A stretch of 64,000 nt of DNA. It comes from Clostridia bacterium (GTDB taxonomy: Bacteria; Bacillota; Clostridia; Oscillospirales; SIG627). Shown piece by piece: positions 1 to 64,000 of the stretch (position 1 is the first letter of the stretch; the number at the start of each line of letters is the position of its first letter). The notes beneath the pieces were generated by a model. The model saw nothing but the letters and a program-made list of their open reading frames with translations. It was not told the DNA's origin and searched no databases. The stretch covers positions 53,521-117,520 of the forward strand of contig JAFUKG010000032.1 in NCBI GenBank assembly GCA_017467865.1. The letters are read 5' to 3'. The position numbers were made by a program, and so were the translations under genes.

Positions 1-1354
1 TGAAGTGAAGTCCGTCGGGCTCTACCATGTGCCAATATTTAGCGGTGATGTAGTGACCCAGCGCATACTTATAGGAATGGTTTGCAATCTTAGGATAACC
101 CGTTGTACCCGATGTGAAGAACATGAGCATGGGGTCGTTTCCGCAGGCGGTGTTTTCGTCACGGTAGAAGTGAGCCGAGAAGAGAGGATAATTTTCGTCA
201 AAGCTGTGCCAGCCGTCACGCTCTCCGCCCACAAGAACCTTTGTCTTAAGTGTGGGACAGTCATCCTGCGCCTTGTCTACCTCTTCTGCAACCTTGCCGT
301 CGGCAGTACAGATGATAGCCGAAACCCCCGCTGCATTGAAGCGGTACTCGAAGTCGTGAGCCACAAGCAGGTTAGTAGCGGGAATAGCTACCGCACCAAG
401 CTTATGAAGAGCAAGGATAGCGTACCAGAACTGATAGTGACGCTTGAGTACAAGCATTACTCTGTCGCCCTTCTTGATGCCAAGAGACTTGAAGTAGTTT
501 GCTACTTGATTTGACTTACGCTTCATATCGTTAAAGGTAAGAAATCTCTCGGTTTTGTTCTTATCTATATGTACCATTGCAAGCTTTTCGGGGTCTTTCT
601 TTGCAATAGCGTCAACTATATCGAAAGCGAAGTTGAACTTATCTTCGTTTTCAAAATCTATCTTGAGAAGCGTTCCGTTTTCGTCCTCAACAGTCTTTAC
701 GAAGGCATCGCTGACCAGCCCCTTGGGTGCCTTGGAAGCCGAAATGGTTTTTCTGACAGTTGTTTCTTCCTCTGCTTCACCGGGAAGTACTACTGCAACG
801 AAAAGACAGTCCTCACCGTCAACGGCTATCATTCCGTGAGGGGTAGAGCTGTTATAGTAAATGCTGTCACCCTCGCTGAGATACTCTACGTGGTCGCCCA
901 CCTGCACCTTGAGTCTGCCCTTCATAATGAAGTCGAACTCCTGACCCGAATGGGTTGCAAGGTTAATGGGCTTGTTCTGAAGCTCGGGGTCAAACTCATA
1001 TCTTACCCAGTACGGCTCGGCAATCTTACCCTTGAACTTGGGAGCAAGGCTCTGAATTTCAATGCCGTTTTCCTTGGCGGTGTCCTGACCCTCGCCCTTA
1101 CGTGTAACAGTATAGGAACGAAGCTTTGCACTCTGTCCTTCAAGGATATCTGTCATATCAATGCCGAAGGCAAGGGAGCATTTATGAATAAAAGAGAAAG
1201 GAAAATCGTTCTTTCCTGCTTCATAGTCGAGATACTCTTCTACAGATACTTCGGTTTTTTCTGCCATTTCTTCAACGCTTATGCCGTCTATTTCACGCAT
1301 CTCGCGAATTCGGCGAGCTACTTCTATAAGCTTTTCTTTTGAAGTTGTTGACAT
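1..1354 (-). CDS. HTH(XRE-like)-cupin N-terminal module fused to an AMP-dependent acyl-CoA synthetase/ligase; the 3' end runs off the window start
   Basis: This gene is absent from the ORF track because it is open at the window edge. Translating the minus strand by hand from the ATG at 1354-1352 (RBS AGGAGG, plus-strand cctcct at 1363-1368) gives MSTTSKEKLIEVARRIREMREIDGISVEEMAEKTEVSVEEY (HTH). This is followed by HSGQEFDFIMKGRLKVQVGDH..TPHGM (cupin-like), then DRVMLVLKRHYQFWYAILALHKLGAVAIPATN and FFTSGTTGYPK (AMP-binding signature). There is no stop codon down to position 1. The plus-strand ORFs 5..514 and 569..1342 are its shadows. Confidence 0.85.
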   Translation of the reverse strand, partial: MSTTSKEKLIEVARRIREMREIDGISVEEMAEKTEVSVEEYLDYEAGKNDFPFSFIHKCSLAFGIDMTDILEGQSAKLRSYTVTRKGEGQDTAKENGIEIQSLAPKFKGKIAEPYWVRYEFDPELQNKPINLATHSGQEFDFIMKGRLKVQVGDHVEYLSEGDSIYYNSSTPHGMIAVDGEDCLFVAVVLPGEAEEETTVRKTISASKAPKGLVSDAFVKTVEDENGTLLKIDFENEDKFNFAFDIVDAIAKKDPEKLAMVHIDKNKTERFLTFNDMKRKSNQVANYFKSLGIKKGDRVMLVLKRHYQFWYAILALHKLGAVAIPATNLLVAHDFEYRFNAAGVSAIICTADGKVAEEVDKAQDDCPTLKTKVLVGGERDGWHSFDENYPLFSAHFYRDENTACGNDPMLMFFTSGTTGYPKIANHSYKYALGHYITAKYWHMVEPDGLHF

Positions 1355-1369
1355 AATAATTTCCTCCTA

Positions 1370-1640
1370 AAAAAATCAAACCCGTCTCAAAGCTTTTCTT
1401 TGAGACGGGTAAAAAATTACTCGCGGTACCACTCAAATTGCAGTAAAACTGCCACTTTTTGGAATCAAACAATTCCTATGCATTTACGCAGCAATCACGG
1501 AAGCACCTACTCATGTTTCAGCACTTCGGCTCGGAAGTGATAGGTCACTTTGTCGGTATGCTATCGGCTCACACCAAATGCCGACTCTCTGAAAACAACC
1601 TTCAAAACCGTCTTCGTCACAGCCTTTAAATATTTCGCTA
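1370..1640 (-). promoter_or_regulatory. T-box leader (tRNA-sensing transcription attenuator) upstream of the HTH-cupin-AMP-ligase gene
   Basis: Read on the minus strand, the elements are as follows. An AGAGAG box (plus 1585-1590) is followed by the hairpin TCGGC-ATTTGGTGTGA-GCCGA (plus 1564-1584). A Stem III-like hairpin GCAG-TTTTA-CTGC lies at plus 1440-1452. CAATTTGAGTGGTACCGCGAG (plus 1420-1440) matches the T-box core GGGTGGTACCGCG with one mismatch. The terminator ACCCGTCTCAAAG-AAAAGC-TTTGAGACGGG (plus 1381-1410) plus TTTGATTTTTT ends just before the RBS. I could not assign the specifier codon by eye. Confidence 0.85.
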
Positions 1641-1645
1641 AGTAC

Positions 1646-1674
1646 AATATAGCACCAAAATTTCGGTTTGTCAA
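1646..1674 (-). promoter_or_regulatory. SigA-type promoter driving the T-box leader
   Basis: On the minus strand there is TTGACA (plus 1669-1674), a 17-nt spacer, then TATATT (plus 1646-1651). Confidence 0.6.
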
Positions 1675-1751
1675 TAGTTTTTTTATTTTTTTATATTTCT
1701 TATTGAAAATAAAAAAAGCTTGTGATAAAATGAGTTTGCAAAGCAAACTCA

Positions 1752-1912
1752 ATGAATTGCCTTCGGCATGAATTGAAATCTATGATTTCATGAATTGAGC
1801 CTGACGGCTCATGAATTGCACTTCGTGCATTATAAAGGCAATTCAATTCATGGAGCAAAGCGAGAAATCATGGCGTAACGCCAATTCATGACAACGATAG
1901 TTGTCAATTCAT
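1752..1912. repeat. Head-to-head array of the word (C)ATGAATTG alternating with variable mini-hairpins (array 1)
   Basis: Forward ATGAATTG copies lie at 1752, 1768, 1790 and 1811. Reverse CAATTCAT copies lie at 1844, 1882 and 1905, with a degenerate copy near 1864. The spacers are short hairpins that all differ, for example tgcc-ttc-ggca, tgaaatc-tat-gatttca, tgagcc-tgac-ggctca and gcac-ttcg-tgc. Confidence 0.8.
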
Positions 1913-2189
1913 AGCCCTCCTTGTGTAAAGGAGGGTGGCACGCAGAGCGTGGCGGGAGGATTGTTAAAGAAGAAACAACCCCTCAGTCAGCTACGCTGAC
2001 AGCTCCCCTTACACAGTGGAGCCTTTAATGTTAGACATCTAAATTGTTCACGAATTTTAAAATGAATTCAAAGAAGTTGAATTCAGCGATATGAAATCCT
2101 GATGGAATTTGTGATATACCTTGTGGTGCGATATATTAATTCGTAATGCGATGTCCCTTCGGGACGAGATAATATGGAGGATAAAAATT

Positions 2190-3041
2190 ATGAAAATCGG
2201 AGTTTCAAGCTATAGCTTTACAAAATATATTTCCCAGACGGGCTCGGATATCTTCGCCGTTATTGACAAAGCCAAGGAGATGGGCTTTGAAGGTATTGAG
2301 TTTATCGGGCTTGAGTCTTATGCTAAAGAGGGAGAAGATTTGATTTCTCTTGCCGGGAAGATAAAAGAGCATTGCGAAAAGACAGGTATTGAAATTATCA
2401 ACTACGCCATAGGTGCAAATTTCCTTGCAGTCGATATAGATGCAGAGATTGACAAGGTGAAAAAGAGCGTAGATATTGCCGCAGCTCTCGGCTCTCCCTG
2501 CATGAGGCATGACGTTTGCTACTCTCTTCCAAAGGAGCATCTTTACACATGGCATAATGCTGTGAAGGAAATGGCACCGAGAATAAGGGAAGTAAGTGAG
2601 TACGCAAAGTTAAAGGGCGTAAAGACCTGCACCGAAAACCACGGATATATTTTCCAAGCCCCCGAGCGGGTAGAAGCCCTCATCCGTGAAGTTAATCACG
2701 AAAACTACGGCTGGCTCTGCGATATGGGTAACTTCCTCTGTGCCGATGCCGACCCCGTGCACGCCGTGGCAATTGCCGCTCCCTACACCTTCCACGTTCA
2801 TGCAAAGGACTTTCTCTTGAAATCGGGAGACGTTGACTGTCCCAAAGGCTTTTTCACAACCCTCGGCGGTAATCACATAAGAGGCACCGCCGTAGGACAC
2901 GGAGTTGTGCCCGTAAAGAATTGCATCACCGCTCTCAAACGAGTAGGCTATGACGGCTACGTGGCAATTGAATTTGAAGGAATGGAAGATAATATCCCAG
3001 CCCTCGAAGCAGGACTTGATTTCCTTAAAAAGACCGTCTGA
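2190..3041 (+). CDS. Sugar phosphate isomerase/epimerase (xylose isomerase-like TIM barrel) family protein
   Basis: The likely start is the ATG at 2190, after the RBS GGAGG at 2176-2180. MKIGVSSYSF..GFEGIEF..ENHG..HAKD..IEFEG is typical of the AP-endonuclease-2/xylose-isomerase-like fold. A terminator follows. Confidence 0.75.
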   Translation: MKIGVSSYSFTKYISQTGSDIFAVIDKAKEMGFEGIEFIGLESYAKEGEDLISLAGKIKEHCEKTGIEIINYAIGANFLAVDIDAEIDKVKKSVDIAAALGSPCMRHDVCYSLPKEHLYTWHNAVKEMAPRIREVSEYAKLKGVKTCTENHGYIFQAPERVEALIREVNHENYGWLCDMGNFLCADADPVHAVAIAAPYTFHVHAKDFLLKSGDVDCPKGFFTTLGGNHIRGTAVGHGVVPVKNCITALKRVGYDGYVAIEFEGMEDNIPALEAGLDFLKKTV

Positions 3042-3050
3042 TGTCTTAAA

Positions 3051-3085
3051 TCCCCTGCAAAAATAAAAGCAGGGGATAATTTTTT
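3051..3085 (+). terminator. Intrinsic terminator after the isomerase gene
   Basis: The hairpin is tcccctgc(3051-3058)..gcagggga(3069-3076), followed by taatttttt. Confidence 0.75.
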
Positions 3086-3095
3086 AAAAAAACTA

Positions 3096-3124
3096 TTGAC
3101 ATTCGCACAGTTTTATGATATTAT
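3096..3124 (+). promoter_or_regulatory. SigA-type promoter for tRNA-Val
   Basis: TTGACA at 3096-3101, a 17-nt spacer, then TATTAT at 3119-3124, about 10 nt upstream of the tRNA 5' end. Confidence 0.6.
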
Positions 3125-3134
3125 ATTGTGCGTT

Positions 3135-3210
3135 GGGGGTTTAGCTCAGCTGGGAGAGCATCTGCCTTACAAGCAGAGGGTCACAGGTTCGAGCCCTGTA
3201 GTCCCCACCA
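3135..3210 (+). tRNA. tRNA-Val (anticodon UAC), CCA encoded
   Basis: The cloverleaf folds by hand. The acceptor stem is GGGGGTT/AGTCCCC, the D arm is GCTC-AGCTGGGA-GAGC, and the anticodon stem-loop is TCTGC-CTTACAA-GCAGA (anticodon TAC). The T arm is ACAGG-TTCGAGC-CCTGT, followed by discriminator A and CCA. Confidence 0.95.
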
Positions 3211-3214
3211 AAGC

Positions 3215-3246
3215 AAAAAAGAACATCGTGAGATGTTCTTTTTTTG
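3215..3246. terminator. Bidirectional intrinsic terminator (tRNA-Val on +, Cys-rich protein gene on -)
   Basis: aaaaaa-gaacatc-gtga-gatgttc-tttttttt, with an A-run on one side and a T-run on the other. Confidence 0.8.
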
Positions 3247-3254
3247 TTTGTGGT

Positions 3255-4058
3255 TCAGTTTCTGTTCTGAGCGCAGGTGCTGGGGTAGAATTCCTCGATA
3301 GGGAAGGGAGTAGAGCAGAACATTGAGCAGGGATCTGTAACCGACACGGGGGACTTGTCTGCATCGGGGATACAGTAGTCGCAGGCAGGGATGATAAGCT
3401 GTGAGGGGCGTTCAATTCTGATAAGTGCAAAGATGCCAAGGGTGAGACACACTGCAATATTGGTACAGCCTGTAACAAGCCCGCCCTCAAAGAGGTTAAC
3501 TATCTGTTCGGGGATATTGTCATATTCGGGAGGGGTGGGAATGCCGTTGCAGTTTTCTATAATATTAACAGCAAGAGGTATAGGGGTTGCCACCTCTACT
3601 ACAACCTTGGGAGCGTTTGACGAGGGGATAGCACCTGTGAGTGTTGGAGTGAAGCAGGGATCGGAGTTGGTGTCAGACTTGAACACGCTGACGTTTCCCT
3701 CACCGCCGTAGAGAACGACCGTTTTCTCGCTGATGGCAAGGCCTTCTATATCCTCGCTTACACCGTTCACGCAACAGGTGAGCAGTACGTAAAAATAATA
3801 GCGTATGGTAACCTGAAAGTAACCGCAGTTAAAGGGCAGTTCGTCTGCACTTATCTGAGCCCATATTACACGCACCTCTTTGGCACGGGGGGTTCTGCAG
3901 TTTTCAAGCTTCGCCATTCCGTCGGGGGTAAGTATTACACGAAGACCTTCAATGCAGTCCTGCGCCCGACTCGTATCATATATTCTGTTAGTATCAATGC
4001 AGCAAACGTCGTCGTTGCAAAGAGAGTTACCGTTTGTTGAAGAGCAATTTTGAGTCAT
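3255..4058 (-). CDS. Hypothetical cysteine-rich protein (267 aa)
   Basis: The start is the ATG at 4058, 9 nt after an AGGAGG-type RBS (plus tcctcc at 4067-4072). The protein MTQNCSSTNGNSLCNDDVCCIDTN...PACDYCIPDADKSP..PCSMFCSTPF has Cys clusters at both ends and no signal peptide. I recognise no family. Confidence 0.7.
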   Translation of the reverse strand: MTQNCSSTNGNSLCNDDVCCIDTNRIYDTSRAQDCIEGLRVILTPDGMAKLENCRTPRAKEVRVIWAQISADELPFNCGYFQVTIRYYFYVLLTCCVNGVSEDIEGLAISEKTVVLYGGEGNVSVFKSDTNSDPCFTPTLTGAIPSSNAPKVVVEVATPIPLAVNIIENCNGIPTPPEYDNIPEQIVNLFEGGLVTGCTNIAVCLTLGIFALIRIERPSQLIIPACDYCIPDADKSPVSVTDPCSMFCSTPFPIEEFYPSTCAQNRN

Positions 4059-4128
4059 TTGATTTTTCCTCCTATTAAATAATTCGGTCATTACATATTA
4101 TGCAAAAACTGTAAATTGTTGAATTTGC

Positions 4129-4160
4129 AAAAAAAGAGCCCGCGGAATTCTCCGCGGGCT
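4129..4160 (-). terminator. Intrinsic terminator after the HPr-like gene
   Basis: On the minus strand, the hairpin agcccgcgga-gaattc-tccgcgggct is followed by ttttttt. Confidence 0.75.
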
Positions 4161-4176
4161 GTCCTTTTAAAAGAAA

Positions 4177-4407
4177 TTATTCAACAATCATGTCCTTAAC
4201 TGCTTCAATTACTTGGTCCTCGTCCTCACCCTCGGCAGTAAGTCCGATGGGGTGTGCAAGGTCAAGACTGAATACACCGATAACAGACTTTGCGTTAACT
4301 ACGTATTTACCGCTTGTCAGGTCAATATCCGACATAAAACGGCTCATATCGTTTACGAAGTTCTGAATCTGTGCAATAGTGCTGAATTTAATATTAACTT
4401 TTTTCAT
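4177..4407 (-). CDS. HPr/Crh-like small phosphocarrier-fold protein lacking the His15 site
   Basis: The start MKKVNIKF is at 4407. GKYVVNAKSVIGVFSL and LTAEGEDEDQVIEAV align by eye with HPr/Crh GKKVNxKSIMGxMSL and IxAxGxDExxAxxxL, so the Ser46 region is kept. The GxHARPA His15 loop is replaced by STIAQIQNFV. Confidence 0.7.
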   Translation of the reverse strand: MKKVNIKFSTIAQIQNFVNDMSRFMSDIDLTSGKYVVNAKSVIGVFSLDLAHPIGLTAEGEDEDQVIEAVKDMIVE

Positions 4408-4557
4408 AATTAAATCATTCCTTTCGGTTGTGCTTAACGCACCAAAGTTCAAATGAGAAGCAACAATATAAGTATGAATTTCGCTTCAGAGAAATTGTCC
4501 TTACCTATTACCTCTTCACTTTTACCTATTCACTGTCTGAAAACGTGTTTTTAAATT

Positions 4558-5262
4558 TTAGGGGAGCATTCTTTCGGTTACAATTCTGTGAGATACAAGG
4601 CAGGGACGGAAAGCTTCTGCATAATCCTTGTGGCACTGAAGTCCATAGTACTCGGAGAGAATTCTGCACTCCTTAGTATAATCAACGCCGTCGTGGTCTC
4701 TGAGCCATATTTCCTGAGACTCGTGGCAGTGAAGCATTTGAAGCTTCTTTTCATAAAATTCTGTGATGTCAACATACTCGGTGGGGTTAAAGTTGATACC
4801 TGCGGCTGTTGCCATATAATAGATAGGAGTAATCTTATCTGTTGCAGGATACTTTGTGAAGTAATGAGGGCAGGTTGCCATGAATGCTGCATCGAAAGCG
4901 AGCTTAGATGCTGCAACGTGGTCGCACATATAGTCCTCGGGGTCGGGAATGATGAGAAGGTCGGGGTCTGCCTGACGGATTATGTCAACAAGGATATCCT
5001 TCTGCTCCTTGCTCTGATAGTAGGAACAAAGGTCGCCTATATCTGCAGGAAGATATGTAAAGCCTGCCATATCGCAAGACTTCTGTGCTTCTGCACGGCG
5101 GATATCTCTGAGCTCATCGGGCATTATAACCATATGACCCATGTTACCGTTATTGATAGTGCAGACAAAAACCTCGTCGCCTCTTGCCTTGCACTTGAGA
5201 AGTGTGCCTGCACACATAAATTCCATATCGTCGGGATGCGCTGTAATAGCTAAAACTCTCAT
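4558..5262 (-). CDS. PIG-L/LmbE family deacetylase
   Basis: MRVLAITAHPDDMEF carries the AHPDD motif, and the 234-aa length fits the family. Confidence 0.8.
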   Translation of the reverse strand: MRVLAITAHPDDMEFMCAGTLLKCKARGDEVFVCTINNGNMGHMVIMPDELRDIRRAEAQKSCDMAGFTYLPADIGDLCSYYQSKEQKDILVDIIRQADPDLLIIPDPEDYMCDHVAASKLAFDAAFMATCPHYFTKYPATDKITPIYYMATAAGINFNPTEYVDITEFYEKKLQMLHCHESQEIWLRDHDGVDYTKECRILSEYYGLQCHKDYAEAFRPCLVSHRIVTERMLP

Positions 5263-5302
5263 AAAAAACCTCCAAATTAGTAAATTTTAACTTAACACTA
5301 CG

Positions 5303-5331
5303 ATTATCTCACAATAAAGCTCTTTTGTCAA
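5303..5331 (-). promoter_or_regulatory. SigA-type promoter for the PIG-L gene
   Basis: On the minus strand there is TTGACA (plus 5326-5331), a 17-nt spacer, then GATAAT (plus 5303-5308). Confidence 0.55.
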
Positions 5332-5349
5332 GACAAAAATGCAGAAGCT

Positions 5350-5859
5350 TTACGCTTCTGCATTTTCCATATTCGATATTATAAACCCGCGTACTTCCTC
5401 TCTCGGCAGAGCGAATATATGGGCACATTCATTTTCAAAAAGCTGTTCGGCATCCTTAAAGGCATATTCGTCGGACGCTCTCATCTTCTTGCCCTTTTCG
5501 GTGAGCTGCAATCTTCTTTCGTAAAGCGCCTTTATTACAGATACTAAAAGCGTCCTGTCTCCCGAGTCGAGAACTTCCTTGTACTTTTCCTGTCTCAGCT
5601 TGTCACCGTCTATCCAAAGGGGCTCGATGGCGGGAATACTCTTTATCAGCGAAAGCGCCTCCGCCTTTTTCAGAACGGGTTTTATTTTAGACATAAGCTT
5701 TTCGTTGAAAGAAGGTACGTGAATAGTCGTTTTGTCATCGAAAAGTGGTTTTAAGATGAAATATGTCCTTTTTTCATCTGCAAAAAGCTCTTCTCTTATA
5801 TCCTCGATTTTACATACACCGGCAGAGCCGTAAACAACCGTATCAGATAATTTCCACAT
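5350..5859 (-). CDS. CarD/CdnL/TRCF-family transcriptional regulator
   Basis: There is an N-terminal RNAP-interacting-domain-like sequence DTVVYGSAGVCKIEDI..YFILKP in a 169-aa protein. The terminator hairpin aaaatgcagaagc-gtaa-gcttctgcatttt overlaps the stop codon. Confidence 0.75.
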   Translation of the reverse strand: MWKLSDTVVYGSAGVCKIEDIREELFADEKRTYFILKPLFDDKTTIHVPSFNEKLMSKIKPVLKKAEALSLIKSIPAIEPLWIDGDKLRQEKYKEVLDSGDRTLLVSVIKALYERRLQLTEKGKKMRASDEYAFKDAEQLFENECAHIFALPREEVRGFIISNMENAEA

Positions 5860-5962
5860 ATTATTCCCTCCTACTATCTATATTTTACCATATTTTAAAA
5901 AAATATGTAATAGGTAAAATCAACAAAAGTTGAGGGGAAGTTTATAGGTCAAATCCGTTAAT

Positions 5963-6493
5963 TTATAAAAGCCAGACTTCCATTCGTCCGTTTGAGCGTC
6001 TCTTCTTGTAAAACTCGGAAAGCTCGTCAAGCTTCTTTTCAAACTCTTCTTTAAGCTCGGTGGGCTCAAGAAGCTTTACCTCTGTGCCCAAAGTGAAAAG
6101 GGCAGGGAAGAGCAGGCTGGAGGGCACTCCTAATTCTGCGGTAACGTAGTCACCATCCTCGCTCTCTTTACCCTTGCCGAGAATGGCGTAAACGTCCTCG
6201 GCGTCCTCTTTTTTATATTCGATACTGATATGAACAAGGTCGAGTGTGACGGGGGCGGGGGGAGGAGAAGCCTTGCCATCTTCCATATAATATCCCTTTT
6301 TGTTATCGTGGCAAAGGGTTATTTTATAGCCGTATTCAATGAGAGTGTTGATGTCACGGCAAACGGATTTTCTCTCTGCAGAAATACCCTCTGCTTCAAG
6401 AAGCTTACATACACCAACGGCAGTTATGGGATGAGTCTCGTCGGTAGCGCGAAGAATATCAAGAACCTTAAGTAATTTAATTTTCGGTTGCAT
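5963..6493 (-). CDS. YafY-like HTH transcriptional regulator, short form (a WYL domain is not evident)
   Basis: The N-terminal LKVLDILRATDETHPITAVGVCKLLEAEGISAERKSVCRDINTLIEYGY is a winged-HTH of the YafY/DeoR type. The C-terminal LLFPALFTLGTEVKLLEPTELKEEF resembles the WCX tail. At only 176 aa there is little room for a full WYL domain. Confidence 0.55.
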   Translation of the reverse strand: MQPKIKLLKVLDILRATDETHPITAVGVCKLLEAEGISAERKSVCRDINTLIEYGYKITLCHDNKKGYYMEDGKASPPPAPVTLDLVHISIEYKKEDAEDVYAILGKGKESEDGDYVTAELGVPSSLLFPALFTLGTEVKLLEPTELKEEFEKKLDELSEFYKKRRSNGRMEVWLL

Positions 6494-6685
6494 TATTAAT
6501 CACCTCTTATATTTATCATAACACACAAAGGACAAAAATGGTAGTGGTAAGACGAATAAATTGCGAATTCGTAAAACTTTAACATAAAAGCTTTCTTAAA
6601 TTTATTTAAAAAACATAAGAAATCAGTTGATTTTTTCGGCATTTTAAGTATAATAGTTTTGAAGAATGAAAAAGGAGTAAGTTTT

Positions 6686-7702
6686 ATGTCGAAGAAGAGA
6701 GTTGCCCTGATAGGCTGCGGTACTATTTCAAGAGTTCATCTTGTCAGCATAAATGCGTGTGCAAAAGCAGAGCTTGTTGCGGTAGCTGACGTAATAAAAG
6801 AGAGAGCTGAAAGGTGCGCCGAGGAATTTTCTGCCCGAGCTTACACTGACTATAAAGAGATGGTGGAAAAGGAAAAGCCTGACTGTGTACATATATGCTT
6901 ACCTCACTTTCTTCACGCTCCTGTATCTCTTTGGTGCATGGAAAGAGGAGTGAGCGTTCTTGTGGAAAAGCCTATTGCCACAAATCTTGAGGATGCACTC
7001 CTTATGGAAAAATGCGCAGAGGTGAACGGCGTTACCCTTTCGGCAGTTATGCAAAACCGTTACAACACGGGTACCCTTTTTATAGAAAAGACGTTACGTG
7101 AAGGAGCTTTGGGCAAAATCCTCGGAGCTCGGTGCTCTGTCACTTGGTTTCGTAATCAAAGCTACTATAACGAGGCTCCTTGGCGTGGAAATATTGCCGA
7201 GAGCGGCGGCGGAGTAATTATAAATCAAGCAATACATACCATTGACCTTATGCATCATTTTGTAGACTCTAAGGTTGTGAGAGTGGACTCCACCATAGCC
7301 AAAAGAGGAAGATGCAATATTGAGGTAGAGGACAGCGCCGAGGGCATTATTGAATTTGAAAACGGGGTTCTTGCAAACTTCCATGCCATCAATTGCTATT
7401 CCGACAATTCCCCCGTCTTTCTTGAATTGCATTGCGAAAAGGGACGGGTGCAGATGCTATCGGATAAAGCCACAATCTACTTTAACGACGGCAAAGCTGT
7501 GTCCTCGGATGCGGGAGAAGACAGCTTTGACTACGGTGACGTTAAGGAATATTGGGGTGCAAGCCATATAAAACAGATTTTTGATTTTTACGACCATCTG
7601 ACCTCGGGCACACCCATGAGAGTGACCTTTGACAGCGCTCTTGAAACACATAAGCTTATTTGTGATATATATGAAAACGCAAGAAAAAAAGAGTCTCGAT
7701 GA
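6686..7702 (+). CDS. Gfo/Idh/MocA family oxidoreductase
   Basis: The start is the ATG at 6686, after the RBS AAAGGAG. KRVALIGCGTISRVH is a Rossmann motif and the C-terminal half has typical length. The terminator overlaps the stop codon. Confidence 0.8.
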   Translation: MSKKRVALIGCGTISRVHLVSINACAKAELVAVADVIKERAERCAEEFSARAYTDYKEMVEKEKPDCVHICLPHFLHAPVSLWCMERGVSVLVEKPIATNLEDALLMEKCAEVNGVTLSAVMQNRYNTGTLFIEKTLREGALGKILGARCSVTWFRNQSYYNEAPWRGNIAESGGGVIINQAIHTIDLMHHFVDSKVVRVDSTIAKRGRCNIEVEDSAEGIIEFENGVLANFHAINCYSDNSPVFLELHCEKGRVQMLSDKATIYFNDGKAVSSDAGEDSFDYGDVKEYWGASHIKQIFDFYDHLTSGTPMRVTFDSALETHKLICDIYENARKKESR

Positions 7703-7714
7703 GACTCTTTTTTA
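7686..7714 (+). terminator. Intrinsic terminator
   Basis: aaaaaaagagtctc-gat-gagactcttttttt; the stop codon at 7700-7702 lies in the loop. Confidence 0.75.
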
Positions 7715-7798
7715 ATGCAGAATTCACAATTGATTATAATTTACCTTAATTCATCATTCATAACTCATCATTCTGCATTCTAAAAAGCCCTTGGCTTT

Positions 7799-8311
7799 TT
7801 AGATCCTCTTTACAAAGTCGTCGATAGACTGTCTTTCAAAGTGACGGGGATTGGGCTCACATTCATCACTTTTATATCCGACGGGTAGAAGTGAGTAGGG
7901 GACAATATTATCGGGCAAATTAAAGGCATTTTTCACTTTTTCCTTGTTGAAAGCGCATACCCATACGGAGTTCAAACCTAGACTTTCGGCTTCGAGCATC
8001 ATATGGCAGGTGACGATAGATGAGTCGATAGGAGCTGCACACCAGCCGTCGTTGTTTCTCGTCCATGCTACGTCGGTGTCGGCGCAGATCATAAGAACTG
8101 TGGGAGCGTTGTATGCGCTGGGGGTGATTTCTCTTATTTTCTCAAGAGACTCCTTTGTTTCAATGACAAAGATCCTCTGAGGCTGCATATTCTTTGCTGT
8201 GGGGGCAACGCGGGCGGCTTCAAGGATTTTGTCAAGCTTTTCTTTTTCCACGGGTGTATCTTTAAAATCTCTTACCGAATAACGGTTTTGAAGAAGTGAT
8301 AAAATATCCAT
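7799..8311 (-). CDS. Nitroreductase family protein
   Basis: The start is the ATG at 8311 (RBS AGGAGA, plus tctcct at 8318-8323). MDILSLLQNRYSVRDF and ...APTAKNMQP are typical nitroreductase N-terminal motifs. Confidence 0.8.
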   Translation of the reverse strand: MDILSLLQNRYSVRDFKDTPVEKEKLDKILEAARVAPTAKNMQPQRIFVIETKESLEKIREITPSAYNAPTVLMICADTDVAWTRNNDGWCAAPIDSSIVTCHMMLEAESLGLNSVWVCAFNKEKVKNAFNLPDNIVPYSLLPVGYKSDECEPNPRHFERQSIDDFVKRI

Positions 8312-8452
8312 AAATATTCTCCTTTGCTTTTTTAGTATTTTAACATAACTTCTTTTTCTTGTCAAACTGTTAAAAAGTTCACACAATGTACTTGTAAATA
8401 GAGCAAAAATATATTATAATGTATATAACTATTTTTGAAAGAAGGCATTCAA

Positions 8453-9004
8453 GTGATTGAACAGATAAAAAAAGAGGCAAAAATTGCTTTAGAAGAGCTT
8501 TTTGAGGCTGCAAGCCTTGAAAAGGACGATATAGTTGTTATAGGCTGCTCGTCAAGCGAGGTGCTTGGCAAAAAGGTGGGCACCTATTCAAGCCTTGAGG
8601 TAGGACGTGCCCTTGTAGACACTCTTTATCCCATGATAAAGGAAAAGGGGCTTTATATGGCGGCTCAATGCTGTGAGCACCTTAACCGCTCGGTAATTAT
8701 AGAAAAGAGAGCTGTCCGTCTTTGGGGACTTGAAAGAGTCAACGTGAAGCCACAGCTTCACGCAGGCGGTGCATTTGCGATGTCCCTTTGGGATACTTTA
8801 GAGGAGCCTGTTGCGGTAGAAAAAGTTCAGGCGGCGGCAGGTATGGATATCGGCTCGGTGCTTATCGGTATGCAGCTCAGACCCGTTGCTGTACCCGTGA
8901 GAACAAGCGTCAGTATGATTGGCGGTGCAAGGCTTACCGTTGCAAGAACACGCCCCAGATTTGTAGGTGGCGAGAGAGCTCTTTACGTTGATGAATTGAG
9001 GTAA
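8453..9004 (+). CDS. TIGR01440/UPF0340 (YwlG-like) family protein
   Basis: VVIGCSSSEVLGKKVGTYSSLEVGRAL and AAQCCEHLNR match my memory of this family. I prefer GTG 8453 (RBS gaaagaagg 6 nt upstream) over the track's TTG 8435. Confidence 0.65.
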   Translation: MIEQIKKEAKIALEELFEAASLEKDDIVVIGCSSSEVLGKKVGTYSSLEVGRALVDTLYPMIKEKGLYMAAQCCEHLNRSVIIEKRAVRLWGLERVNVKPQLHAGGAFAMSLWDTLEEPVAVEKVQAAAGMDIGSVLIGMQLRPVAVPVRTSVSMIGGARLTVARTRPRFVGGERALYVDELR

Positions 9005-9006
9005 AA

Positions 9007-9966
9007 ATGAAAATATCAGTACTTGGCGCGGGAAGATGGGGAAGCTTTATTGCGTGGTATCTTTCGCTGATGGACGAAACTGTCCTTTGGGGAAGAGAAG
9101 GCTCCGAGGGTATCTGCGCCTTTAAGGAGACTCGTACCAACGGCACGGTTACACTTGGTGAGAGGACTATCGTTACCACCGACCTTAACCGTGCTATTGA
9201 AAACGATACTATCGTTATATCTATTTCCAGCCAAAATTTGCGCGCCTTTGCAGAAGAGCTGTCCGAAAGGATAAACACTCCTAAGCGCTTCATCCTCTGC
9301 ATGAAGGGAATTGAAGAGAAAAGCGGTAAAAGGCTGAGTGAGGTTTTTCGTGAGAGCTATAAGAAGCCCTATGAGTTGGCAGTGTGGGTAGGACCGGGAC
9401 ACGTTGAGGATTTTGTCAACGCTATCCCCAACTGTATGCTCATCGACTCGGATAACCGAGATTTTAAGGAAGGGCTTGCCAGCGTCTTATCCAGCTCACT
9501 TATCCGCTTTTACTACGGAAACGACCTTATCGGAACCGAAGTGGGTGCGGCGTCCAAGAACGTTGTGGGCATTGCCGCAGGTATGCTCGACGGACTTGGT
9601 ATTTCCTCTCTTAAGGGTGCCCTTATGGCAAGGGGAGCAGGAGAGATTTCCCGTCTTATAGAGGCTATGGGGGGAAATCGGCTTTCGGCTTACGGGCTTG
9701 CCCATCTTGGTGACTATGAAGCCACCGTCTTTTCAAAGCACTCTCATAACAGAGCTTACGGCGAAATGCTTGTAAAGGGCGAAAAATTTCAGAAACTTGC
9801 CGAGGGTGTTGCTACTTGCCGGGGAATAATGAAGCTCTCTGAAAAATACTCGGTGGAGCTTCCCATATGCTCGGCGGTGTATAAGGTGCTTTTTGAAAAC
9901 GCCGACCCGCAGCAAACACTTAATTCTTTATTTTCACGTGATATAAAAAGCGAATTCAACGGCTGA
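9007..9966 (+). CDS. gpsA: NAD(P)H-dependent glycerol-3-phosphate dehydrogenase-like protein
   Basis: [16 protein letters not shown] is a Rossmann motif. ..GPGHVEDF.. and [23 protein letters not shown] match the GpsA core motifs. Confidence 0.75.
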
Positions 9967-9977
9967 AAGGAACAAAA

Positions 9978-12734
9978 ATGGGAATTATTACAAAACTTTT
10001 CGGAACACACAGCGAAAGAGAAATAAAGAGAATAACCTCTCTTGTAAATAAAACAGAGGAACTCTCCGACCACTACTCGGGAATGACCGACGAGGAGCTG
10101 AAGGCACAGACTCAGCTTTTTAAGGACAGACTTGCAAAAGGTGAGACTCTCGACGATATTCTCCCTGAGGCATTTGCCACGGTCAGAGAAGCATCCACCA
10201 GAGTTCTCGGGAAGCGCCATTACAGAGTTCAGCTTATCGGCGGTATAATTATCCATCAGGGCAGAATTGCTGAAATGAGAACGGGTGAGGGTAAAACCCT
10301 TGTTGCCACGCTTCCCGCATACCTTAACGCTCTCACAGGCAAGGGTGTTCACATCGTCACAGTCAACGATTACCTTGCAAAGCGTGACAGCGAATGGATG
10401 GGTAAGATATATAACTTTCTCGGCCTTACGGTAGGACTTGTAGTTCACGGACAGTCCCCCGAGGAAAAGCATAAGGCTTATGACGCCGACATTACCTACG
10501 GCACTAACAACGAATTTGGCTTCGATTATCTGAGAGACAATCTTGTTATATATAAAGAGGACAGAGTGCAGAGAGGTCATAACTTCGCCATTGTGGACGA
10601 GGTGGACTCCATACTTATCGACGAAGCGAGAACTCCTCTTATCATTTCGGGTCAGGGAGAAAAGTCAACCGAGCTTTACGGCGTCGTAAACGCCTTTGCA
10701 AAGACTCTCAAATCCTTTAAGATAAAAGAGGCAAACGACAAGGAGATAGACGAAAACCTTGAAACCAACTACGACTATATCATAGACGAAAAGGCGAACA
10801 ACGCCACCCTTACCTCAAGAGGTATAAAGAAGGTGGAGGAGCAGTTTGGAATAGATAACTTTGCCGACCCCGAAAACGCGGCCCTCGCTCACCACGTAAA
10901 CCAAGCCATAAAGGCACTTGGCACCATGAAGCGCGACGTTGACTACGTTGTAAAGGATAATCAGGTAATCATTGTCGATGCCTTTACTGGCAGACTTATG
11001 CCCGGCAGACGCTATTCCGACGGACTTCATCAGGCAATAGAAGCAAAAGAAAACGTAAAGGTAGAGCGTGAGTCGAAAACCCTTGCTACTATCACCTTCC
11101 AGAACTTCTTCCGCCTTTATACAAAGCTTTCGGGTATGACGGGTACTGCCCTTACAGAAGAAGGTGAATTCCGTGAGATATATAACCTTGACGTTATAGT
11201 CATCCCCACCAATAAGCCCATGATAAGAAAGGATGCCGAGGACAAGGTATTCAAGAACAGCCGCGGCAAGATAAATGCCATTGTAGCCCAGATAGAAGAG
11301 TGCCACAAAAAGGGTCAGCCAGTCCTTGTGGGTACTGTCTCTATTGATAAATCCGAGGAGCTTTCAAAGATACTTCAGAAGCGCGGTATTCCCCACAACG
11401 TTCTTAACGCTAAATTCCACGAAAAGGAAGCAGAGATTATCGCACAGGCAGGAAAGTACGGCGCCGTTACCATTTCCACCAATATGGCAGGACGAGGCAC
11501 CGACATAATGCTTGGCGGTAACCCCGAGTACCTTGCAAAGACAAAGCTTCGTCAGGAGGGCTATTCCGAGGAGCTTATCGTTCTTGCAGATACTGTTACA
11601 GACACCGATAACGAAGAGATTATCGGGGTAAGAGCACGCTATAACGAGCTTGTTGCAGAGTTTGAGCGTGAAATTGCACCCGAGCGCGAAAAGGTGAGAG
11701 AAGCGGGAGGACTCTTTATTCTCGGCACCGAGCGCCACGAGTCAAGACGAATTGACAATCAGCTCCGAGGACGTGCAGGACGTCAGGGAGACAGCGGCGC
11801 GTCGGCATTCTATCTCTCTCTTGACGACGACCTTATGCGCCTTTTCGGAGGAGACAGAATAGTGGGTGTGGTTGACCGCCTCGGTCTTGAGGACGACCAG
11901 CCCATTGACGCCAGAATTTTATCAAACACAATAGAAAACGCACAAAAGCGCCTTGAGGGTCAGAACTTTGCCCGCCGACGCAACGTGCTTATGTACGATA
12001 ACGTAATGAGCGAGCAGAGAAACGTTATCTACAAGGAAAGAGGAGAGGTCCTTGACGGAATAGACCTGACCGATAAGATTAAGTCTATGATGCACTCTAT
12101 GATTGAGTCAAAGGTCAGAGAATGCATGAGAGGGGATACCCCCGACCAATGGCAGCTTGACGAGCTCAGACGAGCTTTTTTCGGACTCTTCACAACAGAT
12201 GCAGACTTCCGTGAAACGGGGGACGCTCTCGACGAGCTTTCCGCCGATAAGGTGACGCATGAGCTTTGTGAGCGTGCAGACAAGCTTTATGCGGAGAAGA
12301 CAGAGCTTCTCGGAGAAGAGGTTATGAGTGAGGCAGAGCGTGTTATACTGCTTCGCACCGTTGACCGCAAGTGGATGGCGCACATAGATGCTATGGACGC
12401 TCTTCAGAGCACTATAAGACTTCAGGCATACGGTCAGCGTGACCCCGTAAGAGAATATAAGATAGTAGGCTCGGATATGTTCGACGAAATGACCGAGGAA
12501 ATAAGATGCGACACCGTAAGAGGAATTCTGTCTGTACAGCCGAGAACCGAGATAAAGCGTGAAAAGGTTGCGAAGATTACAGGTGCATCCCACGGCGGCG
12601 ACGCATCCCCTGTGAAGAAAGCTCCCGTCAGAAAAGCCGAGAGCGAAAAGGTGGGACGAAACGACCCCTGCCCCTGCGGAAGCGGACTTAAATACAAGAA
12701 ATGCTGCGGCAAGAATATGGCAGACGGAGAATAG
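9978..12734 (+). CDS. secA: Preprotein translocase ATPase SecA
   Basis: [26 protein letters not shown] (Walker A), [19 protein letters not shown] and the C-terminal zinc finger [14 protein letters not shown] are all present. Confidence 0.97.
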
Positions 12735-12737
12735 AAA

Positions 12738-13985
12738 ATGAGATTTCCTCTTATATTTCTTGGACTTATATTTATATTTTCACCCGATATAACACTCTTC
12801 GATTTTCTCCCCGACGTGATAGGCTGGTTTTTTATAACCCTTGGACTTACCCCACTTGCAGATATTGAGCTGCGTGCCGAGGACGCGAAAAGGCTTTCTT
12901 TGAGAATGATGCTCGTGTCGGCAGTAAAGCTTGCCGTGTCGCTTTTCACCTTCCGCTTCGGTACGTCGGATATGCTCCTTGCTACCTTTGCCTACGGAAT
13001 TGTTGAAATTATAACTGTAATTCCCTTTGTTACAAATTTCTTTACCGCTCTCGATTATTCGGCAATGAGAATAACACCTTCTCTCAACTCCGATAAAGTA
13101 AGTGGTATTAAATGGTATATGTACGTTTTCTTCGTACTTAAAAACGTACTTGCCTTTCTGCCTGCAACGGTTGGACTTTTCGACACCGAGACTACGGGCA
13201 ATCTGTCGGCGGACACCTGGTTTGTGGACTTTGAAGCGGCTATGCGTGTCTTTATGGTATTTGCTTTTTTCCTGTCGGCGGTGATTTCTCTTGTCAGCGT
13301 GATTTACGCAGGACAGTTCTTTGTTTCTCTCATAAAGAATAAAGAGCTGATAGGGAATATGACGAAGCACCGTCGGGAAGAGGTACTGTCAAAAGAGAAC
13401 GTTATGACCGTGAAGAACACCTCTTTTGTACTTACGTTTTTCTTATCTGCTATGCTCTTCTTTTTCGACTTTTATATTGACGCCATAGACGTGCTTCCTA
13501 CCTTTGTGGGATTTTTCCTCGTTTTTGTTGCTTTCGTTTTTATGAAGAGGAGAATGAACGAAAGAACTACACTTCCCGCTATTCTTGCCTTTGCGGGCTT
13601 TACCGTTTCTCTCTTCTCCTTCATTTACAGACTCTATTGGGGAGGAAAGACGAATTTCGTTCTGACCTATACCTTTGGTTCAAAGCCCTTGACCTTGCCC
13701 CTCAGTATCGCCGAGGCGGTATTTACCGTGGCGGTAATAGTTATGATACTTAAATGGGCGGACAGCTTTAATAAAAAGTACACTAAATACACCTTGGAGG
13801 ATAACCTGACCTTACTTAAAATCGGGGCGGTTATAGAGGCGTTTTTCGGTGTAATGCTTTACGCCTTCCCATCCCTTAATACAACCTTTGTGTTCCCCTC
13901 CATTGTTTTCGGAATAGCTTATACGGCGCTTACAATAAACTTTTTCTTTAAATTAAAAAGACAGATATCAAAAGATATGAGATAA
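12738..13985 (+). CDS. Hypothetical polytopic membrane protein with an internal duplication
   Basis: 415 aa with roughly 10 hydrophobic segments. The motif FSPDITLFDFLPDVIGWFF near the N-terminus recurs as FFFDFYIDAIDVLPTFVGFF at about residue 240. The gene starts 4 nt after secA and ends 13 nt before asnB. Confidence 0.75.
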   Translation: MRFPLIFLGLIFIFSPDITLFDFLPDVIGWFFITLGLTPLADIELRAEDAKRLSLRMMLVSAVKLAVSLFTFRFGTSDMLLATFAYGIVEIITVIPFVTNFFTALDYSAMRITPSLNSDKVSGIKWYMYVFFVLKNVLAFLPATVGLFDTETTGNLSADTWFVDFEAAMRVFMVFAFFLSAVISLVSVIYAGQFFVSLIKNKELIGNMTKHRREEVLSKENVMTVKNTSFVLTFFLSAMLFFFDFYIDAIDVLPTFVGFFLVFVAFVFMKRRMNERTTLPAILAFAGFTVSLFSFIYRLYWGGKTNFVLTYTFGSKPLTLPLSIAEAVFTVAVIVMILKWADSFNKKYTKYTLEDNLTLLKIGAVIEAFFGVMLYAFPSLNTTFVFPSIVFGIAYTALTINFFFKLKRQISKDMR

Positions 13986-13998
13986 GGAGACTAAAACC

Positions 13999-15852
13999 TT
14001 GTGCGGCTTTGTAGGAATGTTTAAAAAATCACCTCTCAGCGAGAGTGAAAAGGAAATCGTCACAAAAATGTCGGAGACTATGGCGTACAGAGGACCCGAC
14101 GAGGGCAAGATGCTCTTTTTTGAAAATCTTGTACTTGCTTTCAGAAGACTTAGTATCATCGACCTTGAAAAGGGAAGCCAGCCCTTTGAGTACGGAGAAC
14201 GCTTCGTAGGCATCTTCAACGGCGAGATTTATAACTACCGTGAGCTGAGAGCCCAGCTTATTGAAAAGGGCTATGAGTTCAAAACCAATTCCGAAATTGA
14301 GGTTATGCTCACCCTCTATTCTGTCGAGGGAGAAAGCTTTATAAATAAGCTTCGCGGTATGTTTGCCTTCTCCTTTTACGATAAAGAGAAGAATACTGTA
14401 ATGCTTGGCCGTGACCCCTTCGGCATTAAGCCTCTTTACTATATAGAGCGTGAGGGACAGGTGTACTTTTCCTCGGAGTCCAAGGTATTTTACCTTGACC
14501 CCGCTCTTGACAAAACTCTTATAGATGAAGAACAGCTTCAGCACTACTTTACTTATCAGTATATCCCCGAGCCCTCAACTCTTCACCCAGAAATAAGGAT
14601 ACTCCCCGCAGGCTCTTATATGATGCTTGACTTTTCGGCAGAGCGTGAGGTGAGAGTGGAGAAGTACTATACTCCAACCTTCACTCCCGTGAAGTCCGAC
14701 GACTTTGAAAAGAGAGCCGAGGAGCTTCGTGAAATAGTTGAAACAAGTGTAAAATATCATATGATAAGCGACGTTGACGTTGGTACGTTTTTGTCAGGCG
14801 GTATCGACTCGGCAGTAATTACCGCTACCGCAAGTAAGCTTAACCCCGGTATCAAGGCGTTTACCGTTGCTTTCGGCGAAAAGGAATACTCCGAAATCGA
14901 CGAAGCCTCGGGCATCGCACGTCACCTTGACGTAGAGCATATAAAGCTTGTGGCAGGGCTTGAGGATTTTAAACGTGCCTTTGACAAGGTGGTCTATCAC
15001 CTTGATTTTCCCGTTGCCGATCCCTCTACTATGGCGATATATCTCATCTGCGAAGAGGCTGCGCGTCACCTTAAGGTTGTACTGTCAGGCGAGGGCTCCG
15101 ACGAGCTTTTCGGCGGTTATAAGGTGTACGGCGAGACCCTTACCTCCGATAAGATAAACGCCCTGCCTTCTCTTATAAAAGCGCCCCTCTCCTTTGCTTC
15201 AAAAATTCTTCCCGAGGGTGTAAAGGGCAAAGCCCTCCTTTACCGAGGAACAACACCTCTTGAAAAGAGATACGTTGGAAATGCCTTTATCTTTGATGAA
15301 AAAGAAAAGAAGAAAATTCTTAAAACAGCCTCTGACAGAGTGCACTTTTCTGACCTTACAAAGGATATTTACGCCGACGTTCAGGGACTACCCGGCATTA
15401 CCAAAATGCAGTACGTAGACATGAACACCTGGCTGAGAGGTGATATTCTCGTCAAGGGAGACCGACTGAGCATGGCTCATTCACTTGAGGTCAGAGTGCC
15501 ATTCCTCGATAAAGAGGTCTTTGAATTTGCAAGGAAGCTTCACACCGAGGATAAGCTTTCCCACGGCACTACGAAATATATCTTTCGTCACGCCTTCCGT
15601 GACCTTGTAAATCCCGAAACCGTAATGCGTCCCAAGCTCGGCTACCCCGTACCCGTTCGCAAATGGCTGAAAAACGAGCTCTACGATTGGGCAAAGGACA
15701 TTATAACAAACTCTTCTGCTGATGCTTATATCGACAAAAAAGAAGCCCTTCGTATGCTTGACGCACACCGAGAGGGCAGGGAAGACAACTACCGCAAGCT
15801 TTGGGTTGTTTTGGTGTTTATGAGATGGTATGACCTTTTTGTTGGACGTTGA
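13999..15852 (+). CDS. asnB: Asparagine synthase (glutamine-hydrolysing), AsnB family
   Basis: MCGFVG provides the Cys2 nucleophile, FLSGGIDSAV is the PP-loop, and the length is 617 aa. Confidence 0.9.
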   Translation: MCGFVGMFKKSPLSESEKEIVTKMSETMAYRGPDEGKMLFFENLVLAFRRLSIIDLEKGSQPFEYGERFVGIFNGEIYNYRELRAQLIEKGYEFKTNSEIEVMLTLYSVEGESFINKLRGMFAFSFYDKEKNTVMLGRDPFGIKPLYYIEREGQVYFSSESKVFYLDPALDKTLIDEEQLQHYFTYQYIPEPSTLHPEIRILPAGSYMMLDFSAEREVRVEKYYTPTFTPVKSDDFEKRAEELREIVETSVKYHMISDVDVGTFLSGGIDSAVITATASKLNPGIKAFTVAFGEKEYSEIDEASGIARHLDVEHIKLVAGLEDFKRAFDKVVYHLDFPVADPSTMAIYLICEEAARHLKVVLSGEGSDELFGGYKVYGETLTSDKINALPSLIKAPLSFASKILPEGVKGKALLYRGTTPLEKRYVGNAFIFDEKEKKKILKTASDRVHFSDLTKDIYADVQGLPGITKMQYVDMNTWLRGDILVKGDRLSMAHSLEVRVPFLDKEVFEFARKLHTEDKLSHGTTKYIFRHAFRDLVNPETVMRPKLGYPVPVRKWLKNELYDWAKDIITNSSADAYIDKKEALRMLDAHREGREDNYRKLWVVLVFMRWYDLFVGR

Positions 15853-15884
15853 AATTTTCTTAGGAAATTAATTTATTATATCTT

Positions 15885-16002
15885 GAGGGAGTGCTTTTTA
15901 AAAAAGCGCTCCCTCAAACACCCACGAAAACTATAATAAAATTTTAATTATCATTTTCATAGAGGTTATAGGGGGAACACTTTTACGAAAAGTGCTCCCC
16001 CT
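15885..16002. repeat. Left copy of a hairpin-bearing intergenic repeat (inverted partner at 18812-18910)
   Basis: Hairpin 1 is gagggagtgcttttt/aaaaaagcgctccctc at 15885-15915. The block cccacgaaaact lies at 15921-15932, followed by ttttcatagagg. Hairpin 2 is agggggaacactttt-acg-aaaagtgctccccct at 15970-16002. Confidence 0.8.
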
Positions 16003-16077
16003 AAATATTGATAAAATGAAGATTTGCTTTAGCAAATCAACAATAATTCTGCATTTTGCATTCAGCATTTTGCATTC

Positions 16078-16100
16078 AAAAAAGCACCCTTTCGGGTGCT
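16078..16100 (-). terminator. Intrinsic terminator after the P-type ATPase gene
   Basis: On the minus strand, agcaccc-gaaa-gggtgct is followed by tttttt. Confidence 0.75.
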
Positions 16101-16104
16101 TTCT

Positions 16105-18726
16105 TTATTTTATAAGCTTCAGCGCTTTTGCAAGCTCCACAACACCGAGAGGTGTTATGATGAGAACAAGTGCGATAAGATAGAGAACAGGGGAGAGGAT
16201 TTCAAGATTGAAGAGTACTCTGAGGGGTGTGAAGAGCACCAGCGACATAAGTACAATTGCCGCAAGGGTTGCGAGGTTTACGTACTTATTGGAGAAAAAT
16301 CCTATCTTGAACACCGATTTGTCGGTTCTCATATTGTAGGTGTGAACTGCTTGCGACAAAGCGAGTACCATAAACGCCATAGTTCTGCCTGCTGCAAGGG
16401 GGTCACAGCCCTTGGGAGGAAGTACCTTCCAGCCGATGTAAAAGGCAATCAGAGTAAGAATAGAGAACATAACTCCCTGAAGCACAATTCTCACACCAAG
16501 TCCATGGGCGAAGATACCCTCGGCTTTTGGCTTGGGCTTTTCGTTCATAATGTCCTTTTCAATGGGCTCCATACCCAGCGCTACCGCAGGAAGAGAGTCT
16601 CCTACAAGGTTTATCCAAAGCAGATGCATGGAAAGGAAGGGTGATTTGTGCCATACCATCATAGATATGAATACTGCAATAACCTCGCTGATATTTGTAC
16701 CAAGGAGGAAGCCTACAACCTTTTTAAGGTTAGCGTAAATTCCTCTGCCCTCTTTTACTGCATCAACTATAGTTGCGAAGTTGTCGTCGGTGAGGGTCAT
16801 ATCCGAGGCGCCCTTGGCAACGTCGGTGCCAGTAATACCCATAGCGCATCCGATATCTGCAGCTTTAAGGGCGGGAGCATCGTTTACGCCGTCTCCCGTC
16901 ATGGAAACTACTTGTCCTTTCTTCTGCCAAGCCTTGACTATTCTTATTTTGTTTTCGGGTGAAACTCGGGCGTAGACAGAAATCTTTTCTACGTTTTCGT
17001 CAAGCTCTTTGTCGCTCATCTTATCGAGTTCGGCTCCCGTTATGGCAATGTCGCCATCAAGGAAAATACCAAGCTCACGGGCGATAGCCGTAGTGGTCAC
17101 CACGTGGTCACCCGTTATCATTACGGGCTTGATACCTGCCTTACGGCAGACAGCCACCGCTTCCTTCGCCTCGGGTCGGGGCGGGTCTATCATACCCACA
17201 AGTCCCATAAAGGTAAGTCCTGATTCAAGTTCCTCTGAGGTGGGATTTTCGGGTACTTCGTCTATTTCCTTATATGCTACCGCAAGCACTCTGAGAGCGT
17301 CGGCAGACATTTCGTTCATATATTTCTTTGCTTTTTCAAGGTCTCCCTTGATACACCTTGACATCATTACGTCGAAGGCACCCTTGACGATAACTACGTT
17401 TTTACCGCTTATTACGTTGACAACGGACATAAGCTTTCTGTCTGAGTCAAAGGGTATCTCGGCAACTCTCGGGAACTTGTCGTTGAGCATACTCTGTTCA
17501 AGTCCGTTCTTATGAGCGGCAACAACTATTGACGTTTCTGTGGGGTCGCCGATGTGCTCCTCCTTCCCCTCATGGAAGTTGACCGTTCCGTCAGAGCAGA
17601 GGGTAGCATAGGCGAGCAGCCTCTTTATTTTTTCGCTGTTTTCAGCTGAAATCTTCTCAGTAGCTTCCTCTCCGTCGGCAAAAGCTCTGACGAGAGTCAT
17701 TCTGTTTTGTGTAAGCGTTCCCGTCTTGTCCGAGCAGATAACGGATGCACTGCCCAGAGTTTCTACCGCAGGTAAACGGCGTATGAGAGCGTTTCTTTTC
17801 GCCATTCGCTGAACACCGATAGAAAGAACGATAGTTACGACTACGGGAAGTCCTTCAGGGATAGCAGACACCGCAAGGGAAACCGCTATCATAAAGATTT
17901 CCATAACCGAAATATTATTTAAAAGTCCAACTATAAATACTATGGCACAAGCAACGAGAGCAACTATACCAAGATATTTACCAAGGTTCGCAAGTTTTTT
18001 CTGAAGAGGAGTTTCACTTTCCTCTTCTCCGTCAAGGAGATTTGCTATCTTACCCATTTCGGTGCTCATACCCGTTGCGGTAACCACCGCCAGAGCGCTT
18101 CCGTAGGTTATGGAACAGCCCGAAAATACCATATTCGTTCTGTCACCTATGGGTGCGTCCTCTTTAACCTCGGCTAAAGCATCCTTTTCGCTGGGTACAG
18201 ATTCGCCCGTCAGAGCCGACTCCTCGCTTTTAAGACTTGCACTTTCTATAAGTCTTGCATCGGCGGGTACAAAGTCGCCTGCTTCAAGCTTGATTACGTC
18301 TCCGGGTACAAGAAGAGAGGCATCAATAATTCTTTCTTCACCATCTCTGATAACTCTTGCGTGAGGAGCTGACATATTCTTTAAGGCGTCAAGTGCCTTT
18401 TCTGCTTTGCTTTCCTGCATAACGCCCATTATGGCGTTTACGACAACAATAAATACGATGAGGAAAGGCTCGAAAAATTCGCTCTTTTCTCCCTCTGCAC
18501 ATGCGACTACGAAGGATATAACTGCCGCAATAAGCAGTATTATTATCATTACGTCGCAGAATTGGTCGAGAAAGCGTCGAAGCATCGTTTTCTTTTTCTT
18601 TTCCTTGAGTCTGTTTTCGCCGTATTTTGTGAGTCTCTCACTTGCTTCGGCGGCGGTCAGTCCCTTTTCGGCATCAGCCCCAAGGGACAAAAGTAAATCA
18701 TCCTTGCCCGTACTATGCGGTAACAA
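16105..18726 (-). CDS. Cation-translocating P-type ATPase, Ca2+ (PMCA/SERCA/YloB-like) type
   Basis: CSDKTGTLTQN is the phosphorylation site. MITGDH and TGDGVNDAPALKAADIG are present, along with the N-terminal cation-ATPase-N domain (GLTAAEASERLTKYGEN). The protein is 873 aa. Confidence 0.92.
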   Translation of the reverse strand: MLPHSTGKDDLLLSLGADAEKGLTAAEASERLTKYGENRLKEKKKKTMLRRFLDQFCDVMIIILLIAAVISFVVACAEGEKSEFFEPFLIVFIVVVNAIMGVMQESKAEKALDALKNMSAPHARVIRDGEERIIDASLLVPGDVIKLEAGDFVPADARLIESASLKSEESALTGESVPSEKDALAEVKEDAPIGDRTNMVFSGCSITYGSALAVVTATGMSTEMGKIANLLDGEEESETPLQKKLANLGKYLGIVALVACAIVFIVGLLNNISVMEIFMIAVSLAVSAIPEGLPVVVTIVLSIGVQRMAKRNALIRRLPAVETLGSASVICSDKTGTLTQNRMTLVRAFADGEEATEKISAENSEKIKRLLAYATLCSDGTVNFHEGKEEHIGDPTETSIVVAAHKNGLEQSMLNDKFPRVAEIPFDSDRKLMSVVNVISGKNVVIVKGAFDVMMSRCIKGDLEKAKKYMNEMSADALRVLAVAYKEIDEVPENPTSEELESGLTFMGLVGMIDPPRPEAKEAVAVCRKAGIKPVMITGDHVVTTTAIARELGIFLDGDIAITGAELDKMSDKELDENVEKISVYARVSPENKIRIVKAWQKKGQVVSMTGDGVNDAPALKAADIGCAMGITGTDVAKGASDMTLTDDNFATIVDAVKEGRGIYANLKKVVGFLLGTNISEVIAVFISMMVWHKSPFLSMHLLWINLVGDSLPAVALGMEPIEKDIMNEKPKPKAEGIFAHGLGVRIVLQGVMFSILTLIAFYIGWKVLPPKGCDPLAAGRTMAFMVLALSQAVHTYNMRTDKSVFKIGFFSNKYVNLATLAAIVLMSLVLFTPLRVLFNLEILSPVLYLIALVLIITPLGVVELAKALKLIK

Positions 18727-18811
18727 AATAAAATTCCCCCTTTAATATTAAGTTTTACTATTATATCAAATAATTCTATTTTTTACAAGTACTTACATTT
18801 AAATTATATTC

Positions 18812-18910
18812 AGGGGAAGCACTTTTTATAAAAGTGTTTCCCCTAATACCCCTATGAAAATTACAGTTTTCGTGGGAGTCTGAGAGCGTGCTTTTTTTAA
18901 AGCATTACCG
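18812..18910. repeat. Right, inverted copy of the repeat at 15885-16002
   Basis: The hairpin aggggaagcactttt-tat-aaaagtgtttcccct lies at 18812-18844. ccctatgaaaa and agttttcgtggg (18865-18876) are the reverse complements of ttttcatagRgg and cccacgaaaact. A degenerate version of hairpin 1 lies at 18881-18910. Confidence 0.75.
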
Positions 18911-18956
18911 AAAATACAATAAAATAATTTTCCAAAGGGAAATTTACATTAGTTTT

Positions 18957-19111
18957 ATGAATTGATGCTTTGCATCATGAATTGACTTTGTCATGAATTG
19001 TGGTAATTACCACATGAATTAAATTGCTTTATGCACCACAGTGCAATTCGTGAAACCGAAAGGTTTAATTCATGAAATTTTAATTTCAATTCATGCTGTC
19101 AGGCAATTCAT
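18957..19111. repeat. Head-to-head (C)ATGAATTG / mini-hairpin array (array 2)
   Basis: Forward copies lie at 18957, 18977 and 18993, plus 19014 with one mismatch. Reverse copies lie at 19087 and 19104, plus 19044 and 19066 with one mismatch each. Spacers are short unrelated hairpins such as atgc-ttt-gcat, gac-ttt-gtc, tggt-aat-tacca and aacc-gaa-aggtt. Confidence 0.8.
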
Positions 19112-19113
19112 TG

Positions 19114-19141
19114 AAAAGAGGCTGTTTCCACAGCCTCTTTT
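19114..19141. terminator. Bidirectional terminator hairpin at the alr 3' end
   Basis: aaaagaggctg-tttcca-cagcctctttt. Confidence 0.7.
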
Positions 19142-20268
19142 CATTTATATATTCTCTTAACTCTCGGGGAAACTCCCGTGTAAACGGTATAATTTATTTC
19201 GCCTGCGTCGGCGGCGTATTCGTCTATGCTAAGCCCCTCTTCTCCCCAGAAGATTACCTCGTCTCCTGCCTTGACAGGATTTTTAGCACTGGTGATATCT
19301 ACCATCAACAGGTCCATGCACACGTTACCCACAATAGGGAATACCTCGCCGTTTATGGTGACTCTACCCTTGTTGGAAAGTCCTCTGGGAATTCCGTCGG
19401 CATAGCCTGCGGTAACTGTTGCTACAAGTATGTCATCCTCTGCCAAAAAGGTTCGGCTGTAACCGATGCCCTCTCCCTTTTTGACCTTATGTACCTGACC
19501 AACCCTTGCGCACATGGTCATAACCTCTTTCAGAGGGTATTCAGGGTAAAGGGAAAGATATTTTTCCTTTACCTCTTTTGAGGGGTAAGCGCCGTAAAGA
19601 ATTATTCCAGGTCTTACCGCCATAAGGTGAGTATCGGGGCGGGTGAGGGTAGCCCCCGAGTTTGCAATATGCAAAGCTCCCGTGTCGATGCCTCTTTCAC
19701 GAAGCTTTTCCGTAAAGGAATTAAAGCGTGAAAACTGCAGGTCGGTAAAGGTAGATGCAAGGTCGTCGCTTTCGGCAAAATGAGAGAACGTACCCTTTAT
19801 TTCAAGGTTGGGAAGCCTTGAAATCTCTTCTGCGTCTGCAATTCCGTCCTCACTCTCACAGTCAATGCCGAAGCGGTGCATACCCGTGTCAACCTTAAGG
19901 TGAATACCAAGCACTCCCTTACCGAGATTTTCCGAAAGGGATTTTGCATATTCCTTGTCAGTGACAGTCTGAGTGATTTTGTTTTCACAGAGCAATGCCG
20001 CAAAGGAAGGGTCGGTGTATCCCAAAATCAGTATATCGTTTTCAATTCCGTTTTCTCTCAGATGAAGTGCTTCGTTTATCTCGGCAACGGCAAAGGTGCC
20101 AACGGCGTTGCAAATGGCTTTCGCACATCTTATATCGCCGTGAGAGTAAGCATCTGCCTTTACAATAGGAAAAATCAGCGTGTCGTCACCTATAACACGG
20201 CGGATGCAGGAAAGATTGTGTATTAAATTGTCGATGGAAATTCTTGCATAGCATCTGAGATTCTTCAT
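19141..20268 (-). CDS. alr: Alanine racemase
   Basis: PIVKADAYSHGD carries the PLP lysine motif, and the 375-aa length and C-terminal beta domain are typical. Confidence 0.9.
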   Translation of the reverse strand: MKNLRCYARISIDNLIHNLSCIRRVIGDDTLIFPIVKADAYSHGDIRCAKAICNAVGTFAVAEINEALHLRENGIENDILILGYTDPSFAALLCENKITQTVTDKEYAKSLSENLGKGVLGIHLKVDTGMHRFGIDCESEDGIADAEEISRLPNLEIKGTFSHFAESDDLASTFTDLQFSRFNSFTEKLRERGIDTGALHIANSGATLTRPDTHLMAVRPGIILYGAYPSKEVKEKYLSLYPEYPLKEVMTMCARVGQVHKVKKGEGIGYSRTFLAEDDILVATVTAGYADGIPRGLSNKGRVTINGEVFPIVGNVCMDLLMVDITSAKNPVKAGDEVIFWGEEGLSIDEYAADAGEINYTVYTGVSPRVKRIYK

Positions 20269-20657
20269 TATTTATCCTTATTAAAAGTTATTTTTATGTT
20301 TTTTTTCTCAACTGAAAGGGGATTTTCCGAAATTACGATGCCTTCACACTCTCCCTTGAGTATCTCGAAAAGGGGGAGAAAGCGCGACGAGGGAAGAACG
20401 TTTTCACTAAAAACGATTCCGTCATATTCTACGATGCCCCCGTCCTTCGTAATACTTACCTTATAGCCCTCAGGACTGTCGGGTGAAAAGGTCATTTTTT
20501 CGCCGTCGAAGTATAGTACGCCCGTCAAGGTCAGCTCTCCGTCTGTGAAGGTGACTTCCTCTTCAAAGGGAAGGTCAAGGGCAGTTATTTCTCCTTTTCC
20601 GCAAGAAATGAGTAAAACAAGGCACACAAGAATATAAAGTATCTTCAAAAGAGTCAC
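20268..20657 (-). CDS. Hypothetical lipoprotein
   Basis: The signal peptide ends in the lipobox LLISCG. The protein is 129 aa and I recognise no family. Confidence 0.7.
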   Translation of the reverse strand: MTLLKILYILVCLVLLISCGKGEITALDLPFEEEVTFTDGELTLTGVLYFDGEKMTFSPDSPEGYKVSITKDGGIVEYDGIVFSENVLPSSRFLPLFEILKGECEGIVISENPLSVEKKNIKITFNKDK

Positions 20658-20687
20658 TCCTTTTAAGATACTATATTCTCTTGCCCT

Positions 20688-21305
20688 TTATTTTATTACA
20701 GTAGATTTATTGTAGTATTTCAGCATTTGCAAGGCTTTTTCGTGAACGTTGAAAATAAGGGCTTCCTTTTCGCCGTCGGCATTGTTGTAGACAGCGCAGT
20801 AAAGGTCGTCGTCCTTCATTGACGTAGCGCCGAAAATAACCCTTGCACCGTCCAGTCTCGTCTCACTAAGAGGTGCAATAGACAGGGCATCGTGAATATT
20901 GAACTCTGTCATTTTAACTCTTTTTCTGCCACCGTAAATTTTGTCCATAGACATTTCTCCCGATACGATAAGATATTCGTATTCAATGGAGGTAAATCCC
21001 CAAAGGAGCTTTGCGATATAGAGAATGAGGACAACGGCAACCACAACTATGTGAGGAAGCTTTATAGGTCCGAAGGTGAGAAATACTACTGCTCCGAACA
21101 GAATGAGGGTGAGAAGAACGATTAAAGCCCTCCCAATTATAATATTTTTATCCGCGCCCCTTTTTACAAGGTGCTCGGTGTAGTTGAACGCGTACTCACT
21201 TGACGCTCTCTTGAAGGAATTGTCCATAGTGTTGCCTTTCTTTCTCATAGCCGGAATTGCATACTTTAAATCTCTGTGTTCATTGAAAAAGGGTCTGTTG
21301 CTCAT
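20688..21305 (-). CDS. Hypothetical membrane protein
   Basis: The start is the ATG at 21305, after a GAGGAG RBS. Two central TM helices (IIIGRALIVLLTLILFGAVVFLTF and HIVVVAVVLILYIAKLLWGF) are present. I recognise no family. Confidence 0.65.
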   Translation of the reverse strand: MSNRPFFNEHRDLKYAIPAMRKKGNTMDNSFKRASSEYAFNYTEHLVKRGADKNIIIGRALIVLLTLILFGAVVFLTFGPIKLPHIVVVAVVLILYIAKLLWGFTSIEYEYLIVSGEMSMDKIYGGRKRVKMTEFNIHDALSIAPLSETRLDGARVIFGATSMKDDDLYCAVYNNADGEKEALIFNVHEKALQMLKYYNKSTVIK

Positions 21306-21382
21306 ATTAAACTCCTCAAAATTTAATACATTATGAATAATAGCATAAAAATTAAAAATAATCAACACAAAAATAAGTTATA

Positions 21383-21411
21383 TTGACAATTTTTACTGAA
21401 TGTAGTATAAT
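21383..21411 (+). promoter_or_regulatory. SigA-type promoter for secDF
   Basis: TTGACA at 21383-21388, a 17-nt spacer, then TATAAT at 21406-21411. Confidence 0.6.
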
Positions 21412-21445
21412 ATTAAAAGTATATTTTTACGAAAGGAATATTAAA

Positions 21446-22711
21446 ATGGCAAAGAATCTTACGAAACTTATTGCGGCAATAGTTCTTATTGCTTTAGTGT
21501 CATATGTGGCTCTTTGCGGTATAGGAAGCTTTCTTCCCGGCGTTTTTGATGAAGGCGCTATAAGAAAGGGTCTTGACCTTGCAGGAGGAACACTTCTTGT
21601 TTACGAGCCCGACGTTGACGACCTTGGAAGCGTCAGCGATGCAGATATGGACACGGTTGTATCCATTATGACAAACCGTCTTTCAAATGCAGGCTACACA
21701 GAAGCCACTATTACACAGATGAAGGACGACAAGAGAATTCAGATTGAAATCCCCGAGGTTAAGGACCTTGACGAAGCAAGAAACCTTCTCGGAAACATTG
21801 GCGAGCTTGAATTTGTGAATTCCAAATGGCAGGTCGTTATGACTGGAAGTGACATCAAGTCGGCTTCAATGCAGTACGGTCAGGTTTCCGAGCAGTCACT
21901 CACTCCCGAGTATTTTGTATCCGTTTCCCTTAAGCCCGAGGCGGTAGAAAAGTTCGCTCTTGCAACAGAGGAAGCGGCGAAGCTTGTAGCAGAAGAAGGA
22001 AACTATATCATGATCATGCTTGACCAAGAGATAATTTCCGTTCCCAGAGTTTCCGAAAAGCTTGTTACCGAGGACGTTGTAATCACGGGCGACTTCACTA
22101 AAGAGAGCGCTACCTACCTTGCAAGCGTTATCGCTTCAGGTCAGCTTCCCTTCTCACTTGCAGAGCTGAGAGCTGATACCGTTGGTCCTACTCTCGGTGA
22201 AAAGGCGCTTGAAACAGCACTTTTTGCAGGTGCAATCGGCGTGCTTCTCGTTATGCTCTTTATGATCGTATATTACAGACTCCCCGGCATCGTGTCGGCT
22301 ATCGCTCTTATCGCTTACGTGGCAATAGAGGCTGTTGTACTCGTTGTTGCTAAGGTTAACCTCTCACTCCCCGGTGTTGCAGGTATTATTCTGTCTATTG
22401 GTATGGCGGTTGACGCTAACGTTATTATTATTGAGCGTATCAAGGAAGAGCTCAGAGTCGGCAAGGGCACAGTTTCGGCGGTTAAGTCCGGCTTCAAGGG
22501 TGCCTTCTCCTCTATCATCGACAGTAATATCACAACTCTTATTGCAGCCGCAGTGCTTTGGTATTTCGGTACGGGTACTGTTCAGGGCTTTGCTATAACC
22601 CTCTTCATAGGTATCGTTGTTTCAATGTTCACTGCAATTGTTGTAACACGCTTCCTTATGAATGCTATCGTAGGGCTTGGGGCTAAGAAGCCTTGGCTCT
22701 ACGGAATATAA
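21446..22711 (+). CDS. secD: Protein translocase subunit SecD
   Basis: The start is the ATG at 21446. LDLAGGTLLVYEP and the C-terminal six-TM block with DANVIIIERIKEE are typical of SecD. Confidence 0.9.
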   Translation: MAKNLTKLIAAIVLIALVSYVALCGIGSFLPGVFDEGAIRKGLDLAGGTLLVYEPDVDDLGSVSDADMDTVVSIMTNRLSNAGYTEATITQMKDDKRIQIEIPEVKDLDEARNLLGNIGELEFVNSKWQVVMTGSDIKSASMQYGQVSEQSLTPEYFVSVSLKPEAVEKFALATEEAAKLVAEEGNYIMIMLDQEIISVPRVSEKLVTEDVVITGDFTKESATYLASVIASGQLPFSLAELRADTVGPTLGEKALETALFAGAIGVLLVMLFMIVYYRLPGIVSAIALIAYVAIEAVVLVVAKVNLSLPGVAGIILSIGMAVDANVIIIERIKEELRVGKGTVSAVKSGFKGAFSSIIDSNITTLIAAAVLWYFGTGTVQGFAITLFIGIVVSMFTAIVVTRFLMNAIVGLGAKKPWLYGI

Positions 22712-22729
22712 GAAAGGGGGAATGAGTCA

Positions 22730-23902
22730 ATGAAATTTATCTCTAAAGAACAAATGGAAATAACAGGACTTCGCAAGGTATGGTTTACTATATCTGCCAT
22801 AGTTCTTATCGCAGCTCTCCTCTTTATCTTTGTTAAGGGCTTTAATCTTGATACCGACTTTGCAGGCGGTCTCACTCTTCAGTATGACCTTCACAAGACT
22901 CTCGACAAGGCAGAACTTGATAAGGTTCGCAGTCTTGTAGACTCGGTTGACGGAATTACCGTTAACACCATTCAGAAGTCGGGTGACAACTCAAGCTGTG
23001 TTATCATTAAGGCGGCTGACGCTGCTCCCGAGGTTATGGACGAGGTTTATAACGTTCTTAATATTGCCTATGGCGCCGCTCTTCCCGAAGAGGATGATGA
23101 AAAAACACTCACCGAAGAAGAGCTTGAAGAGCTTCTCGGCGAAGAGACAGACGAAGCAACAGAGGAAACTGCAGAGGAGACAACCGAAGAGACAACCGAG
23201 GAAGTAACCGAGGAAACCACCGAGGCTGTTGATGATGCAGAAGCAGAAGTTGAAGCACAGACTGAAACCGAAGGCGAGGCTGAAGCTGAAACAGAGACAG
23301 AAGCAGAACCCGAAGCAGAGACTTCCGAAGAGGAAGAGATAGTTTACGGCGGAACAGTTCCCGTTGAAATTCTTGCAGAGTCAAGAATAGGCGCATCCAT
23401 CTCGGGTGAAATTAAGCGTTCAGCATTTATCGCTACAATAATTGCCGTTATACTCATGCTTCTCTATATCACCGTAAGATTTGAGTTCCGCTCGGCAATT
23501 GCCGCTATTCTTTGCCTTATTCACGATATAATTCTCGTTATTGCAACATATTCTGTTCTTGGCATCCCCGTTAGCAGTAACATCATTGCGGCAATACTGA
23601 CAATTCTCGGTTATTCCATAAACGCCACCATCGTACTCTTCGACAGAGTTCGTGAAAACAAGCGTAAGATGTCCAAAACCGACTTCGGCGTGATAATCAA
23701 TATTTCAAGCCGTCAGACCGTTATGCGTTCGATAAACACAACCATCACCACTCTTCTTACAATTGGAATGGTATATATTCTCGGAGTTCATTCTATCAAG
23801 GAATTTGCACTTCCTCTTATCGTGGGAATTGTAGCAGGTCTTTACTCCTCGGTATTCCTTTCAGGCTCCTTCTGGTATACCCTCACCCCCAAGAAGAAAT
23901 AA
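22730..23902 (+). CDS. secF: Protein translocase subunit SecF with an acidic low-complexity insertion
   Basis: GFNLDTDFAGG and the C-terminal TM block (YSINATIVLFDRVRENKR) are typical of SecF. An E/T/A-rich insert of about 70 aa (EETDEATEETAEETTEETTEEVTEETTEA...AEAETETEAEPEAETSEEEE) is encoded at about 23130-23340. Confidence 0.9.
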   Translation: MKFISKEQMEITGLRKVWFTISAIVLIAALLFIFVKGFNLDTDFAGGLTLQYDLHKTLDKAELDKVRSLVDSVDGITVNTIQKSGDNSSCVIIKAADAAPEVMDEVYNVLNIAYGAALPEEDDEKTLTEEELEELLGEETDEATEETAEETTEETTEEVTEETTEAVDDAEAEVEAQTETEGEAEAETETEAEPEAETSEEEEIVYGGTVPVEILAESRIGASISGEIKRSAFIATIIAVILMLLYITVRFEFRSAIAAILCLIHDIILVIATYSVLGIPVSSNIIAAILTILGYSINATIVLFDRVRENKRKMSKTDFGVIINISSRQTVMRSINTTITTLLTIGMVYILGVHSIKEFALPLIVGIVAGLYSSVFLSGSFWYTLTPKKK

Positions 23903-23919
23903 GTCATTAAAAAAAGACA

Positions 23920-23961
23920 CCCCGCATATAATTTTTAAAATTGTATGCGGGGGTTTTATTT
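23920..23961 (+). terminator. Intrinsic terminator after secF
   Basis: ccccgcata(23920-23928)..tatgcgggg(23944-23952), followed by ttttatttt. Confidence 0.7.
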
Positions 23962-24134
23962 TGTCAAAAAAATTTATTGTGGCGCTTTTGTGCCTTATAA
24001 TAGCCATTATTACCTTTATGTCAAAAAGGGAAGATAACAGCCTTTATTCTGCGGGAGAGCGCCTTATTTCCGCTATGCGGGAAAGTCCCGAGGCGGTAGA
24101 GGTCTTTAATATGGATAGGGGTGTTCTCGTTTGA
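23961..24134 (+). CDS. Possible small membrane protein (57 aa, TTG start), translationally coupled to the M50 protease gene
   Basis: This ORF is not in the track because it is shorter than 60 aa. It encodes LSKKFIVALLCLIIAIITFMSKREDNSLYSAGERLISAMRESPEAVEVFNMDRGVLV, and its stop overlaps the next start (gTTTGAag). GGGGG lies 7 nt upstream. The evidence is weak. Confidence 0.3.
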   Translation: MSKKFIVALLCLIIAIITFMSKREDNSLYSAGERLISAMRESPEAVEVFNMDRGVLV

Positions 24135-24742
24135 AGATAGTTGCAGAGCCCTCCTTCCTTATAACTCTTGCGGTTTTTTTTATCGGGGGAGACTGGCTTT
24201 ACACTCTTCTCATGCTCACCTCAGCCCTCATTCACGAAGCAGGGCATCTGACTGTGATGAGTGTGCTTCGGGTGAGGGTGAGGGCGTTGGTGCTCGGGCT
24301 TTTCGGGGGCACTATCTTTCTCGAAAAAAAGCTTATAAGCTACCGCCGTGAGGTGCTTATTTCGGTGTCGGGGAGTGTATTTAATCTTTTAGCCTCACTT
24401 ATTATTTTCTTTATTCTGAGGCAGAGGTTTACTCCTCTTTTATTTTTCTTTTTTCTGTCAAACGCACTCTACGGCATTTTCAATCTTCTGCCTATATCCG
24501 CCCTTGACGGGGGGCAGGCATTGACCGCCCTTCTCCTTATGAAAAAGGAGCCCTATGAAGCTGAAAGGCTCATAGGACTCATATCGAGAATTACTCTCTT
24601 TTTACTTGCAATTGCAGGACTCTATCTTGTGAAGCTTTCCTCCTTCAATATTTCTCTTTTCGTACTGCTTCTCCTTCTTTACGCCGAGAGCACGGGGCGT
24701 CATATCATATCGGGATATGAATTCTGCCGTAAGACCTCATAG
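24131..24742 (+). CDS. Site-2 protease family (peptidase M50, SpoIVFB-like) membrane metalloprotease
   Basis: The HExxH motif (LIHEAGHL) lies within a TM helix, and the second motif FNLLPISALDGG (NxxPxxxLDG) is present. The protein is 203 aa with no CBS or PDZ domain. Confidence 0.8.
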   Translation: MKIVAEPSFLITLAVFFIGGDWLYTLLMLTSALIHEAGHLTVMSVLRVRVRALVLGLFGGTIFLEKKLISYRREVLISVSGSVFNLLASLIIFFILRQRFTPLLFFFFLSNALYGIFNLLPISALDGGQALTALLLMKKEPYEAERLIGLISRITLFLLAIAGLYLVKLSSFNISLFVLLLLLYAESTGRHIISGYEFCRKTS

Positions 24743-25173
24743 ACCGCAACGGCGGCGGAGTTGGAGAGGTTAAGGCATCTGAGAGTGTTTCGCATGGGTA
24801 TCCTTACAGCTCTGTCCCGGTGAGCGTAGATGAGCTCTTTGGGAAGTCCCTTTGTCTCCTTGCCGAAGATGAGATAGACGTTGCCGCGGTAGGATACGTC
24901 GGCAAAGCTCTTTTCGGTCTTGGTGGTGAAGAAGAAAAATTCACCCTCGTTTTTTTCAAAAAATTCATCTATTGATTTATAACGGTGTACGTCAAGCTTG
25001 TCCCAATAGTCAAGCCCCGCACGCTTTAATTTCGCACTGTCAATCTCAAACCCGAGAGGCTCGATAAGATGTAAGCTTGCCCCCGTCACAGCACAGGTAC
25101 GTGCTATATTTCCCGTATTCTGGGGAATTTCGGGCTCGTGAAGAACTATGTTTATGTGAAGTTTGTTTTCCAT
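24700..25173 (-). CDS. trmL: tRNA (cytidine/uridine-2'-O-)-methyltransferase TrmL (SpoU family)
   Basis: INIVLHEPEIPQNTGNIARTCAVTGASLHLIEPLGF, a length of 157 aa and the C-terminal LNLSNSAAV knot motif all fit TrmL. Confidence 0.85.
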   Translation of the reverse strand: MENKLHINIVLHEPEIPQNTGNIARTCAVTGASLHLIEPLGFEIDSAKLKRAGLDYWDKLDVHRYKSIDEFFEKNEGEFFFFTTKTEKSFADVSYRGNVYLIFGKETKGLPKELIYAHRDRAVRIPMRNTLRCLNLSNSAAVAVYEVLRQNSYPDMI

Positions 25174-25256
25174 ATTATACCTCGCTTTTTGCTAATAATT
25201 ATATTAACACAATGTGTCCGCAATGTAAAGCGAAAAACAAAATTTCCACCTAAAAC

Positions 25257-25285
25257 TTGACAAAAGCGTGTAAAGTCAATATAAT
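25257..25285 (+). promoter_or_regulatory. SigA-type promoter for the acyl-ligase/ACP/ppiB genes
   Basis: TTGACA at 25257-25262, a 17-nt spacer, then TATAAT at 25280-25285. Confidence 0.6.
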
Positions 25286-25316
25286 GTTCATTGGTAGATG
25301 TTTGAAAGGAGAAGTT

Positions 25317-27029
25317 ATGAAAAAAGGATACCCTACCCACGAGAGCAGAACTGTCACCGACTTAAAGCATCTTGTTAAATCTGCTGCCGAAATTCACGGC
25401 GATAACGTTTATCTCCGCTATAAGGGAGAAGCAAAAGAAGAAATTATTGACGTAACGTTTAACGATATTGATAAATATATAGACCGCCTTGGCACAGCAT
25501 TCTTTCAGATGGGACTCCAGGGCAAGCACATCGCCGTTATAGGCGAAACCTCAAAGGATTGGATAGCAACCTACCTTGCCACCGTCAACGGCGGTGGAGT
25601 TATTGTGCCCCTTGACAAGGAGCTTTCCGAGGAAGAAATAAAGAATTTTCTTGAAATTGCCGAAGTATCTGCAGTAGTTTATTCGGAACGCTTTCAGGAG
25701 TATTTTGAAAGAATTGCAGACGAGACCGACATTTCCTATTTTATTAAAATGGGAAAAGAGTATGAAGAAAAGAAAAATGAAAAATTTATAACTACCGAAG
25801 AGCTTATTGCAAAGGGGAAGAGACTTCTTCGCGAGGACGTAACAGACTTCCTTGACGTTGAAATTGACCGCGAGGCGGATGCCGTTATTATATTCACATC
25901 GGGTACAACGGGCACCTCTAAGGGCGTCCTTCTCAGCCATAAGAATATCGCATCGTCTATAAATTCATCTTCAGCAATGTTGGAGTTCCATCCCACCGAC
26001 GTGCTTTTGTCGGTGCTTCCTACACATCATACCTATGAGATGACCTGCGGAATACTCACACCTATGCTTGTAGGCGCTACCGTTTGTATTAACGACAGTA
26101 TGAAGCATCTTTTGAGGAACTTCAAGGTCTTTAAGCCCACAGTTCTTATTCTCGTGCCCCTCTTTGTAACCACCGTTTATAAGAGAATTTGGGATACCGC
26201 GAAAAAGAACAATCAGGAGAAGAAATTGAAGCGTGGTATTGCCCTTTCAAACGTGCTCAGACACACAGGGCTTGACCTTAGAGGAATGCTTTTCGGTCAG
26301 GTGACCGCTGCCTTCGGCGGAAAGCTTAAGAAGGTGGTATGCGGAGGTGCCGCGCTTTCACCCGAATACGTAAAGGGCTTTGAGGACGTGGGAATTAACC
26401 TTGTTCAAGGCTATGGAATTACAGAGTGTTCACCCCTTGTATCGGTTTGTCCCTTCCATTGGAAGAAGTATGCCTCCGTGGGACTTGCCGTTCACGGAGT
26501 TGAGGTGAGAATTGATAAAGAAAACCCCGAGGATACCGAGGGTGAGATAGTTGTGAGAGGCGACAACGTTATGAAGGGCTACTACAAAGCCCCCGACCTC
26601 ACTCATGAGGCTATCGACGAGGACGGCTGGTTTTCTACCGGAGATATAGGATATATCGACGAGGACGGTTTTATCTACATCACGGGCAGAAAGAAGAATA
26701 TAATTATTCTCGATAATGGAAAGAACGTTTACCCCGAGGAAATAGAAGAGCATATTTACAGAATAGAGCTTGTTTCGGAATGCGTTGTGGTAGGTAAGCC
26801 CAACGCTTCGGGAGAAACCGTTATAACAGCCCAGATTTTCCCCAATTTTGATAAGGCGGAAGAAATGGGCATGGAAGATATTACCGTAATTTCAGACACG
26901 ATAAAGCGTGAAATACAAGAGCTCAATAAGAAGCTTCCGATTTTTAAACAAGTCAGAGGCATTGAGATAAGAAAGACAGAGTTTGAAAAAACTACTACCA
27001 AAAAGATTAAACGTATCAAAGGAGAATGA
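25317..27029 (+). CDS. AMP-dependent long-chain acyl-CoA (or acyl-ACP) synthetase
   Basis: The start is the ATG at 25317, after the RBS AAAGGAGAAG. IIFTSGTTGTSKGV is the AMP-binding motif. YGITE and GWFSTGDIGYIDEDGFIYITGRKKN are also present. Confidence 0.85.
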   Translation: MKKGYPTHESRTVTDLKHLVKSAAEIHGDNVYLRYKGEAKEEIIDVTFNDIDKYIDRLGTAFFQMGLQGKHIAVIGETSKDWIATYLATVNGGGVIVPLDKELSEEEIKNFLEIAEVSAVVYSERFQEYFERIADETDISYFIKMGKEYEEKKNEKFITTEELIAKGKRLLREDVTDFLDVEIDREADAVIIFTSGTTGTSKGVLLSHKNIASSINSSSAMLEFHPTDVLLSVLPTHHTYEMTCGILTPMLVGATVCINDSMKHLLRNFKVFKPTVLILVPLFVTTVYKRIWDTAKKNNQEKKLKRGIALSNVLRHTGLDLRGMLFGQVTAAFGGKLKKVVCGGAALSPEYVKGFEDVGINLVQGYGITECSPLVSVCPFHWKKYASVGLAVHGVEVRIDKENPEDTEGEIVVRGDNVMKGYYKAPDLTHEAIDEDGWFSTGDIGYIDEDGFIYITGRKKNIIILDNGKNVYPEEIEEHIYRIELVSECVVVGKPNASGETVITAQIFPNFDKAEEMGMEDITVISDTIKREIQELNKKLPIFKQVRGIEIRKTEFEKTTTKKIKRIKGE

Positions 27030-27259
27030 CCATGTTTGAGGAAATTAAAAATGCTCTTATCGAGGAGCTTGACGTTGACGAGGAGCTTATAACCCTTGAC
27101 GCAGAATTCGTTAACGACTTAAAGCTTAACTCTCTTGAGCTTGCAGACCTTGTAGTTCTTTGCGAGGACAAGTTCGACGTTGAAATCGAAGAGCAGGACA
27201 TCCACAGTCTTATAACTATCGGTGACCTTGTAGACTATCTTGATGCAAAGCAGAGGTAA
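27026..27259 (+). CDS. Acyl carrier protein-like protein
   Basis: 77 aa and acidic. LKLNSLELADLV occupies the position of the ACP DSLD phosphopantetheine-serine motif. The gene overlaps the ligase stop by 4 nt. Confidence 0.75.
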   Translation: MTMFEEIKNALIEELDVDEELITLDAEFVNDLKLNSLELADLVVLCEDKFDVEIEEQDIHSLITIGDLVDYLDAKQR

Positions 27260-27262
27260 GAA

Positions 27263-27748
27263 ATGGCAGAGATTAAAAACGTAACTATTACAATGGCAGA
27301 CGGCGGTGTGATGAAGCTTGAGCTTTATCCCGACACGGCCCCCATAACTGTTGAAAACTTTGTAAAGCTTGCAAACGAGGGCTTTTATAACGGACTTATT
27401 TTTCACAGAGTTATCGCAGGCTTTATGATTCAGGGCGGATGCCCCGAGGGAACGGGAATGGGTAACCCCGGTTACTCTATTAAGGGAGAATTCGCTATGA
27501 ACGGCGTACAAAACCCCTTGAAGCACACAAGAGGCGTTATTTCGATGGCGCGCTCCATGAACCCCGATTCCGCAGGAAGTCAGTTCTTTATTATGCACGC
27601 CGACGCCCCTCACCTTGACGGACAGTATGCCGCCTTCGGTAAGGTAGTGGAGGGCATTGAGGTTGTTGACAGAATAGCTTCTGTCCGCACCGATATGCGT
27701 GACCGCCCTCAGATTGACCAGACGATTGAAAGTATAACGGTTGAATAA
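27263..27748 (+). CDS. ppiB: Peptidyl-prolyl cis-trans isomerase, cyclophilin type
   Basis: FHRVIAGFMIQGGCP, SMARS..PDSAGSQFFI and a length of 161 aa fit a cyclophilin. Confidence 0.9.
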   Translation: MAEIKNVTITMADGGVMKLELYPDTAPITVENFVKLANEGFYNGLIFHRVIAGFMIQGGCPEGTGMGNPGYSIKGEFAMNGVQNPLKHTRGVISMARSMNPDSAGSQFFIMHADAPHLDGQYAAFGKVVEGIEVVDRIASVRTDMRDRPQIDQTIESITVE

Positions 27749-27779
27749 TAAAAAGGAGAGTTCAGAAGAACTCTCCTTT

Positions 27780-28448
27780 TTATTCACAAAGAAATTTCTT
27801 TTCTCCATTCACGTAAATATAGGAGTGGTCGAGCCCGTCGGAGTAGCAATGTCCCGCTATTTTACAAGGGCGGGTAGCGTGTATTCTGCCGTCACAGTTT
27901 AGATGTCCTTCGGCACCGCAAACGGCAGGGGCGTGATTTTCAAAGCATTCAAAGTGTCCGTCGACTCCGCAGGAAGCGGGAAGGTGAGGCAGTCCGTCCG
28001 ATATACAATGCCAGTTGTATCCGCAGGGCATAGGTGCATGGCTTATGCCGTCGCAAAGCCTGTGATATGATATACCGCAGGATGCTATACCATGGTCCCC
28101 GCGGCAGTTGTAGTGATGAGGGGCAAGGCAGTCGGCTTTTTCGTGGTTAAGCCCGTCGGAGATGCAGTGAGACGTGTTGTTGCATAAAGGCACCCCGTGA
28201 AGAAGTGAGTCGCAGACAAAGTGTCCCTTAACCCCGCAAGATGCTTCGCCGTGACTTCCGATTTTTACGTCACTTTTGCAAACGTCACAAAGCTCGGTCA
28301 CCGTAACACTGGGAACCAATGATTCTTCCGTCGGTTCAAGAGGAAGAACGGGTGTGTTTTTCACGGGAGCAGATGCAGTGCACCCCGAAAAGAGAAAAAC
28401 TGTCAAAACTGAGAGTAATATTAATATTAAAAAAGCTGTTCTTTTCAT
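27780..28448 (-). CDS. Cys/His-rich repeat lipoprotein of unknown function
   Basis: The signal peptide ends in the lipobox LFSGC. By hand count the mature part has about 19 Cys and 18 His. HC(I/Y)SDGLxH occurs three times and (S/V)CG..GH four times. There is no CXXCH motif. Confidence 0.8.
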   Translation of the reverse strand: MKRTAFLILILLSVLTVFLFSGCTASAPVKNTPVLPLEPTEESLVPSVTVTELCDVCKSDVKIGSHGEASCGVKGHFVCDSLLHGVPLCNNTSHCISDGLNHEKADCLAPHHYNCRGDHGIASCGISYHRLCDGISHAPMPCGYNWHCISDGLPHLPASCGVDGHFECFENHAPAVCGAEGHLNCDGRIHATRPCKIAGHCYSDGLDHSYIYVNGEKKFLCE

Positions 28449-28663
28449 AGTGAGTCCCCCTTTTGTATTATTATATCATAAATTATAAAACGGGTCAACT
28501 TTAATTGGGGGGTATATCTTTACTTATATTTTTATTTTTTGTGTGACAGTTTTAGCAACAGGTGAATAAAATGACATACTTTTCATGTTTTTTAATTTTA
28601 CCTATTTTCAAAAACGGTTTTATGTGTTACAATATAATGAATAATTATGTTTAGGTGATATTT

Positions 28664-28861
28664 ATGATAATGCTTGTGGGAGATACCCTGGAAATGAAAA
28701 AGAAGCACCCTTGCGGTGAGAGTACCTTTCAGGTGTTGAGAGTTGGCAGTGACATCAAGGTCAAATGCCTTGGCTGTTCAAGAGAGGTTACCGTTGCCAG
28801 AGTCAAGCTTGAAAAGGGAGTAAAGCGAGTTATCACACCTGAGGGCGAAGAAAGGAAATAA
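28664..28861 (+). CDS. DUF951 family protein
   Basis: GDTLEMKKKHPCGESTFQVLRVGSDIKVKCLGCSREV matches my memory of DUF951 (a four-Cys pattern). The start is the ATG at 28664, after the RBS AGGTGA. Confidence 0.7.
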   Translation: MIMLVGDTLEMKKKHPCGESTFQVLRVGSDIKVKCLGCSREVTVARVKLEKGVKRVITPEGEERK

Positions 28862-28867
28862 GACTGT

Positions 28868-29935
28868 ATGTTTAAGAGACTTGAGGATACCGAAAAGAGA
28901 TTTGTGGAGATAGAGGAGAAGCTTTCTCTTCCAGAGGTTATGAATGATCAGGATGAATACCGAAAGCTTACCAAGGAATACAAGGTGCTCTCTCCCATTA
29001 CCGAGAAGTACCGCGAGTATAAGACCTGGCAGAAGAACAAGGCAGAGGCGGAGGAGCTTCTTGAAATCGAGGAAGGGGAGATGAAAGCCCTTGCCGAAGA
29101 GGAGATAGTAACTGCCAAGGAAGAGATGGAGAAGATAACCGAGGAATTAAAAATCCTTCTTCTTCCCCGAGATGAGAACGACGACAGAAACGTTGTGGTT
29201 GAAATTCGAGGCGGAGCAGGGGGTGAGGAAGCGGCGCTTTTCTCCTACGTCCTTTACAGAATGTATAATATGTACGCCGACTCCCAAGGCTTTAAGACCG
29301 AGCTTGTCAGTGCCAACGAAACAGAGCTTGGCGGCTTTAAGGAAGTGTCCTTTATGATAAGCGGTGAGGGCGCTTACTCAAGAATGAAGTACGAAAGCGG
29401 TGTTCACCGAGTACAGAGAGTTCCCGAAACTGAGGCTCAGGGCAGAATACACACCTCAACAGTCACGGTAGCCGTTCTTCCCGAGGCAGAGGAAGTAGAC
29501 GTTGAGCTCAATCCTGCCGACCTTGAAATAGAGGCACACAGAGCGTCGGGTGCAGGCGGTCAGCACGTAAATAAGACCGACTCGGCTATCCGTATGATAC
29601 ACAAGCCCACGGGAATTGTAGTAGAGTGTCAGGATGAGAGAAGCCAGTATAAAAACCGCGATAAAGCAATGAAGATAATGCGCACCAAGCTTTACGAAAA
29701 GAAGCTTGAGGAGCAGAACAGCGCCCTTGCATCCGAGCGTAAGAGTCAGGTTGGAACGGGAGACAGAAGCGAGCGCATCAGAACCTATAACTACCCTCAG
29801 GGAAGAGTTACCGATCACAGAATAGGACTCACTCTTTATAACCTTGAAAATATTTTAAACGGTGCAATAACACCTATTATTGAAGCTCTTGCGGCGGCAG
29901 ACACCGCCGAAAAGCTTGCTAACGGTGAATTTTGA
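28868..29935 (+). CDS. prfA: Peptide chain release factor 1
   Basis: [11 protein letters not shown] carries the GGQ motif and [14 protein letters not shown] is the RF1-type PxT tripeptide region. The ORF is uninterrupted. Confidence 0.95.
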
Positions 29936-30984
29936 TGGAAACGAAAGTAGTTCACGTTGACCCCGGCAGATTAGAGGACTTTGAAAAAGAGCTTACCCAG
30001 GCTGCCGAAATAATAAAAAGAGGAGGCCTTGTAGCCTTCCCCACAGAGACAGTCTACGGACTTGGCGCCAACGCTCTCGACTCTACCGCTGCCGAGAGAA
30101 TATATTCGGCTAAGGGCAGACCCTCAGACAATCCTCTTATTATTCAGATAGCAAAAAAAGAGGACTACGAAAAATATTGTATCATAGAAAACGTGGAAGC
30201 CTTTGAAAAGCTCAAGGAGAAATTCGTCCCCGGCCCTGTTACGATAATACAAAAAAAGCGTGATATCATCCCCCACACCGTAACGGCAGGTATGGATACC
30301 GTTGCAGTAAGACTTCCGTCCCATCCCGTTGCAAGAAGACTTATCGAGCTGTCGGGCGTTCCCATTGCCGCCCCCTCGGCGAACACCTCGGGCAGACCGA
30401 GTCCCACGAAGGCTTGCCACGTCATCGAGGATATGATGGGAAGAGTGGATATGATAATCGACGGGGGAGAGTGCGAGGTAGGACTTGAATCTACCATTGT
30501 GCTTTTGAAAAAAGAGGGGGTAACCCTGCTTCGACCCGGCGGTGTCACTCTTGAAATGCTTGAGGATACGTTGGGGAATATTACGGTTGATAAGGCGGTT
30601 AAGGGCAAGCTTGAAGCGGGTGAAAAGCCCCTTGCTCCCGGTATGAAGTACCGCCATTACGCACCCCGTGCCTCGGTGATTATTTTAAAGGGAGAAGACA
30701 AAGACGTTGTCTCCTTTATGAAGAGCGCCCTTGATGACAGTGCTACGGGGCTTATCTGCTACCGCGAGGACGGAATAGAGGAAAGTGACAGAGTAGAAAT
30801 ACTCGGCTCCAAAAGGGATGAAGGGGAGATGGCGCATAGACTTTTCGACGCTCTGAGAGCCTTCGACTCCAAAGAAGAAATAAAGAGAGTTTACGCAAGA
30901 CTACCGGAGGACAGCAACCTTGGGCTTGCCATTGTAAACAGACTTATAAAAGCATCGGGATATACAGTAGTTGAGGTAAAGTGA
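29932..30984 (+). CDS. L-threonylcarbamoyladenylate synthase, long form (Sua5/YwlC)
   Basis: [15 protein letters not shown] and [11 protein letters not shown] are present, together with the C-terminal Sua5 domain. The protein is 350 aa. Confidence 0.9.
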
Positions 30985-31583
30985 TGAAGATTATCGGAGT
31001 TTCGGGACAAAGCGGAGCAGGAAAGACTACCGCTCTTGAGGTACTTCGCTCAAGGGGGGCTTACGTTATTGATTGCGATAAGGTCTCCCGTGAGGTAATG
31101 GAGAAGAATACCCCTTGCACGAAAGAGCTCATCTCTGTTTTTGGGGACAGCATTGCCTCGGAAGATGGGGAAATCTACCGAAAGAAGTTAGGAGAGATAG
31201 TATTTTCAGATAAAGAAAAGCTTCAAACCCTCACCGAAATAACACACCGCTACATAAAAAAGCGTATTTTTGAATTGCTTGACGGAGCAAAGGAAGAGGG
31301 AGAGCGCTTTGCGGTCATCGACGCACCCCTTCTTTTTGAAAGCGGACTTGACAAGATATGTGACGTGACCCTTGCCGTCACCGCTCCCAAGGAAGAAAGA
31401 ATAGAGAGAATTATAAAGCGTGACGGAATAACACGCATCCTTGCCGAAAAGAGAATTTCCTCACAGCTGTCCGAAAATGAGCTTATAAAACGCTCCCACG
31501 CTGTTATAGTAAATGACAAAGGACTCCTTGAACTCGAGGAAAAGGTTTTGGATTTTGCCGAAAGAGAGGGAATTGCAAAGTGA
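30981..31583 (+). CDS. coaE: Dephospho-CoA kinase
   Basis: IIGVSGQSGAGKTT is the P-loop, and the 200-aa length and DAPLLFESG motif fit CoaE. Confidence 0.9.
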   Translation: MMKIIGVSGQSGAGKTTALEVLRSRGAYVIDCDKVSREVMEKNTPCTKELISVFGDSIASEDGEIYRKKLGEIVFSDKEKLQTLTEITHRYIKKRIFELLDGAKEEGERFAVIDAPLLFESGLDKICDVTLAVTAPKEERIERIIKRDGITRILAEKRISSQLSENELIKRSHAVIVNDKGLLELEEKVLDFAEREGIAK

Positions 31584-32161
31584 GAAGAAGAAAGCTTAAG
31601 CCCATGCCCGTCATAACTCTTGCCATATTCACCCTGCTTCTTTTTATAGTGGCAGTTGTGGTTATATATAGAGTGAACCGTGAAGAGGTCTATCCTTTGG
31701 AGTACCGCGATATAGTTGAAAGGGTTTCTCTTGAAGAGGGAATTGCCGAGCATATACTTTACGCCGTGATTTTCACCGAAAGCTCCTTTGTTGCAGATGC
31801 AAAAAGCGAAATGGGGGCAGTTGGCCTCATGCAGCTTTTACCCGACACCGCAAAATGGCTTTGCGAAAGAGAGGGAATAGAATATGACGAAGCCCTTCTC
31901 ACCGACCCCGAATTCAGCGTGCGCTACGGAGCAAAATTTTTGAAAATCCTTTATGACAGATATGAGAATTGGGATGCCGCCCACGCCGCTTATCACGCAG
32001 GCTTTGGAAGAGTGGACTCCTGGCTTGAAGAGGGTACTGCGCACTATGAGGACGGTCAGCTTGTGGGTATCCCCATTGACGCTACCGACTACTACGTGAA
32101 TAAACTGAGAGATATAAGAGAAAAATATTTTAAACAGCTTGAAAAGGAGAAAAAAGAATGA
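31580..32161 (+). CDS. Lytic transglycosylase (SLT domain) protein, membrane anchored
   Basis: There is an N-terminal TM helix, the catalytic-Glu region ESSF, and AVGLMQLLPDTAKW followed by AYHAG. Confidence 0.8.
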   Translation: MRRRKLKPMPVITLAIFTLLLFIVAVVVIYRVNREEVYPLEYRDIVERVSLEEGIAEHILYAVIFTESSFVADAKSEMGAVGLMQLLPDTAKWLCEREGIEYDEALLTDPEFSVRYGAKFLKILYDRYENWDAAHAAYHAGFGRVDSWLEEGTAHYEDGQLVGIPIDATDYYVNKLRDIREKYFKQLEKEKKE

Positions 32162-33561
32162 AAAAGACTGATATAGAGACCCTTGAAAAAGAGCTTGTAT
32201 ATAAAAGAAAAAACGCCTTTCGTGAAATGCCGAAGTCTGAAATTAAAAAGGCATTTGCATTTTCGGATGACTATAAAAAATATCTCGACTCATCTAAAAC
32301 CGAAAGGGAAGCGGTAAAGACCTCTCTTGAAATTGCCAAAAAAGAGGGCTTTAATGAGTGGAAATCGGGAGAAAAATATAGTGCGGGAGACAAGGTCTAT
32401 CTTGTCAACCGTAACAAAGCCGTAATTTTCGTAAAATTCGGCAGTGCTCCCATAGAAAAGGGCGTCCTTATTTCAGCCGCCCATATAGATTGTCCCCGCC
32501 TTGATTTAAAGCCCAACCCTGTATATGAAGCTGATAATATGGCGTATCTCGATACCCATTATTACGGCGGTATCAAGAAGTATCAATGGGTGACCCTCCC
32601 TCTTGCTATGCACGGTGTGGTTATCAAGAAGAGCGGTGAGACCGTGGAAATAAATATAGGTGAAAGCGAAAATGACCCTATATTCTATATTACAGACCTT
32701 CTTCCCCACCTTGCCGCCGAGCAGGTAAAAAAGACCCTTGCTGATGGAATTTCAGGTGAAAGCCTCAACATTCTCATAGGCTCTGAGCCTATTGACGACG
32801 AAAAAGCAGGGAATGCCGTAAAGCTTAATACCTTGAAGCTCCTTCATGACAAATATGATATCTCAGAAGAGGACTTTCTGTCTGCCGAGATATCCCTTGT
32901 CCCCGCAGGGAAGGCTAGAGACGTGGGCTTTGACCGAAGCCTTATTTCAGCCTACGGTCACGACGACAGAGTGTGCGCATACCCCTCTCTTCGAGCGCTT
33001 TTTGACTCCGAGAATAACAAGCATACTCTCATTGTCTGCCTTACCGATAAGGAAGAGGTGGGCAGTATGGGCAACACAGGACTCAACAGCTCCTATCTTT
33101 ACGACTTTATAGAGGAGCTTGCTCTTGACAGCGGTGCAAACCCTAAAACTGTTTTCAGAAACTCCAAGTGCCTTTCAGCCGACGTAAACGCCGCCTTCGA
33201 CCCTGCCTTTGCAGAGGTCTATGAAAAGAACAACGCTTCATATATCAACTGCGGTCTGGTGGTTACCAAGTACACGGGCGCCCGCGGAAAGAGCGGTTCT
33301 TCCGAGGCGTCTGCCGAATACGTGGCAGAGCTTAGAAAAATATTCGACGAAAACGGGGTCATTTGGCAGATGGCTGAGCTTGGAAAGGTGGATATCGGCG
33401 GCGGCGGTACTGTGGCACAGTACGTGGCTAACCGCAATATCGACGTAGTTGACGTGGGCGTTCCCGTTCTGTCCATGCACGCGCCATTCGAGGTGGTATC
33501 CAAGCTTGACGTTTACTCGGCGTACCGAGGAATAAAAGAATTTTTTGAGAAGATGATATGA
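32158..33561 (+). CDS. M18-family aminopeptidase
   Basis: AAHIDCPRLDLKPNP, GHDDRVCAY, DKEEVGS and VLSMHAP are spaced as in M18/M42 metallo-aminopeptidases. Confidence 0.8.
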   Translation: MKKTDIETLEKELVYKRKNAFREMPKSEIKKAFAFSDDYKKYLDSSKTEREAVKTSLEIAKKEGFNEWKSGEKYSAGDKVYLVNRNKAVIFVKFGSAPIEKGVLISAAHIDCPRLDLKPNPVYEADNMAYLDTHYYGGIKKYQWVTLPLAMHGVVIKKSGETVEINIGESENDPIFYITDLLPHLAAEQVKKTLADGISGESLNILIGSEPIDDEKAGNAVKLNTLKLLHDKYDISEEDFLSAEISLVPAGKARDVGFDRSLISAYGHDDRVCAYPSLRALFDSENNKHTLIVCLTDKEEVGSMGNTGLNSSYLYDFIEELALDSGANPKTVFRNSKCLSADVNAAFDPAFAEVYEKNNASYINCGLVVTKYTGARGKSGSSEASAEYVAELRKIFDENGVIWQMAELGKVDIGGGGTVAQYVANRNIDVVDVGVPVLSMHAPFEVVSKLDVYSAYRGIKEFFEKMI

Positions 33562-34775
33562 AAAAAACTGAAATACTTTCCCCTGCAGGCAACTTTGAAA
33601 AGCTGACCTTTGCCGCAGGCTACGGTGCCGATGCAGTTTACTTTGCAGGTACTTCCTTCGGAATGAGAGCGGCGGCAGGGAACTTTAGTACAGATGAAAT
33701 AAAAAAAGGTGCGGATTATCTCCACACCTTACATAAAAAAGCCTACCTTACTCTTAACACAATGCCGAGAAGTGACGAAATGCCACTCCTTGACGCTTAT
33801 CTTGAAGAGCTTTCGGACACAGGTATAGACGCTGTTATCGTGGCGGATTTAGGTGTTTTCGAGGCAGTTAAGAAGAGACTTCCCAAAGTGGATATACACA
33901 TTTCCACTCAGGGAGCCAATATGAACTACGCTTCTTGCAGGGTATGGCACGAAATGGGCGCAAAGAGAGTAGTACTCGCCCGTGAATTATCCCTTGACGA
34001 TATTGCCACCATTCGTGCAAAAACTCCCGCCGAGCTGGAGCTTGAAGCCTTCGTACACGGAGCTATGTGCGTGTCGGTGTCGGGTAGATGCCTTCTTTCA
34101 GAGTATTATCTCGGGCGTGACGCCAACCGAGGTGCTTGTGCTCAGCCCTGCCGTTGGATATATAACTTCGCCGAGGAGAAGCGCCCCGAGGACGTGTTAA
34201 CTGCCGAAATGCACCCCGAGGGCACCTATATCTTCGGGTCAAAGGATATGAATTTGGTGTCACATATACCCGAGCTTGTAAAGGCAGGTATCGACAGTCT
34301 TAAAATCGAGGGCAGAATGAAGAGCGCCTACTATACCGCCGTCGTAACAAACGCTTATCGCATAGCTCTTGATAACCACTTCGGTGAAAACAGCGGTATA
34401 ACCTCAGACGCCCTTGAAAGAGAGCTTGACTCTGTGTCACACCGTGAATATTGCACGGGCTACTATTTCACACATCCCCAGAGCGAAAACAATCTCGCCA
34501 CAATTCCCGGATATATAAAGGAAAAATCGTTCCTCGCTACCGTTGAGGATTATAACGAAGAGACGGGGCTTGCCCTTTGCCGTCAGAGAAACAAGATGTT
34601 TCTTGAAAATGAAGCGGAAATCATTTCTCCCGGTAAAACGGGAGTATCCTTCAAGGCACTGGGCATGACCGATGAAAAAGGTACACCGATAGAGTCAACT
34701 CCTCACGCGGGTATGCTCTTTTATCTGAAAATGCCCTTTGCGGTGAAAAAGGGCGATATCATCAGAGGGAAATGA
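33558..34775 (+). CDS. Peptidase U32 family protein
   Basis: EILSPAGNFEKLTFAAGYGADAVYFAG and ELEAFVHGAMCVSVSGRCLLS are typical of the U32 family. Confidence 0.85.
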   Translation: MKKTEILSPAGNFEKLTFAAGYGADAVYFAGTSFGMRAAAGNFSTDEIKKGADYLHTLHKKAYLTLNTMPRSDEMPLLDAYLEELSDTGIDAVIVADLGVFEAVKKRLPKVDIHISTQGANMNYASCRVWHEMGAKRVVLARELSLDDIATIRAKTPAELELEAFVHGAMCVSVSGRCLLSEYYLGRDANRGACAQPCRWIYNFAEEKRPEDVLTAEMHPEGTYIFGSKDMNLVSHIPELVKAGIDSLKIEGRMKSAYYTAVVTNAYRIALDNHFGENSGITSDALERELDSVSHREYCTGYYFTHPQSENNLATIPGYIKEKSFLATVEDYNEETGLALCRQRNKMFLENEAEIISPGKTGVSFKALGMTDEKGTPIESTPHAGMLFYLKMPFAVKKGDIIRGK

Positions 34776-34885
34776 TTTTTTGAAATGCAGAATGCATAAT
34801 TGTGGTTGATTTTGCCTTAAGCAAAATCTTCCGTAATGGTGCTTGCAATTTTCGATTTATTACTCTAAAAAAAGGATTTACACAT

Positions 34886-35629
34886 ATGGAAAAAATCAAT
34901 ATAAGAGGTGTTCTTTTCGACAACGTGACGCCAAGCGAGGCGATAGAGGTTGCCGAAGGGTACATAGAGCGTGGAGAGCAGTGCGTTGTTTTCACTCCCA
35001 ATGCTGAGATAGTACAGATGGCAATAGAGGACGATAGCTTTCGTGACGTTATCAACTCTGCAGAGCTTGTCATTCCCGACGGCGCAGGAGTTGTCCTTGC
35101 TTCAAGGATACTTAAAAAGCCCCTTAAGGGCAAGGTTGCAGGCTGTGAGTTTGCCGAAAGTCTTGTAAAGGGCTCAGCCGATGGGAAATATAAGATTTTC
35201 TTCTATGGCTCAAAGCCCGCCACCGACGAGGGGATAAGCGTTGCCGACCTTGCCGACAGGAAGATGGGTGAGAAGTACGGCTTTAAGGCGGCAGGAACCT
35301 CCCACGGCTACGTGAAGCCCGAGGGATACGCCGAGCTCATAGAGAAGATAAATTCTTCGGGCGCCGACATACTTTTTGTCTGTCTCGGTGTTCCCATGCA
35401 GGAAAAATGGATATATCAGAACAGAGACAAGCTGAACGCAAAGCTTATCATAGGTCTTGGCGGTACTCTCGACGTCTTTGCAGGAACGGTGAAAAGAGCA
35501 CCGAGAGTATTCGTGAAATTAAACCTTGAATGGTTTTACCGTCTCATAAAGGAGCCTAAAAGGCTGGGACGCATGATGAAACTGCCCAAATTTATTTTCG
35601 GAACGCTTTTTTCAAAAAAGGAGAAGTAA
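34886..35629 (+). CDS. WecG/TagA/CpsF family glycosyltransferase
   Basis: The start is the ATG at 34886. VVFTPNAEIV, PDGAGVV and LGVPMQEKWI are typical of the family. Confidence 0.8.
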   Translation: MEKINIRGVLFDNVTPSEAIEVAEGYIERGEQCVVFTPNAEIVQMAIEDDSFRDVINSAELVIPDGAGVVLASRILKKPLKGKVAGCEFAESLVKGSADGKYKIFFYGSKPATDEGISVADLADRKMGEKYGFKAAGTSHGYVKPEGYAELIEKINSSGADILFVCLGVPMQEKWIYQNRDKLNAKLIIGLGGTLDVFAGTVKRAPRVFVKLNLEWFYRLIKEPKRLGRMMKLPKFIFGTLFSKKEK

Positions 35630-35632
35630 AAA

Positions 35633-36295
35633 ATGGGAATACTTATAACTATCGACGGACTTGACGGGTCGGGCAAGCAGACCCAGTCGGAAATACTCTT
35701 TGAAAGACTGAAAAGAGAGGGTATCGACACAACTCTCGTGTCCTTCCCCGACTATGACTCAAGCTCTTCAGCCCTTGTTAAGATGTACCTCGGCGGTGAG
35801 TTTTCTCACGACCCCGATGCAGTCAACGCCTATGCGTCCTCGTCATTCTTTGCAGTTGACCGCTTTGCAAGCTTTGTAAAGAATTGGAAAAGCGCTTATG
35901 ATAGGGGAAGCGTCATCATTGCTAACCGCTATACTACCGCCAACGCAATTCATCAGCTCACCAAAATTGAGGGAGACACCCAGCGAAAGAGCTTCCTTGA
36001 ATGGCTTTATGACTTTGAATTTAATAAGCTTGCCATTCCTTCCCCCGACCTGACTCTCTTCCTTGAGGTGCCCGTGGAAATAAGCCTCGGCCTCATCAAT
36101 AAGAGAAGCGAGGAAACGGGCAGAGAAATAGATATCCACGAAAATGAAGGACACCTGAAGCGAGCCTACTCCGCCGCACTCTTCTCGGCTGAGACTCTTG
36201 GATGGACCACGGTACACTGTGCCGAAAACGGCAAGATGAGAACGAGAGAGGACATTGCTGAGGAGATTTACAAGGCTGTAAAAAACGCAATATGA
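35633..36295 (+). CDS. tmk: Thymidylate (dTMP) kinase family protein
   Basis: ITIDGLDGSGKQTQ is the P-loop and DRY-like ANRYTTAN is present. The protein is 220 aa. Confidence 0.75.
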   Translation: MGILITIDGLDGSGKQTQSEILFERLKREGIDTTLVSFPDYDSSSSALVKMYLGGEFSHDPDAVNAYASSSFFAVDRFASFVKNWKSAYDRGSVIIANRYTTANAIHQLTKIEGDTQRKSFLEWLYDFEFNKLAIPSPDLTLFLEVPVEISLGLINKRSEETGREIDIHENEGHLKRAYSAALFSAETLGWTTVHCAENGKMRTREDIAEEIYKAVKNAI

Positions 36296-36301
36296 ATACA
36301 C

Positions 36302-36335
36302 AAAAATCCTTGAAGAATTCTTCAAGGATTTTTTT
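36302..36335 (+). terminator. Intrinsic terminator ending the prfA-to-tmk gene string
   Basis: aaaaatccttgaagaattcttcaaggattttttt is a perfect 14-bp palindromic stem followed by a T-run. Confidence 0.8.
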
Positions 36336-36459
36336 ATTAATTTTTTGTTAATACCATTGTAAAAATACATATGAGAATATATAATTAATTTAGAAAATTT
36401 AAGGAACTTTTCAGGAAAAATTAAGTCTAAACAAAAAAGTGAAAAAGGAGGAGAGGAAA

Positions 36460-37338
36460 TTGAAGAAAAGAGACCTGAAAAAAATAGGACAGAGAGCGTA
36501 TTCATGGCTTTATATTCTGCCCGGTCTTATAGGTGTTTCGGTGTTCTACGTGCTCCCCTTCGGGTTTGTTATATACTACTCTCTTATTGATAATATTTCC
36601 ACCCGTAATTTCGTGGGTCTTGACAACTTCAAGGCACTCTTTCAGAACTCTGCCTTTCTCACCGCCTCAAAGAACACTCTCACCTTTTCACTGGTAACGG
36701 TTTTTTCGGCGGTTATATTCTCTCTTATTCTTGCCGTTATCCTTGACTCCAAGATACCGGGTAAAAGCAAATTCAGAACTATGTTCTTAAGTCCCCTTAT
36801 GGTGCCAACCGCCTCCATTATTCTCATATGGCAGGTAATGTTCAGCTTCAACGGCTCCTTCAATTCCTTTATCGAGCTTTTCGGACTTGAGCCCGTGGAT
36901 TGGATGAAGTCGGAGTACAGTCAGATAGTTGTAGCCCTCCTCTTCTTGTGGAAAAATCTCGGCTACAATATGATACTTTTTATGGCAGCCCTTTCCAATA
37001 TCCCCAAGGATCAGGTAGAGGCGGCAGAGGTAGACGGCGCAAACGCCCTTCAGCGCTTTTTTAAGATAAAACTCCGCTACATATCTCCTTCTCTCTTTTT
37101 CGTGCTACTTTTATCTCTTATAAACTCCTTTAAGATTTTCCGTGAGGTCTATCTTCTCACGGGTCAGTGGCCTTATGAGACGCTTTACTTCTTACAGCAC
37201 TTTATGAATAATACCTTCAAAAATCTTGACTACCCACGCCTTTCAGCGGCGGCAATTGTTATGTCGCTTTTCATTATAGTGATAATCGGTATAATATTTA
37301 TCCTTGAAGATAAGTTCGGAAAGGATGTGGAAGAATGA
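36460..37338 (+). CDS. Carbohydrate-type (CUT1, MalF-like) ABC transporter permease
   Basis: The EAA loop is QVEAAEVDGANALQRFFKIKL, and there are six TM segments. I prefer TTG 36460, 7 nt after AAGGAGGA. The track's GTG 36439 is the outer limit. Confidence 0.85.
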   Translation: MKKRDLKKIGQRAYSWLYILPGLIGVSVFYVLPFGFVIYYSLIDNISTRNFVGLDNFKALFQNSAFLTASKNTLTFSLVTVFSAVIFSLILAVILDSKIPGKSKFRTMFLSPLMVPTASIILIWQVMFSFNGSFNSFIELFGLEPVDWMKSEYSQIVVALLFLWKNLGYNMILFMAALSNIPKDQVEAAEVDGANALQRFFKIKLRYISPSLFFVLLLSLINSFKIFREVYLLTGQWPYETLYFLQHFMNNTFKNLDYPRLSAAAIVMSLFIIVIIGIIFILEDKFGKDVEE

Positions 37339-38237
37339 AAAGAAAAATAAGCCGTGCAAAGATACTGAAAAGAACGAGAATAACACTCTTCTTCATATGG
37401 GCGCTTATGTTTGCATTTATATTCATAATGCCCACGCTTTTCACATTTACCAATTCTTTTATGTCCGAAACCGAGCTCACCTCTACCTACGGCGCAGTAC
37501 TCGGCAACGTGTCAGGGGGCTCCTCCTATATGTCGGAGTCGGTAAAGCTAAAGCTTATACCCGATATGGTAAGCTTCAGACAGTATTTCACAGTACTTTT
37601 TCAGAGTCCCGAATATCTCTTGAAGTTTTGGAATTCTATGATACTTACGCTGCCTATTGTGGCAGGTCAGGTGTGTCTGGCGGCTTTGTCCTCCTACGGC
37701 TTTTACAGATACCGAGGCAAGGTGAAGAACGTTATATTTTTCGCATACATCGTAATAATGCTTATGCCCTATCAGGTTACCTTGGTTCCTAACTTCCTTG
37801 TTTCCGATATGCTTGGAATTATAGGCACCCGCTGGGCGGTAATACTTCCCGGACTTTTTGCACCTCTGTCGGTGTTCATACTCACCAAAAGCATGAGGCG
37901 CATTCCCGTGGCGGCAGTTGAAGCGGCAAGGCTTGACGGAGCGGGCGAATTTAAGATATTCCGCAAAATCTGTCTGCCCATGTGTAAAAACGCCCTTTAC
38001 TCCGTAGTAATTCTCACCTTTATAGATAACTGGAATATGGTTGAGCAGGTGCTCATACTCCTTGACAACCCCGAGCTTCAGCCACTCTCGGTATTCTTAT
38101 CCGAGATAAACACGGGGGAAGTGGGAGTTGCCTTTGCAGTAGCAACGATTTATATGATACCCCCCATACTTCTTTTCCTCCACGGAGAAGAAAGTCTTGT
38201 GGAAGGAATTACCTATCAAGGCAGTGTGAAAGGATAA
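37335..38237 (+). CDS. Carbohydrate-type (CUT1, MalG-like) ABC transporter permease
   Basis: The EAA loop is VEAARLDGAGEFKIFRKICLP. The start overlaps the upstream stop by 4 nt. Confidence 0.85.
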   Translation: MKRKISRAKILKRTRITLFFIWALMFAFIFIMPTLFTFTNSFMSETELTSTYGAVLGNVSGGSSYMSESVKLKLIPDMVSFRQYFTVLFQSPEYLLKFWNSMILTLPIVAGQVCLAALSSYGFYRYRGKVKNVIFFAYIVIMLMPYQVTLVPNFLVSDMLGIIGTRWAVILPGLFAPLSVFILTKSMRRIPVAAVEAARLDGAGEFKIFRKICLPMCKNALYSVVILTFIDNWNMVEQVLILLDNPELQPLSVFLSEINTGEVGVAFAVATIYMIPPILLFLHGEESLVEGITYQGSVKG

Positions 38238-38243
38238 ACGAAT

Positions 38244-40313
38244 ATGAAGACAAGAAAAGATTTAATAAAAAATATAGCAATTATATTCCTTGCGGTAATG
38301 CTTGTGCTTACCTTTTTCTCCAACACCATTCTCAACTGGTCACTGCCTCAGGTTTCGGGCAGATACACCGAGTACGGTGAAATAAAGACGGGAGTAAGAG
38401 GAAGCGGTCAGGTAGTGTCAAACCTTACCTACACCGAAACCGTCAAGGGAGACCGCAAGATAGAAGAGGTCTACGTGTCAAGAGGAAGTGTGGTGGAAGC
38501 AGGACAGACTCTCATGCTCCTCGGCCCCACCGACTCCGAAAAGGCGGAAAGCCTTGAGGCCGAGATTGCAACCCTTGAGGACGCATACAACAGAGCCCTT
38601 CTCTCTAAAACAGAGTATGACTACGAGGACGACGAATATCAGATAAAGATAGCCACCGAGGACCTGAATATAATCAAGGCAGAAAGAGCGGTGTACACCG
38701 ACGAATATATCGCAGGCATTAAGAAAAACGCCGAGGATAAAGAGAAGGCATACGAGGCGGAAAGCGAGCGTCTTGAAAGCCTTGAAGAGGAGCTTGAAGA
38801 GCTTTCCGAAAATTCATCCGACCCCGAAATAGTAGAGGCAAGAGAAAAGGTAGCTAAAGCACAAGAGCGTGTGGATATAGCAAAGGAAGCCCTTGAAAAG
38901 GCGGAAAAGGCACTTTCTGAGGTGAATAAGACCGACACGGGCTCACTCAACAGTCAGCTTGACTCTCTCTATGACTCATATGACAGAGCCAAAACAGAGC
39001 TTTCCTATTTAAAAGAGGACAATGCACACCTTATTAAAATAAGAGACGATAAAAAGTCGGCAGAAACCGCCCTCAACAAAGCTAAGACCGACTATGATAA
39101 AGCGGTAACAGACTACGGTGAGGACTCCGCCGAGGCTCTGACGGCAAAGGAGACTCTCGACAGTGCGCAGACCGCCTTCGACGAGGCAGAAAAGCTTTAT
39201 AACGAGAACGCCGAGGAAATAAAGACCGCCGAAAGAGCTATCGCTGCACAGGTAACAGAGGTTGACAACATCAGCTATGAGATATACTCTGTAAGAGCAG
39301 AGATTTCATCGGCTAATAAGGAAAACAAAGCCTACAACGATTATAAGAACACAGTTTCCATAAAGGAAAAGGCTCTTGAGAGCGAAGAGGCGGATTTGGA
39401 AGTGCTCGAAAAAGCACTGGAAGAGCTTGTAAAAACCGCCAACAAGGAGCTGACAGCTTCTATCAAGACCTCAAAGAAAGCTCTTGAGGACCTTGGCGAA
39501 GAAAAGGCAGAGGCAGAAGAAAAGCTTGCTGAGCTGGACACAGTAAAAACACTTGACGCCGAGATAAAGTCGGGTGAGCGCAGTCTTGAACAATTAGTGC
39601 GCGCCCTTGAAAAGAAAAAAGAAGCCGACAAAAAGGCGGCAGAGCTTGAAAATTTTGACAGAAACAAAGAGTATGCAGAAATTCAGAAGAAGAAGGCAGA
39701 GCTCGCTGAAATCAAGGGCGGCTCCAAGGAAGGTTATGAGCTGAAGGCTTCGAGAAGCGGTACCGTCACCGAGGTTAACTTCAGACCCGGCGAGGTAGCT
39801 ACCGACGGCGCGGCGGCGCTGACCGTAGAGGTGGTGGAAAGCGGATATACTCTTTCTTTCTCCGTTTCGGTGAACGAGGCAAGCAGACTCAAGGAAGGTG
39901 ACACCGCTACAGTTTCCGATACCTATTGGGGTCAAAGCGTGGGTGCAGTTCTTACAAAGATTACACCCGACCAAGGCGGTAAGACCAAGACCCTTACCTT
40001 TGAGTTATCTGGCAACGTGAACGCGGGTCAGACCCTTACACTCACCGTTGGTGAGCGTACAACGGGCTACTCCGCGGTTATCCCCAAGAACGCACTCCAC
40101 GAGGACTCAGAGGGCAAGTTTATCTATATCACAAAGACAAAGTCCACACCTCTCGGAGATAGATTTGTTGCAACCAGACTTCCCGTTACCGTTGCCGCAA
40201 GCGACGATAAGAACGTGGCTATCGCTACCGACGAAGCATATCTTTACGAGTACGTTATCACCTCATCCACCAAGCCCTTTGAAGAGGGCGGTTACGTAAG
40301 GCTGAGTGATTGA
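38244..40313 (+). CDS. HlyD/MacA-like membrane-fusion (periplasmic adaptor) protein with a very long coiled coil
   Basis: There is an N-terminal TM anchor. The split barrel-sandwich motifs are GEIKTGVRGSGQVVS..VSRGSVVEAGQTLMLL and ELKASRSGTVTEVNFRPGEVA. Between them lie about 400 residues of E/K/A-rich heptad-like sequence. The C-terminal beta-barrel/MP-domain-like part is SAVIPKNALHEDSEGKFIYI. Confidence 0.75.
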   Translation: MKTRKDLIKNIAIIFLAVMLVLTFFSNTILNWSLPQVSGRYTEYGEIKTGVRGSGQVVSNLTYTETVKGDRKIEEVYVSRGSVVEAGQTLMLLGPTDSEKAESLEAEIATLEDAYNRALLSKTEYDYEDDEYQIKIATEDLNIIKAERAVYTDEYIAGIKKNAEDKEKAYEAESERLESLEEELEELSENSSDPEIVEAREKVAKAQERVDIAKEALEKAEKALSEVNKTDTGSLNSQLDSLYDSYDRAKTELSYLKEDNAHLIKIRDDKKSAETALNKAKTDYDKAVTDYGEDSAEALTAKETLDSAQTAFDEAEKLYNENAEEIKTAERAIAAQVTEVDNISYEIYSVRAEISSANKENKAYNDYKNTVSIKEKALESEEADLEVLEKALEELVKTANKELTASIKTSKKALEDLGEEKAEAEEKLAELDTVKTLDAEIKSGERSLEQLVRALEKKKEADKKAAELENFDRNKEYAEIQKKKAELAEIKGGSKEGYELKASRSGTVTEVNFRPGEVATDGAAALTVEVVESGYTLSFSVSVNEASRLKEGDTATVSDTYWGQSVGAVLTKITPDQGGKTKTLTFELSGNVNAGQTLTLTVGERTTGYSAVIPKNALHEDSEGKFIYITKTKSTPLGDRFVATRLPVTVAASDDKNVAIATDEAYLYEYVITSSTKPFEEGGYVRLSD

Positions 40314-41214
40314 TATGAAAGGACTCATTAAGCTTATCCTTTCTGCCCTTATATTTATAGTCCTTCTCACATGGACTCTTATCTTTATCGGCGAGTCGAG
40401 GGATATCCCGCCCTTCGGTGAGGATTACGCCACTATAAGGCTTTTTGACCCAGACGGCTTCAGCTCCGCTGAGATAAGCGCTATTCGCTTCACCGCCGAC
40501 AGCGTCAGCGAGAGCACTCCCGACACACAGCGTCTGTGGTGCGACGCCTATTCTCGCTTTGAAACGGCAAGTGTCAATAACGATAACGGAAAAAGCACCG
40601 AGAGTGCCTGCGTCGTTACGGGTGGAAATTGGTTCTTGTTCCATAATCTTGACTTTCTTCACGGCTGGTACTACTCTGACACCGACCTGAATTTTGACAG
40701 AGTGGTAATCGACGAAAGACTTGCCTTTCAGCTTTTCGGCAGCAGTAATTGCGAGGGAATGAGAGTCTACGTGTCAGGCACGCCCTGCTACGTTGCAGGC
40801 GTTGTTGCCCTTGACGAAAGCGACGCCTACAAGGCACAGCTTGAAGAAAAGCCCATGATTTATATCCCCGAAAATATTGCCGAAAAGATATTCGGCATGA
40901 AGGACTTTGATTACTACGAAATATGTATGCAGAATCCCGTGGACTCCCACGCCTTGAATTCTCTGAAAGAGGTCACCGAGGGCAAGACGGCAATTGACGT
41001 CACCTCCCGATATAGCCTCAAGAATACCTTCTCGAATTTAAAAAGCTTTACCTCCCGCTCTATCATCACCGAGGAAGAGCCCCTGCCCTTCTGGGAAAAT
41101 GACGACAGACAAAGAGAGGATACTCTTGTGATACTTGAAGTCCTTGTGGCTGTAAGCTTTGTATTTTTCGTGTTAAACCTTATTCTATTTATTATCGAAA
41201 GGAAAAAAAGATGA
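40306..41214 (+). CDS. Membrane protein with a MacB-type periplasmic core-like domain between two TM helices (no FtsX bundle)
   Basis: The order is TM1 (LILSALIFIVLLTWTLIFI), an extracytoplasmic domain with RVVIDERLAFQLFGSSNCEGMRVYVSGTPCYVAGVV (like the MacB_PCD N-terminal motif), then one C-terminal TM (LVILEVLVAVSFVFFVLNLILFII). The start is GTG 40306 or ATG 40315, overlapping the upstream stop. Confidence 0.65.
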   Translation: MIDMKGLIKLILSALIFIVLLTWTLIFIGESRDIPPFGEDYATIRLFDPDGFSSAEISAIRFTADSVSESTPDTQRLWCDAYSRFETASVNNDNGKSTESACVVTGGNWFLFHNLDFLHGWYYSDTDLNFDRVVIDERLAFQLFGSSNCEGMRVYVSGTPCYVAGVVALDESDAYKAQLEEKPMIYIPENIAEKIFGMKDFDYYEICMQNPVDSHALNSLKEVTEGKTAIDVTSRYSLKNTFSNLKSFTSRSIITEEEPLPFWENDDRQREDTLVILEVLVAVSFVFFVLNLILFIIERKKR

Positions 41215-43652
41215 AAAAAATTCTCACCCTTGTCCTTGCTCTTTTCACCCTTTTTGCTCTTGCATCCTGCGGGCCCAAGGAAGAAAAGAAGCCCGAAAAG
41301 GTAGCACTTGAAAACGTTTATATGGCAAAGAAGCTCCCCACCCCCGACGGTGTAGACCTCTATAATATTATGATGTCGGGTGACAGAGCCTTCTTCAACG
41401 GCTCGAAGGAGGTTAAAACCACCGATGATGACGGCAACGAAATCTCCGACTGGTACGATTGCGTATATACTGCCAACGCCGACCTGACAGATATCCGCGA
41501 GCTTTACACCTTTAAGGGTGAGTGGAACTACGACGAGACAACAGGCACCGATACGGGCAAATACCTCAACGGCTATAACGCAGGTGCCAACGGTAAGCTC
41601 TGGCTCTCCTTTACGGAATATAAGAGCTGGTACGACAGTGACACCGAACAGTATAACTATGAGGAGAATACTGTCTTGAAGCTCCTCGAAGAGGACGGAA
41701 GCTTTTCAAGAGAAATAAGCATCACCCCTCTTCTTAAATCACGCCCCGAGTTTGCAGGGGATAGCTATTCCACCTATATGGGTCAGCTTGCCGAAACCTC
41801 CGACGGAAAGCTCGTTATGCTCATCGGTAACAAATATATCTTCGTTATCGACAAGGACGCGAACCCATTAAGCCTTACCGAGCTCCCTCAGAATAAATCC
41901 CCGAACGACGTTGCCCTCATTAATGACGATACCCTCAGACTTTCCGCTTGGGATTGGTCGGGAGAGGAAAGCAAGGTAGAGATTATCGACTTCTCTATTT
42001 CAAAGGCAGAATTCAAAACCATTGACACCATCTCCTCCTACCACAGCGTGCAGATGGCTGACGACGGAACGGTTTACATAAACGATTACAGCACTATATC
42101 AAGATACGATTTCGATAAAAAAGAAGAAGTACCCCTTCTTGACTTTATTAACTCCGATATCAACTCCGACAGACTTTCAAGTTTCTACCCCGCAGGCAAC
42201 GACGAGTTCTATACCTTTGAATACGATGCCGATTGGGAAGGCCGTCAGCTTCTTCACCTTACCCCCGCCGCAAAGGGCGAGGTGGTTGAAAAGTATATTA
42301 TCACCCTTGCAGCAAATGCCCTTGACTCTCAGCTTAAGAGCATGATTATCGACTATAACCGCTCATCAAAGGATTACAGAATTGCAGTTAAGGTTTACGG
42401 TTGGGAAGAAGCGGACACCGAGCGCTTTGACCTCGACCTTCTTTCTGGTGCCACCCCCGATATTGTTTGTATTGACAGCTCACTCAGTCTTACAAAGTAC
42501 GCCACTAAGGGAATATTTGCCGACCTCGGTGCTTACCTTGACTCCGATGACGAGATAAATAGAGATACACTTCTCCCTAACGTTCTGAAGGCTTGTGAGA
42601 CAAACGGCAAGATTTACAGCCTTCCCGTTAACTTTGCTGTAAGAAGCCTTGTTACAAAGAAGAGTCTTGTAGGGGATAAGACCTCTCTTACCTTTGACGA
42701 CGTGAAGTCTATCCTTTCTGTTTATCCCGGCGCTGTCTTTATGAGAGAGACAGACCGCGAACAGCTTATGACGGGATTTTTACCTGTGATACTTGAAGAA
42801 TATATCGACTATAAGAACGGAAAATCCAACTTCTCCGACGGAACATTTAAGTCCTTCCTTGAATTTGCAAAAGCCTTCCCCGCAAAGATTGACTACGATA
42901 CCTACTATAACGATATCGACTGGGAAGCATATGAGAACGACTTTAAGGAAAACCGAGTTATCGCAAACTCTGTTTACCTTTCAAGCTTCAATTCTATTGA
43001 ATGGCAGGAAGAACAGTTCGGTGAAGAGATTGTCTGCATCGGCTATCCCACGAATAAAGGCGAACCCCACGCCCTCAACCTCAATACTCAGTTTGCTATT
43101 GGCGCAAAGTCTGTTTATAAAGAGCAGGCTTGGGACTTTATGAAGATGCTTCTCGCCAAGGAATACCAGACCGAGTACACTTGGACCTTCCCTATAAATA
43201 AAGAAGCCTTTGAAGAAATGAAGGAAAAGGAAATTACAAGTACTAAGTCTCGCTACGAAAAAGAGGCTATGGAGGACGATGAATACTTCGATGATGACTT
43301 CATCATGGACGACGATATGGTAGTTATGCCCCGTGAAGAGGTTGCAGAGGTTGTTGTTGAAACCTCAGAGGAGCTTGTAGCATCTGATAAGGTAGTAACA
43401 CTGCCCGAAACACCAATCGCGCCCGTCGAGGATGAAGAATTCACCTCTGAAAAGCTTGAGAGAATGCTCGGATATATCGACAGTATCTATAATATCGCCA
43501 CAACTACCACCCGTCTTGCCCGCTACAACGACCCCGTCCTCGACATAATCACCTCCGACGTCGGCGCCTACTTCGACTCCAAGAAATCCGCCGAGGAAAC
43601 CTGCAAGACGATAGAGAGTAGGGTGAACCTTTATCTCGCCGAAAACAGTTAA
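41211..43652 (+). CDS. Large (813 aa) lipoprotein: N-terminal extension of unknown fold, family-1 extracellular solute-binding domain, and an acidic C-terminal region
   Basis: The lipobox is LFALASCG. The central part (ITLAANALDSQLKSMIIDYNRSSKDYRIAVKVYGWEE..GATPDIVCIDS..NGKIYSLPVNFAV) is SBP_bac_1-like. About 340 N-terminal residues are rich in D/N/Y/W beta-type sequence. The start overlaps the upstream stop (ATGA). Confidence 0.75.
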   Translation: MKKILTLVLALFTLFALASCGPKEEKKPEKVALENVYMAKKLPTPDGVDLYNIMMSGDRAFFNGSKEVKTTDDDGNEISDWYDCVYTANADLTDIRELYTFKGEWNYDETTGTDTGKYLNGYNAGANGKLWLSFTEYKSWYDSDTEQYNYEENTVLKLLEEDGSFSREISITPLLKSRPEFAGDSYSTYMGQLAETSDGKLVMLIGNKYIFVIDKDANPLSLTELPQNKSPNDVALINDDTLRLSAWDWSGEESKVEIIDFSISKAEFKTIDTISSYHSVQMADDGTVYINDYSTISRYDFDKKEEVPLLDFINSDINSDRLSSFYPAGNDEFYTFEYDADWEGRQLLHLTPAAKGEVVEKYIITLAANALDSQLKSMIIDYNRSSKDYRIAVKVYGWEEADTERFDLDLLSGATPDIVCIDSSLSLTKYATKGIFADLGAYLDSDDEINRDTLLPNVLKACETNGKIYSLPVNFAVRSLVTKKSLVGDKTSLTFDDVKSILSVYPGAVFMRETDREQLMTGFLPVILEEYIDYKNGKSNFSDGTFKSFLEFAKAFPAKIDYDTYYNDIDWEAYENDFKENRVIANSVYLSSFNSIEWQEEQFGEEIVCIGYPTNKGEPHALNLNTQFAIGAKSVYKEQAWDFMKMLLAKEYQTEYTWTFPINKEAFEEMKEKEITSTKSRYEKEAMEDDEYFDDDFIMDDDMVVMPREEVAEVVVETSEELVASDKVVTLPETPIAPVEDEEFTSEKLERMLGYIDSIYNIATTTTRLARYNDPVLDIITSDVGAYFDSKKSAEETCKTIESRVNLYLAENS

Positions 43653-43654
43653 CC

Positions 43655-44000
43655 GTTTCTTAGAAATTTCGTGTAATACTTCGTCAACTTCAAAAACCCC
43701 GTCGTCACCTTACGGACAGTAAGGTTTCCTCGGGGTTTTCTTGTTTCCTTGTCTTACGCAAAATTTCGTCGAAACTGTGATAGTGTAAATTTGTTATTCG
43801 TCTTTTTCCGTTCTGCTTCGCTACTTGTTCGACTCGGCTTCGTTGACTTACATTTAGTAAGCCTTCCTCGCCTCGCTCACGTGCACTCGCATAACGAAAA
43901 AATACTTTGAAACTGTGATAGTATAAGGAAAAAGAGCCGTTATCGGCTCTTTTTCCTCGTCTTACGCAAAATTTCGTCGAAACTATGTTTCTTAGAAATT
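43655..44000. repeat. Direct-repeat-structured non-coding segment
   Basis: The 14-mer gtttcttagaaatt occurs at 43655-43668 and 43987-44000. A 33-mer cctYgtcttacgcaaaatttcgtcgaaactRtg occurs at 43747-43779 and 43955-43987 (31/33 identical), each time directly after a terminator-like hairpin. gaaactgtgatagtRtaa occurs at 43771-43788 and 43909-43926. Confidence 0.8.
43692..43745 (+). terminator. Intrinsic terminator ending the ABC/MFP operon
   Basis: aaaaaccccg(43692-43701)..cggggtttt(43731-43739), with an inner hairpin accttac-ggacag-taaggt, followed by ttttcttgttt. Confidence 0.7.
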
Positions 44001-44137
44001 AAAAATTAATGAAGATTTTGCTTTAGCAAAATCAACAATAATTTTCACGAAGTGAAACATCATTTGCCGTAAGGCAACATCATTTCGGAGAACATCATTT
44101 GTGTTTTGCACAGCATCGTTTGCGTCAGCAAAGCTTA

Positions 44138-44166
44138 TTGCAAATTCCGACACATTATGCTATAAT
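44138..44166 (+). promoter_or_regulatory. SigA-type promoter for the small-peptide leader
   Basis: TTGCAA at 44138-44143, a 17-nt spacer, then TATAAT at 44161-44166. Confidence 0.6.
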
Positions 44167-44172
44167 ACCCAC

Positions 44173-44234
44173 GGCTACCATAAACGGCGGCGGTTCAGCC
44201 CTCAAATGAGAGGGCGTGTGCCCTCTTATTTTTT
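44173..44234 (+). promoter_or_regulatory. Leader with mutually exclusive hairpins (antiterminator/terminator) upstream of the 23-aa ORF; alternatively a ~60-nt sRNA
   Basis: Hairpin A is gccctc(44198-44203)-aaatga-gagggc(44210-44215). Hairpin B is gagggc(44210-44215)-gtgt-gccctc(44220-44225) followed by ttatttttt(44226-44234). Both use the same 44210-44215 strand. The RBS AAGGGGG starts at 44235. Confidence 0.55.
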
Positions 44235-44248
44235 AAGGGGGTGATGCT

Positions 44249-44320
44249 ATGGATTATTTTATCGCCCTTGCGTTAATACTTATCGCAGCGACAGGATATA
44301 TTGTAAGCATAAAAAAATAA
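44249..44320 (+). CDS. Small hydrophobic peptide (23 aa), candidate type I toxin-like or membrane sORF
   Basis: This ORF is not in the track. The ATG at 44249 lies 7 nt after AAGGGGG. It encodes MDYFIALALILIAATGYIVSIKK, which is a single TM-like helix with a C-terminal KK. A terminator follows directly. Confidence 0.45.
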   Translation: MDYFIALALILIAATGYIVSIKK

Positions 44321-44397
44321 CCGCCCCGGTCCAAAGGTTGCGGTTATTTTTTATTAACTGATACCAAGGGCTGAACCGTTGCCGGTAGCCTTTTTCT
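44311..44397 (-). ncRNA. Predicted ~85-nt antisense RNA overlapping the 3' end and terminator of the 23-aa ORF
   Basis: On the minus strand there is an extended -10, TGTTATAAT (plus 44404-44412), a 16-nt spacer and the -35 TTGCTT (plus 44426-44431). The transcript would start near 44397 and end at the bidirectional terminator. Its 5' part, GGCTACCGGCAACGGTTCAGCCCT, is a GCAA-tetraloop hairpin. Confidence 0.35.
44318..44352. terminator. Bidirectional intrinsic terminator shared by the sORF (+) and the predicted antisense RNA (-)
   Basis: The stem is taaccgc(44318-44324)/gcggtta(44340-44346). T-runs flank it on both strands: tttttt at 44347-44352 on plus, and the A-run at 44311-44317 on plus reads as a T-run on minus. 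Confidence 0.65.
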
Positions 44398-44550
44398 ATA
44401 TCTATTATAACACGGATTTTGAAAAAAGCAAGAGAATTTTTTTCGGAAGAAAAATTATAATTAATTGTGAATTTCGGCAAAGCCGAAATTGTCCACAATT
44501 CATAATTCTTCACTCATCATTCTTCATTAAATAAAGCACCAAGCGGTGCT

Positions 44551-44862
44551 TTATTTTTCTGCCATATTCTTAATCAAATTCTCTACTATTTCAAGCTGTT
44601 TATCGTCGAGCTTTTTCATATATTCGGTTATCTTTTTTAATCTCGATGGATTTGTACTGTCGGTGTCGAAAAATTCACAAGGGGTTATTCCAAGATAGTC
44701 ACAGATATAAAAGAGACCCGACAAAGAGGGCAGCGCCCCGCCCGTTTCAATATGGTTAATATAGTTTTCGTTTTGACCGATTGACAAACTCATCTCTCTT
44801 GCAGATACGTTTTTCTTTGTTCTAAGTGTTGCCAAGCGAAGTCCTACTTTTTCTTTTTCCAC
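44551..44862 (-). CDS. XRE-family helix-turn-helix transcriptional regulator
   Basis: LRLATLRTKKNVSAREMSLSIGQNENYINHIETG is an HTH_3 motif. I prefer GTG 44862 (after aaaggcggtga) over the track's TTG 44916. Confidence 0.8.
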   Translation of the reverse strand: MEKEKVGLRLATLRTKKNVSAREMSLSIGQNENYINHIETGGALPSLSGLFYICDYLGITPCEFFDTDSTNPSRLKKITEYMKKLDDKQLEIVENLIKNMAEK

Positions 44863-44998
44863 TATATTATCACCGCCTTTACAATATTCTACCTTAGAGA
44901 ACGTCTTATAATACAAGATTAGAAGTCTTAAAGGTGTTGCAATACAAGTTGATTTGTTGTATAATGTGAAAAATGCGACTTTAAAAGTAGGAGAAGTT

Positions 44999-45481
44999 AT
45001 GGAAATAATAAAGGAAAAGACCTGCTCGTTTTTCGGTCACAGAAAAATTGAAGTTACAGAGGGGTTGAAAAAGAGGCTTTTGGAGGCGGTTGAAGAGCTG
45101 ATTTTAAAAAGCGGAGTGGACACCTTTCTGTTTGGCAGCAGAAGTGATTTCGATAAATTATCTCTTGAAACGGTAACTCTTTTAAAAGAAAAATATCCTC
45201 ACGTAAAAAGAATTTACGTGAGGGCGGAATTTCCATATATTAACGAAAGCTACACGGCGTATCTTATGAAAAAGTACGATTTTACATATTATCCCGAAAA
45301 AATCTTAAATTCGGGAAAGGCAGTTTACGTAGAACGAAATCGGGAAATGATAGACAAAAGTAATTTTTGCATAGTATTTTATGACGAACACTACACACCG
45401 ACAAAGAAAACCGTCAGCGGAACGGCAACGGCTTATCTTTATGCGCTCTACAAAAAGCTGAAGGTAATAAATTTATTTTAA
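44999..45481 (+). CDS. SLOG-fold (DUF1273/YpsA-like) family protein
   Basis: The start is the ATG at 44999, after the RBS AGGAGAAG. KTCSFFGHRKI followed by GVDTFLFGSRSDFD resembles the CxFTGHR...G-G motifs that I associate with DUF1273/SLOG proteins. This family call is from memory only. Confidence 0.55.
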   Translation: MEIIKEKTCSFFGHRKIEVTEGLKKRLLEAVEELILKSGVDTFLFGSRSDFDKLSLETVTLLKEKYPHVKRIYVRAEFPYINESYTAYLMKKYDFTYYPEKILNSGKAVYVERNREMIDKSNFCIVFYDEHYTPTKKTVSGTATAYLYALYKKLKVINLF

Positions 45482-45596
45482 ATAAAAAAGTTTTCTCTCA
45501 AGTTACTTGAATAAAATATAAATTTATGCTAAAATAACAAAAAACTTAGGACAAGCAAAACTTGTCCTTTTTGGCGTTTGCAGAGTTGGAGTAGGA

Positions 45597-48500
45597 ATGA
45601 ATATTTTACTGAGTGCATTAAGAAAAGAAAGTGAATATAAAAAGCTGGCTGAAAGTGCAACGAAGGGCGGGAGATACCTTGTAACGGGCATTTCCGACAG
45701 TCTTTACGCTCTTAGTGTTGCCTCTCTTTTTAAAGATACGAAAAGAAAGATAGTGGCAATTTTCCCAGATGAAAAGGATGCCATATCCTTGTCGGGAGAG
45801 CTTCAGAGCTTTGGGGTAAGGTGTCTTACTCTGCCATCCCGTGACTTCTTTTTCGGGAAGGTAGACGCCAGAGGACACGATTTCGATTATCTGAGACTGT
45901 CGGCGCTCTCTCAGATAGCCGACGGTGAGTGGGATATTCTCGCCACCACCGCCGAGGCATTTTGTCAGACCACCGTGCCCCGTGATACACTTATCTCTTC
46001 CCGCCTTGAAATAAAGTCGGGGGACTTTACCGATATTGAAATTCTTTCAAAGAAGCTTTCTGATATGGGCTATAAAAGATGTGAGCTGGTTGACGGAAAG
46101 GGACAGTTTTCAAAGAGGGGCGGTATCGTTGACGTATACCCCACTCAGCTTGACTACCCCGTGAGAATAGAATTTTTCGGAGACGAGATAGACTCGGTTT
46201 CCGCCTTTGATATAATGACCCAAAGGAGAATTGACACTCTCGCATCGGTGAGAGTTCTCCCTGCCTTTGAGATATACGCCGATGAGGTGAAGAAGAATGA
46301 ACTTGCCGAAATTTTCCTTGAACGCTCAAAGCGCGAGAAGAGGGAAGAGGTAAAACAAGCACTTCTGCGCGAAAGAGAAAAGCTCATGAGCACGGGGGCG
46401 GTAGAGTTTGAGGTGTACACCGACGTAATCTACCCCGAATGCGAGACCGCCTACGACTATCTTGACAAGGATACAACTCTCTGCCTTTTCGACTCCCACA
46501 AAATAAAGGAACGTATGAACGGCGTTATGTCACTTTTGGAGGAAACCGTTGAGGGACTTTTAGAGAGCCGTCCCGAGCTTTGGGCTATGGGAGGTTCTAT
46601 GGGGCAGAACGGCTGGGACTACCTTGAAGAAATAACCGAGAATAACACCACTCTCGTCTTTAACAGCTTTACTACGGGCGAGAGCATAAGATACAACGAT
46701 ATTTTCTCCTTTGTTACAAGAAAAACAGTTTCTATGGCACAGAACGCCGACCTGTTTTTCGATGACGTGGAGCATTTTGTCTCCCGCGGATACAGCGTTG
46801 TAATTCTCAGCGCAAACTCCATATCATCGAATAACCTTATCGACTCCTTGAACGCAAGAGGTATTAAGGCACACCTTTCTGAAATAGACGGCGAAGAGGT
46901 AGAGGGCAGTGTTGCGGTAGTGTCGGTTATGACGGGTGATAAGACTGCAGTTACCTTGAAGGAGGGCTTCGAGCTTGTAAAGAGCAATTTCGTCCTTCTG
47001 ACTGACCGTCCCGGTGACGAGGAGAGACGCGCTTCAAGACGCCACAGAGTAAAATATAAGAGCTCCTCAAAGGAGCGCATAATGTCATATAACGACCTTG
47101 AGGTTGGGGACTACGTAGTGCACGTAAACCACGGAATAGGTATCTATCAAGGCATAAAGAGTATGATAGTCGATAACGTACAAAAGGACTATCTTGTCAT
47201 AAAGTATGGGGGAGACGACGTCTTGTATCTGCCCTGCAACAATCTTGACTCTATCTCAAAGTATATCGGAGGGGGAGCAGAGGGCTCTGTCAAGCTTAAC
47301 CGCCTTGGCTCTGCCGAGTGGAAAAAGGCGAAGAGCCGTGCAAAATCGGCGGCAAGCGACATTGCCAAGGAGCTTATAAAGCTCTACTCCGCCCGCCGTT
47401 CAATAAAGGGACATGCCTTTTCTCCCGATACCCCTTGGCAGGCAGAGTTCGAGGGTGCCTTTGAGTACGACGAAACCGATGGACAGCTTATGGCGGTAGA
47501 GGAGATAAAGCGTGACATGGAAAGCGAAGTGCCCATGGACAGACTCCTTTGCGGTGACGTAGGCTTCGGTAAAACCGAGGTGGCGCTGAGAGGACTCTTC
47601 AAGTGCGTTATGGACTCCATGCAAGCGGCAGTCCTTGCCCCCACAACAGTTCTTGCATGGCAGCACTACAACACCATTCTGACCCGTTTCAGAGGCTTCC
47701 CCGTAAACGTGGCTCTTCTTTCGCGCTTTTCTACCCCCAAGGAGATAAAAAAAGCCCTTGAGGGCGTGAAGAACGGAAGCGTTGATATAGTGGTAGGTAC
47801 TCACCGCCTTTTACAAAAGGACGTGGAGTTCAAGCGTCTCGGCTTCCTTGTGGTTGACGAGGAGCAACGCTTTGGCGTAACACACAAAGAAAAGCTTAAG
47901 GAAATGGCAAAGGGAGTGGACGTGCTTACCCTTACCGCAACGCCTATTCCCAGAACTCTCAATATGGCTCTCAGCGGTATCAGGGATATGTCACTTCTCG
48001 AAGAAGCCCCCGGTGACCGCTTCCCCGTACAGACCTACGTTCTTGAATTTGACGAAGCCACGATTTATGAAGCCATTCGCCGTGAGGTAAGGCGTGGTGG
48101 ACAGGTGTTCTATCTTATCAATAACACCGAGCTTCTCGACGGAAGAGCGAAAAGGATAATGGACAACGTTGACGGCGTAACTGTTGCCACCGCCCACGGA
48201 CACCTTGACCGTGATGAGCTTTCCGAGATATGGCGTGATATGTACGACGGAAAAATAGACGTTCTTGTGTGCACCACCATTATCGAGACGGGTATCGACG
48301 TACCTAACGCCAACACCCTTATTATCGAGAATGCCGACCACTACGGACTAAGTCAGCTTCATCAGATAAGAGGACGTGTGGGACGAAGCAACCGAAAGGC
48401 GTGGGCGTATCTTACCTACCGACCTCACAAGGTACTCACCGAGGTTGCCGAAAAGAGACTTTCCGCCATTAAAGAATACACCGAGTTCGGCTCGGGCTTC

Positions 48501-49121
48501 AAGATAGCTATGCGTGACCTCGAAATAAGAGGTGCAGGAAACGTTCTGGGCTCGGAGCAGCACGGACATATGGACAGCGTGGGCTACGACCTTTATATCA
48601 GAATGCTTGACGAGGCAATGAAGCTTGAAAGAGGGGAGACGGTAGAGGAAAGCGTAGAGGAAGCCGACACCCTTATCGACTTATCTCTTGACGCCTATAT
48701 TCCCAAAAGCTACGTCACAAGCGAGAAGCTGAGAATTGATATTTACAAGAAGATAGCAGAGCTTGAAAGCGAGGATGACGTCTCCGAGCTTATCGACGAG
48801 CTCATTGACCGCTTCGGCGAGCCCTCAAAGAGCGTGACAAATCTTGTGGCAATATCAAGGCTGAGAAAGAGACTGAGGAAGCTTGGCGTTTTAAAGACCG
48901 TTCAAAACGGAGAGGCGGTTTATATCTATACCGACCTGACACACTTGAAGCCTGCCGAAGCTCTTTGTATGTTCTATCAGAATAATAAGCTCACCTTCCG
49001 CTCTTCCGCAAAGCCCTATTTCGTCTTAAAGACCGATAAGAAAAATACCCTTGTAGACCTTGAAATATTCACCGACGGCTTTGAAGAGATAATAAGACGC
49101 TTTGAGGAAAGTGAAAAATGA
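45597..49121 (+). CDS. mfd: Transcription-repair coupling factor Mfd
   Basis: 1174 aa. The CarD-like RID is DYVVHVNHGIGIYQG. The helicase motifs are GDVGFGKTEVA, DEEQRFGV and TATPIPRT, and the TRG motif region is QLHQIRGRVGRS. Confidence 0.97.
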   Translation: MNILLSALRKESEYKKLAESATKGGRYLVTGISDSLYALSVASLFKDTKRKIVAIFPDEKDAISLSGELQSFGVRCLTLPSRDFFFGKVDARGHDFDYLRLSALSQIADGEWDILATTAEAFCQTTVPRDTLISSRLEIKSGDFTDIEILSKKLSDMGYKRCELVDGKGQFSKRGGIVDVYPTQLDYPVRIEFFGDEIDSVSAFDIMTQRRIDTLASVRVLPAFEIYADEVKKNELAEIFLERSKREKREEVKQALLREREKLMSTGAVEFEVYTDVIYPECETAYDYLDKDTTLCLFDSHKIKERMNGVMSLLEETVEGLLESRPELWAMGGSMGQNGWDYLEEITENNTTLVFNSFTTGESIRYNDIFSFVTRKTVSMAQNADLFFDDVEHFVSRGYSVVILSANSISSNNLIDSLNARGIKAHLSEIDGEEVEGSVAVVSVMTGDKTAVTLKEGFELVKSNFVLLTDRPGDEERRASRRHRVKYKSSSKERIMSYNDLEVGDYVVHVNHGIGIYQGIKSMIVDNVQKDYLVIKYGGDDVLYLPCNNLDSISKYIGGGAEGSVKLNRLGSAEWKKAKSRAKSAASDIAKELIKLYSARRSIKGHAFSPDTPWQAEFEGAFEYDETDGQLMAVEEIKRDMESEVPMDRLLCGDVGFGKTEVALRGLFKCVMDSMQAAVLAPTTVLAWQHYNTILTRFRGFPVNVALLSRFSTPKEIKKALEGVKNGSVDIVVGTHRLLQKDVEFKRLGFLVVDEEQRFGVTHKEKLKEMAKGVDVLTLTATPIPRTLNMALSGIRDMSLLEEAPGDRFPVQTYVLEFDEATIYEAIRREVRRGGQVFYLINNTELLDGRAKRIMDNVDGVTVATAHGHLDRDELSEIWRDMYDGKIDVLVCTTIIETGIDVPNANTLIIENADHYGLSQLHQIRGRVGRSNRKAWAYLTYRPHKVLTEVAEKRLSAIKEYTEFGSGFKIAMRDLEIRGAGNVLGSEQHGHMDSVGYDLYIRMLDEAMKLERGETVEESVEEADTLIDLSLDAYIPKSYVTSEKLRIDIYKKIAELESEDDVSELIDELIDRFGEPSKSVTNLVAISRLRKRLRKLGVLKTVQNGEAVYIYTDLTHLKPAEALCMFYQNNKLTFRSSAKPYFVLKTDKKNTLVDLEIFTDGFEEIIRRFEESEK

Positions 49122-49178
49122 TTGAAATATTCATAAATAGGTTGTATAATTAATAAAACGCAAAAAAGAGGATATGAA

Positions 49179-50219
49179 ATGAACAAGAGATTTTTAGCTT
49201 TACTGTTAGTTCTTGTATTAACACTTTCCTCTTGCTCTTCGGTGAAGAGCGAGACGGTGTTCGCATACGGCGATGCAGTAATGAACGAGAACCTGTATTT
49301 TTACGAGCTTGCCATGATGAAGACTCAGCTTTTGCAGGAGTATTCGGGGGCGACCACCGACGTGCCTGCCCTTTGGGCAAGTGAGATTGGTGAGAACGTA
49401 ACCTTTGGCGATTACGCATACGCACAGTGTCAGATGAATATTGCCACCGTTCTTTTCTTCGCTGATTACGCTATGAAAAACGGGGGCGAGCTGACAAGTG
49501 AAGATAAAAAGACCATCGACACCGCAATTGATGATATTATAAGCGAGATGGGTTCAAAGTCGGCGGTAAACAAATATCTTGAAACCTACACCATAAACCT
49601 TGATATGTACCGCGACTATCTTGAGCTTTACGCCCTTTATAACAAGGGCATCACCCTTGCCTACTCCGAAAACGGCGATTATGCTATCACGAGAGAGGAT
49701 ATGATGGAGTACTACAAGAATAACTTCGTCACCGTGAAGCACATCGCTATCGGCACCGAGTATGCAGGCACCGACGAGGACGGAAATTTCGTTTATTACA
49801 CCGAAGAGGAGAAGAAGGAAAAGCGCGAGCTTATCGACTCCATAACCACAGCCCTTGAAAACGGCGAGGACTTCGACAAGTTCTATTCTCTCAGCGAGGA
49901 TAAAAGCCATGAAACCTACCCCGACGGCTACACCATAACAAAGGGAGTCCTTGACACAAGTATGCAGGGCTACGAAAACGTTGCCTTCGCTCTTGCGGAA
50001 GGGGAGTGGGATACCTTCGAGCTTGAGGGCACAAGCCTTTATATAATCAAGCGTGTACCTCTCCTTGAATCGGACTTCACAAACTGCGCCAATAACATTC
50101 TCACCACTCTTGTGCAGGTGGATATGGCAGAAACAGTTATTGAAAACTACGATAACTTTATTATGAATCAGGATATTATCGACAACTACAATATGGCGAT
50201 GGTGCCCGTTGTTTCTTAA
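49179..50219 (+). CDS. PrsA/SurA-like foldase lipoprotein (degenerate parvulin domain), paralog 1
   Basis: The lipobox is LTLSSCSS. FVTVKHIAIG...DGYTITKGVL..VAFALAEGEW..LYIIKRV has parvulin-like topology. Confidence 0.65.
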   Translation: MNKRFLALLLVLVLTLSSCSSVKSETVFAYGDAVMNENLYFYELAMMKTQLLQEYSGATTDVPALWASEIGENVTFGDYAYAQCQMNIATVLFFADYAMKNGGELTSEDKKTIDTAIDDIISEMGSKSAVNKYLETYTINLDMYRDYLELYALYNKGITLAYSENGDYAITREDMMEYYKNNFVTVKHIAIGTEYAGTDEDGNFVYYTEEEKKEKRELIDSITTALENGEDFDKFYSLSEDKSHETYPDGYTITKGVLDTSMQGYENVAFALAEGEWDTFELEGTSLYIIKRVPLLESDFTNCANNILTTLVQVDMAETVIENYDNFIMNQDIIDNYNMAMVPVVS

Positions 50220-50231
50220 AGGAGAAAAGTA

Positions 50232-51263
50232 ATGAAAAAGATAATTCTCGCCCTTCTCTTTATTTTTGTTTTTACGTCTTGTGCTTCCAATGACGATGCG
50301 TGGTCTCTTTCCTGCGGCGACACCAGTCTTTCACCGGGCTCATTTTACGCTCAGGCGGTAACCTATAAAAACGATTTCCTTCAAGGATATCTTGGTCTTA
50401 CAGAGGACAGCGCCTCCATATGGACTCAGGATTCTCCCTCGGGGGGCAACGAAAGCGTGGCAGACTCCCTTATGAGAATGGTAGTTGAGGATATGACTCA
50501 ATTCGTATGGGTAGTAGAATACGCCAAGGACAACGGTGCGGTGGTTACAGAGGAAGAGAAAGAAAGCCTTCAGAAGGACTTTGAAGAGATGAAGTCGGGC
50601 TTTACCGACAATGAAGCTTTCCTTGAGTATATCGGCAAGCTGAACGTGACCGAGGAGGAGCTTCACGCCCATCTTAACGAAACGCTCTACTATGACAAGG
50701 GCTTTGAAATGCTCACCTCAGAGGGTGGACTTTATGCCGTTTCTGACGAGGACCTCTTGGAATATTACAAGAATAATTTCTATACCGTCAAGCACGTGTT
50801 CTTTAACGACGTTACTTCAACCGACGAAGAGGGAAACACCGTGACTCTCACCGAGGAGGGCAAGGCAGAAAAGCTTGAAAAGGCGAAAAAAGTTATAGCC
50901 GACCTTGACGAGGGCATTCCCTTTGAAACTCTTTATATGCTCAGCGAGGACGGAGCTTCTACCTCTTTCCCCGATGGTATGACCATCGCCCAGGGCTTTA
51001 CTTCCGACGCTTCCTATGAAGAGGAAGTAATGGCACTTGACATTGGCGAATACAAGCTTATCATCCCCGACAACGGCGGTGTTTACGTAGTGAAGAGAAT
51101 GCCTGTGGATGAGGGTGCCTTCGAGGAATACTATGACTACGTTTACAGTGCAGTGTGTCAGGAGATAACCGAAAAGATTTATTCCGATCATAAAAACGAG
51201 GTGACGGTAAACTACGACCTAATCAACACCTTTGATATTAAGGCGATGCCCGTATTGAATTAA
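50232..51263 (+). CDS. PrsA/SurA-like foldase lipoprotein, paralog 2
   Basis: The lipobox is VFTSCAS. FYTVKHVFFN...DGMTIAQGF..VMALDIGEY..VYVVKRM is colinear with the upstream paralog. Confidence 0.65.
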   Translation: MKKIILALLFIFVFTSCASNDDAWSLSCGDTSLSPGSFYAQAVTYKNDFLQGYLGLTEDSASIWTQDSPSGGNESVADSLMRMVVEDMTQFVWVVEYAKDNGAVVTEEEKESLQKDFEEMKSGFTDNEAFLEYIGKLNVTEEELHAHLNETLYYDKGFEMLTSEGGLYAVSDEDLLEYYKNNFYTVKHVFFNDVTSTDEEGNTVTLTEEGKAEKLEKAKKVIADLDEGIPFETLYMLSEDGASTSFPDGMTIAQGFTSDASYEEEVMALDIGEYKLIIPDNGGVYVVKRMPVDEGAFEEYYDYVYSAVCQEITEKIYSDHKNEVTVNYDLINTFDIKAMPVLN

Positions 51264-51278
51264 AGAAAGGCACTCGGA

Positions 51279-52124
51279 TCATTCCGAGTGCCTTTCTTCG
51301 TATTCTATTTCTTTTTTGATTTTCTTTCGGTATTCTGAGGGCGTCATGCCCACGGATTTTGTGAAAAGCTTACTGAAATAGTATATATCGTTTATTCCCA
51401 CAGCGGTTGCTACCGCCTTGAAGTGAATTCCCGATTTTATCAGGGCTTTGGCTTTGTTTATTCTTATGTCGGTCAGATATTTTATAGGTGATATGCCCAT
51501 TTCCTTTACAAATATCTTGTAGAAGTAACTTTTCTCAATTCCTGCTGCCGCCGCAATACCTTCAACCGAAATGGGAGAGTCGAAGTTATATTCCATAAAA
51601 GCAATACCGCGGTTTATGTAGTTCTTCTTCTGGTCGGCTTTTTCAAGGGCTTTGTCGCTTTCCATGTAGGAGAGTATTTCCAAAAGAAAAGACGTCAGTC
51701 TCCATTCAGATGGATTTTCGGTTTCAATTCCGTAGTTAAGACACTTATAAATTGCGTTGACAAGGGAATTTGAGTTAACGCTTGCTACGGGCTTTTCATG
51801 GGTTATCCCTATTGATTCGTAAATTTTTCCTGCTTCTGTTCCCACAAAATTTACAAAACAAATATTAGTCCTCACGCCGCCCGTGTAGTATTTGATGACC
51901 TCCCCCGGGTAAATGCAGAAAATATCACCCTCGGAATAGTGGAAGGTGCCGTAGGGCGTTTCAAGATATCCTTGACCGTTTATGATATAATGTATTATAT
52001 ACTCGTCCCGAACCGTCGGACCGTGGGAGAAATGTCTGCCGAAAAGTCCTCCTCCGCAAGCGTGGAAGGAGAGGGGCGCATTTCTGTCGCAGCGGGGATT
52101 GACGTAAGTGCCTGAATAAACCAT
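51279..52124 (-). CDS. AraC-family transcriptional regulator (cupin sensor + HTH_18)
   Basis: The start is the ATG at 52124, after the RBS GAGGTG. The N-terminal cupin-like region is HYIINGQGYLETP..GDIFCIYPG. The C-terminal AraC HTH is SYFYKIFVKEMGISPIKYL..ATAVGINDIYYFSKLFTKSVGMTPSEYRK. Confidence 0.85.
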   Translation of the reverse strand: MVYSGTYVNPRCDRNAPLSFHACGGGLFGRHFSHGPTVRDEYIIHYIINGQGYLETPYGTFHYSEGDIFCIYPGEVIKYYTGGVRTNICFVNFVGTEAGKIYESIGITHEKPVASVNSNSLVNAIYKCLNYGIETENPSEWRLTSFLLEILSYMESDKALEKADQKKNYINRGIAFMEYNFDSPISVEGIAAAAGIEKSYFYKIFVKEMGISPIKYLTDIRINKAKALIKSGIHFKAVATAVGINDIYYFSKLFTKSVGMTPSEYRKKIKKEIEYEERHSE

Positions 52125-52263
52125 AAAATCACCTCGACTCATTCTATCACACAAAAAAAGAAAATGCAATAAAATTACAAAAAACAGACTATTATATTAC
52201 ATTGTAAAAAAAGGCTAAGATGTTAAAATGTAACTATAGTAATACAAAAAGAGAGGTAAAAAT

Positions 52264-54228
52264 ATGTACGTACACAGACTTGGCTCTGCTTTTTTAGAGC
52301 ATGAAGAAAGAATAAACGATTTTTTAAAATTTATTGACCTTTACCCCAACAGTTGTCATGAGGTTTGGCTTTCAAGCACTTACGGATTTCCTAAGACCGA
52401 AAAGCATCTTGAATATGCCCGTAAATTGAAGCCTCTTGCAAAGCGATTCAGAGATAAAGGCATAAAGGTATCTCTCCAGATTTCCAATACCCTCGGTCAC
52501 GGCCCTTCGGGACTGAACAGAGATAATACGGGACTTTTTGATAATCCCGACAACATGATTGTTGATGAAAATGGAGAGAGAAGCAACTGCATTCTTTGCT
52601 CTACTTCTCCTGAAATGCTTGACTATTTGAGAGAAGAGGTAAGAATTTACCTTGAAGAGATAGAGCCCGAGGGCGTTTGGGTTGACGACGATTTGAGACT
52701 TGACATTTCCCACACCTGCTACTGCGACAGATGTATGTCCATCTTCAATGAATTAAATGGTACGAGCTTCACAAGAGAAGATATCGTGAATAATATGCAC
52801 ACCGACAAAGATATCCGTGATAAGTGGGTAAGCTTCAACGCGTGGCGTATGGGCAACGTAGCAAGAGCGGTGGGCGAAACCATACATAAATATTCACCCG
52901 ATACCTACCCTGCGCTTCAGAACGGTGCTCACGGATTTTTAAAGGGCAATTGGCAGAAAGCGGTTTACGATGCATACTATGAGACAACGGGCAACGAGGG
53001 ACACTTCAGACCCGGAGGCGGTGCCTACGATGACCTTGACCCCAACAACTTCTTTTTAAAGGCTAACTACTTTGCCCAGCAAACACGCTGGCTTCCCGAA
53101 AGCGTCAAGGATATCTGCCCCGAGATTGAAAACCTTCCCGACGTAGTTTACGGAAAGTCCATTGCAGGACAGACCTTTGAGACTGCATACTACTTTGCAG
53201 CGGCAGGGGCTACCACTATGAGCTACGCTACTATGATGCGTGTTTACGAGCCTATGGAATGGCTCAGCCTTCAGCTTCGTGATATGTCGAAGAACTACAT
53301 ATATTTCAAGAGAATGGCTGAGGTAAATAAGAGAACGAAATTCGGCGGTGTAGAGCTTTATATGCCCGACACCCCATGGAAGGTTCTTGACTCAAAGAAG
53401 CCCTATGACTGGGAGCCTCACAGAGTAACCGAGGGCACAGAGTTTATACACTGTGCTATCCCCGTTTCTCTTCATAAAAATAACAGAGGTGCAGGTATTC
53501 TCCACGGCGCTCATGCTGAGGGTATGACTGACGAGGAGATTGAAAAGCTCCTTTCGGAGAACGTGTTCTGCGACGGAAGAGCCGCCGAAATCGTATGTCA
53601 GCGCGGATTTGGAAAGGACCTTGGAATCACTATTGAAAAGCGTGACGTGAGACAGTTCACCGCAACCTATAATATGGAGCACCCCGCTTGTGAGGGCTTG
53701 TACAGTAAGAACTGGTCTATGAACTTCTTCGGCTCATGGCATTACGTGGTAACGGGCGGTAACTTTGAAACCGTCACCGAATATAAGGGCGTGCGTGACT
53801 CATCTGTATCAGGCGGTGCCTCCGACGTGGTTGTAACCACCTCTAAGGGCGGAAGGTGGTACATTGCGGCTTACACTCCTTGGACTTGGCAGAGTGTACT
53901 CAGCTTCGATAAGAGAAATCAGTATATGAATGCTCTTGAATATATTGGAGCGAAGACCGACGCCGTTCTTCTCGACAGAATTCCCGCAAGAGTTTTCCCG
54001 AGAATAGATGATAACGGCAAGACTGTTGCAGTCTCTCTTGTCAATACAACGGTAGGGGAATCGGGAGAATTACACCTTCTCATTAAGGAGCCCGCAGGTG
54101 ATAAGTTCACCTTCTGTCAGATAAACGGCGAGATGACCGAGGTCAAGGCTGAAAAGACCGACAAGGGCACCTTGGTAACATTTCCCTCCGTCAGACCTTG
54201 GGGAGTTGCTACTGTTTTTGTAGATTAA
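52264..54228 (+). CDS. Hypothetical 654-aa cytoplasmic protein, possibly glycoside-hydrolase-like
   Basis: It is divergent from the AraC regulator and has no signal peptide. The pattern VWLSS...GIKVSLQISNTLGH...GVWVDDDLRL is reminiscent of TIM-barrel glycosidase strands. I cannot assign a family. Confidence 0.6.
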   Translation: MYVHRLGSAFLEHEERINDFLKFIDLYPNSCHEVWLSSTYGFPKTEKHLEYARKLKPLAKRFRDKGIKVSLQISNTLGHGPSGLNRDNTGLFDNPDNMIVDENGERSNCILCSTSPEMLDYLREEVRIYLEEIEPEGVWVDDDLRLDISHTCYCDRCMSIFNELNGTSFTREDIVNNMHTDKDIRDKWVSFNAWRMGNVARAVGETIHKYSPDTYPALQNGAHGFLKGNWQKAVYDAYYETTGNEGHFRPGGGAYDDLDPNNFFLKANYFAQQTRWLPESVKDICPEIENLPDVVYGKSIAGQTFETAYYFAAAGATTMSYATMMRVYEPMEWLSLQLRDMSKNYIYFKRMAEVNKRTKFGGVELYMPDTPWKVLDSKKPYDWEPHRVTEGTEFIHCAIPVSLHKNNRGAGILHGAHAEGMTDEEIEKLLSENVFCDGRAAEIVCQRGFGKDLGITIEKRDVRQFTATYNMEHPACEGLYSKNWSMNFFGSWHYVVTGGNFETVTEYKGVRDSSVSGGASDVVVTTSKGGRWYIAAYTPWTWQSVLSFDKRNQYMNALEYIGAKTDAVLLDRIPARVFPRIDDNGKTVAVSLVNTTVGESGELHLLIKEPAGDKFTFCQINGEMTEVKAEKTDKGTLVTFPSVRPWGVATVFVD

Positions 54229-54277
54229 CGGAACTTTTTTATTCCTTTTCCGTCTAAACGGCAAAAGGAGTGAAGCT

Positions 54278-54766
54278 ATGAAAAAATTAATTTTGGTACT
54301 CGTCGCCCTTATCCTTACTTTTACGGGCTGTGAAAAGGAAGAAATTGCAGCGGAAGATCCAAAGATACCTCTTGAAGAAAAGTATTCAAATGAGTGGACG
54401 ATTGAAATGACCGTCAGCGACGTTACCCCCACGGGGCTGAAGGGGAAAATCACCCATTCGGGAGACAACGTGAATGCAATAACCGGTTCAAGATTTGTTT
54501 TGGAAAAGCTTGTTGACGGTGAATGGACAGAAGCGGATGCTCTTTGTGAGCCGGCGTGGTATTTACTTGCATATCCTATTCCCAACAACGACAGCTATGA
54601 GTTTGATGTGAATTGGGAGTGGCTATATGGAACTCTTCTCTCAGGTCATTACCGCATAGTTAAGGATGTAAGAATAGAAGGTACTCGCCTTAATGAATAT
54701 CAAGGTATTAAGAGAATAGAACACTTCATAGAAGAAAAAATACTTTATGCAGAATTTGATATCTGA
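54278..54766 (+). CDS. Hypothetical lipoprotein
   Basis: The lipobox is LTFTGCE. The 162-aa protein is beta-rich, and I recognise no family. Confidence 0.7.
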   Translation: MKKLILVLVALILTFTGCEKEEIAAEDPKIPLEEKYSNEWTIEMTVSDVTPTGLKGKITHSGDNVNAITGSRFVLEKLVDGEWTEADALCEPAWYLLAYPIPNNDSYEFDVNWEWLYGTLLSGHYRIVKDVRIEGTRLNEYQGIKRIEHFIEEKILYAEFDI

Positions 54767-54795
54767 AAAAACGGCGGAGAAATCCGCCGTTTTTT
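54766..54795. terminator. Bidirectional intrinsic terminator between convergent genes
   Basis: aaaaaacggcgga-gaaa-tccgccgtttttt. Confidence 0.8.
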
Positions 54796-56734
54796 AATGT
54801 TTATATACTTTTGCTATGATTAAACCTATTATGAGAACTGAAAAAGATACTATAAGCCATAGCCCTTCACCGCTTTGGGAATTATTCATTTCATCAGCAT
54901 TCACGTTAAAGCTATTAAAACTGCGCTTTTGTGTCTGTTCTCTATCTGTGAAGGGTTGTTTTGTGCTTTGCTCAGGATCTTCGGTGTCGGAGTTTTTTTC
55001 AAAGCTGGGTTCCACCCCGATATTTTCCATATCTTGTGAGACGTTGGCGTTTTGCGGTGAGGTGAAATCTTTACTTTTATCAAAATTGTTTTCTGTGCTC
55101 TCGGTATTCTTATTTCTATCGTTAAGACCCATACCCATAGAGCCCATGTTTGAAATATTTAACGAAGAAGCGTCCGAGTAGTTGGTGTTGTTTGTAGTTT
55201 CACCGTTTTCAAGCTGTAAGGCGATGCTGTTGGAACGAAGAGAGCAGAATTGACGCAGAGCCTCTACACCGTTTTCAAATTCTTCGTAGGTGTAGAATGC
55301 TGTGGGATCCCTTTCTACGTATGATTTGATAAGGTTATACGCATCGTTGATTATGCCCTGAACGTCAACTGTGTTCAGAAATTCAGTAAAATACCTATGA
55401 TATTGCTGGGTATATTCTTCGTTTTGTACTATCCAGTTCCACATGGGGCGATCCTCGCCGTTTGCGTTGGAAACGGGAGAATCTATGGGAGTATTGACTG
55501 TGCTTTGACCGTTACCGCCTTGGAAGGTGCCATATGCAAGATTGTAATCCCAAGGAATCATGGCCATTTTTCCGTCTTCCTCATACAGATAGTAGTTATG
55601 AATCATTGAGCCTGTGTAGCTATCACCGTTGCAAACGTAGTTGTGAACAACGAAATAGCGCATGACCTTTTCGACGTCTACAACAGATTCTATCTGATCG
55701 CCCTCAGATAGCTTTTTCAGGGACTCAATGAGCCTTATTTGGTCGGCTTCTGTAACGTCGGTTTTGGCGTTGTTCCAAATGTTTGAGTAGCTGGAGATAT
55801 TATCGTCTACGTATTGAAGTTTTACGTCTGAAGAGCCCATCCCTCCAAATCCGCCTTTTCCTCCGAAGGAAAATCTATCGCCGTTTTCAGAATTGGACTC
55901 TCCTTGTGTCATATCGGGTATCTGCGGTGCATTGCCCTGCATCTGAGAGGGATCGAAGCTACTCATAGCAGGCACGTTTGCGCTGAACGTTGAGGAAGGG
56001 TCAAAGCTTTCTCTGTCCGGCATAGGCATACCTTGCTCGGAGTCGATGGCTGGCTTTTCGTTATTTACAAAATCTTCTATGTTAAAGTCCTTGCCGTTGC
56101 CCCGTCCACCGCCAAACCCTGTGCTGTCGGGCTTATACAGTTCTCCGTAGCTTGTTCCATAATTACGTTCAAGAAAGCTGTCCTCAACACCTTCCACTGC
56201 AAGATACAGTCCCCAATCCTCACCGTTGACGGTGATGTACGCAAAACTGCAAAGGGGAGATGCGGCATCAAACTCGTTCATCATGGTGTAGGTCAGATAG
56301 TCCTTCATCATGGTGGCGTCTTGTATCAAATTATTGAGAGCCAGCTTGTCAAGTCCGTGATAGGTGATAGAGCTGTCATAGTGGTCGAATTCCACCTTGA
56401 AGCTGTATCGGTCACTGTTCATAGAGGCGACGTTGGAAAGAGAAGTGTTGCCTTTACCGCGTATGGCGACGTTTTTATATGCCTCACCGTCTATCACTAC
56501 GGTGGCGGTGTAGTATTCCTCGCTTGACGCGTTATCAATAAACTCTTCCCAATTGTTCATTACAATATCAATGGTGTGCACCCTTGTATTGTCAAACAGA
56601 CGGTTTTCGTATCCCATAGTACTTGCCATAACCTCAATGCCAAGAGCCGGACCGTTCATAAACAAAATGGTGATGATTAGTATTATGGCTGTGACAGACC
56701 ACGCTATCTTGTCAAAATACTTACTTTCTGACAT
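54794..56734 (-). CDS. CotH kinase-family protein, membrane anchored at both ends
   Basis: HTIDIVMNNWEEF..YYTATVVIDGEAYKNVAIRGKGNTS..RYSFKVEFDHYD..LDKLALNNLIQDATMMKDYL.. is typical of CotH. There is an N-terminal signal-anchor, a low-complexity region, and a C-terminal TM helix (LWLIVSFSVLIIGLIIAKVY). Confidence 0.85.
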   Translation of the reverse strand: MSESKYFDKIAWSVTAIILIITILFMNGPALGIEVMASTMGYENRLFDNTRVHTIDIVMNNWEEFIDNASSEEYYTATVVIDGEAYKNVAIRGKGNTSLSNVASMNSDRYSFKVEFDHYDSSITYHGLDKLALNNLIQDATMMKDYLTYTMMNEFDAASPLCSFAYITVNGEDWGLYLAVEGVEDSFLERNYGTSYGELYKPDSTGFGGGRGNGKDFNIEDFVNNEKPAIDSEQGMPMPDRESFDPSSTFSANVPAMSSFDPSQMQGNAPQIPDMTQGESNSENGDRFSFGGKGGFGGMGSSDVKLQYVDDNISSYSNIWNNAKTDVTEADQIRLIESLKKLSEGDQIESVVDVEKVMRYFVVHNYVCNGDSYTGSMIHNYYLYEEDGKMAMIPWDYNLAYGTFQGGNGQSTVNTPIDSPVSNANGEDRPMWNWIVQNEEYTQQYHRYFTEFLNTVDVQGIINDAYNLIKSYVERDPTAFYTYEEFENGVEALRQFCSLRSNSIALQLENGETTNNTNYSDASSLNISNMGSMGMGLNDRNKNTESTENNFDKSKDFTSPQNANVSQDMENIGVEPSFEKNSDTEDPEQSTKQPFTDREQTQKRSFNSFNVNADEMNNSQSGEGLWLIVSFSVLIIGLIIAKVYKH

Positions 56735-56740
56735 ATGCTT

Positions 56741-57412
56741 TTACCCCATATAATCGCCGTTATAGGAGACGATTACTGCACTGTTTACTCCCGTCATTTC
56801 GGAAAGAACGTTGATGAAATCTGTGTCGTCTTTCTTCAGGCGGACTTCGATATTTATTTCAATAGCGCCCTTGACGGCAGATTTGCTCTTGAGTGTTGTG
56901 CGGGCTGTATTTTTTTCTATAAAGTCTCTTGCCTTGACTTCCGCATCGTGATTTTCACAGCTCAGCACTATCATGTAAGGTCGGGTATGGGATTTCTTAT
57001 TTACAAAAATAAGAAGGATTATACCGATTGATACGCTTCCGATTATAGCAAGAGGAATCATACCTGCTGCCAGGATAATACCTACACCGATAGACCAAAA
57101 TAAAAATGCAATATCAAGGGGCTCCTTAATGGCAGTACGGAAACGAACGATAGAGAGTGCACCCACCATACCCAACGAGAGAACCACGTTGGAGGTTACG
57201 GCGAGAATGACGATAGACGTAATCATAGTAAGAGCGATGAGCGTAGTTCCGAAGCCTGCGGAATACATCACACCGCGGTAGGTTTTCTTATAAACGAGGA
57301 AGATGAAAAGACCGATGCCGAAGGATAGCACAACGGTCAGCAGCATATCAAGTAGATTGACGGAGGATACGTTTTCGAGAAAGCTTGATTTAAAAATATC
57401 GTTAAAATTCAT
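56741..57412 (-). CDS. DUF4956 domain membrane protein
   Basis: ALSIVRFRTAIKEPLDIAFLFWSIGVGI is the hallmark motif. There are four to five TM segments followed by a C-terminal soluble domain. Confidence 0.8.
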   Translation of the reverse strand: MNFNDIFKSSFLENVSSVNLLDMLLTVVLSFGIGLFIFLVYKKTYRGVMYSAGFGTTLIALTMITSIVILAVTSNVVLSLGMVGALSIVRFRTAIKEPLDIAFLFWSIGVGIILAAGMIPLAIIGSVSIGIILLIFVNKKSHTRPYMIVLSCENHDAEVKARDFIEKNTARTTLKSKSAVKGAIEINIEVRLKKDDTDFINVLSEMTGVNSAVIVSYNGDYMG

Positions 57413-57447
57413 AGTTGGATTTACTCCTTTGTTTTATTTGTTGTTAC

Positions 57448-58119
57448 TTAGTCATACATACGGCAGGCGGCATATTTGGAAAAAGCCGCGCTGTGTCTGC
57501 CCTCAAGCTGCACTGCATCCCGAATGACGTCGGGCAGAAAGCTATCCCACTTTACTTCAAGGATGCAAGGGGACTCCTTTATGGGAACGGTGACACAATT
57601 GGGATTGAGAAAATCCGTGCAGCTCATACTTGTACGAATACCGTAATCCAGTGTTATACGGACGTTTCCCGGTGCGAATATAAAGGGCTCGCGGGTATAG
57701 TCCACAATGACCTTAGCTTTAAGCCCTTCGTTACGAAGGTGAAGGTAAAAGCCGAGAAGCGCTTCGTTGTTACTGCGAGCCATCCATTCTACGTCTCCGT
57801 CGGCAATAGCCTGCGCCTCTTTCGGGGACAGGGAGACAGAGCTTTTATATCCAAGACCGCCATGCTTGAATTTTCGCTCCAAATGAATTACCGAGGGGTC
57901 GTTGTTATACAGTCGGATGCGGTATTTTTCACGTATATTTACGCCGTCGAGCTTTTCCCTCAGCGCCTTGTCGTCAAGGGTGTCAAAATACAAGCTTCGT
58001 ATTTCATATTTCCCGTTTACAGCATGGGGGTCAGAGCTCATTACCGCCTTCAGCCTTTGACGCAGAATAAGCATATCCGCTTCATTTATTTCATGCTTTA
58101 CTTCATGTCTGAATTGCAA
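57448..58119 (-). CDS. VTC-domain (polyphosphate polymerase / CYTH-like tunnel fold) protein
   Basis: The start is a TTG at 58119, after the RBS AAAGGAGGA. FRHEVKHEI..YEIRSLYFDT..REKYRIRLYN..IHLERKFK matches the strand pattern of the bacterial VTC domain. Confidence 0.8.
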   Translation of the reverse strand: MQFRHEVKHEINEADMLILRQRLKAVMSSDPHAVNGKYEIRSLYFDTLDDKALREKLDGVNIREKYRIRLYNNDPSVIHLERKFKHGGLGYKSSVSLSPKEAQAIADGDVEWMARSNNEALLGFYLHLRNEGLKAKVIVDYTREPFIFAPGNVRITLDYGIRTSMSCTDFLNPNCVTVPIKESPCILEVKWDSFLPDVIRDAVQLEGRHSAAFSKYAACRMYD

Positions 58120-58179
58120 AACAGTATTCCTCCTTTCTATGGAAGTTATTATACTTTCCTTACCTATGAATTACATTAG

Positions 58180-58216
58180 AAAAACCTTCCCTTGTGTGAA
58201 CGAACAGGGGAAGGTT
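58180..58216 (-). terminator. Terminator-like hairpin between the kinase gene and the VTC gene
   Basis: On the minus strand, aaccttccc-(16 nt)-gggaaggtt is followed by tttttc. The short T-run suggests partial termination. Confidence 0.5.
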
Positions 58217-58236
58217 TGTGAATATTTATTGAAATA

Positions 58237-59457
58237 TTAGATTTTTGCCGTAAATCGAATAGTGTTGGGTGAAGAATATTCTGCTATCAGCTTACCGCCG
58301 AAGCTCTCACAGATAGCACGTGCGGCGGATAACCCGATTCCATAGCCAGAGGAATCCTTTTTTTGAGTTCGGGCAAAATCCCCTCTGTAAAACCGTTCAA
58401 ACAGCCTTTCGGGGATTGGCTGGGGAGTTGGATCGCAGGTGTTTTCTTCGACAATGCGCACGTGTTTGCCCTCCGTCAGGAGTGACAAACTGATATATCC
58501 GTCGTCGGGCGTGTATTTTAGGGCGTTATCAAGAAGGATAGTCAGCATTTGGGCAAAACTGTCCTTGTTAGTCTGAATGATAACGTCGGGCTCGATATGC
58601 ACACAAAAATGCAGCTTCCTTGTTTGAGCATCTTCCATATAAACGGGGAGCATTTCGTTTGTAAGCTCACTGATATTCACGCGCTCTGTGGGCAGGGGGA
58701 TTTCTTCATCGAGTCTGGCAAGGGTGAGAAGGTTTGACATCAGCACGTTTAACCTCTTGGTTTGACTGCGGATGTGCAAATTATACTTGTTTTCACCGTG
58801 GATAAGTGCCATTGTATCGTTGTTCGATTGAATGATTGCAAGGGGTGTTTTCATTTCATGCCCTGCGTTTGTGATAAATTGCTTCTGCTTTTCCATTCCC
58901 GCAAGGACAGGGCGTATGACCTTTCCCGAAAGCAGGATAACGATAATCAAGAGGATTCCCCAACACAAAACGGCTATTATGCATGAAGCGGACAAAACCA
59001 TACGAAAGCTCTCGTTTTGCTCCGACGTGTCCATAAAAAACGTGAGTTGAAGAGAATCGGTCTTTTTGACGGCGTATTTATATTCTTTTATTCGTCCGAA
59101 TTCTTTTCCTTTCTTCAGTGCTTTTAAGGCGTAGGACTTTGCGGTCTCTTCATCTATCGAGGATATTTGCTCGGTATTTACGTCAACAACGTTACCGTCT
59201 TCATCGCTACTGACAATAAAAAAACGCGAAGAACGCATTCTGTCCATATTAAGAGGACGGGAAAACGGAGGGGGACGGTCAAAATCCATTTTGTGAAATG
59301 CACCGTCGGCATCCACAAGAGTTTCTAAGACTGCATCGGATTGGCGTTCCAGCATTAGCCAATTAAGAGAGTTGATCGCAAGTACTATGAATATGAGCAG
59401 GCAAGTAACTGCCGTCATAGTGAAAATGACAAACCGTCTTTTTAGAATTCTTGTCAT
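58237..59457 (-). CDS. Sensor histidine kinase (two TM segments, HisKA + HATPase_c)
   Basis: The H-box is FITNAGHEMKTPLAII, the N-box region is DNALKYTP, and the G-box is SGYGIGLSAARAI. A periplasmic loop of about 120 aa lies between the TM helices. Confidence 0.9.
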   Translation of the reverse strand: MTRILKRRFVIFTMTAVTCLLIFIVLAINSLNWLMLERQSDAVLETLVDADGAFHKMDFDRPPPFSRPLNMDRMRSSRFFIVSSDEDGNVVDVNTEQISSIDEETAKSYALKALKKGKEFGRIKEYKYAVKKTDSLQLTFFMDTSEQNESFRMVLSASCIIAVLCWGILLIIVILLSGKVIRPVLAGMEKQKQFITNAGHEMKTPLAIIQSNNDTMALIHGENKYNLHIRSQTKRLNVLMSNLLTLARLDEEIPLPTERVNISELTNEMLPVYMEDAQTRKLHFCVHIEPDVIIQTNKDSFAQMLTILLDNALKYTPDDGYISLSLLTEGKHVRIVEENTCDPTPQPIPERLFERFYRGDFARTQKKDSSGYGIGLSAARAICESFGGKLIAEYSSPNTIRFTAKI

Positions 59458-60134
59458 GGCTTAAGCTCCAATTTATATCCGATATTGCGCTTTGACACAA
59501 TATCCGCCTTAGAACCCATCGCAGAAAGCCTCTTGCGCAGATAAGAAACGTATAGCCATACACTGTTCAGGTCGGTTTCGGCGTTGTAGCCCCAAGCTCT
59601 CATCAAAAGTTCTTCGGTAGACATATATATTGATTGATTGAGCATAAGCTGCTCCAAAAGACGGTACTCTTGCTTTGGCAATTGGAAAGATGCGCCGTTT
59701 ACCTTGATTTCCCCCGTTTGCATATTTAAATTGAGGTCTTCAAAGATAATCAAATCAGAATGGTATTCCTCTCTGCGTCTGAGCATAGCGCGTATTCTGG
59801 CGATTAGCTCCCCCATATCAAACGGCTTTGAAAGATAATCGTCGGCACCGCAGTCCAATCCCTTGATGCGGTCCTCTACTTGAGCTTTTGCCGTCAGTAA
59901 TAACACGGGAGTTGTACAACCGCTTTTGCGCAAGTGGGACAAAACCTCTATGCCGTCAAGTCCCGGCATCATTATATCAAGAATAATTCCGTCATATTTG
60001 TTAACGCTGGCATAATCGTAGGCATCGGAACCGTTGTAAACAGGGTCTACGATATATTTGTGGTAAGTAAGATAGTCAACCACCGCTTCGGAAAGGGCGG
60101 GTTCATCTTCTGCATATAGCAATCTCATTTTCAT
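59454..60134 (-). CDS. OmpR-family response regulator
   Basis: The start is the ATG at 60134, after the RBS AAAGGAGTA. The receiver is LLYAEDEP...ILDIMMPGLDG...LTAK, and the winged-helix output is LEQLMLNQSIY..VSYLRKRL..RNIGYKL. The gene overlaps the kinase start by 4 nt. Confidence 0.9.
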   Translation of the reverse strand: MKMRLLYAEDEPALSEAVVDYLTYHKYIVDPVYNGSDAYDYASVNKYDGIILDIMMPGLDGIEVLSHLRKSGCTTPVLLLTAKAQVEDRIKGLDCGADDYLSKPFDMGELIARIRAMLRRREEYHSDLIIFEDLNLNMQTGEIKVNGASFQLPKQEYRLLEQLMLNQSIYMSTEELLMRAWGYNAETDLNSVWLYVSYLRKRLSAMGSKADIVSKRNIGYKLELKP

Positions 60135-60340
60135 ACTCCTTTCTGAATTCTTTTGTATCATATCATGAGAATGTGACCTCAAAGTAAACAATTATAAAAT
60201 ATAATACTTTATTTAACTAAGATATACCTTTGAATTTTTGCAGTTTTTTAACGTAAAAACAAGCTCTCTGTTTTTGTTAAAAATGACTATTGAAGGCTTT
60301 TTGCCTTTGTGCTATAATGCAGAAAAAAGGAGGGAATATT

Positions 60341-61093
60341 ATGAAGGTAACCTTACAGATAGATTACAAAAAGGCTTTCGACACCGAATATTTGGCATTT
60401 CTCAAGGAAGCGGGATATGACGGCGTAGAGCTTCTTTTGAATGGGGAATTAACGAACCCCGAAAAAGCAAAGAAGAACATAGAGAATGCAGGACTTATCA
60501 TGCCTCAGACGGAGATAGTGAAGGACAACGTTGAAGAGGGACTTCGCGTTTCGGCTCTCTTTGGCGTTAAGTGGGCATGCTTACAGGGAGAAATAAACTA
60601 TGATACCAACCTTATAGTAAAATCAATTCCCCTTGCAGAGAAGTACGGAGTGGGAATTGCTCTTGAAAATCCTGCAAGATACAGTAATTACATAGATGCG
60701 TTTTGCATTTGGGTGGACTCCTTTAAGAGCGAGTGGATAGGCGTTTGCTATAACCCTGCCCACACAAACATTATCGGTAACGATGATTTCGGTCTTAAGA
60801 AGTTTGACTTTGACAGAATTGAAGCCTTGAAAAAGGTAGGAAGCAGAATAAAGATAGCTCATATGAACGACAACAACGGAGACGTGGACCGCAAGATGGC
60901 TCCCACCATTTCCAGCACTCCGTGTTGTATAAAGTGGAAGGAAACCCTTGACGCTTTCTCGGAGGTTAAATTTGACGGTGCCTTCTCGTTGGTGCTTGAT
61001 ATTAACTTCGGAAAGTATGACCTTGAGCGCGACTATCTTAAGTTCGCAGTTAACGTGTCGAAAATTCTACTCGGAAAGGAAGTGGCAAGATGA
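60341..61093 (+). CDS. Sugar phosphate isomerase/epimerase (xylose isomerase-like TIM barrel) family protein
   Basis: The start is the ATG at 60341, after the RBS AAAGGAGGG. AGYDGVEL...ALENPAR...IAHMNDN is the typical metal-ligand pattern. An extended -10 promoter, TGCTATAAT, lies about 30 nt upstream. Confidence 0.7.
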   Translation: MKVTLQIDYKKAFDTEYLAFLKEAGYDGVELLLNGELTNPEKAKKNIENAGLIMPQTEIVKDNVEEGLRVSALFGVKWACLQGEINYDTNLIVKSIPLAEKYGVGIALENPARYSNYIDAFCIWVDSFKSEWIGVCYNPAHTNIIGNDDFGLKKFDFDRIEALKKVGSRIKIAHMNDNNGDVDRKMAPTISSTPCCIKWKETLDAFSEVKFDGAFSLVLDINFGKYDLERDYLKFAVNVSKILLGKEVAR

Positions 61094-61935
61094 AAAAATC
61101 CTTATCAATAAACGACAGAGTGTTCAATAATCTTGACCACCTCAAAGGCTATAAGGCGGCAGGCTTCGACGCTATCGACTACACCTGCGGATGGGGGCAT
61201 CTTTTAAGGGATGATAGGGAAGAGAAGATAGCAAAGGCAAAGGAAAACCTTGCTGAAGCCGGTATCGAGTGCTACTCCATACATATGCCTTGCTACAACA
61301 TCTTCTTACAGCCCGATGAACTGAACGATGCTAAGGAAGAGGAGATAAAGCGCTCCCTTGAAATGGCAGGAAAGCTTGGCGTAAAGTGGTGCGTAATGCA
61401 TCCCATGGGCACAATCGACGACGTGCATACCGCTAAGTGGATTATAGAGAAGAATGCAGAAAACGCAAAGCGCTATCTTGAGATAGCCGAAAAGGCGGGC
61501 ACCGCAATAGCACTTGAAAACGTGCCCCACTTCGGAGACTGCCCTCAGTACGTGTTTATAACTTCAATTGTTGAAAATCACCTTGAGATTGTTGAAAAGG
61601 TTGGCTCACCTAATTTCCAGGTATGCTGGGATTTCGGACACCAACAGCTCAACATCTCGGATGCCGACAAGCTTCAGACCGTCAAGACGGCTGCAAAGTA
61701 TATCAGAGCATTCCACTTCCAGTCAAACTACGGAAATATGGACTGGCACTTTGCTCCCTGCTTTGGCAACGTGGATTGGAAGGATATTGTAAAAACTGTG
61801 TATGACGCAGGATATAACGGAAGCTTTAACTTAGAGGTAGACATAGACAGAGTTCCCGTTGACTGCCTCTTCGAGCATTATAAGCTTTATTCAAGAATGA
61901 TTGACGAAATAGTAAAGGACGCAGGCGTGTGTTAA
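61090..61935 (+). CDS. Sugar phosphate isomerase/epimerase family protein (second, tandem)
   Basis: AGFDAIDY...VMHP...ALENV...WDFGH...FNLEV fits the family. The gene overlaps the upstream stop by 4 nt. Confidence 0.7.
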   Translation: MKKSLSINDRVFNNLDHLKGYKAAGFDAIDYTCGWGHLLRDDREEKIAKAKENLAEAGIECYSIHMPCYNIFLQPDELNDAKEEEIKRSLEMAGKLGVKWCVMHPMGTIDDVHTAKWIIEKNAENAKRYLEIAEKAGTAIALENVPHFGDCPQYVFITSIVENHLEIVEKVGSPNFQVCWDFGHQQLNISDADKLQTVKTAAKYIRAFHFQSNYGNMDWHFAPCFGNVDWKDIVKTVYDAGYNGSFNLEVDIDRVPVDCLFEHYKLYSRMIDEIVKDAGVC

Positions 61936-61962
61936 AAAGGAAGGCGAAAGCCTTCCTTTTTT
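61935..61962 (+). terminator. Intrinsic terminator
   Basis: aaaaggaaggc-gaaa-gccttcctttttt. Confidence 0.8.
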
Positions 61963-62097
61963 GAATGCAGAATTAAGAATGCAGAATGCATTCTTAAAAT
62001 GCAGAATGATGAATGATGAATTGCGGACAATTTTGCTTTGCAAAATTTACAATCAATTTTAATTTCGCTAAAGCGAAATTTTCATTAATTCTTCGTT

Positions 62098-62131
62098 AGA
62101 GGAAATATTTTGAAAAATATTTCCTCTTTTC
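62098..62131 (+). terminator. Second intrinsic terminator hairpin upstream of the rpoB promoter
   Basis: agaggaaatatttt-gaa-aaatatttcctct followed by tttt. Confidence 0.65.
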
Positions 62132-62133
62132 TC

Positions 62134-62162
62134 TTGACAACGTGCAAAACTTGTGATATGAT
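62134..62162 (+). promoter_or_regulatory. SigA-type promoter for rpoB
   Basis: TTGACA at 62134-62139, a 17-nt spacer, then TATGAT at 62157-62162. The leader to the rpoB ATG is about 175 nt. Confidence 0.55.
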
Positions 62163-62345
62163 ACTATACTGCATTAGAATTGCGAAGTATGCCCTTTTTA
62201 CAGAAAATGTAAAAGTAAATTTTTTGAAAACTTTTTCTGAACCTGATGAAAATTTTTCATAAAACAGGCGTTTTCGCATTGTATAAAGCACCATTTTGCG
62301 AAAAAATTCGCTGGATTAAAAAGAAATGGAGTGTGATTTGTTTTA

Positions 62346-64000
62346 ATGGCTGTAGAACTCAATGAAAGAGAACTGAAGTCGGCTGGCCTTAAAAAGAAAC
62401 AGCTCGGAAGAAATATCCGTATGAGCTTTTCTAAGATTGACGAGGCTATCGATATGCCCAACCTCATAGAGGTGCAGAAGAAATCCTATGAGTGGTTTTT
62501 GAAAGAGGGGCTTATGGAGGTACTTCGCGACGTATCTCCTATTGTGGATTACTCGGGTACCCTCTATATTGACTTTGTTGACTTCACAATCGACAATAAT
62601 CCCAAGTATCCCGTAGAGGAATGTAAGGAGCGTGACGTAAACTACGCTTGTCCTCTCAAGGTAAACGTTCGACTGACCAATAAAGCAACCGGAGAAATAA
62701 AAGAGTCGGTTGTTTACATGGGCGACTTCCCCATAATGACCGACAACGGTACGTTTGTTATTAACGGTGCTGAGCGTGTTATCGTTTCTCAGATAGTTCG
62801 TTCACCCGGTATTTACTATGATATCGAAGTTGACAAAATGGATAAGAAGCTCTATTCGGCTACCGTTATCCCTTACAGAGGTGCGTGGCTTGAATATGAA
62901 ACCGACGTCAACGATATATTCTACGTAAGAATAGATAAGAACCGTAAGATACCCGTAACCGTTCTTATCCGCGCTCTTGCCCGTGAATATAGTGAAACTG
63001 CCGACGTTCTTGAAATATTCGGTAATGACACCGTTATTAAGAATACACTTGCAAAGGACCTTATCGACGAGACTGTAAACCGTCTTAAGTCCGAGGGAAA
63101 GACAACAGGTGCGTACGAGGAGTCTCTTAAGGAAATTTACCGTAAGCTCCGTCCCGGTGATCCTCCTCTTGTAGAGAGTGCGGAGAACCTTCTCGCATCC
63201 CTTTTCTTTGACCCCAAGAAATATGATATTTCCGCAGTTGGACGTTACAAGTTCAACAAGAAGCTTGCTGTTTCCCGCCGTGTTGCAGGCAGAACACTTG
63301 CCCGCGACGCAGTTAACCCCTTCACAGGAGAGATAATCTTTGAAAAGGGTGAAAGGCTTGACCGTGCAAAGGGTGAAGCTATGGAATACGCGGGTATTAC
63401 AGAGGTATACGTTGAGGGTACAGACGGAGAGATTAAGATATTCTCCAACGGAATGGTACACCCCGACAAGGTACTTCCCTTTGAGGTTGCATCCATCGGT
63501 ATCACCGAGATGGTTGACCGTGCAACACTCCTTGAAATTCTTGACGAGTGCGAGGGTGAAGAGGCTATTAAGGAAGCAATGCTTCGCCGTCGCGACGAGC
63601 TTATTCCCAAGAGCATTACAAGAGCGGATATTCTTTCTTCCATCAACTATCTTGTATGCCTTTACCACGAAATAGGCACCAAGGATGATATAGACCATCT
63701 TGGTAACAGAAGACTTCGTTCTGTCGGTGAGCTTCTTCAGAACCAGATGAGAATAGGCTTCCTCAGAATGGATAAGATTGTTAAGGAGAGAATGACAATT
63801 CAGGATATTGACTCCGTAACTCCTCAGGCTCTCATTAACATCCGTCCCATTATGTCTGCTATCAAGGACTTCTTCGGTTCATCTCCTCTTTCTCAGTTTA
63901 TGGATCAGGGTAACCCCCTTGGCGAGCTTACTCACAAGAGAAGGCTTTCAGCTCTCGGTCCCGGCGGTTTGTCGAGAGACAGAGCATCCTTCGACGTTCG
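62346..64000 (+). CDS. rpoB: DNA-directed RNA polymerase beta subunit, 5' part (runs off the window end)
   Basis: This gene is absent from the ORF track because it is open at the edge. Hand translation from the ATG at 62346 gives [71 protein letters not shown]..., the conserved RpoB N-terminus. The frame stays open to 64000, and the 298-aa minus ORF 62802..63698 is its shadow. Confidence 0.95.

Follow-up and report, generated by a model that had tools for sequence, protein, structure and literature searches.

A gene set joining a sugar-type ABC importer to two efflux-pump-type proteins suggests a new cell-wall-spanning uptake machine in gut Clostridia

A five-gene locus and its boundaries

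The locus lies in a window of 64 kb, the whole stretch of DNA analysed here, from Clostridia bacterium GCA_017467865.1 (contig JAFUKG010000032.1, positions 53,521-117,520 of the forward strand). Positions 36460-43652 of the + strand hold five co-directional, translationally coupled open reading frames, g1 to g5, flanked by two terminators (Table 1). ORF calls and terminator stems agree with the gene layout and boundaries given in a first-pass annotation of this DNA. The upstream terminator is the 5' limit of the five-gene unit. At the 3' end, none of 200 shuffled sequences was equally stable and the U-run UUUUCUUGUUU follows directly. g1 may start at GTG 36439 or at TTG 36460; the TTG is preceded by AGGAGG at 7 nt and yields a 292 aa protein matching its homologues in length. 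g4 can likewise start at GTG 40306 or ATG 40315, the latter giving a 299-aa protein identical to P0001. Adjacent genes overlap by 4 nt at g1/g2 (ATGA) and at g4/g5, with a 6-nt gap at g2/g3 and, depending on the g4 start, an 8-nt overlap or a 1-nt gap at g3/g4.

Table 1. Features of the locus; nucleotide positions refer to the window, residues to the protein named
Feature	Position	Strand	Description
Upstream terminator of thymidylate kinase gene	36302-36333	+	14-bp stem, then T-run
Promoter candidate, sigma-70-like	36357-36385	+	TTGTAA-17-TATAAT, 10/12 consensus matches, by consensus only
g1	36460-37338	+	MalF/UgpA/SugA-type CUT1 permease, 292 aa
g2	37335-38237	+	MalG/UgpE/SugB-type CUT1 permease, 300 aa
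g3	38244-40313	+	MacA/YknX-type membrane-fusion protein (MFP), 689 aa
g3, N-terminal TM			Invariant motif LTFFSNTIxNxSLxxV
g3, lipoyl half 1	~residues 72-93
g3, helical coiled-coil insert	~residues 96-495		~400 residues between lipoyl halves
g3, lipoyl half 2 and beta-barrel	residues 500-603
g3, membrane-proximal domain	~residues 610-689
g4	40315-41214	+	PCD-only protein, 299 aa: TM1, MacB-type periplasmic core domain (PCD), stalk, TM2
g5	41211-43652	+	Binding lipoprotein, 813 aa
g5, signal peptide and lipobox	Cys20
g5, N-terminal all-beta domain	~residues 37-352		~28 strands, ~330 aa
g5, family-1 sugar-binding fold	residues 361-689 and 745-812
g5, disordered acidic insert	residues 690-742		19 D/E in 53 residues
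Intrinsic terminator, 3' end of unit	43693-43739	+	MFE -25 kcal/mol, z = -4.97

Importer-type components

g1 and g2 are CUT1 permeases with EAA loops, as had been proposed. g1 matches the BPD_transp_1 profile (3e-17) and UgpA (1.8e-36), with SugA (2.3e-22) and MalF as PDB matches, and its EAA loop begins at residue 187 (nt 37018). g2 matches BPD_transp_1 (1e-12), GlcU and UgpE, with SugB (1.3e-15) and AlgM2 in the PDB and an EAA loop from residue 196 (nt 37920); AlgM1 is also found among the PDB matches of the pair. Between loci the module permeases keep 51-63% identity, while the PCD, MFP and solute-binding protein (SBP) drop to 24-47%. For comparison, g1/g2 share only 25-26% identity with an unrelated CUT1 pair from locus L019. 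Judged by these identities, the module permeases are a subfamily of their own, and an unusually conserved one.

A motif search found no ABC ATPase motif anywhere in the 64-kb window, hence the ATPase for g1-g5 would be supplied in trans. In eight relatives (L002, L020, L023, L049, L051, L069, L096, L098) a MalK-type gene (ABC_tran+OB_MalK+TOBE_2) lies directly 3' of the PCD gene, with an overlap of 8 nt in L002 and of 20 nt in both L020 and L023. These relatives support the earlier suggestion of a MalK/MsmK-type ATPase in trans. The sequences indicate that the ATPase of the module is of this importer type, encoded in cis in some relatives and elsewhere in the present genome.

The C-terminal half of g5 is an oligosaccharide-type binding protein. 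It matches SBP_bac_1 (4e-12, residues 374-653) and, in the PDB, CbpC (7x0o, 7.5e-10), and Foldseek with the AF2 model (pLDDT 83) returned CbpC, a sophoro-oligosaccharide-binding protein and YesO. The predicted family-1 solute-binding domain is thus confirmed, but the acidic stretch described as a C-terminal tail is an internal insert, with three further helices of the binding-protein fold after it. The lipobox reads LASC and its cysteine is invariant. The N-terminal all-beta domain, which carries the conserved motif LDWINSDINSDR at residues 308-321, has no Pfam match and no PDB sequence match. It is a new domain, probably a 7-bladed propeller.

Exporter-type components

g3 belongs to the MFP family, matching HlyD_3 (1.7e-9, residues 500-603), Biotin_lipoyl_2 (residues 72-91), HlyD_D23, RND_mfp and DevB. 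The best PDB matches of its family profile are MacA (4dk1, 3e-7), HlyD (8dck) and MacA (5nik). The most conserved MFP segment in the family alignment is the TM/juxtamembrane motif, which points to a specific intramembrane contact. The ~400-residue coiled coil noted earlier holds for g3 in this window, but not as a fixed length, as the helical insert ranges from ~180 to ~575 residues across the family. MFP domain order, a heptad scan and coiled-coil PDB matches suggest that the insert folds as a hairpin.

g4 matches MacB_PCD (2.1e-7, above the gathering score) and has two TM segments only. The HMM search gave no FtsX match, and FtsX TM3-4, an NBD and a coupling helix are all missing. Its family profile finds YknZ (5f9q, 1.1e-4) and MacB (5lil) in the PDB. 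With the AF2 model (pLDDT 91.5), the best 30 Foldseek matches are all type VII ABC PCDs, YknZ being first (4.8e-11), and the PCD and TM1-2 of LolC/LolE also match significantly (E ~1e-7). A motif, P-[YF]-W-E-N-x-x-R-x-x-E-D, is conserved at the top of the TM2 stalk. Both HMM and fold comparison therefore leave g3 as an MFP and g4 as a MacB-PCD fold held between two TMs, in line with the first-pass annotation.

The PCD-only family comprises 679 representatives (50% identity) at E<=1e-30. The best 150 of these are 300-560 aa long, except for the 1089-aa P0164, an in-frame PCD::SBP gene. P0164 retains a lipoprotein signal peptide and lipobox at the junction, and its product could be cut into two proteins. 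In P0066 and P0142 the PCD is fused to a HAD phosphatase (PCD::HAD), and these fusions locate the C-terminus of g4 at the cytoplasmic exit.

Conservation across related loci

The neighbourhood survey covered 104 related loci, the first 25 obtained through 14 independent protein or pattern look-ups and pooled with 80 metagenome loci. Throughout the first 25, the full set is present wherever the contig permits. In all 66 informative loci the MFP gene immediately precedes the PCD gene, and the order permease-permease-MFP-PCD is kept in 57 of 58, the sole exception being a split ORF. Of 37 loci, 36 carry a large SBP, often in 2-3 copies; its gene may come first, last, at both ends or in tandem around the fixed core. 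Flanking genes vary from locus to locus. The neighbourhood comparison had been set beforehand as the test that could overturn the reading of the five genes as one unit, and across ~100 loci they stay together. The combination of importer, adaptor and PCD is a conserved unit and a chance fusion is excluded.

The gene set is widespread in gut Clostridia and undescribed, invariably pairing an ordinary sugar-type importer with two proteins of kinds not normally known outside drug-efflux pumps; a literature search found no description of a CUT1 importer combined with an MFP and a PCD-only protein. L094 offers an internal contrast: there, the module is followed closely by a canonical ABC_tran/HlyD/MacB_PCD+FtsX trio. 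In most loci the neighbours are housekeeping genes, and no glycoside hydrolase or sugar regulator lies close by. Such surroundings are unusual for loci that serve nutrient glycans and count against the uptake system proposed below.

Relation to characterised ABC systems

The exporter-type pair resembles MacAB-TolC of Gram-negatives and YknXYZ of Bacillus subtilis. g3 has the same MFP order (TM, lipoyl, helical hairpin, lipoyl, beta-barrel, membrane-proximal domain), its family homologues bear Pfam BSH_YknX and YknX_C, and g4 retains the MacB/YknZ PCD between TM1 and TM2. However, g4 lacks the FtsX TM3-4, NBD and coupling helix of these systems, and the cluster has neither a MacB-type ATPase nor an outer-membrane partner. 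The MacA hairpin is several times shorter than the 180-575-residue insert of the g3 family. Furthermore, g3/g4 are genetically partnered with a type I importer that uses a MalK-type ATPase.

The importer half shares with MalFGK2-MalE, LpqY-SugABC and other CUT1 systems two six-helix BPD_transp_1 permeases with EAA loops, a family-1 sugar-binding fold and, in relatives, a MalK-type ATPase with OB and TOBE domains. An ATPase gene missing from the locus is common in Firmicutes CUT1 systems, which use shared MsmK/MsmX-type ATPases. The module differs in its two obligatory extra membrane proteins (MFP and PCD-only), in the ~800 aa g5 with its beta domain and acidic insert, and in its separate, unusually conserved permeases. 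Sphingomonas sp. A1 has a cell-surface 'pit', an envelope structure in which polymer is concentrated ahead of uptake by an ABC importer. Its alginate importer AlgM1M2SS-AlgQ1/Q2 is likewise CUT1-type with paired binding proteins, but is Gram-negative, has a pit of unrelated proteins, and has no MFP or PCD component.

FtsEX, with EnvC, PcsB or CwlO, resembles the module in that an extracytoplasmic PCD/ECD touches a coiled-coil partner. In LolCDE the PCD touches a lipoprotein, and LolC/E match g4 in structure. Unlike the module, both come with a dedicated ATPase (FtsE or LolD) and a TMD complete with all four helices, and neither uses a type I importer or solute-binding protein.

A proposed uptake system and its alternatives

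The reading we favour, if tentatively, is that the genes of the cluster together specify a single multi-subunit ABC uptake system whose architecture is undescribed, a carbohydrate importer carrying a motor-less scaffold derived from MacA/MacB. Its core would be a type I, MalFGK2-like CUT1 importer in which g1 and g2 pair as a heterodimer, served by a MalK/MsmK-type ATPase and by at least one large g5 lipoprotein as receptor. The accessory pair would stem from a YknX/YknZ (MacA/MacB)-type exporter, of which g4 retains TM1-PCD-TM2 and g3 is the matching adaptor. On the membrane's outer face, g3 and g4 probably re-form the MacA ring/MacB-PCD interface without the MacB motor, docked sideways onto the conserved permeases through the invariant g3 TM motif and the g4 helices. 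Taken as antiparallel hairpins, g3 inserts of ~180-575 residues would extend 13-42 nm (~30 nm for this g3) into the thick wall or right through it. Acting as a scaffold or funnel, this projection may catch bulky glycan or steer it to the tethered propeller-SBP receptor, from which g1/g2 would take it over and import it at the expense of ATP. Oligosaccharides can pass through porous peptidoglycan, so it is not evident why a conduit would be needed. The ~threefold variation in insert length speaks against a fixed docking partner, and wall thickness accounts for it only loosely. An envelope-spanning assembly of this kind had been suggested earlier; its conserved unit, the families and folds of g3/g4 and a MalK/MsmK-type ATPase in trans are supported, while its physical assembly and wall-spanning role stay conjectural, as does the idea that adaptor and PCD protein place the binding protein across the wall or pass conformational changes on to it.

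An unlikely alternative is that the MalFGK2-type unit is chiefly a motor, whose ATP-driven rocking reaches the PCD and adaptor by way of the g4 TM1/TM2 stalk. The extracytoplasmic work done could be expulsion or extraction of a membrane-active compound or lipid, as in MacB, YknXYZ, YbbAP and LolCDE, or control of a wall enzyme, as by FtsEX through coiled-coil partners, with the large binding protein a sensor or cargo receiver rather than a nutrient receptor. The fold of g4 is that of mechanotransmission ABC proteins, g3/g4 are nearest to YknX/YknZ, and the neighbourhoods are housekeeping rather than catabolic. The extreme conservation of the permeases and the MFP TM motif would also be expected at a force-transmitting interface. 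However, g4 has neither a coupling helix nor a cytoplasmic domain, hence there is no known force route through it, and to our knowledge all characterised EAA-loop, SBP-dependent type I systems are importers. The SBPs also duplicate and diverge quickly, like nutrient receptors, and their fold is nearest to oligosaccharide binders.

Equally doubtful is a role for g4, aided by the g3 ring, as a Lol-like holder of the g5 lipid anchor or N-terminal linker. It would thereby keep a single large receptor, or several, at the importer, and the coiled coil would be no conduit but a cage or spacer. The LolC/LolE match, the lipobox kept in P0164, the invariant Cys20 and the near-constant, often multiplied SBP gene all fit such tethering. 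Against this, ordinary Gram-positive SBP lipoproteins do without a holder, and the long coiled coil and the MFP requirement are left unexplained.

Far less probable than either, and close to refuted despite the exporter association of the g3 and g4 families, is that a sugar importer merely travels with an independent, degenerate MacAB-like pair that is non-functional or served by an unlinked FtsX-type permease/ATPase, given strict co-occurrence across ~100 loci with differing flanks and shifting SBP position, start/stop codon overlaps between importer and adaptor/PCD genes, translational coupling of the MalK-type gene to the PCD gene where relatives have one, the PCD::SBP and PCD::HAD fusions, a cluster free of FtsX or MacB-type ATPase genes, and strongly conserved g4 motifs that speak against decay.

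A conserved importer and adaptor gene set

Five genes of the window encode two CUT1 permeases (g1, g2), a membrane-fusion protein (MFP; g3, 689 aa), a protein reduced to a MacB-type periplasmic core domain (PCD; g4), and a large solute-binding protein (SBP; g5, 813 aa). The best-supported reading of this unit is a single ABC uptake system, an importer with an exporter-derived envelope module. Its parts belong to known families, and the system fits none. Textbooks associate MFPs and MacB-type periplasmic domains with export and mechanotransmission, and SBP-dependent permeases with EAA loops are hallmarks of import. A conserved gene set which hard-wires both contradicts the usual partnership rules and presents a testable new architecture.

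The coordinates and boundaries proposed in the first-pass annotation, five head-to-tail plus-strand genes with terminators on both sides, proved correct. Neighbouring genes overlap by 4 nt at g1/g2 and g4/g5, and at g2/g3 and g3/g4 they overlap or are spaced by only a few bases. An AGGAGG lies 7 nt 5' of the TTG start of g1, making GTG 36439 the less likely start, while GTG 40306 is a possible alternative start for g4.

Features of the five-gene unit, its boundaries, and one related fusion gene (window positions unless a locus is named)
Feature	Position	Strand	Remarks
g1, permease	36460-37338	+	TTG start at 36460; 292 aa, as in homologues
g2, permease	37335-38237	+	
g3, MFP	38244-40313	+	
g4, PCD-only protein	40315-41214	+	299 aa; same sequence as database protein P0001
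g5, SBP lipoprotein	41211-43652	+	
Terminator of thymidylate kinase gene	36302-36333		Upstream boundary of the unit
Promoter-like TTGTAA-17-TATAAT	36357-36385		
Downstream terminator, strong	43693-43739		Folds at -25 kcal/mol, z = -4.97
g3 TM/juxtamembrane motif LTFFSNTI(M/L)NxSLxxV	38301-38354		N-terminal, g3 residues 20-37
g5 conserved motif LDWINSDINSDR	42132-42173		g5 residues 308-321; closes the beta domain
g5 disordered acidic insert	43278-43436		g5 residues 690-742; 19 D/E and 2 K/R in 53 residues; pLDDT < 50
36-nt direct repeat TTTCCTYGTCTTACGCAAAATTTCGTCGAAACTRTG, three copies	43744-43987		100%, 67% and 94% identity
P0164, in-frame PCD::SBP gene	L019 10001-13270		1089 aa; GCA_054272195.1

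Related loci were first collected from PCD homologues 27–82% identical, two SBP homologues, and one genome scan. The same gene set was found in these look-ups wherever the contig allowed, with different flanking genes each time. The genome scan, run over contigs with the PCD alignment, gave only 10 close relatives, all from MAGs, with no cultured host among them; a metagenome scan added at least another 447, from which 80 loci were taken. All 104 loci were scored with component-specific HMMs. Wherever there is room for it (66/66 loci), the MFP gene directly precedes the PCD gene, and the order permease-permease-MFP-PCD is kept in 57 of 58; in the remaining one the MFP is divided between two ORFs. 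Of the 37 loci covered in full, 36 include a large SBP gene in the cluster. Its position varies (at the start, at the end, at both ends, or in tandem), and the other four genes are never rearranged. Neighbourhood conservation had been named in the first-pass annotation as a means of refuting the unit, which survives this comparison, and a chance fusion of two operons is rejected on the same statistics. The association of importer and adaptor/PCD genes is confirmed as real, conserved, and abundant.

Where hosts are named, they are Eubacteriales, Oscillospiraceae, Ruminococcaceae, and Clostridia MAGs, and several contigs of the metagenome scan are labelled human gut. The PCD-only family comprises 679 cluster representatives (50% identity) at E ≤ 1e-30. 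The gene set exists at the scale of hundreds of such clusters, mostly from gut Clostridia/Oscillospiraceae and including human-gut contigs. Its proteins carry generic database names ('ABC transporter permease', 'extracellular solute-binding protein', 'hypothetical protein'), and these, probably along with 'efflux adaptor', would wrongly imply an efflux pump beside a sugar transporter.

Permeases and the energy source

Both permeases match BPD_transp_1 (Pfam, 3e-17 for g1 and 1e-12 for g2) and have the EAAxxxG loop, at residue 187 of g1 and residue 196 of g2. Profile matches assign g1 to UgpA/MalF and g2 to GlcU/UgpE/MalG, and the closest solved relatives in the PDB are SugA/SugB, MalF/MalG, and AlgM1/M2, all in agreement with their earlier description as canonical EAA-loop type I importer permeases. 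The unit has the permease and receptor features that define a CUT1 importer, a cognate family-1 SBP encoded with the permeases among them, and the window lacks an ATPase for it. By sequence identity, the module permeases form a distinct subfamily: they remain 51–63% identical to g1/g2 in lineages where the PCD, MFP, and SBP fall to 24–47%, and an ordinary CUT1 pair in the related locus L019 is only 25–26% identical.

ABC ATPase motif scans across the 64 kb window found none. In eight related loci a MalK-type ATPase gene (ABC_tran+OB_MalK+TOBE_2) lies directly 3' of the PCD gene; the two genes overlap over 8 nt in L002 and over 20 nt in both L020 and L023. This supports the earlier idea of an MsmK-like ATPase encoded in trans, and the coupling of a MalK-type gene to the PCD gene in relatives indicates that the adaptor/PCD pair is encoded with an importer-type energy source. 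An alternative reading, in which the importer acts as a motor for MacB-like extracytoplasmic work, is judged unlikely. In L020 and L023, which represent a lineage with the ATPase in cis, a divergent two-component system (HisKA/HAMP kinase and OmpR-type regulator, 7757-9761 in both) is found directly 5' of the operon. A Cache-GGDEF protein gene follows the operon in L019.

The PCD-only protein

g4 matches Pfam MacB_PCD above the gathering score, and a profile of its family retrieves YknZ and MacB from the PDB. Its AF2 model (pLDDT 91.5) consists of TM1 (4-31), an alpha/beta domain, and a long helix (262-301) forming a stalk and TM2. The best 30 Foldseek matches of this model are all PCDs of type VII ABC systems, including YknZ (4.8e-11), MacB, Spr0694-0695, YbbP, LolC/E, and YtrF. 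The model thus predicts a periplasmic core domain (Porter + Sabre) between TM1 and TM2. MacB-type transporters have an FtsX bundle and a cognate ATPase domain (NBD), whereas g4 lacks both of these defining features. It has two TM helices only, ends in 'ERKKR' straight after TM2, has no PF02687 match to indicate an FtsX bundle or coupling helix, and has no cytoplasmic domain; no NBD is present in g4 or in the window. Pfam, AF2, and Foldseek accordingly agree with the earlier view of a two-TM MacB PCD without FtsX bundle or NBD. The contrast is visible within the same kind of genome, as L094 carries a canonical MacB-type trio just downstream of the module (10092-13711), with ABC_tran (238 aa), HlyD MFP (546 aa), and MacB_PCD+FtsX (418 aa) proteins in which the FtsX bundle and NBD absent from g4 are present.

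A decaying MacB pseudogene is rejected in view of the large family with invariant motifs, and so is a Wzz/Wzc-type co-polymerase, such Foldseek matches having E > 0.07 and probability ≤ 0.08. With LolC/E among its structural matches, g4 might act as a Lol-like holder for the lipoprotein receptor. This role is doubtful, and it would be compatible with the main model of a single uptake system.

The best 150 of the 679 family members are 300–560 aa with the full TM1-PCD-TM2 profile, except P0164, in which the PCD is joined in frame to an SBP. The junction retains a lipoprotein signal peptide (LTGC lipobox), and P0164 may therefore be processed into two proteins. In L019 another SBP gene, of 743 aa, stands separately upstream. 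Owing to this cleavable signal peptide, P0164 was downgraded from a strong Rosetta-stone fusion and is taken as supportive, not decisive, for a putative PCD-SBP link. Three other homologues, P0066 (L022 8052-9707), P0142, and P0063, have a HAD-IA phosphatase appended at their C-terminus, on the cytoplasmic side; among NCBIfam models this domain is nearest to epoxide-hydrolase-N-terminal-like phosphatase and glucose-1-phosphatase. Such a fusion could hint at phosphorylation of the imported compound or of its first product.

The adaptor

g3 consists of one N-terminal TM helix, a Biotin_lipoyl_2 match at residues 72-91, and a C-terminal membrane-proximal region, with HlyD_3 and HlyD_D23 matches inside residues 449-603 and an RND_mfp match at 1.7e-12. 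A phmmer search of the PDB with g3 alone returned no match; a profile of 12 family members found MacA, HlyD, EmrA, LipC, and BesA as the best. Residues 96-495, between the lipoyl halves, appear to be helical, having few Gly/Pro and a heptad pattern, and also draw SMC, myosin, and tropomyosin matches with the family profile. The predicted split lipoyl domain, helical hairpin, and beta-barrel are those of an MFP, as had been proposed, the hairpin being read from MFP domain order in the sequence alone.

MFPs elsewhere have exporter partners, whereas the constant partners of this MFP gene are CUT1 permeases (~100 loci). No exporter-type permease or ATPase is found in the module cluster at any of these loci, and in this g3 departs from its family, whose partners are ABC type VII/T1SS, RND, or MFS exporters. 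In a tripartite efflux pump or type I secretion system, a TolC-like outer-membrane factor docks on the tips of the adaptor hairpins; no outer-membrane-factor family appears in the precomputed Pfam lists of genes in the looked-up loci. The hosts (Eubacteriales, Oscillospiraceae, Clostridia MAGs) are presumably monoderm.

In an alignment of 12 MFP sequences with 27–67% identity, the most conserved segment is the N-terminal TM/juxtamembrane motif, with 13 invariant positions. A C-terminal motif, KS(S/T)PLG(N/D)R(Y/F)(V/I)A, is near-invariant. MFP membrane anchors are usually poorly conserved; unlike these, the anchor of g3 is conserved, which suggests a specific intramembrane contact. The least conserved stretch is the helical insert, which is hypervariable in sequence and length (~183–434 residues in 31 distinct cases, median ~345, with ~575 in the MFP of L040). 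If it forms an antiparallel hairpin, its arms would be ~13–42 nm long, and ~30 nm in the window, at 0.148 nm per residue. The predicted length is of the order of the Gram-positive wall, and the hairpins of MacA and HlyD are much shorter. The variability in length argues against a fixed docking partner and fits a projection tracking the envelope, or an exposed, diversifying one.

The binding lipoprotein

g5 is a lipoprotein with an invariant Cys20, matching SBP_bac_1 (4e-12) and, in the PDB, CbpC (7.5e-10). In the AF2 model (pLDDT 83) an all-beta domain of ~28 strands occupies residues 37-352, followed by a family-1 binding-protein fold at residues 361-689 and 745-812. The top Foldseek matches are all CUT1 sugar binders, and the binding half resembles binders of cellodextrin, sophoro-oligosaccharide, rhamnogalacturonan, and cyclo-oligosaccharides. 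The first-pass annotation placed an acidic tail at the C-terminus of g5; the acidic stretch is instead an insert within the C-terminal helical part of the fold, which resumes after it, and is partly conserved in close homologues.

The beta domain is labelled a propeller because of its ~28 predicted strands, with no significant sequence match: Pfam gives only sub-threshold propeller-repeat matches (SBBP, Reg_prop, Kelch), and a profile of the domain finds nothing significant in the PDB. The motif closing this domain, of the form (L/F)(D/N)(W/F)(I/V)(N/S)SDINSDR, is kept in all clades of large binding proteins, and the D-x-N-x-D pattern within it is similar to a calcium-binding loop. The SBPs evolve rapidly and frequently occur as duplicates, as is usual for nutrient receptors.

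Proposed mechanism

That adaptor, PCD protein, and importer form one functional unit is very probable. The contrary reading, in which two independent systems merely travel together, is highly improbable. With somewhat more confidence than doubt, the single unit can be regarded as a putative importer of carbohydrate, in which g1/g2 and a MalK/MsmK-type ATPase would translocate a carbohydrate-like substrate delivered by the binding half of g5. g3 and g4, which descend from a YknX/YknZ-type exporter, would rebuild a motor-less MacA-ring/MacB-PCD assembly, possibly anchored to the permeases through the conserved TM motif of g3 and the helices of g4. The coiled coil of g3 may then extend into the wall and serve as a funnel or scaffold in capture and receptor positioning. 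The first-pass interpretation is supported in part, as to the single unit and the ATPase in trans; a wall-spanning conduit or scaffold for capture is a tentative assignment. More speculative still is a new class of monoderm ABC uptake machine, integrating a MalFGK2-type importer with a motor-less MacA/MacB-derived chamber; equally speculative within it is a 13–42 nm coiled-coil tube that would cross the peptidoglycan and bring large glycans, or some other bulky substrate, from outside the wall to a tethered propeller-SBP receptor.

Full-text literature searches found no account of a type I importer accompanied by an MFP or a PCD-only protein; nor is there one in a review of bacterial glycoside transporters from 2026, a structural census of B. 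subtilis ABC systems from 2024, or a review on adaptor proteins from 2015. The gene set bears on substrate capture by thick-walled gut anaerobes, on the possibility of a type I importer with additional envelope-spanning parts, and on the role of MFPs in bacteria without an outer membrane, which is a long-standing puzzle. The new class of uptake machine, if real, would be the Gram-positive functional counterpart of envelope-spanning uptake systems such as SusCD or TonB-dependent importers, and in it an MFP would serve import for the first time.

Genomic setting

The neighbours of the unit in the window are M18 and U32 peptidases, a WecG/TagA transferase, tmk, and mfd, and at other loci ribosomal, dcw, uvrC, and dpaAB genes. 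Most loci lie among housekeeping genes, with glycoside hydrolases or sugar regulators mostly absent, a setting unusual for glycan-utilisation loci. The WecG/TagA-family glycosyltransferase gene (34802-35629; wall-polymer linkage-unit synthesis) is two genes upstream of the unit and is not conserved as a neighbour at the other loci. A gene for a CotH kinase-family protein (646 aa) adjoins that for a DUF4956 protein (223 aa) on the minus strand at 54794-57412; a CotH gene is also near the module in L014, probably by coincidence. Rfam gave no credible match for the ~0.9 kb non-coding stretch 3' of g5, in which copies 1 and 3 of the 36-nt repeat are each preceded by a hairpin.

What the first reader, a model, noticed from the sequence alone, without database searches (positions are those of the whole stretch)
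44138..44431. Convergent-promoter locus: 23-aa hydrophobic peptide behind a terminator/antiterminator leader, with a 3'-overlapping antisense RNA (type I toxin-antitoxin-like)
On the plus strand, a near-consensus promoter (TTGCAA-17-TATAAT, 44138-44166) drives a ~60-nt leader. In that leader the strand GAGGGC (44210-44215) can pair either upstream (44198-44203) or downstream (44220-44225, followed by TTATTTTTT), giving mutually exclusive antiterminator and terminator hairpins. Directly after the T-run come the RBS AAGGGGG and an ORF for MDYFIALALILIAATGYIVSIKK (44249-44320). On the minus strand, an extended -10 promoter (TGTTATAAT, with -35 TTGCTT, 44404-44431) points at the ORF. The two transcripts would share the bidirectional terminator at 44318-44352. 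The antisense RNA of about 85 nt would therefore overlap the 3' end of the peptide mRNA. Both RNAs begin with a similar hairpin. GGCTACC..GGTTCAGCCCT lies at 44173-44202, and its reverse complement AAGGGCTGAACCGTTGCCGGTAGCC at 44366-44390. These form an inverted repeat flanking the ORF. Established knowledge: short hydrophobic peptides with basic C-termini, structured 5' UTRs that limit translation, and convergent 3'-overlapping antitoxin RNAs define type I TA loci such as txpA/ratA, bsrG/SR4 and fst/RNAII. Assigning this locus to that class is inference. The neighbouring XRE and SLOG genes suggest an accessory islet.
Basis: partly seen in the sequence, partly recalled or inferred. Interest (0 to 1): 0.6.

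Follow-up and report, generated by a model that had tools for sequence, protein, structure and literature searches.

The report
Candidate small-peptide toxin with antisense RNA
A 260-base insert between core genes of an uncultured rumen Clostridia bacterium carries a tiny membrane-peptide gene facing a small antisense RNA gene; it looks like an undescribed family of RNA-controlled toxin-antitoxin modules, but nothing has been tested in the laboratory.

Summary

Comparison with relatives shows it is a real, repeated genetic module:
- A related MAG (GCA_045595105.1) has one copy at the same site and a second copy elsewhere. That second copy's ORF is 72/72 nt identical to the window's, while neighbouring genes are only 83-87% identical.
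- A contig from the same sample as the window carries a paralogue. It keeps both promoters, both 5' hairpins and the terminator stems, but encodes a different hydrophobic peptide, MTAYEIFALFLALLGIIVKLLIELINAKK.
- Relatives with the same flanking genes have empty sites at both locations.

There is no match in Rfam, Pfam, NCBIfam, phages, plasmids or viral contigs.

The best reading is a candidate type I toxin-antitoxin family with the layout of pAD1 par or SprA1. The toxin has no PXXXG motif, and an inverted repeat takes the place of par's direct repeats.

- The leader terminator occurs only in the A-type copies.
- Occlusion of the ribosome-binding site is predicted, but is not beyond a shuffle control.
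- XRE-YpsA-Mfd is conserved core synteny, not an accessory islet.

Transcription, toxicity and rescue remain untested.

The parts
44138..44166 (+). Sense (peptide mRNA) promoter TTGCAA-17-TATAAT with TG extension. The predicted transcription start is G44173.
   Evidence: 10/12 matches, TG present. It is conserved in L058 (TTGCAT-17-TATAAT) and L081 (TTGCAA-17-TATAAT). In all three copies the hairpin starts exactly 7 nt after the -10 hexamer, although the 6-nt spacer sequence differs.
44173..44200 (+). 5' hairpin of the sense RNA (GGCUACC-loop-GGUUCAGCC). It is the left arm of the inverted repeat.
   Evidence: I9, I17. It is 100% identical in window, L058 and L081.
44198..44203 (+). Element a, GCCCUC. 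It can pair with b (GAGGGC, the antiterminator state) or with the ribosome-binding site.
44204..44236 (+). Leader hairpin b:c (GAGAGGGC-GUGU-GCCCUCUU, extendable to 12 bp) followed by a U-run. It looks like an intrinsic terminator lying between the promoter and the ribosome-binding site.
   Evidence: (I20). The b:c hairpin is conserved in the B-type paralogue (CAGAGGG...CCCUCUG) but has no U-run there.
44235..44243 (+). Ribosome-binding site AAGGGGGUG, 6-7 nt before the ATG.
   Evidence: It is identical in L005 and L058; the B-type has CAGGGGGAA. Predicted P(unpaired) is 0.00-0.08, but a leader-shuffle control is not significant.
44249..44320 (+). ORF for the 23-aa peptide MDYFIALALILIAATGYIVSIKK: one hydrophobic stretch and a KK end.
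   Evidence: It is 72/72 nt identical in L058. L005 has one synonymous change and V19I. Shuffle probability is about 0.1%.
44312..44352 (.). Bidirectional terminator: 13-bp stem, 15-nt loop, A-run and U-run on either side. It is the only stretch predicted to be shared by the two transcripts.
   Evidence: (I14). The stems are invariant and the loops differ between copies.
44366..44390 (-). 5' hairpin of the antisense RNA (GGCUACCG-GCAA-CGGU-UC-AGCC, then CCUU). It is the right arm of the inverted repeat.
   Evidence: It is identical in L005, L074 and L081, with one loop change in L058.
44391..44397 (-). Conserved single-stranded 5' leader AGAAAAA of the predicted antisense RNA. The start is about 44397 and the RNA is about 86 nt long.
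   Evidence: It is invariant in all five copies, while the 6 nt between it and the -10 hexamer vary. The start site itself is inferred.
44404..44431 (-). Antisense promoter: TTGCTT, 16 nt, extended -10 TGTTATAAT.
   Evidence: The extended -10 is kept in L005, L058 and L081 (TGTTATAAT) and in L074 (TGATATAAT). The -35 is TTGCTT or TTGATT.
43780..44528 (.). The whole stretch that is absent from the empty site of a relative (L080). It holds duplicated SBP-downstream sequence, repeat element E, the module, and a second E.
   Evidence: In L080, SBP-stop, terminator and TTTCCTCGTCTTCCGCGAAATTTCGTCGAAATTGTG are followed almost at once by the XRE terminator.

Best explanation
The locus is one copy of a small, multi-copy family of modules found in a narrow clade of uncultured ruminant-gut Clostridia. 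[quoted passage not shown]

Proposed mechanism:
1. A strong promoter makes an mRNA of about 180 nt for a 23-aa single-helix membrane peptide.
2. The mRNA starts directly with a stable hairpin. Its leader holds two CCCUC elements and one GAGGG element. These can form either a terminator-like hairpin or an antiterminator, and in both states one CCCUC covers the ribosome-binding site. Little peptide should therefore be made from the primary transcript.
3. A convergent promoter makes an antisense RNA of about 86 nt. It consists of 7 unpaired nucleotides, the same hairpin, a linker, and the shared terminator hairpin.
4. The two RNAs are fully complementary over the 41-46-nt terminator hairpin. Its large loops of 15-18 nt differ between copies and could start a copy-specific kissing complex.
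5. Duplex formation would then lead to mRNA decay or lock the mRNA in an inactive state, as in pAD1 par and other Gram-positive systems.

Shown: the sequence elements, their conservation, paralogy with a swapped ORF, multi-copy status, and the insertion polymorphism.

Inferred: both transcripts and their ends, translation of the ORF, toxicity, and what RNA pairing achieves.
For: Anatomy is confirmed.

Conservation:
- The module is 95% identical between species whose flanking genes are 83-87% identical and whose downstream flank is 68% identical.
- The ORF is 72/72 and 70/72 identical; the 5' hairpin and ribosome-binding site are 100% identical.
- Both extended -10 promoters are kept in 3 (sense) and 5 (antisense) independent sequences, although adjacent spacer bases vary.

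Paralogue L081:
- The same ends align at 80-82% identity over 200 and 138 nt; the middle does not align.
- It still has a ribosome-binding site and a hydrophobic 29-aa ORF ending in KK. That ORF is seen on 5 contigs.
- Such an ORF arises in about 0.1% of shuffles of either variable region.

Distribution:
- Two copies in GCA_045595105.1 at different sites.
- Empty sites in relatives at both locations.
- Assembly breaks inside the module.

RNA predictions:
- The terminator overlap gives a perfect duplex of 43-46 bp.
- The ribosome-binding site is predicted paired in all three mRNAs.
- The two leader states are nearly isoenergetic.

The peptide features match the published definition of type I toxins: under 60 aa, a transmembrane stretch and a charged C-terminus (PMC6563280). 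[quoted passage not shown]
Against: - No expression or toxicity data exist.
- Synonymous sites are as conserved as the rest of the ORF (0-2 changes), so there is no dN/dS evidence for coding. Recent transfer or gene conversion could explain the identity.
- Occlusion of the ribosome-binding site is not better than in leader-shuffled controls (fraction at or below observed 0.08-0.36).
- Pairing of the antisense 5' domain with the translation start region is not better than shuffles (p = 0.28, 0.54, 0.10).
- In-silico 5' truncation does not clearly open the ribosome-binding site.
- The peptides match no known toxin family. The two peptide types are not detectably homologous to each other.
- The family was found in only two species-level lineages.
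Confidence: 0.55

Rival explanations
1. It is a non-toxic small membrane protein gene, for example a modulator of a transporter or a sensor. An antisense RNA and a structured leader tune its expression, but there is no toxin-antitoxin or addiction behaviour.
For: The same anatomical evidence applies. Many bacterial proteins of 20-30 aa are harmless membrane regulators (general knowledge). No toxin family matches.
Against: - Multi-copy status, empty sites, no fixed protein partner among the neighbours, and exchange of the ORF for an unrelated hydrophobic peptide between the same regulatory ends all fit selfish or accessory modules better than a dedicated regulator.
- Tight multi-layer repression (a terminator in the leader, a covered ribosome-binding site, an antisense RNA) is typical of toxic products.
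Confidence: 0.2
2. The functional products are two convergent, paralogous small RNAs, each made of the shared 5' hairpin plus a terminator. On the plus strand this would be the 64-nt RNA ending at the leader terminator (44173-44236). The ORF would be reached only by read-through and would be secondary or incidental.
For: - The leader hairpin with its U-run is a credible intrinsic terminator.
- The two 5' hairpins are near-identical and are the most conserved parts of the module.
Against: - The B-type paralogue has no U-run after the leader hairpin, yet keeps a ribosome-binding site and a hydrophobic ORF.
- The ORF and ribosome-binding site are 97-100% conserved.
- Two unrelated ORFs with the same properties at the same position are very unlikely by chance.
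Confidence: 0.1
3. It is a non-expressed repeat or miniature mobile element. The 25-nt inverted repeats would be its terminal repeats, and the promoter-like and ORF-like features would be chance.
For: - Inverted repeats flank about 170 bp.
- The module is multi-copy, inserted between core genes, and embedded in other repeats called E and F here.
Against: - Conservation runs beyond the outer ends of the inverted repeats into both promoters, while the interior between the repeats is the variable part. This is the reverse of what a transposable element bounded by terminal repeats would show.
- No target-site duplication abuts the repeats.
- No copies were found in viral, plasmid or phage collections.
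Confidence: 0.05
4. The leader is a ligand- or protein-responsive transcription attenuator. The conserved 5' hairpin would be the sensor, switching between antiterminator and terminator to control a small peptide gene. The same hairpin on the antisense RNA would titrate or share the same factor.
For: - The mutually exclusive a:b and b:c hairpins are nearly isoenergetic in the nascent leader.
- The hairpin's 3' arm overlaps element a by 3 nt.
- The hairpin is 100% conserved, loop included.
Against: - No Rfam family matches.
- The hairpin is small (28 nt) and invariant, so no covariation test is possible.
- The B-type leader has no terminator.
- This could coexist with the toxin-antitoxin reading rather than replace it.
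Confidence: 0.1

Closest known systems
par of Enterococcus faecalis pAD1 (Fst / RNA I - RNA II) and the Fst/Ldr type I toxin-antitoxin family
   Same: - Convergent promoters and a shared bidirectional intrinsic terminator, whose complementary stem-loops give the first contact between the RNAs.
- The antisense RNA does not cover the body of the ORF.
- Intramolecular structure covers the toxin's ribosome-binding site.
- A 5'-terminal helix sits on the toxin mRNA.
- The toxin is a small single-helix peptide with a charged C-terminus.
- Loci occur on chromosomes, often in several copies (PMC7472228, PMC8594479).
   Different: - There are no direct repeats (DRa/DRb) to give 5' complementarity across the translation start. 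Instead an inverted repeat gives both RNAs the same 5' hairpin.
- Pairing between the start region and the antisense 5' domain is not above shuffles.
- The toxins lack the PXXXG motif and the conserved tryptophan.
- There is no match to Rfam or Pfam models.
- A-type copies have a terminator-like hairpin inside the leader.
sprA1/SprA1AS and sprA2/SprA2AS of Staphylococcus aureus (PepA1, PepA2)
   Same: - A toxin of about 30 aa or less.
- An antisense RNA overlapping only the 3' end.
- Paralogous copies with presumed cognate specificity (PMC8167048).
   Different: - In S. aureus the functional pairing is between the 5' domains and blocks the ribosome-binding site. Here a short CCCUU/UUAAGGG (A-type) or CCCUGAA/UUCAGGG (B-type) match exists, but it is not statistically distinguishable from chance and is poor in L058.
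- There is no sequence similarity.
bsrG/SR4 and txpA/RatA of Bacillus subtilis
   Same: - A Gram-positive layout with a convergent, 3'-overlapping antisense RNA.
- A hydrophobic toxin ending in lysines.
- The B-type paralogue starts MTAYE..., like BsrG's MTVYE... (7/26 identical, pairwise E = 0.008; BsrG sequence taken from PMC4342826).
   Different: - In B. subtilis the overlap is 75-120 nt and reaches into the ORF. Here it is 41-46 nt, essentially only the terminator.
- The toxins there are 38-59 aa, against 23-29 aa here.
- The window's A-type peptide shows no similarity.
- The BsrG resemblance is weak and came from a comparison chosen from memory.
Type I toxin-antitoxin modules of Clostridioides difficile (CD2517.1-RCd8 and others)
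   Same: - Class Clostridia.
- Convergent toxin and antitoxin genes.
- A hydrophobic N-terminal part and a lysine-rich C-terminus.
- No homology to toxins of other bacteria (PMC6563280).
   Different: - The C. difficile toxins are 34-59 aa with long complementary regions, and mostly lie in prophages or next to CRISPR arrays.
- Here the peptides are 23-29 aa, the overlap is short, the modules sit between core genes, and no phage copy was found.

Membership tests
Type I toxin-antitoxin system (generic) | Small (<60 aa) hydrophobic protein with a predicted transmembrane stretch and charged C-terminal residues | tested here: met
   MDYFIALALILIAATGYIVSIKK has mean hydropathy 1.49. The paralogue MTAYEIFALFLALLGIIVKLLIELINAKK has 1.50. 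The definition is taken from PMC6563280.
Type I toxin-antitoxin system (generic) | A cis-encoded antisense RNA gene with its own promoter and terminator, complementary to the toxin mRNA | tested here: met
   This is met at the sequence level only. An extended -10 promoter, a 5' hairpin and a shared terminator are conserved in 5 sequences. The terminator overlap gives a perfect 43-46-bp duplex. Transcription was not shown.
Type I toxin-antitoxin system (generic) | Toxicity of the peptide on expression, and neutralisation by the antisense RNA | not testable with these tools
   This needs induction experiments.
Fst/RNAII (par) family | Convergent promoters with a shared bidirectional intrinsic terminator | tested here: met
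   (I14).
Fst/RNAII (par) family | Direct repeats DRa/DRb, transcribed in both directions, giving complementarity over the toxin's translation start region | tested here: not met
   No direct repeats were found between the two 5' regions. The repeat present is inverted. The best duplex between the start region and the antisense 5' domain is no better than shuffles.
Fst/RNAII (par) family | Toxin with a PXXXG(C) motif in the hydrophobic domain | tested here: not met
   Neither peptide contains a proline. There is no Pfam or NCBIfam hit.
Fst/RNAII (par) family | Intramolecular 5' stem-loop covering the ribosome-binding site, and a helix at the 5' end of the toxin mRNA | tested here: inconclusive
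   The ribosome-binding site is predicted paired (P unpaired 0.00-0.08), and a 5'-terminal hairpin is present. However, pairing is similar when the leader is shuffled.
Known antitoxin RNA families in Rfam (RNAII/Fst, RatA, SR4-like, Sok, Sib, and others) | Match to the family covariance model | tested here: not met
   With E up to 10 over 43500-45000 on both strands, only chance-level hits to unrelated families appeared. The same holds for L081.
TxpA/BsrG - RatA/SR4 families | Antisense RNA overlapping the 3' part of the ORF by about 75-120 nt; toxin homologous to TxpA or BsrG | tested here: not met
   The overlap is 41-46 nt and covers only the last three codons. The A-type peptide matches no toxin family model and was not compared with BsrG or TxpA directly. 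B-type against BsrG gives 27% identity over 26 aa, pairwise E = 0.008, which is a lead only.
Transcription attenuator or riboswitch leader | Mutually exclusive terminator and antiterminator, plus a conserved sensor domain of a known class | tested here: inconclusive
   The alternative hairpins are real and nearly isoenergetic in A-type copies. The B-type has no U-run, and no known aptamer matches.

The most novel reading that the evidence does not exclude
The two conserved ends act as a portable expression-and-control scaffold, into which unrelated small hydrophobic ORFs are exchanged. Each end consists of a promoter and the identical 5' hairpin, one on each strand. The identical hairpin on both the mRNA and the antisense RNA would be a recognition element for one common trans-acting factor (an RNase, chaperone or other RNA-binding protein). 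Because the hairpin sits at +1 on the mRNA and at +8 on the antisense RNA, that factor would set the stability ratio of the two RNAs. This regulatory logic has not been described for type I toxin-antitoxin systems.
Probability: 0.12. Interest if true: 0.7.

Novelty: new variant of a known kind. Interest (0 to 1): 0.5.

Why it matters
- Type I toxin-antitoxin loci are almost never annotated, because the genes are tiny and poorly conserved. Outside C. difficile, few are known in Clostridia (PMC6563280).
- This would add a family from uncultured rumen Clostridia with very short peptides (23 and 29 aa).
- It would give a natural example of one regulatory RNA scaffold carrying two unrelated peptides. 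That would help in separating RNA determinants from peptide determinants.
- The short peptides could serve as counter-selection markers or membrane-active probes.
- If the shared 5' hairpin proves to be a factor-binding element, it would be a new layer of control for such systems.

Tried and rejected
1. Rfam, with permissive thresholds on the locus and on the paralogue: only chance-level hits.
2. Pfam and NCBIfam on both peptides: nothing. PDB sequences with the 29-aa B-type peptide only: one insignificant hit, E = 0.34.
3. blastn of the locus against phages and plasmids, and tblastn of the peptide against plasmids: nothing meaningful.
4. Pattern scans:
   - The hairpin pattern in viral contigs gave 38 hits, all chance.
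   - The peptide N-terminus in viral contigs gave 2 chance hits.
   - The double-hairpin pattern in JGI metagenomes gave 4 unrelated hits.
   - The antisense-hairpin block in viral contigs gave 0 hits.
   - The peptide N-terminus in GTDB genomes gave 21 hits, of which only the two contigs of GCA_045595105.1 are real. Nine others are Coriobacteriia proteins that start MDYFIALAEERSF, which look like LysR-type regulators.
5. A trans-acting anti-ribosome-binding-site role for the antisense 5' domain, as in SprA1AS: an apparent compensatory change between A- and B-type copies (CCCUU/AAGGG versus CCCUGA/UCAGGG) looked attractive. It failed the shuffle test and is poor in L058.
6. Activation by 5' processing: removing the hairpin and element a raises P(unpaired) of the ribosome-binding site only to 0.15-0.23 in A-type copies and 0.02 in B-type, because a further GCCCUU inside the ORF takes over.
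7. Leader-specific occlusion of the ribosome-binding site: not beyond a leader-shuffle control.
8. Miniature mobile element bounded by the inverted repeats: rejected, because conservation continues outside the repeats and breaks down inside them.
9. Regulation by, or linkage to, the neighbouring XRE gene: XRE-YpsA-Mfd occurs without the module in L006, L079 and L080, and more distant XRE homologues have other neighbours.
10. Literature search for the peptide sequences: no paper holds them.
Full report
**1. Observation**

Plus strand:
- Promoter TTGCAA-17-TATAAT at 44138-44166, preceded by TG.
- A hairpin-forming segment, GGCTACC...GGTTCAGCC, at 44173-44200.
- Three short elements: a = GCCCTC (44198-44203), b = GAGGGC (44210-44215) and c = GCCCTC (44220-44225).
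- TTATTTTTT, then the ribosome-binding site AAGGGGG.
- The ORF 44249-44320, MDYFIALALILIAATGYIVSIKK.

Shared terminator: a 13-bp perfect inverted repeat with a 15-nt loop and flanking A- and T-runs at 44312-44352 (I14).

Minus strand:
- TTGCTT-16-TGTTATAAT at 44431-44404.
- The hairpin GGCTACCGGCAACGGTTCAGCC at 44390-44369, which is the inverted-repeat partner of the leader hairpin (I9 and I17).

Supporting numbers:
- The leader folds with z = -3.5 and the whole mRNA with z = -3.7.
- Among all ATG-started ORFs of 15-45 aa in the window, this is the only strongly hydrophobic one that lies in an intergenic region and has a strong ribosome-binding site.

**2. Genomic setting**

- The window comes from an uncultured Clostridia bacterium of the ruminant gut. 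Identical contigs occur in XIEF21 metagenome assemblies, and the proteins are named "MAG: Clostridia bacterium".
- The gene order is: SBP lipoprotein (813 aa), about 900 nt of intergenic DNA, XRE regulator (103 aa, minus strand), YpsA/DUF1273 (160 aa), Mfd.
- XRE-YpsA(-Mfd) is kept in relatives. It is core synteny, not an accessory islet.
- In a relative whose XRE is 82% identical (L080), the SBP terminator and a 36-nt motif are followed almost directly by the XRE terminator. Window positions about 43780-44528 are therefore an insertion.
- Two further relatives (L006, L079) also lack the module.

**3. Other copies**

Relative MAG GCA_045595105.1 (YpsA 85% identical):
- It has the module at the same site (L005/L061). 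The peptide differs by one synonymous change and V19I.
- A degenerate-pattern scan of GTDB genomes found a second copy in the same MAG on another contig (L058), downstream of an anti-sigma gene.
- The ORF of that second copy is 72/72 nt identical to the window's. A more distant relative has an empty site there (L090).

Identity between the two species:

| Region | Identity |
|---|---|
| mfd, xre, ypsA (nucleotide) | 83-87% |
| Module, window vs L005 | 95% |
| 5' hairpin, ribosome-binding site, ORF (vs L058) | 100% |
| Linker after the terminator | 54% |
| Flank beyond the antisense promoter | 68% |

Logan contigs of a third strain stop inside the antisense hairpin, as expected for a repeat. 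They show the antisense -10 as TGATATAAT.

**4. A paralogue with a different peptide**

Through a homologue of the anti-sigma protein I reached a contig from the same sample as the window (L081). Compared with the window it has:
- The same upstream sequence and TTGCAA-17-TATAAT promoter.
- An identical 31-nt hairpin plus element a.
- A leader that again holds GAGGG and a second CCCUC, but no U-run and an extra hairpin.
- The ribosome-binding site CAGGGGGAA.
- A 29-aa ORF, MTAYEIFALFLALLGIIVKLLIELINAKK.
- A bidirectional terminator with the same stems and a different 18-nt loop.
- The identical antisense hairpin and the promoter TTGCTT...TGTTATAAT.

The ends align at 80-82% identity and the middle does not align. 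The 29-aa sequence is in the protein collection, on 5 contigs. The two peptides are not detectably homologous.

In composition-matched shuffles of either variable region, an ATG ORF of at least 20 aa with a ribosome-binding site and mean hydropathy of at least 1.0 appears in about 0.1% of cases. Two unrelated middles that both carry such an ORF are the strongest evidence that the ORFs are genes. Substitution patterns cannot help, because synonymous sites are conserved too.

**5. RNA analysis**

- In all three mRNAs the minimum-free-energy structure pairs the ribosome-binding site with a CCCUC element: a in the window, c in L058 and L081.
- P(unpaired) of GGGGG is 0.00-0.08.
- The states (b:c + a:RBS) and (a:b + c:RBS) differ by only 2-5 kcal/mol.
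- In the nascent A-type leader, terminator and antiterminator differ by about 2 kcal/mol.

Controls temper this:
- With the leader shuffled, the ribosome-binding site is still mostly paired, because a GCCCUU inside the ORF and the G-rich site itself pair easily.
- In-silico 5' truncation opens the site only slightly.

The antisense RNA folds into a 5' hairpin (GNRA-type loop GCAA, UC bulge) plus the terminator. All pairs are invariant, so covariation gives no information.

The only extensive complementarity between the two RNAs is the terminator hairpin (43-46 bp). Pairing between the antisense 5' domain and the translation start region is not better than shuffles.

**6. Mechanism proposed**

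Shown:
- Two conserved convergent transcription units share a terminator.
- The plus-strand unit carries a conserved small hydrophobic ORF with a strong ribosome-binding site.
- The module is multi-copy, inserted between core genes, and exists with at least two different peptides.

Inferred:
- The peptide is a membrane toxin kept silent by three layers: partial termination in the leader (A-type only), a covered ribosome-binding site, and the antisense RNA.
- The antisense RNA would contact the mRNA through the complementary, copy-specific terminator loops. It would then trigger decay or hold the mRNA inactive, as described for par of pAD1 (PMC7472228).

A further inference concerns RNA stability:
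- The hairpin begins at +1 of the mRNA but at +8 of the antisense RNA, after a conserved AGAAAAA.
- From what I recall of 5'-end-dependent decay in Firmicutes, this predicts a stable mRNA and a labile antisense RNA.
- The start sites themselves are predicted, not measured.

**7. Comparison with known systems**

- The direct repeats DRa/DRb are absent and the toxins lack PXXXG, so it is not a member of that family.
- It is not TxpA/BsrG-like in its overlap.
- The B-type peptide shows a weak resemblance to BsrG (MTxYE start, 7/26 identical, pairwise E = 0.008; BsrG sequence from PMC4342826). This is a lead only.
- No Rfam, Pfam or NCBIfam model matches.
- No copy lies in phage, plasmid or viral collections, and no paper holds the peptide sequences.

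**8. Verdict**

- The type I toxin-antitoxin interpretation is the best-supported reading (about 0.55), but it rests on architecture and comparative genomics alone.
- The leader terminator is specific to one subtype.
- The "accessory islet" argument is wrong, although the module itself is an insertion.
- I rate it a new variant of a known kind. The distinguishing points are the peptide families without known relatives, the identical 5' hairpins on both RNAs created by an inverted repeat, and conserved regulatory ends around exchangeable ORFs.
- Interest is moderate (0.5).

Noticed in passing
window 43995-44137, 44455-44528, and 61965-62095 (minus strand, upstream of rpoB); also L005:225-300, L058 (two copies), L081 (two copies): A repeated intergenic element, called E here. 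It consists of ATTAATGAAG, an AT-rich hairpin (GATTTTGC/GCAAAATC, or GAATTTCGGC/GCCGAAATT with both arms changed), and then short tandem motifs (AACATCATTTG x3 at 44056-44101; ATTCA or CATTCTG repeats elsewhere). It flanks the module on both sides but also occurs without it, so it is an independent repeat family of this lineage. It could provide homology for moving modules.
   Followed up: partly
window 43655-44000: 36-nt direct repeats TTTCCTYGTCTTACGCAAAATTTCGTCGAAACTRTG lie at 43744, 43882 (67% identical) and 43952. A 31-nt repeat lies at 43702 and 43840, and GTTTCTTAGAAATT at 43655 and 43987. The region downstream of the SBP gene has been partly duplicated in tandem next to the insertion. 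L080 has a single copy.
   Followed up: partly
L081:3925-4030 and 4525-4630; L058:2745-2850 (minus strand): A further repeat of about 110 nt, called F here (ATGTGCGGGG...CAGTGAGTCG), lies next to modules in two species. An inner hairpin changes on both sides between copies (GGUG/CACC, GGGU/ACCC, GGUU/GACC). There is no Rfam match. Gene callers place a 32-aa ORF in it. It is absent from the window.
   Followed up: partly
L081:3880-3925: Just upstream of the first F copy lies ...CTTGATACACTTTTCAAAAAATCAAGTTTTTTGAATTAGG. This resembles the outer end of the antisense promoter region of a module. It may be a remnant of a neighbouring module, which would suggest tandem arrays of module-F-E units.
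   Followed up: no
window 44551-49121; L005, L006, L074, L080: XRE (103 aa), YpsA/DUF1273 (SLOG) and Mfd are divergent or adjacent in several related Clostridia, and the XRE protein is well conserved (over 1000 homologues at E <= 1e-15). This looks like a conserved housekeeping neighbourhood whose function is unknown.
   Followed up: partly
L074, L075, L076 (contig ends): Three independent Logan contigs end at exactly the same base inside the antisense hairpin (CTGAACCGTTGCCGGTAGCC). This is consistent with the module being repeated in that genome too.
   Followed up: no
L048-L051, L053, L055, L060, L066, L067: The degenerate pattern for MDYFIALA also hits the N-terminal region of proteins in Atopobiaceae/Coriobacteriales that read MDYFIALAEERSFT..., which look like LysR-type regulators. 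This is a chance match, unrelated to the peptide.
   Followed up: yes

Follow-up and report, generated by a model that had tools for sequence, protein, structure and literature searches.

In the yeast VTC complex (Vtc4/Vtc3/Vtc1), basic residues lining the transmembrane (TM) channel are needed for translocation of polyphosphate (polyP), and a Vtc4 carrying R264A, R266A and E426N was used as the catalytically dead enzyme in a cryo-EM study. Bacterial genes for a VTC-domain protein, a DUF4956 protein and a CotH-family protein have been reported next to one another in streptococci, bifidobacteria and Clostridium perfringens, and were known before from Pel loci, as accessory genes (Whitfield et al. 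2020; mBio 2025), and from C. perfringens NELoc-2. The authors of the mBio study did not find the trio outside Pel loci. In Streptococcus intermedius, deletion of the DUF4956 or cotH gene gave aggregation phenotypes with opposite effects on the Pel level, whilst deletion of the VTC gene gave no aggregation phenotype (mBio 2025). Thus, the statement in the initial annotation of our locus that no experiment had defined a function for the trio is slightly outdated. The locus described here carries the trio in a form that is new, stand-alone and apparently controlled by a sensor.

The window, the whole 64,000-nt stretch of DNA that was analysed, contains five co-oriented minus-strand genes, all confirmed by an ORF check, with an overlap of 4 nt between regulator and kinase genes as first annotated. 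The two intergenic gaps in the trio also exist, but they measure 35 nt rather than 36 (VTC-DUF4956) and 6 nt rather than 7 (DUF4956-CotH). The features are as follows.

59454..60134, minus strand: OmpR/PhoB-type response regulator (Pfam Response_reg and Trans_reg_C)
58237..59457, minus strand: sensor histidine kinase (Pfam HisKA and HATPase_c; H-box His200)
58217..58233, minus strand: degenerate direct repeat TTCAAT-N5-TTCACA, directly 3' of the kinase stop codon
58178..58214, minus strand: intrinsic terminator of the two-component operon (stem-loop CCTTCCC...GGGAAGG at 58185-58214, then T-tract TTTTTCT at 58178-58184)
58163..58179, minus strand: direct-repeat 'box A' CTAATGTAATTCATAGG with 11-bp periodicity, occupying the -35 region; candidate regulator site
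58148..58153, minus strand: -10 hexamer TATAAT of the VTC-DUF4956-CotH promoter, with the same geometry in related loci
57448..58119, minus strand: VTC-domain triphosphate-tunnel protein, 223 aa (Pfam VTC PF09359, E 2.9e-37)
56741..57412, minus strand: DUF4956 membrane protein, 223 aa (Pfam DUF4956 PF16316, E 8.2e-11)
54794..56734, minus strand: CotH-family kinase-fold ectoprotein, 646 aa (Pfam CotH PF08757, E 9.8e-61)
54766..54795, no strand assigned: strong bidirectional terminator with a 13-bp stem, closing the operon

A division into two transcription units, regulator-kinase and VTC-DUF4956-CotH, is well supported. Besides a winged-helix domain, the regulator has a receiver domain in which Asp53 of LDIMMP is conserved; the regulator probably starts at the ATG at 60128, giving 224 aa, since this codon is better spaced from the AGGAG ribosome-binding site, and a 224-aa regulator is also found in one metagenome gene call. 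The kinase has two TM helices (10-28 and 158-176) around a 129-aa extracytoplasmic loop, in which no known domain was found. The VTC gene uses a TTG start, with AGGAGG ahead of it. The terminator at the operon end is shared with a convergent gene for a Big_14 lipoprotein.

Synteny was assessed in 80 related loci, one per distinct species, with denominators that vary by question. DUF4956 is encoded by the next gene after VTC in 65 of 69 loci (median gap 29 nt), and a membrane-anchored ectoprotein comes third in 56 of 58 (39 CotH and 17 Cthe_2159), after gaps of about 10 nt. A two-component system lies within three genes upstream in 38 of 63 loci. Among 66 downstream genes no other family turns up more than twice, which indicates that the module is autonomous. 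The identical block is present on three independent metagenome contigs, Agathobaculum desmolans has the same cassette between unrelated flanks, and on plasmids of Pseudobutyrivibrio and Planococcus the VTC-DUF4956-CotH adjacency is kept at 31-36% VTC identity. The arrangement is far past the chance level. The expectation that the trio would co-occur beyond this genome is thus very strongly borne out, and its linkage to two-component genes holds as well. The five-gene cassette is real and widely conserved in gut and rumen Clostridia; that VTC-DUF4956 forms its invariant core and the third gene a swappable anchored ectoprotein is well supported.

The boundary between the two operons has a conserved architecture upstream of VTC, which is new. 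A hairpin after the two-component genes had been annotated as a weak terminator; the hairpin stands (58185-58214), but it is not weak. It folds with -13.5 kcal/mol (z -4.4 relative to shuffled sequences), a hairpin with T-run is found in 17 of 25 related co-directional loci (same gene order) with divergent stem sequences, and the A. desmolans stem shows a compensatory change. The energy, together with conservation despite divergent stems, indicates a real terminator. The VTC promoter combines a TATAAT -10 with an 11-bp-periodic direct repeat at the -35 position, where no recognisable -35 hexamer is seen. The boxes, CTAAK-N6-CWTAGG and TTCAG-N6-TTCAG, have a fixed position beside the -10; box A is found in 14 of 25 co-directional loci (background expectation 0.007 per 150 nt) and box B in 10 of 16 divergent loci (0.003 per 150 nt), the motifs having been defined post hoc on the same sequences as those counted. 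The box type covaries with the recognition helix of the regulator, and that of the window regulator, SVWLYVSYLRKRL, is of the 'box A' class. Judged from these sequences, the adjacent OmpR-type regulator most likely binds the direct-repeat box at the -35 position. The architecture and the box-helix covariation support the two-component control of the trio that had been proposed, and box A at 58163..58179 provides the candidate for the regulator sites sought upstream of 58119.

No TM segment or signal peptide is predicted in the VTC protein, which places it in the cytoplasm. In the profile match, Vtc4 K200, R264, R266, K281 and K294 correspond to K8, R67, R69, K83 and K92, and Y359, R361, R373, E426, S457 and K458 to Y141, R143, R154, E188, S214 and K215. 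Every mapped Lys and Arg is kept, as the initial reading needed, and all of the mapped tunnel and catalytic positions are invariant or at least 90% conserved among 49 diverse homologues. The AF2 model (pLDDT 94.7) has VTC tunnel domains as its 13 best PDB matches, with Vtc4 at the top (E 9e-13, TM 0.72). The VTC protein is on this sequence and model evidence a candidate polyphosphate polymerase. At the β1 'ExK' position the residue is Glu (E6) in the bacterial family but Thr in Vtc4; Glu is found there also in hydrolytic tunnel enzymes, which was counted against polyP synthesis. Some VTC homologues bear basic cytoplasmic tails.

DUF4956 consists of ∼5 TM helices followed by a cytoplasmic MgtC-like βαββαβ domain. 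Its length is fixed at 223 aa, and a core of 53 consecutive residues (70-122, including SIVRFRTAIKEP) is almost invariant in 24 species. Basic residues fall at predicted cytoplasmic loop positions, and a basic RFRTxIK loop is invariant. The best PDB match of the C-terminal domain is the MgtC C-terminal domain 2LQJ, NCBIfam gives a weak MgtC/SapB match, and the JGI label for the family is 'YhiD'. DUF4956 is thus an MgtC-superfamily membrane protein. No similarity to any of the solved VTC chains could be detected, and the proposed split of a VTC-type synthase-translocase into VTC and DUF4956 was rejected, in that DUF4956 is no piece of the eukaryotic complex. If DUF4956 does have a polyP channel role, this would be by analogy and non-homologous to the yeast channel. 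Its AF2 model is poor (pLDDT 64) and supports neither a pore nor VTC docking, and MgtC relatives are now seen as regulators of phosphate and ATP homeostasis, not channels, which counts against export.

The CotH protein has both of the anchors first noted: residues 10-28 form a hydrophobic segment at the N-terminus, and residues 625-643 a TM helix at the C-terminus, behind which comes a basic tail. The N-terminal segment is found in 62 of 63 ectoproteins and the C-terminal helix with K/R tail in 48 of 63, in line with the surface exposure that had been suggested; from these anchors CotH is predicted to be extracytoplasmic. It has a Gly-rich insert of ∼90 aa and a polar stalk of ∼120 aa, and it keeps D371, N380 and D396, which correspond to catalytic Asp, Asn and metal-binding Asp. 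The ectodomain is strongly acidic (94 D/E against 40 K/R), a point against the polyP model. A new finding is that CotH is replaced by a β-helix protein of the Cthe_2159 carbohydrate-binding family, which is not a kinase, in 17 of 58 loci (about 30%). The initial annotation had polyP serving as donor for a CotH kinase starved of ATP; the swap means that this is not the general logic of the VTC-DUF4956 pair. ATP is also present outside cells in gut contents and could serve an ectokinase as donor.

The best model, which we advance tentatively from the sequences and by analogy with yeast, is coupled polyP synthesis and export to a surface effector. An envelope signal would act through the two-component system to turn on VTC-DUF4956-CotH expression. 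The Vtc4-like tunnel enzyme, docked on the MgtC-like DUF4956, would use ATP to polymerise polyP on the inner side of the membrane; the RFRTxIK loop and cytoplasmic ACT-like domain of DUF4956 would receive the chain, and DUF4956 would pass it, or assist its passage, to the outside. In this role DUF4956 would be analogous, though not homologous, to the Vtc1/3/4 channel. Outside the cell, the polymer would be acted on, or used, by the anchored ectoprotein: CotH might take phosphoryl groups from polyP or link polyP to glycans or proteins of the surface, and Cthe_2159 might bind polyP together with cell-surface polysaccharide. Two observations weaken the model, the ectoprotein swap and the S. intermedius deletions; in the latter, a silent VTC deletion beside DUF4956 and CotH deletions with phenotypes weighs mildly against a strict pipeline. 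If true, the model may mean an unrecognised bacterial route for making polyP and a surface use for it.

It is rather unlikely, though the gene contexts of other trios point that way, that the module has an accessory role in the modification of surface glycan or exopolysaccharide, with no polyP exported. CotH would then be a glycan or matrix-protein kinase, like the Fam20B/POMK-type kinase-fold enzymes that act on sugars, Cthe_2159 would be a carbohydrate binder, and VTC and DUF4956 would regulate or energise polymer production from the cytoplasmic side. In streptococci, clostridia and bifidobacteria the trio directly adjoins pelDEADAFG; in NELoc-2 and on the Planococcus plasmid it stands beside a chitin-synthase-like GT2 and a HEAT protein, and on pNP95 of Pseudobutyrivibrio it lies within a cluster of GT2, GT4, GT61, acyl- and pyruvyl-transferase genes. 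The carbohydrate-binding family of the alternative third gene, and the change in Pel amount and aggregation on deletion of DUF4956 or CotH but not VTC, fit equally. However, the 64-kb window and the 58 related loci contain neither glycosyltransferase nor Pel genes, nor any other recurrent partner, so the module can work without a dedicated polysaccharide synthase, and the invariable pairing of an intact polyP polymerase with a membrane protein is left unexplained. Glycan modification also partly fits the export model, with glycan as substrate and polyP as donor.

We regard as improbable a module for cytoplasmic phosphate, ATP and Mg2+ balance, in which VTC turns ATP into cytoplasmic or membrane-tethered polyP, DUF4956 is an MgtC-like regulator of phosphate uptake or ATP synthesis, and the ectoprotein is merely co-expressed in the same envelope-stress response. 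TTCACA-type repeats, among them that at 58217..58233, are enriched upstream of VTC genes and resemble PhoP boxes. The kinase core is nearest to PnpS/PhoR-type kinases, with scores far under their cut-offs, and the basic tails of some VTC homologues could hold polyP. The affinity of DUF4956 to MgtC/YhiD, and the published modulation of phosphate and ATP homeostasis by MgtC, would suit this role, but hhalign of DUF4956 against genuine MgtC was not significant. The near-obligatory, closely spaced ectoprotein gene would be unexplained, and cytoplasmic polyP in bacteria is normally made by PPK1/PPK2.

Still less probable is that the VTC protein is not a polymerase but a hydrolase or cyclase with the tunnel fold (for instance a tri- or polyphosphatase or nucleotide-signal enzyme), the trio being a trans-membrane signalling device in which the state of the ectoprotein controls VTC activity through DUF4956. 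The triphosphate-tunnel superfamily does include triphosphatases and cyclases, ygiF and CYTH proteins are the next-best structural matches, and E6 is kept; but VTC domains in particular come out best in both sequence and structure matching, the equivalent of K458, which separates active Vtc4 from inactive Vtc2/3, is conserved, and a dedicated two-component system already supplies signalling. That CotH is a spore-coat protein kinase with unrelated neighbours is hardly credible, since, despite the Pfam match, the conserved catalytic Asp residues and the published phosphorylation of coat proteins by B. subtilis CotH, it is already contradicted by membrane anchors that put the domain outside the cytoplasm and by conserved synteny with VTC-DUF4956, and the trio also occurs in non-sporulating streptococci and bifidobacteria.

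Each part of the cassette can be set against a known system. The Bacillus CotH spore-coat Ser/Thr kinase (PDB 5JD9/5JDA), inactivated in B. subtilis by D228Q or D251A, shares the CotH domain and the D371, N380 and D396 equivalents, but the window CotH is of low identity (E 3e-9), extracytoplasmic, doubly anchored, extended by insert and stalk, and has no sporulation link. MgtC/SapB/YhiD proteins, of which MgtC is tied to phosphate/ATP homeostasis, likewise combine a polytopic N-terminal part with an ACT-like C-terminal domain in the cytoplasm, whereas DUF4956 is a separate Pfam family without a significant profile-profile match to genuine MgtC, with its own invariant SIVRFRTAIKEP core and obligatory VTC pairing. 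As in PhoB/OmpR-type class II activation, 11-bp-periodic direct repeats abut the -10 in place of a -35 hexamer and the regulator gene is next door; the two putative box sequences are particular to the cassette. NELoc-2 and the Planococcus maritimus plasmid cluster (VTC-DUF4956-CotH-hypothetical-HEAT-GT2) have the same trio order and adjacency, but run on into genes for a protein of ∼690 aa, one with HEAT repeats and a chitin-synthase-like GT2, where the window cassette stops at a terminator directly after CotH. The Gram-positive pel loci, cotH-'PPP'-DUF4956(-DUF4832) (Whitfield et al. 2020; S. intermedius SIR_1592-1594, mBio 2025), share the three families, tight synteny and a CotH predicted to be secreted or surface-located. 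The cassette differs in standing alone (no pel, DUF4832 or glycosyltransferase genes in the window or 58 related loci), in its dedicated two-component system, in the order VTC-DUF4956-CotH, and in a CotH ending in a TM anchor, not an FN3 domain. With yeast VTC it shares the tunnel fold and all mapped catalytic and tunnel residues, a cytoplasmic enzyme tied (here by gene linkage) to a polytopic membrane protein with conserved basic residues, and the coupling of synthesis to membrane passage, published for yeast and proposed here. In contrast to yeast, the cassette has no SPX domain, its enzyme has no fused TM domain, and the membrane protein paired with it is of the MgtC type, with no relation to the three-helix Vtc1/DUF202 subunits. 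Regulation apparently runs through a two-component system instead of inositol pyrophosphates, and the proposed destination is the cell exterior rather than the vacuole, with an anchored ectoprotein added.

All five co-oriented minus-strand genes described in the initial annotation were found as open reading frames and could be assigned to Pfam families, and the cassette is closed by a terminator:

59454-60134, minus strand, OmpR-type regulator; Response_reg (E 9.8e-29) and Trans_reg_C (E 4.2e-16)
58237-59457, minus strand, histidine kinase; HisKA (E 3.1e-08) and HATPase_c (E 5.4e-14)
57448-58119, minus strand, VTC (PF09359; E 2.9e-37)
56741-57412, minus strand, DUF4956 (E 8.2e-11)
54794-56734, minus strand, CotH (PF08757; E 9.8e-61, 206 bits)
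54766-54795, strong bidirectional terminator closing the cassette

The regulator and kinase genes, which form the two-component system (TCS), overlap by the 4 nt originally stated. The tight spacing claimed for the VTC-DUF4956-CotH trio also stands, with the exact gaps corrected from 36 and 7 nt to 35 and 6 nt. The ATG at 60128, better spaced from the ribosome-binding site, is the probable start codon of the regulator. An identical copy of the five-gene block is carried by three independent metagenome contigs. The remainder of the window is housekeeping (SecA, SecDF, a P-type ATPase, AsnB, Alr and Mfd), with further genes for PrsA-like lipoproteins, an AraC regulator and sugar-phosphate isomerase-like proteins; no exopolysaccharide, pel, GT, DUF4832 or polyphosphate-kinase genes were found within the 64 kb.

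Several further features lie in or near the cassette. An antisense ORF of 254 aa (57415-58179, plus strand) covers the whole VTC gene and exceeds it in length; similar antisense ORFs won over true genes of the VTC-DUF4956-CotH trio in greedy ORF picking at several related loci, and for the window's copy an artefact of codon usage is probable. At 49179-51263 (plus strand) lie two PrsA-like lipoprotein paralogues in tandem, of which one has a weak rotamase match, and a Big_14 lipoprotein gene at 54278-54766 (plus strand) converges on the cassette terminator; these lipoprotein genes are not conserved with the cassette elsewhere. Upstream of the cassette and divergent from it are two xylose-isomerase-like TIM-barrel genes (60290-61935, plus strand). 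They were rejected as part of the system, since none of 80 related loci carries one and their presence here is therefore probably coincidence. A weak member of the same TIM-barrel type precedes VTC on a Planococcus plasmid (locus L089, 4470-5396).

Linkage was assessed by scanning one genome per GTDB species, with an alignment of 12 VTC sequences as query. At least 600 stretches were matched and 599 confirmed. Synteny was counted in the best 80 of these at least 599 loci, which belong to a single clade made up almost entirely of Clostridia MAGs from gut or rumen, with VTC 58-83% identical to that of the window; genes were taken from our own ORF calls and family HMMs, ORFs with family matches being prioritised. 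DUF4956 is the next same-strand gene after VTC in 65 of the 69 loci whose flanks were long enough, the gap having a median of 29 nt, and an anchored third-gene product (hereafter the ectoprotein) is encoded within four genes downstream in 56/58. Thus, the co-occurrence of the trio held beyond this genome. A TCS lies no more than three genes upstream of VTC at 38/63 loci, 22 of them co-directional and 16 divergent. Among 66 same-strand downstream genes no other family recurs (any family ≤2/66), and the module is therefore autonomous in this clade; pel, GT or DUF4832 genes were likewise not found downstream of the trio in the related loci.

For the source, an uncultured Clostridia MAG, the nearest named relative is Agathobaculum desmolans (DUF4956 87% identical). 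It has the same five genes in identical order, yet they are flanked by PTS genes and TnpV on the upstream side and by PfkB, MgtC and TctABC genes on the other, a wholly different setting, which argues that the cassette travels as a unit. Plasmids of Pseudobutyrivibrio and Planococcus keep the VTC-DUF4956-CotH adjacency at 31-36% VTC identity, and the same adjacency has been reported for streptococci, clostridia, bifidobacteria and C. perfringens. DUF4956 is not always paired with VTC, since on a Hymenobacter volaticus plasmid (L090, Bacteroidota) its gene, at 6917-7585, stands without a detectable VTC neighbour; it is accompanied by a TolC-family gene, a T9SS-sorted protein, a TMEM260-like glycosyltransferase and a divergent TCS.

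Some individual loci deserve mention. In the A. desmolans loci L004-L007, TnpV and DUF6809 genes precede the cassette and CotH is followed, at a distance of 1.5-3 kb, by two genuine MgtC paralogues; in one of these loci (L005, assembly GCA_046973465.1) CotH is broken into three ORFs. The same cassette, with VTC 61-74% identical, is present in MAGs labelled Anaerolineaceae, Chloroflexota and Leptolinea (L014, L016 and L056) and Atopobium (L086); its occurrence in MAGs of other phyla reflects either horizontal transfer or mis-binning.

The VTC protein of the window is a stand-alone domain of 223 aa, matching PF09359 over residues 3-219 with 128.9 bits (cut-off 23) and having no TM segment or signal peptide. 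It belongs to a large family, with 4,802 representative clusters (50% identity) at E ≤ 1e-3. The profile built from 49 diverse homologues matches yeast Vtc4 (3G3Q) with E 9.5e-11, and in the profile alignment Vtc4 residues K200, R264, R266, K281, K294, Y359, R361, R373, E426, S457 and K458 correspond to K8, R67, R69, K83, K92, Y141, R143, R154, E188, S214 and K215 of the window VTC, respectively. All eleven are invariant or ≥90% conserved among the 49 homologues, so that the tunnel Lys/Arg residues, whose loss would have counted against the proposed polyphosphate (polyP) function, are retained. The roles of Vtc4 K200 and K458 were reportedly described by Hothorn et al. 2009. The AF2 model of the window VTC is of high quality (pLDDT 94.7, pTM 0.90), and its top 13 Foldseek matches in the PDB are all VTC tunnel domains, with the closed β-barrel tunnel fold; the best is Vtc4 3G3R (E 8.9e-13, TMq 0.72). 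The triple substitution R264A/R266A/E426N gives the catalytically dead Vtc4 that was used for the cryo-EM structure (PMC9911596). Our literature searches turned up no functional work on bacterial VTC-domain proteins.

Natural VTC-DUF4956 fusions were considered and rejected, the long VTC homologues (365-488 aa) carrying no DUF4956 domain and differing by basic low-complexity N-terminal extensions only. In four such homologues (P0331, P0328, P0364 and P0340) the extensions are 140-260 aa long, very basic, R/K/P/E/Q-rich and free of any Pfam domain. These could be polyanion-binding tails or mis-called starts.

DUF4956 has a fixed length of 223 aa and is more conserved than VTC (62-85% identity where VTC has 58-83%). 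Across 24 species there is almost no variation in residues 70-122, LAVTSNVVLSLGMVGALSIVRFRTAIKEPxDIAFLFW..GI.LAAG..PLA. Judged by hydropathy and the positive-inside rule, the protein would have about five TM helices and an external N-terminus, in which case the KKTYRG, RFRTAIKEP and NKKSHTR segments and a C-terminal domain of ∼85 aa would be cytoplasmic. The initial annotation had suggested that VTC plus DUF4956 could be a split analogue of the VTC synthase-translocase. Homology of DUF4956 to the VTC channel was not borne out: DUF4956 is a different Pfam family, and a PDB search with its profile, run to E 10, retrieved no VTC chain.

DUF4956 looks instead like a distant relative of MgtC/YhiD. 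The AF2 model is poor overall (pLDDT 64), therefore no pore or TM packing was inferred from it and the C-terminal domain alone was used; residues 145-216, after the TM region, form a βαββαβ ACT-like domain (pLDDT about 75), and the best PDB match is the C-terminal domain of M. tuberculosis MgtC (2LQJ; E 1.9e-4, TMt 0.66). The NCBIfam model PRK09977 (MgtC/SapB) gives E 7.8e-7 but only 28.9 bits against a cut-off of 214, Pfam MgtC gives no match at E up to 0.01, and hhalign with an A. desmolans MgtC shows resemblance in motifs at a non-significant probability of 0.7%. Homologues are labelled 'YhiD' by JGI, and the same reading of DUF4956, as an MgtC-type TM region plus ACT domain, was reached in a study of S. 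intermedius.

Alignment to B. cereus CotH (5JD9) shows that the window CotH retains the NGD (D371), HN (N380) and PWD (D396) motifs; the true-CotH subgroup conserves D371 and N380, and D396 is invariant. Substitutions D228Q and D251A are known to inactivate B. subtilis CotH, and we infer the correspondence of these positions to the B. cereus numbering. The domain is broken by a Gly-rich insert of ∼90 aa, a polar stalk of ∼120 aa precedes the C-terminal anchor, and the ectodomain is very acidic (94 D/E versus 40 K/R). With an N-terminal anchor and a C-terminal TM helix followed by a basic tail, the CotH domain is predicted to sit outside the cell, and these two segments led us to reject a Bacillus-type spore-coat location in the mother-cell cytoplasm.

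The third gene does not always encode CotH. Column statistics of the iterated 'CotH' HMM set revealed two populations, with 17 members showing no CotH commonality on re-alignment. Their CotH identity was rejected, as Pfam assigns them to Cthe_2159 (PF14262; E 1e-50 to 2e-89), a family of β-helix carbohydrate-binding proteins. Thus, the third gene at 58 loci is CotH in 39, Cthe_2159 in 17 (L019, L024, L029, L030, L034, L040, L043, L044, L046, L049, L050, L057, L058, L074, L081, L084 and L086) and absent in 2. The cross-contamination of the HMMs is explained by shared anchors and Gly-rich segments. The two ectoprotein types are built alike: 62/63 carry a hydrophobic segment at the N-terminus, a low-complexity region that is polar or rich in Gly is present, and in 48/63 a C-terminal TM helix leads into a short K/R tail; GFGG/GGFG segments occur in 24/43 CotH and 11/18 Cthe_2159 proteins, compared with 3/345 other proteins. 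The Gly-rich segment of the window CotH comprises residues 206-297 (about 55845-56119), and the segment common to both types may be functional.

The constant core is therefore the VTC-DUF4956 pair, with the ectoprotein as a swappable effector. Since CotH is replaced at part of the loci, the kinase is optional, and serving as its donor is at most one use of the product. The earlier proposal that polyP might serve as phosphoryl donor for a CotH kinase deprived of ATP fails as a general logic at the 17/58 loci carrying Cthe_2159. TCS adjacency follows the CotH type, being found at 26/33 CotH loci and 3/14 Cthe_2159 loci (Fisher p = 6e-4).

The regulator has a receiver domain with Asp53 in LDIMMP and a winged-helix output domain, and the kinase has an H-box His200 in HEMKTPL (HisKA) followed by HATPase_c. 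Neither protein reached an equivalog cut-off, including those for PhoR/PhoB, and Pfam identified no known domain in the 129-aa sensor loop of the kinase. The spacer between the kinase and VTC genes has the same order of elements in the window and in A. desmolans:

58217-58233, degenerate repeat TTCAAT-N5-TTCACA
58185-58214, hairpin (-13.5 kcal/mol, z -4.4), then a T-tract
58163-58179, direct repeat CTAATGTAATTCATAGG
58148-58153, TATAAT, without a -35 hexamer
last element, AGGAGG-N8-TTG

In 17/25 co-directional loci a T-run likewise follows a hairpin, the stem sequences differing between loci. Two types of direct repeat were distinguished upstream of VTC as candidate regulator sites. Box A (YTWAK-N5-6-YWWARG), at -55 to -67 from the start codon, occurs at 14/25 loci with a co-directional TCS and 0/16 with a divergent one, and box B (TYCAG-N6-YTCAG) at 10/16 divergent-TCS loci; the background expectation per 150 nt is 0.007 for box A and 0.003 for box B, for motifs that were defined post hoc. 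In the window overall box A is at chance level (8 matches versus 8.2 expected), so only its position and its recurrence across species are informative. Box A goes with the recognition helix SVWLY(I/V)SYLRKRL..KRNIGY, box B with NHVE(V/A)YVGFLRKKL..RRLGY, a pattern that is the signature of putative class II activation by the adjacent OmpR-type regulator. The suggestion of signal-dependent control by the TCS is thus supported, both by the box next to the -10 element and by covariation of box type with recognition helix. In A. desmolans the regulator gene, too, has a box-like repeat and then TATAAT ahead of it, suggestive of autoregulation there.

A further direct repeat, TT[ACT]A[CT]A with an N5 spacer (at least 11/12 positions), is found in 27/76 regions upstream of VTC at about -90 to -120, compared with ∼0.07 per 200 nt in other intergenic DNA. 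It resembles the Bacillus PhoP-box consensus. This repeat was left out of the model because its enrichment is moderate and the window copy (58217-58233) is degenerate, at 10/12.

The best-supported model, which we put forward tentatively, is a sensor-induced operon whose products would make polyP, move it outward and use or bind it at the surface. The operon would be induced through the sensor; the Vtc4-like enzyme would make polyP at the membrane; the MgtC-like DUF4956 would receive it and help its outward passage, as an analogue and not a split homologue of the VTC channel; and the modular ectoprotein would use or bind polyP at the surface, plausibly on cell-surface glycans. Any model is constrained by the CotH/Cthe_2159 swap, which shows the effector to be modular. 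There is real counter-evidence to this model in the S. intermedius genetics and in the regulator-like reputation of MgtC. In S. intermedius, deletion of DUF4956 raised Pel and lowered aggregation, deletion of CotH lowered both, and deletion of VTC had no aggregation phenotype.

The Pel and aggregation changes on deletion of DUF4956 and CotH speak for glycan modification or regulation without export, which we consider somewhat unlikely; on Pseudobutyrivibrio pNP95 the trio lies inside a GT2/GT4/GT61/acyl- and pyruvyl-transferase cluster, and on the other side stand the GT-free surroundings of the window cassette and the conserved tunnel residues of its VTC. Cytoplasmic Pi/ATP/Mg homeostasis is quite improbable; MgtC does modulate the homeostasis of Pi and ATP and is regarded as a regulator, and set against this reading is the ectoprotein, anchored and predicted to face outward. 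A hydrolase or signalling function is very improbable. In its favour, the bacterial β1 strand reads R-x-E-x-K, with a Glu common to hydrolytic tunnel enzymes where Vtc4 has Thr; against it, ygiF, CYTH and ThTPase proteins rank below Vtc4 as structural matches.

Bacterial polyP synthesis is attributed to PPK1/PPK2, and surface polyP has been reported for probiotics and pathogens; to our knowledge, how bacteria place polyP outside the cell is unexplained. For the polyP-export model, the combination of a Vtc4-like enzyme, an ultra-conserved membrane protein and an ectoprotein, in gut and rumen species that number at least in the hundreds, offers a testable candidate for such a route. If export is real, this would be a new kind of bacterial system. 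Its most specific form, in which Vtc4-type synthesis independent of PPK1/PPK2 is concurrent with export via a non-homologous MgtC-superfamily protein, polyP replaces ATP as the CotH donor and the TCS controls the whole, is unlikely; if true, it would be the first dedicated bacterial synthesis-and-export system for polyP, in abundant gut and rumen Clostridia, and would give the MgtC/DUF4956 fold a transport function. Two orphan problems become approachable, the biochemistry of that fold and the question of which phosphoryl donor and which substrates extracytoplasmic CotH kinases use. The mapped promoter box provides a direct way to the inducing signal, and a stand-alone cassette under sensor control is a cleaner starting point for experiments than the Pel-embedded versions.

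Compared with eukaryotic Vtc4, the window VTC lacks the N-terminal SPX and the C-terminal three-helix TM domain, and the cassette contains no Vtc1/DUF202-like gene. The trio itself has been seen before. Whitfield et al. described accessory genes 'cotH, PPP, DUF4956, DUF4832' contiguous with pelDEADAFG, and C. perfringens NELoc-2 lists the trio with DUF4956 annotated as 'tubulin/FtsZ'; the Planococcus plasmid has the NELoc-2 layout, VTC-DUF4956-CotH-X-HEAT-chitin-synthase-like GT2. The authors of the S. intermedius study did not find the trio outside Pel loci, whereas the window cassette is the trio outside Pel loci, and is common. Relative to the Pel accessory cluster, three of the accessory families are present here, and pel contiguity and DUF4832 are lacking. 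The locus is thus a known but functionally unexplained trio in a stand-alone, TCS-controlled form with a swappable ectoprotein.
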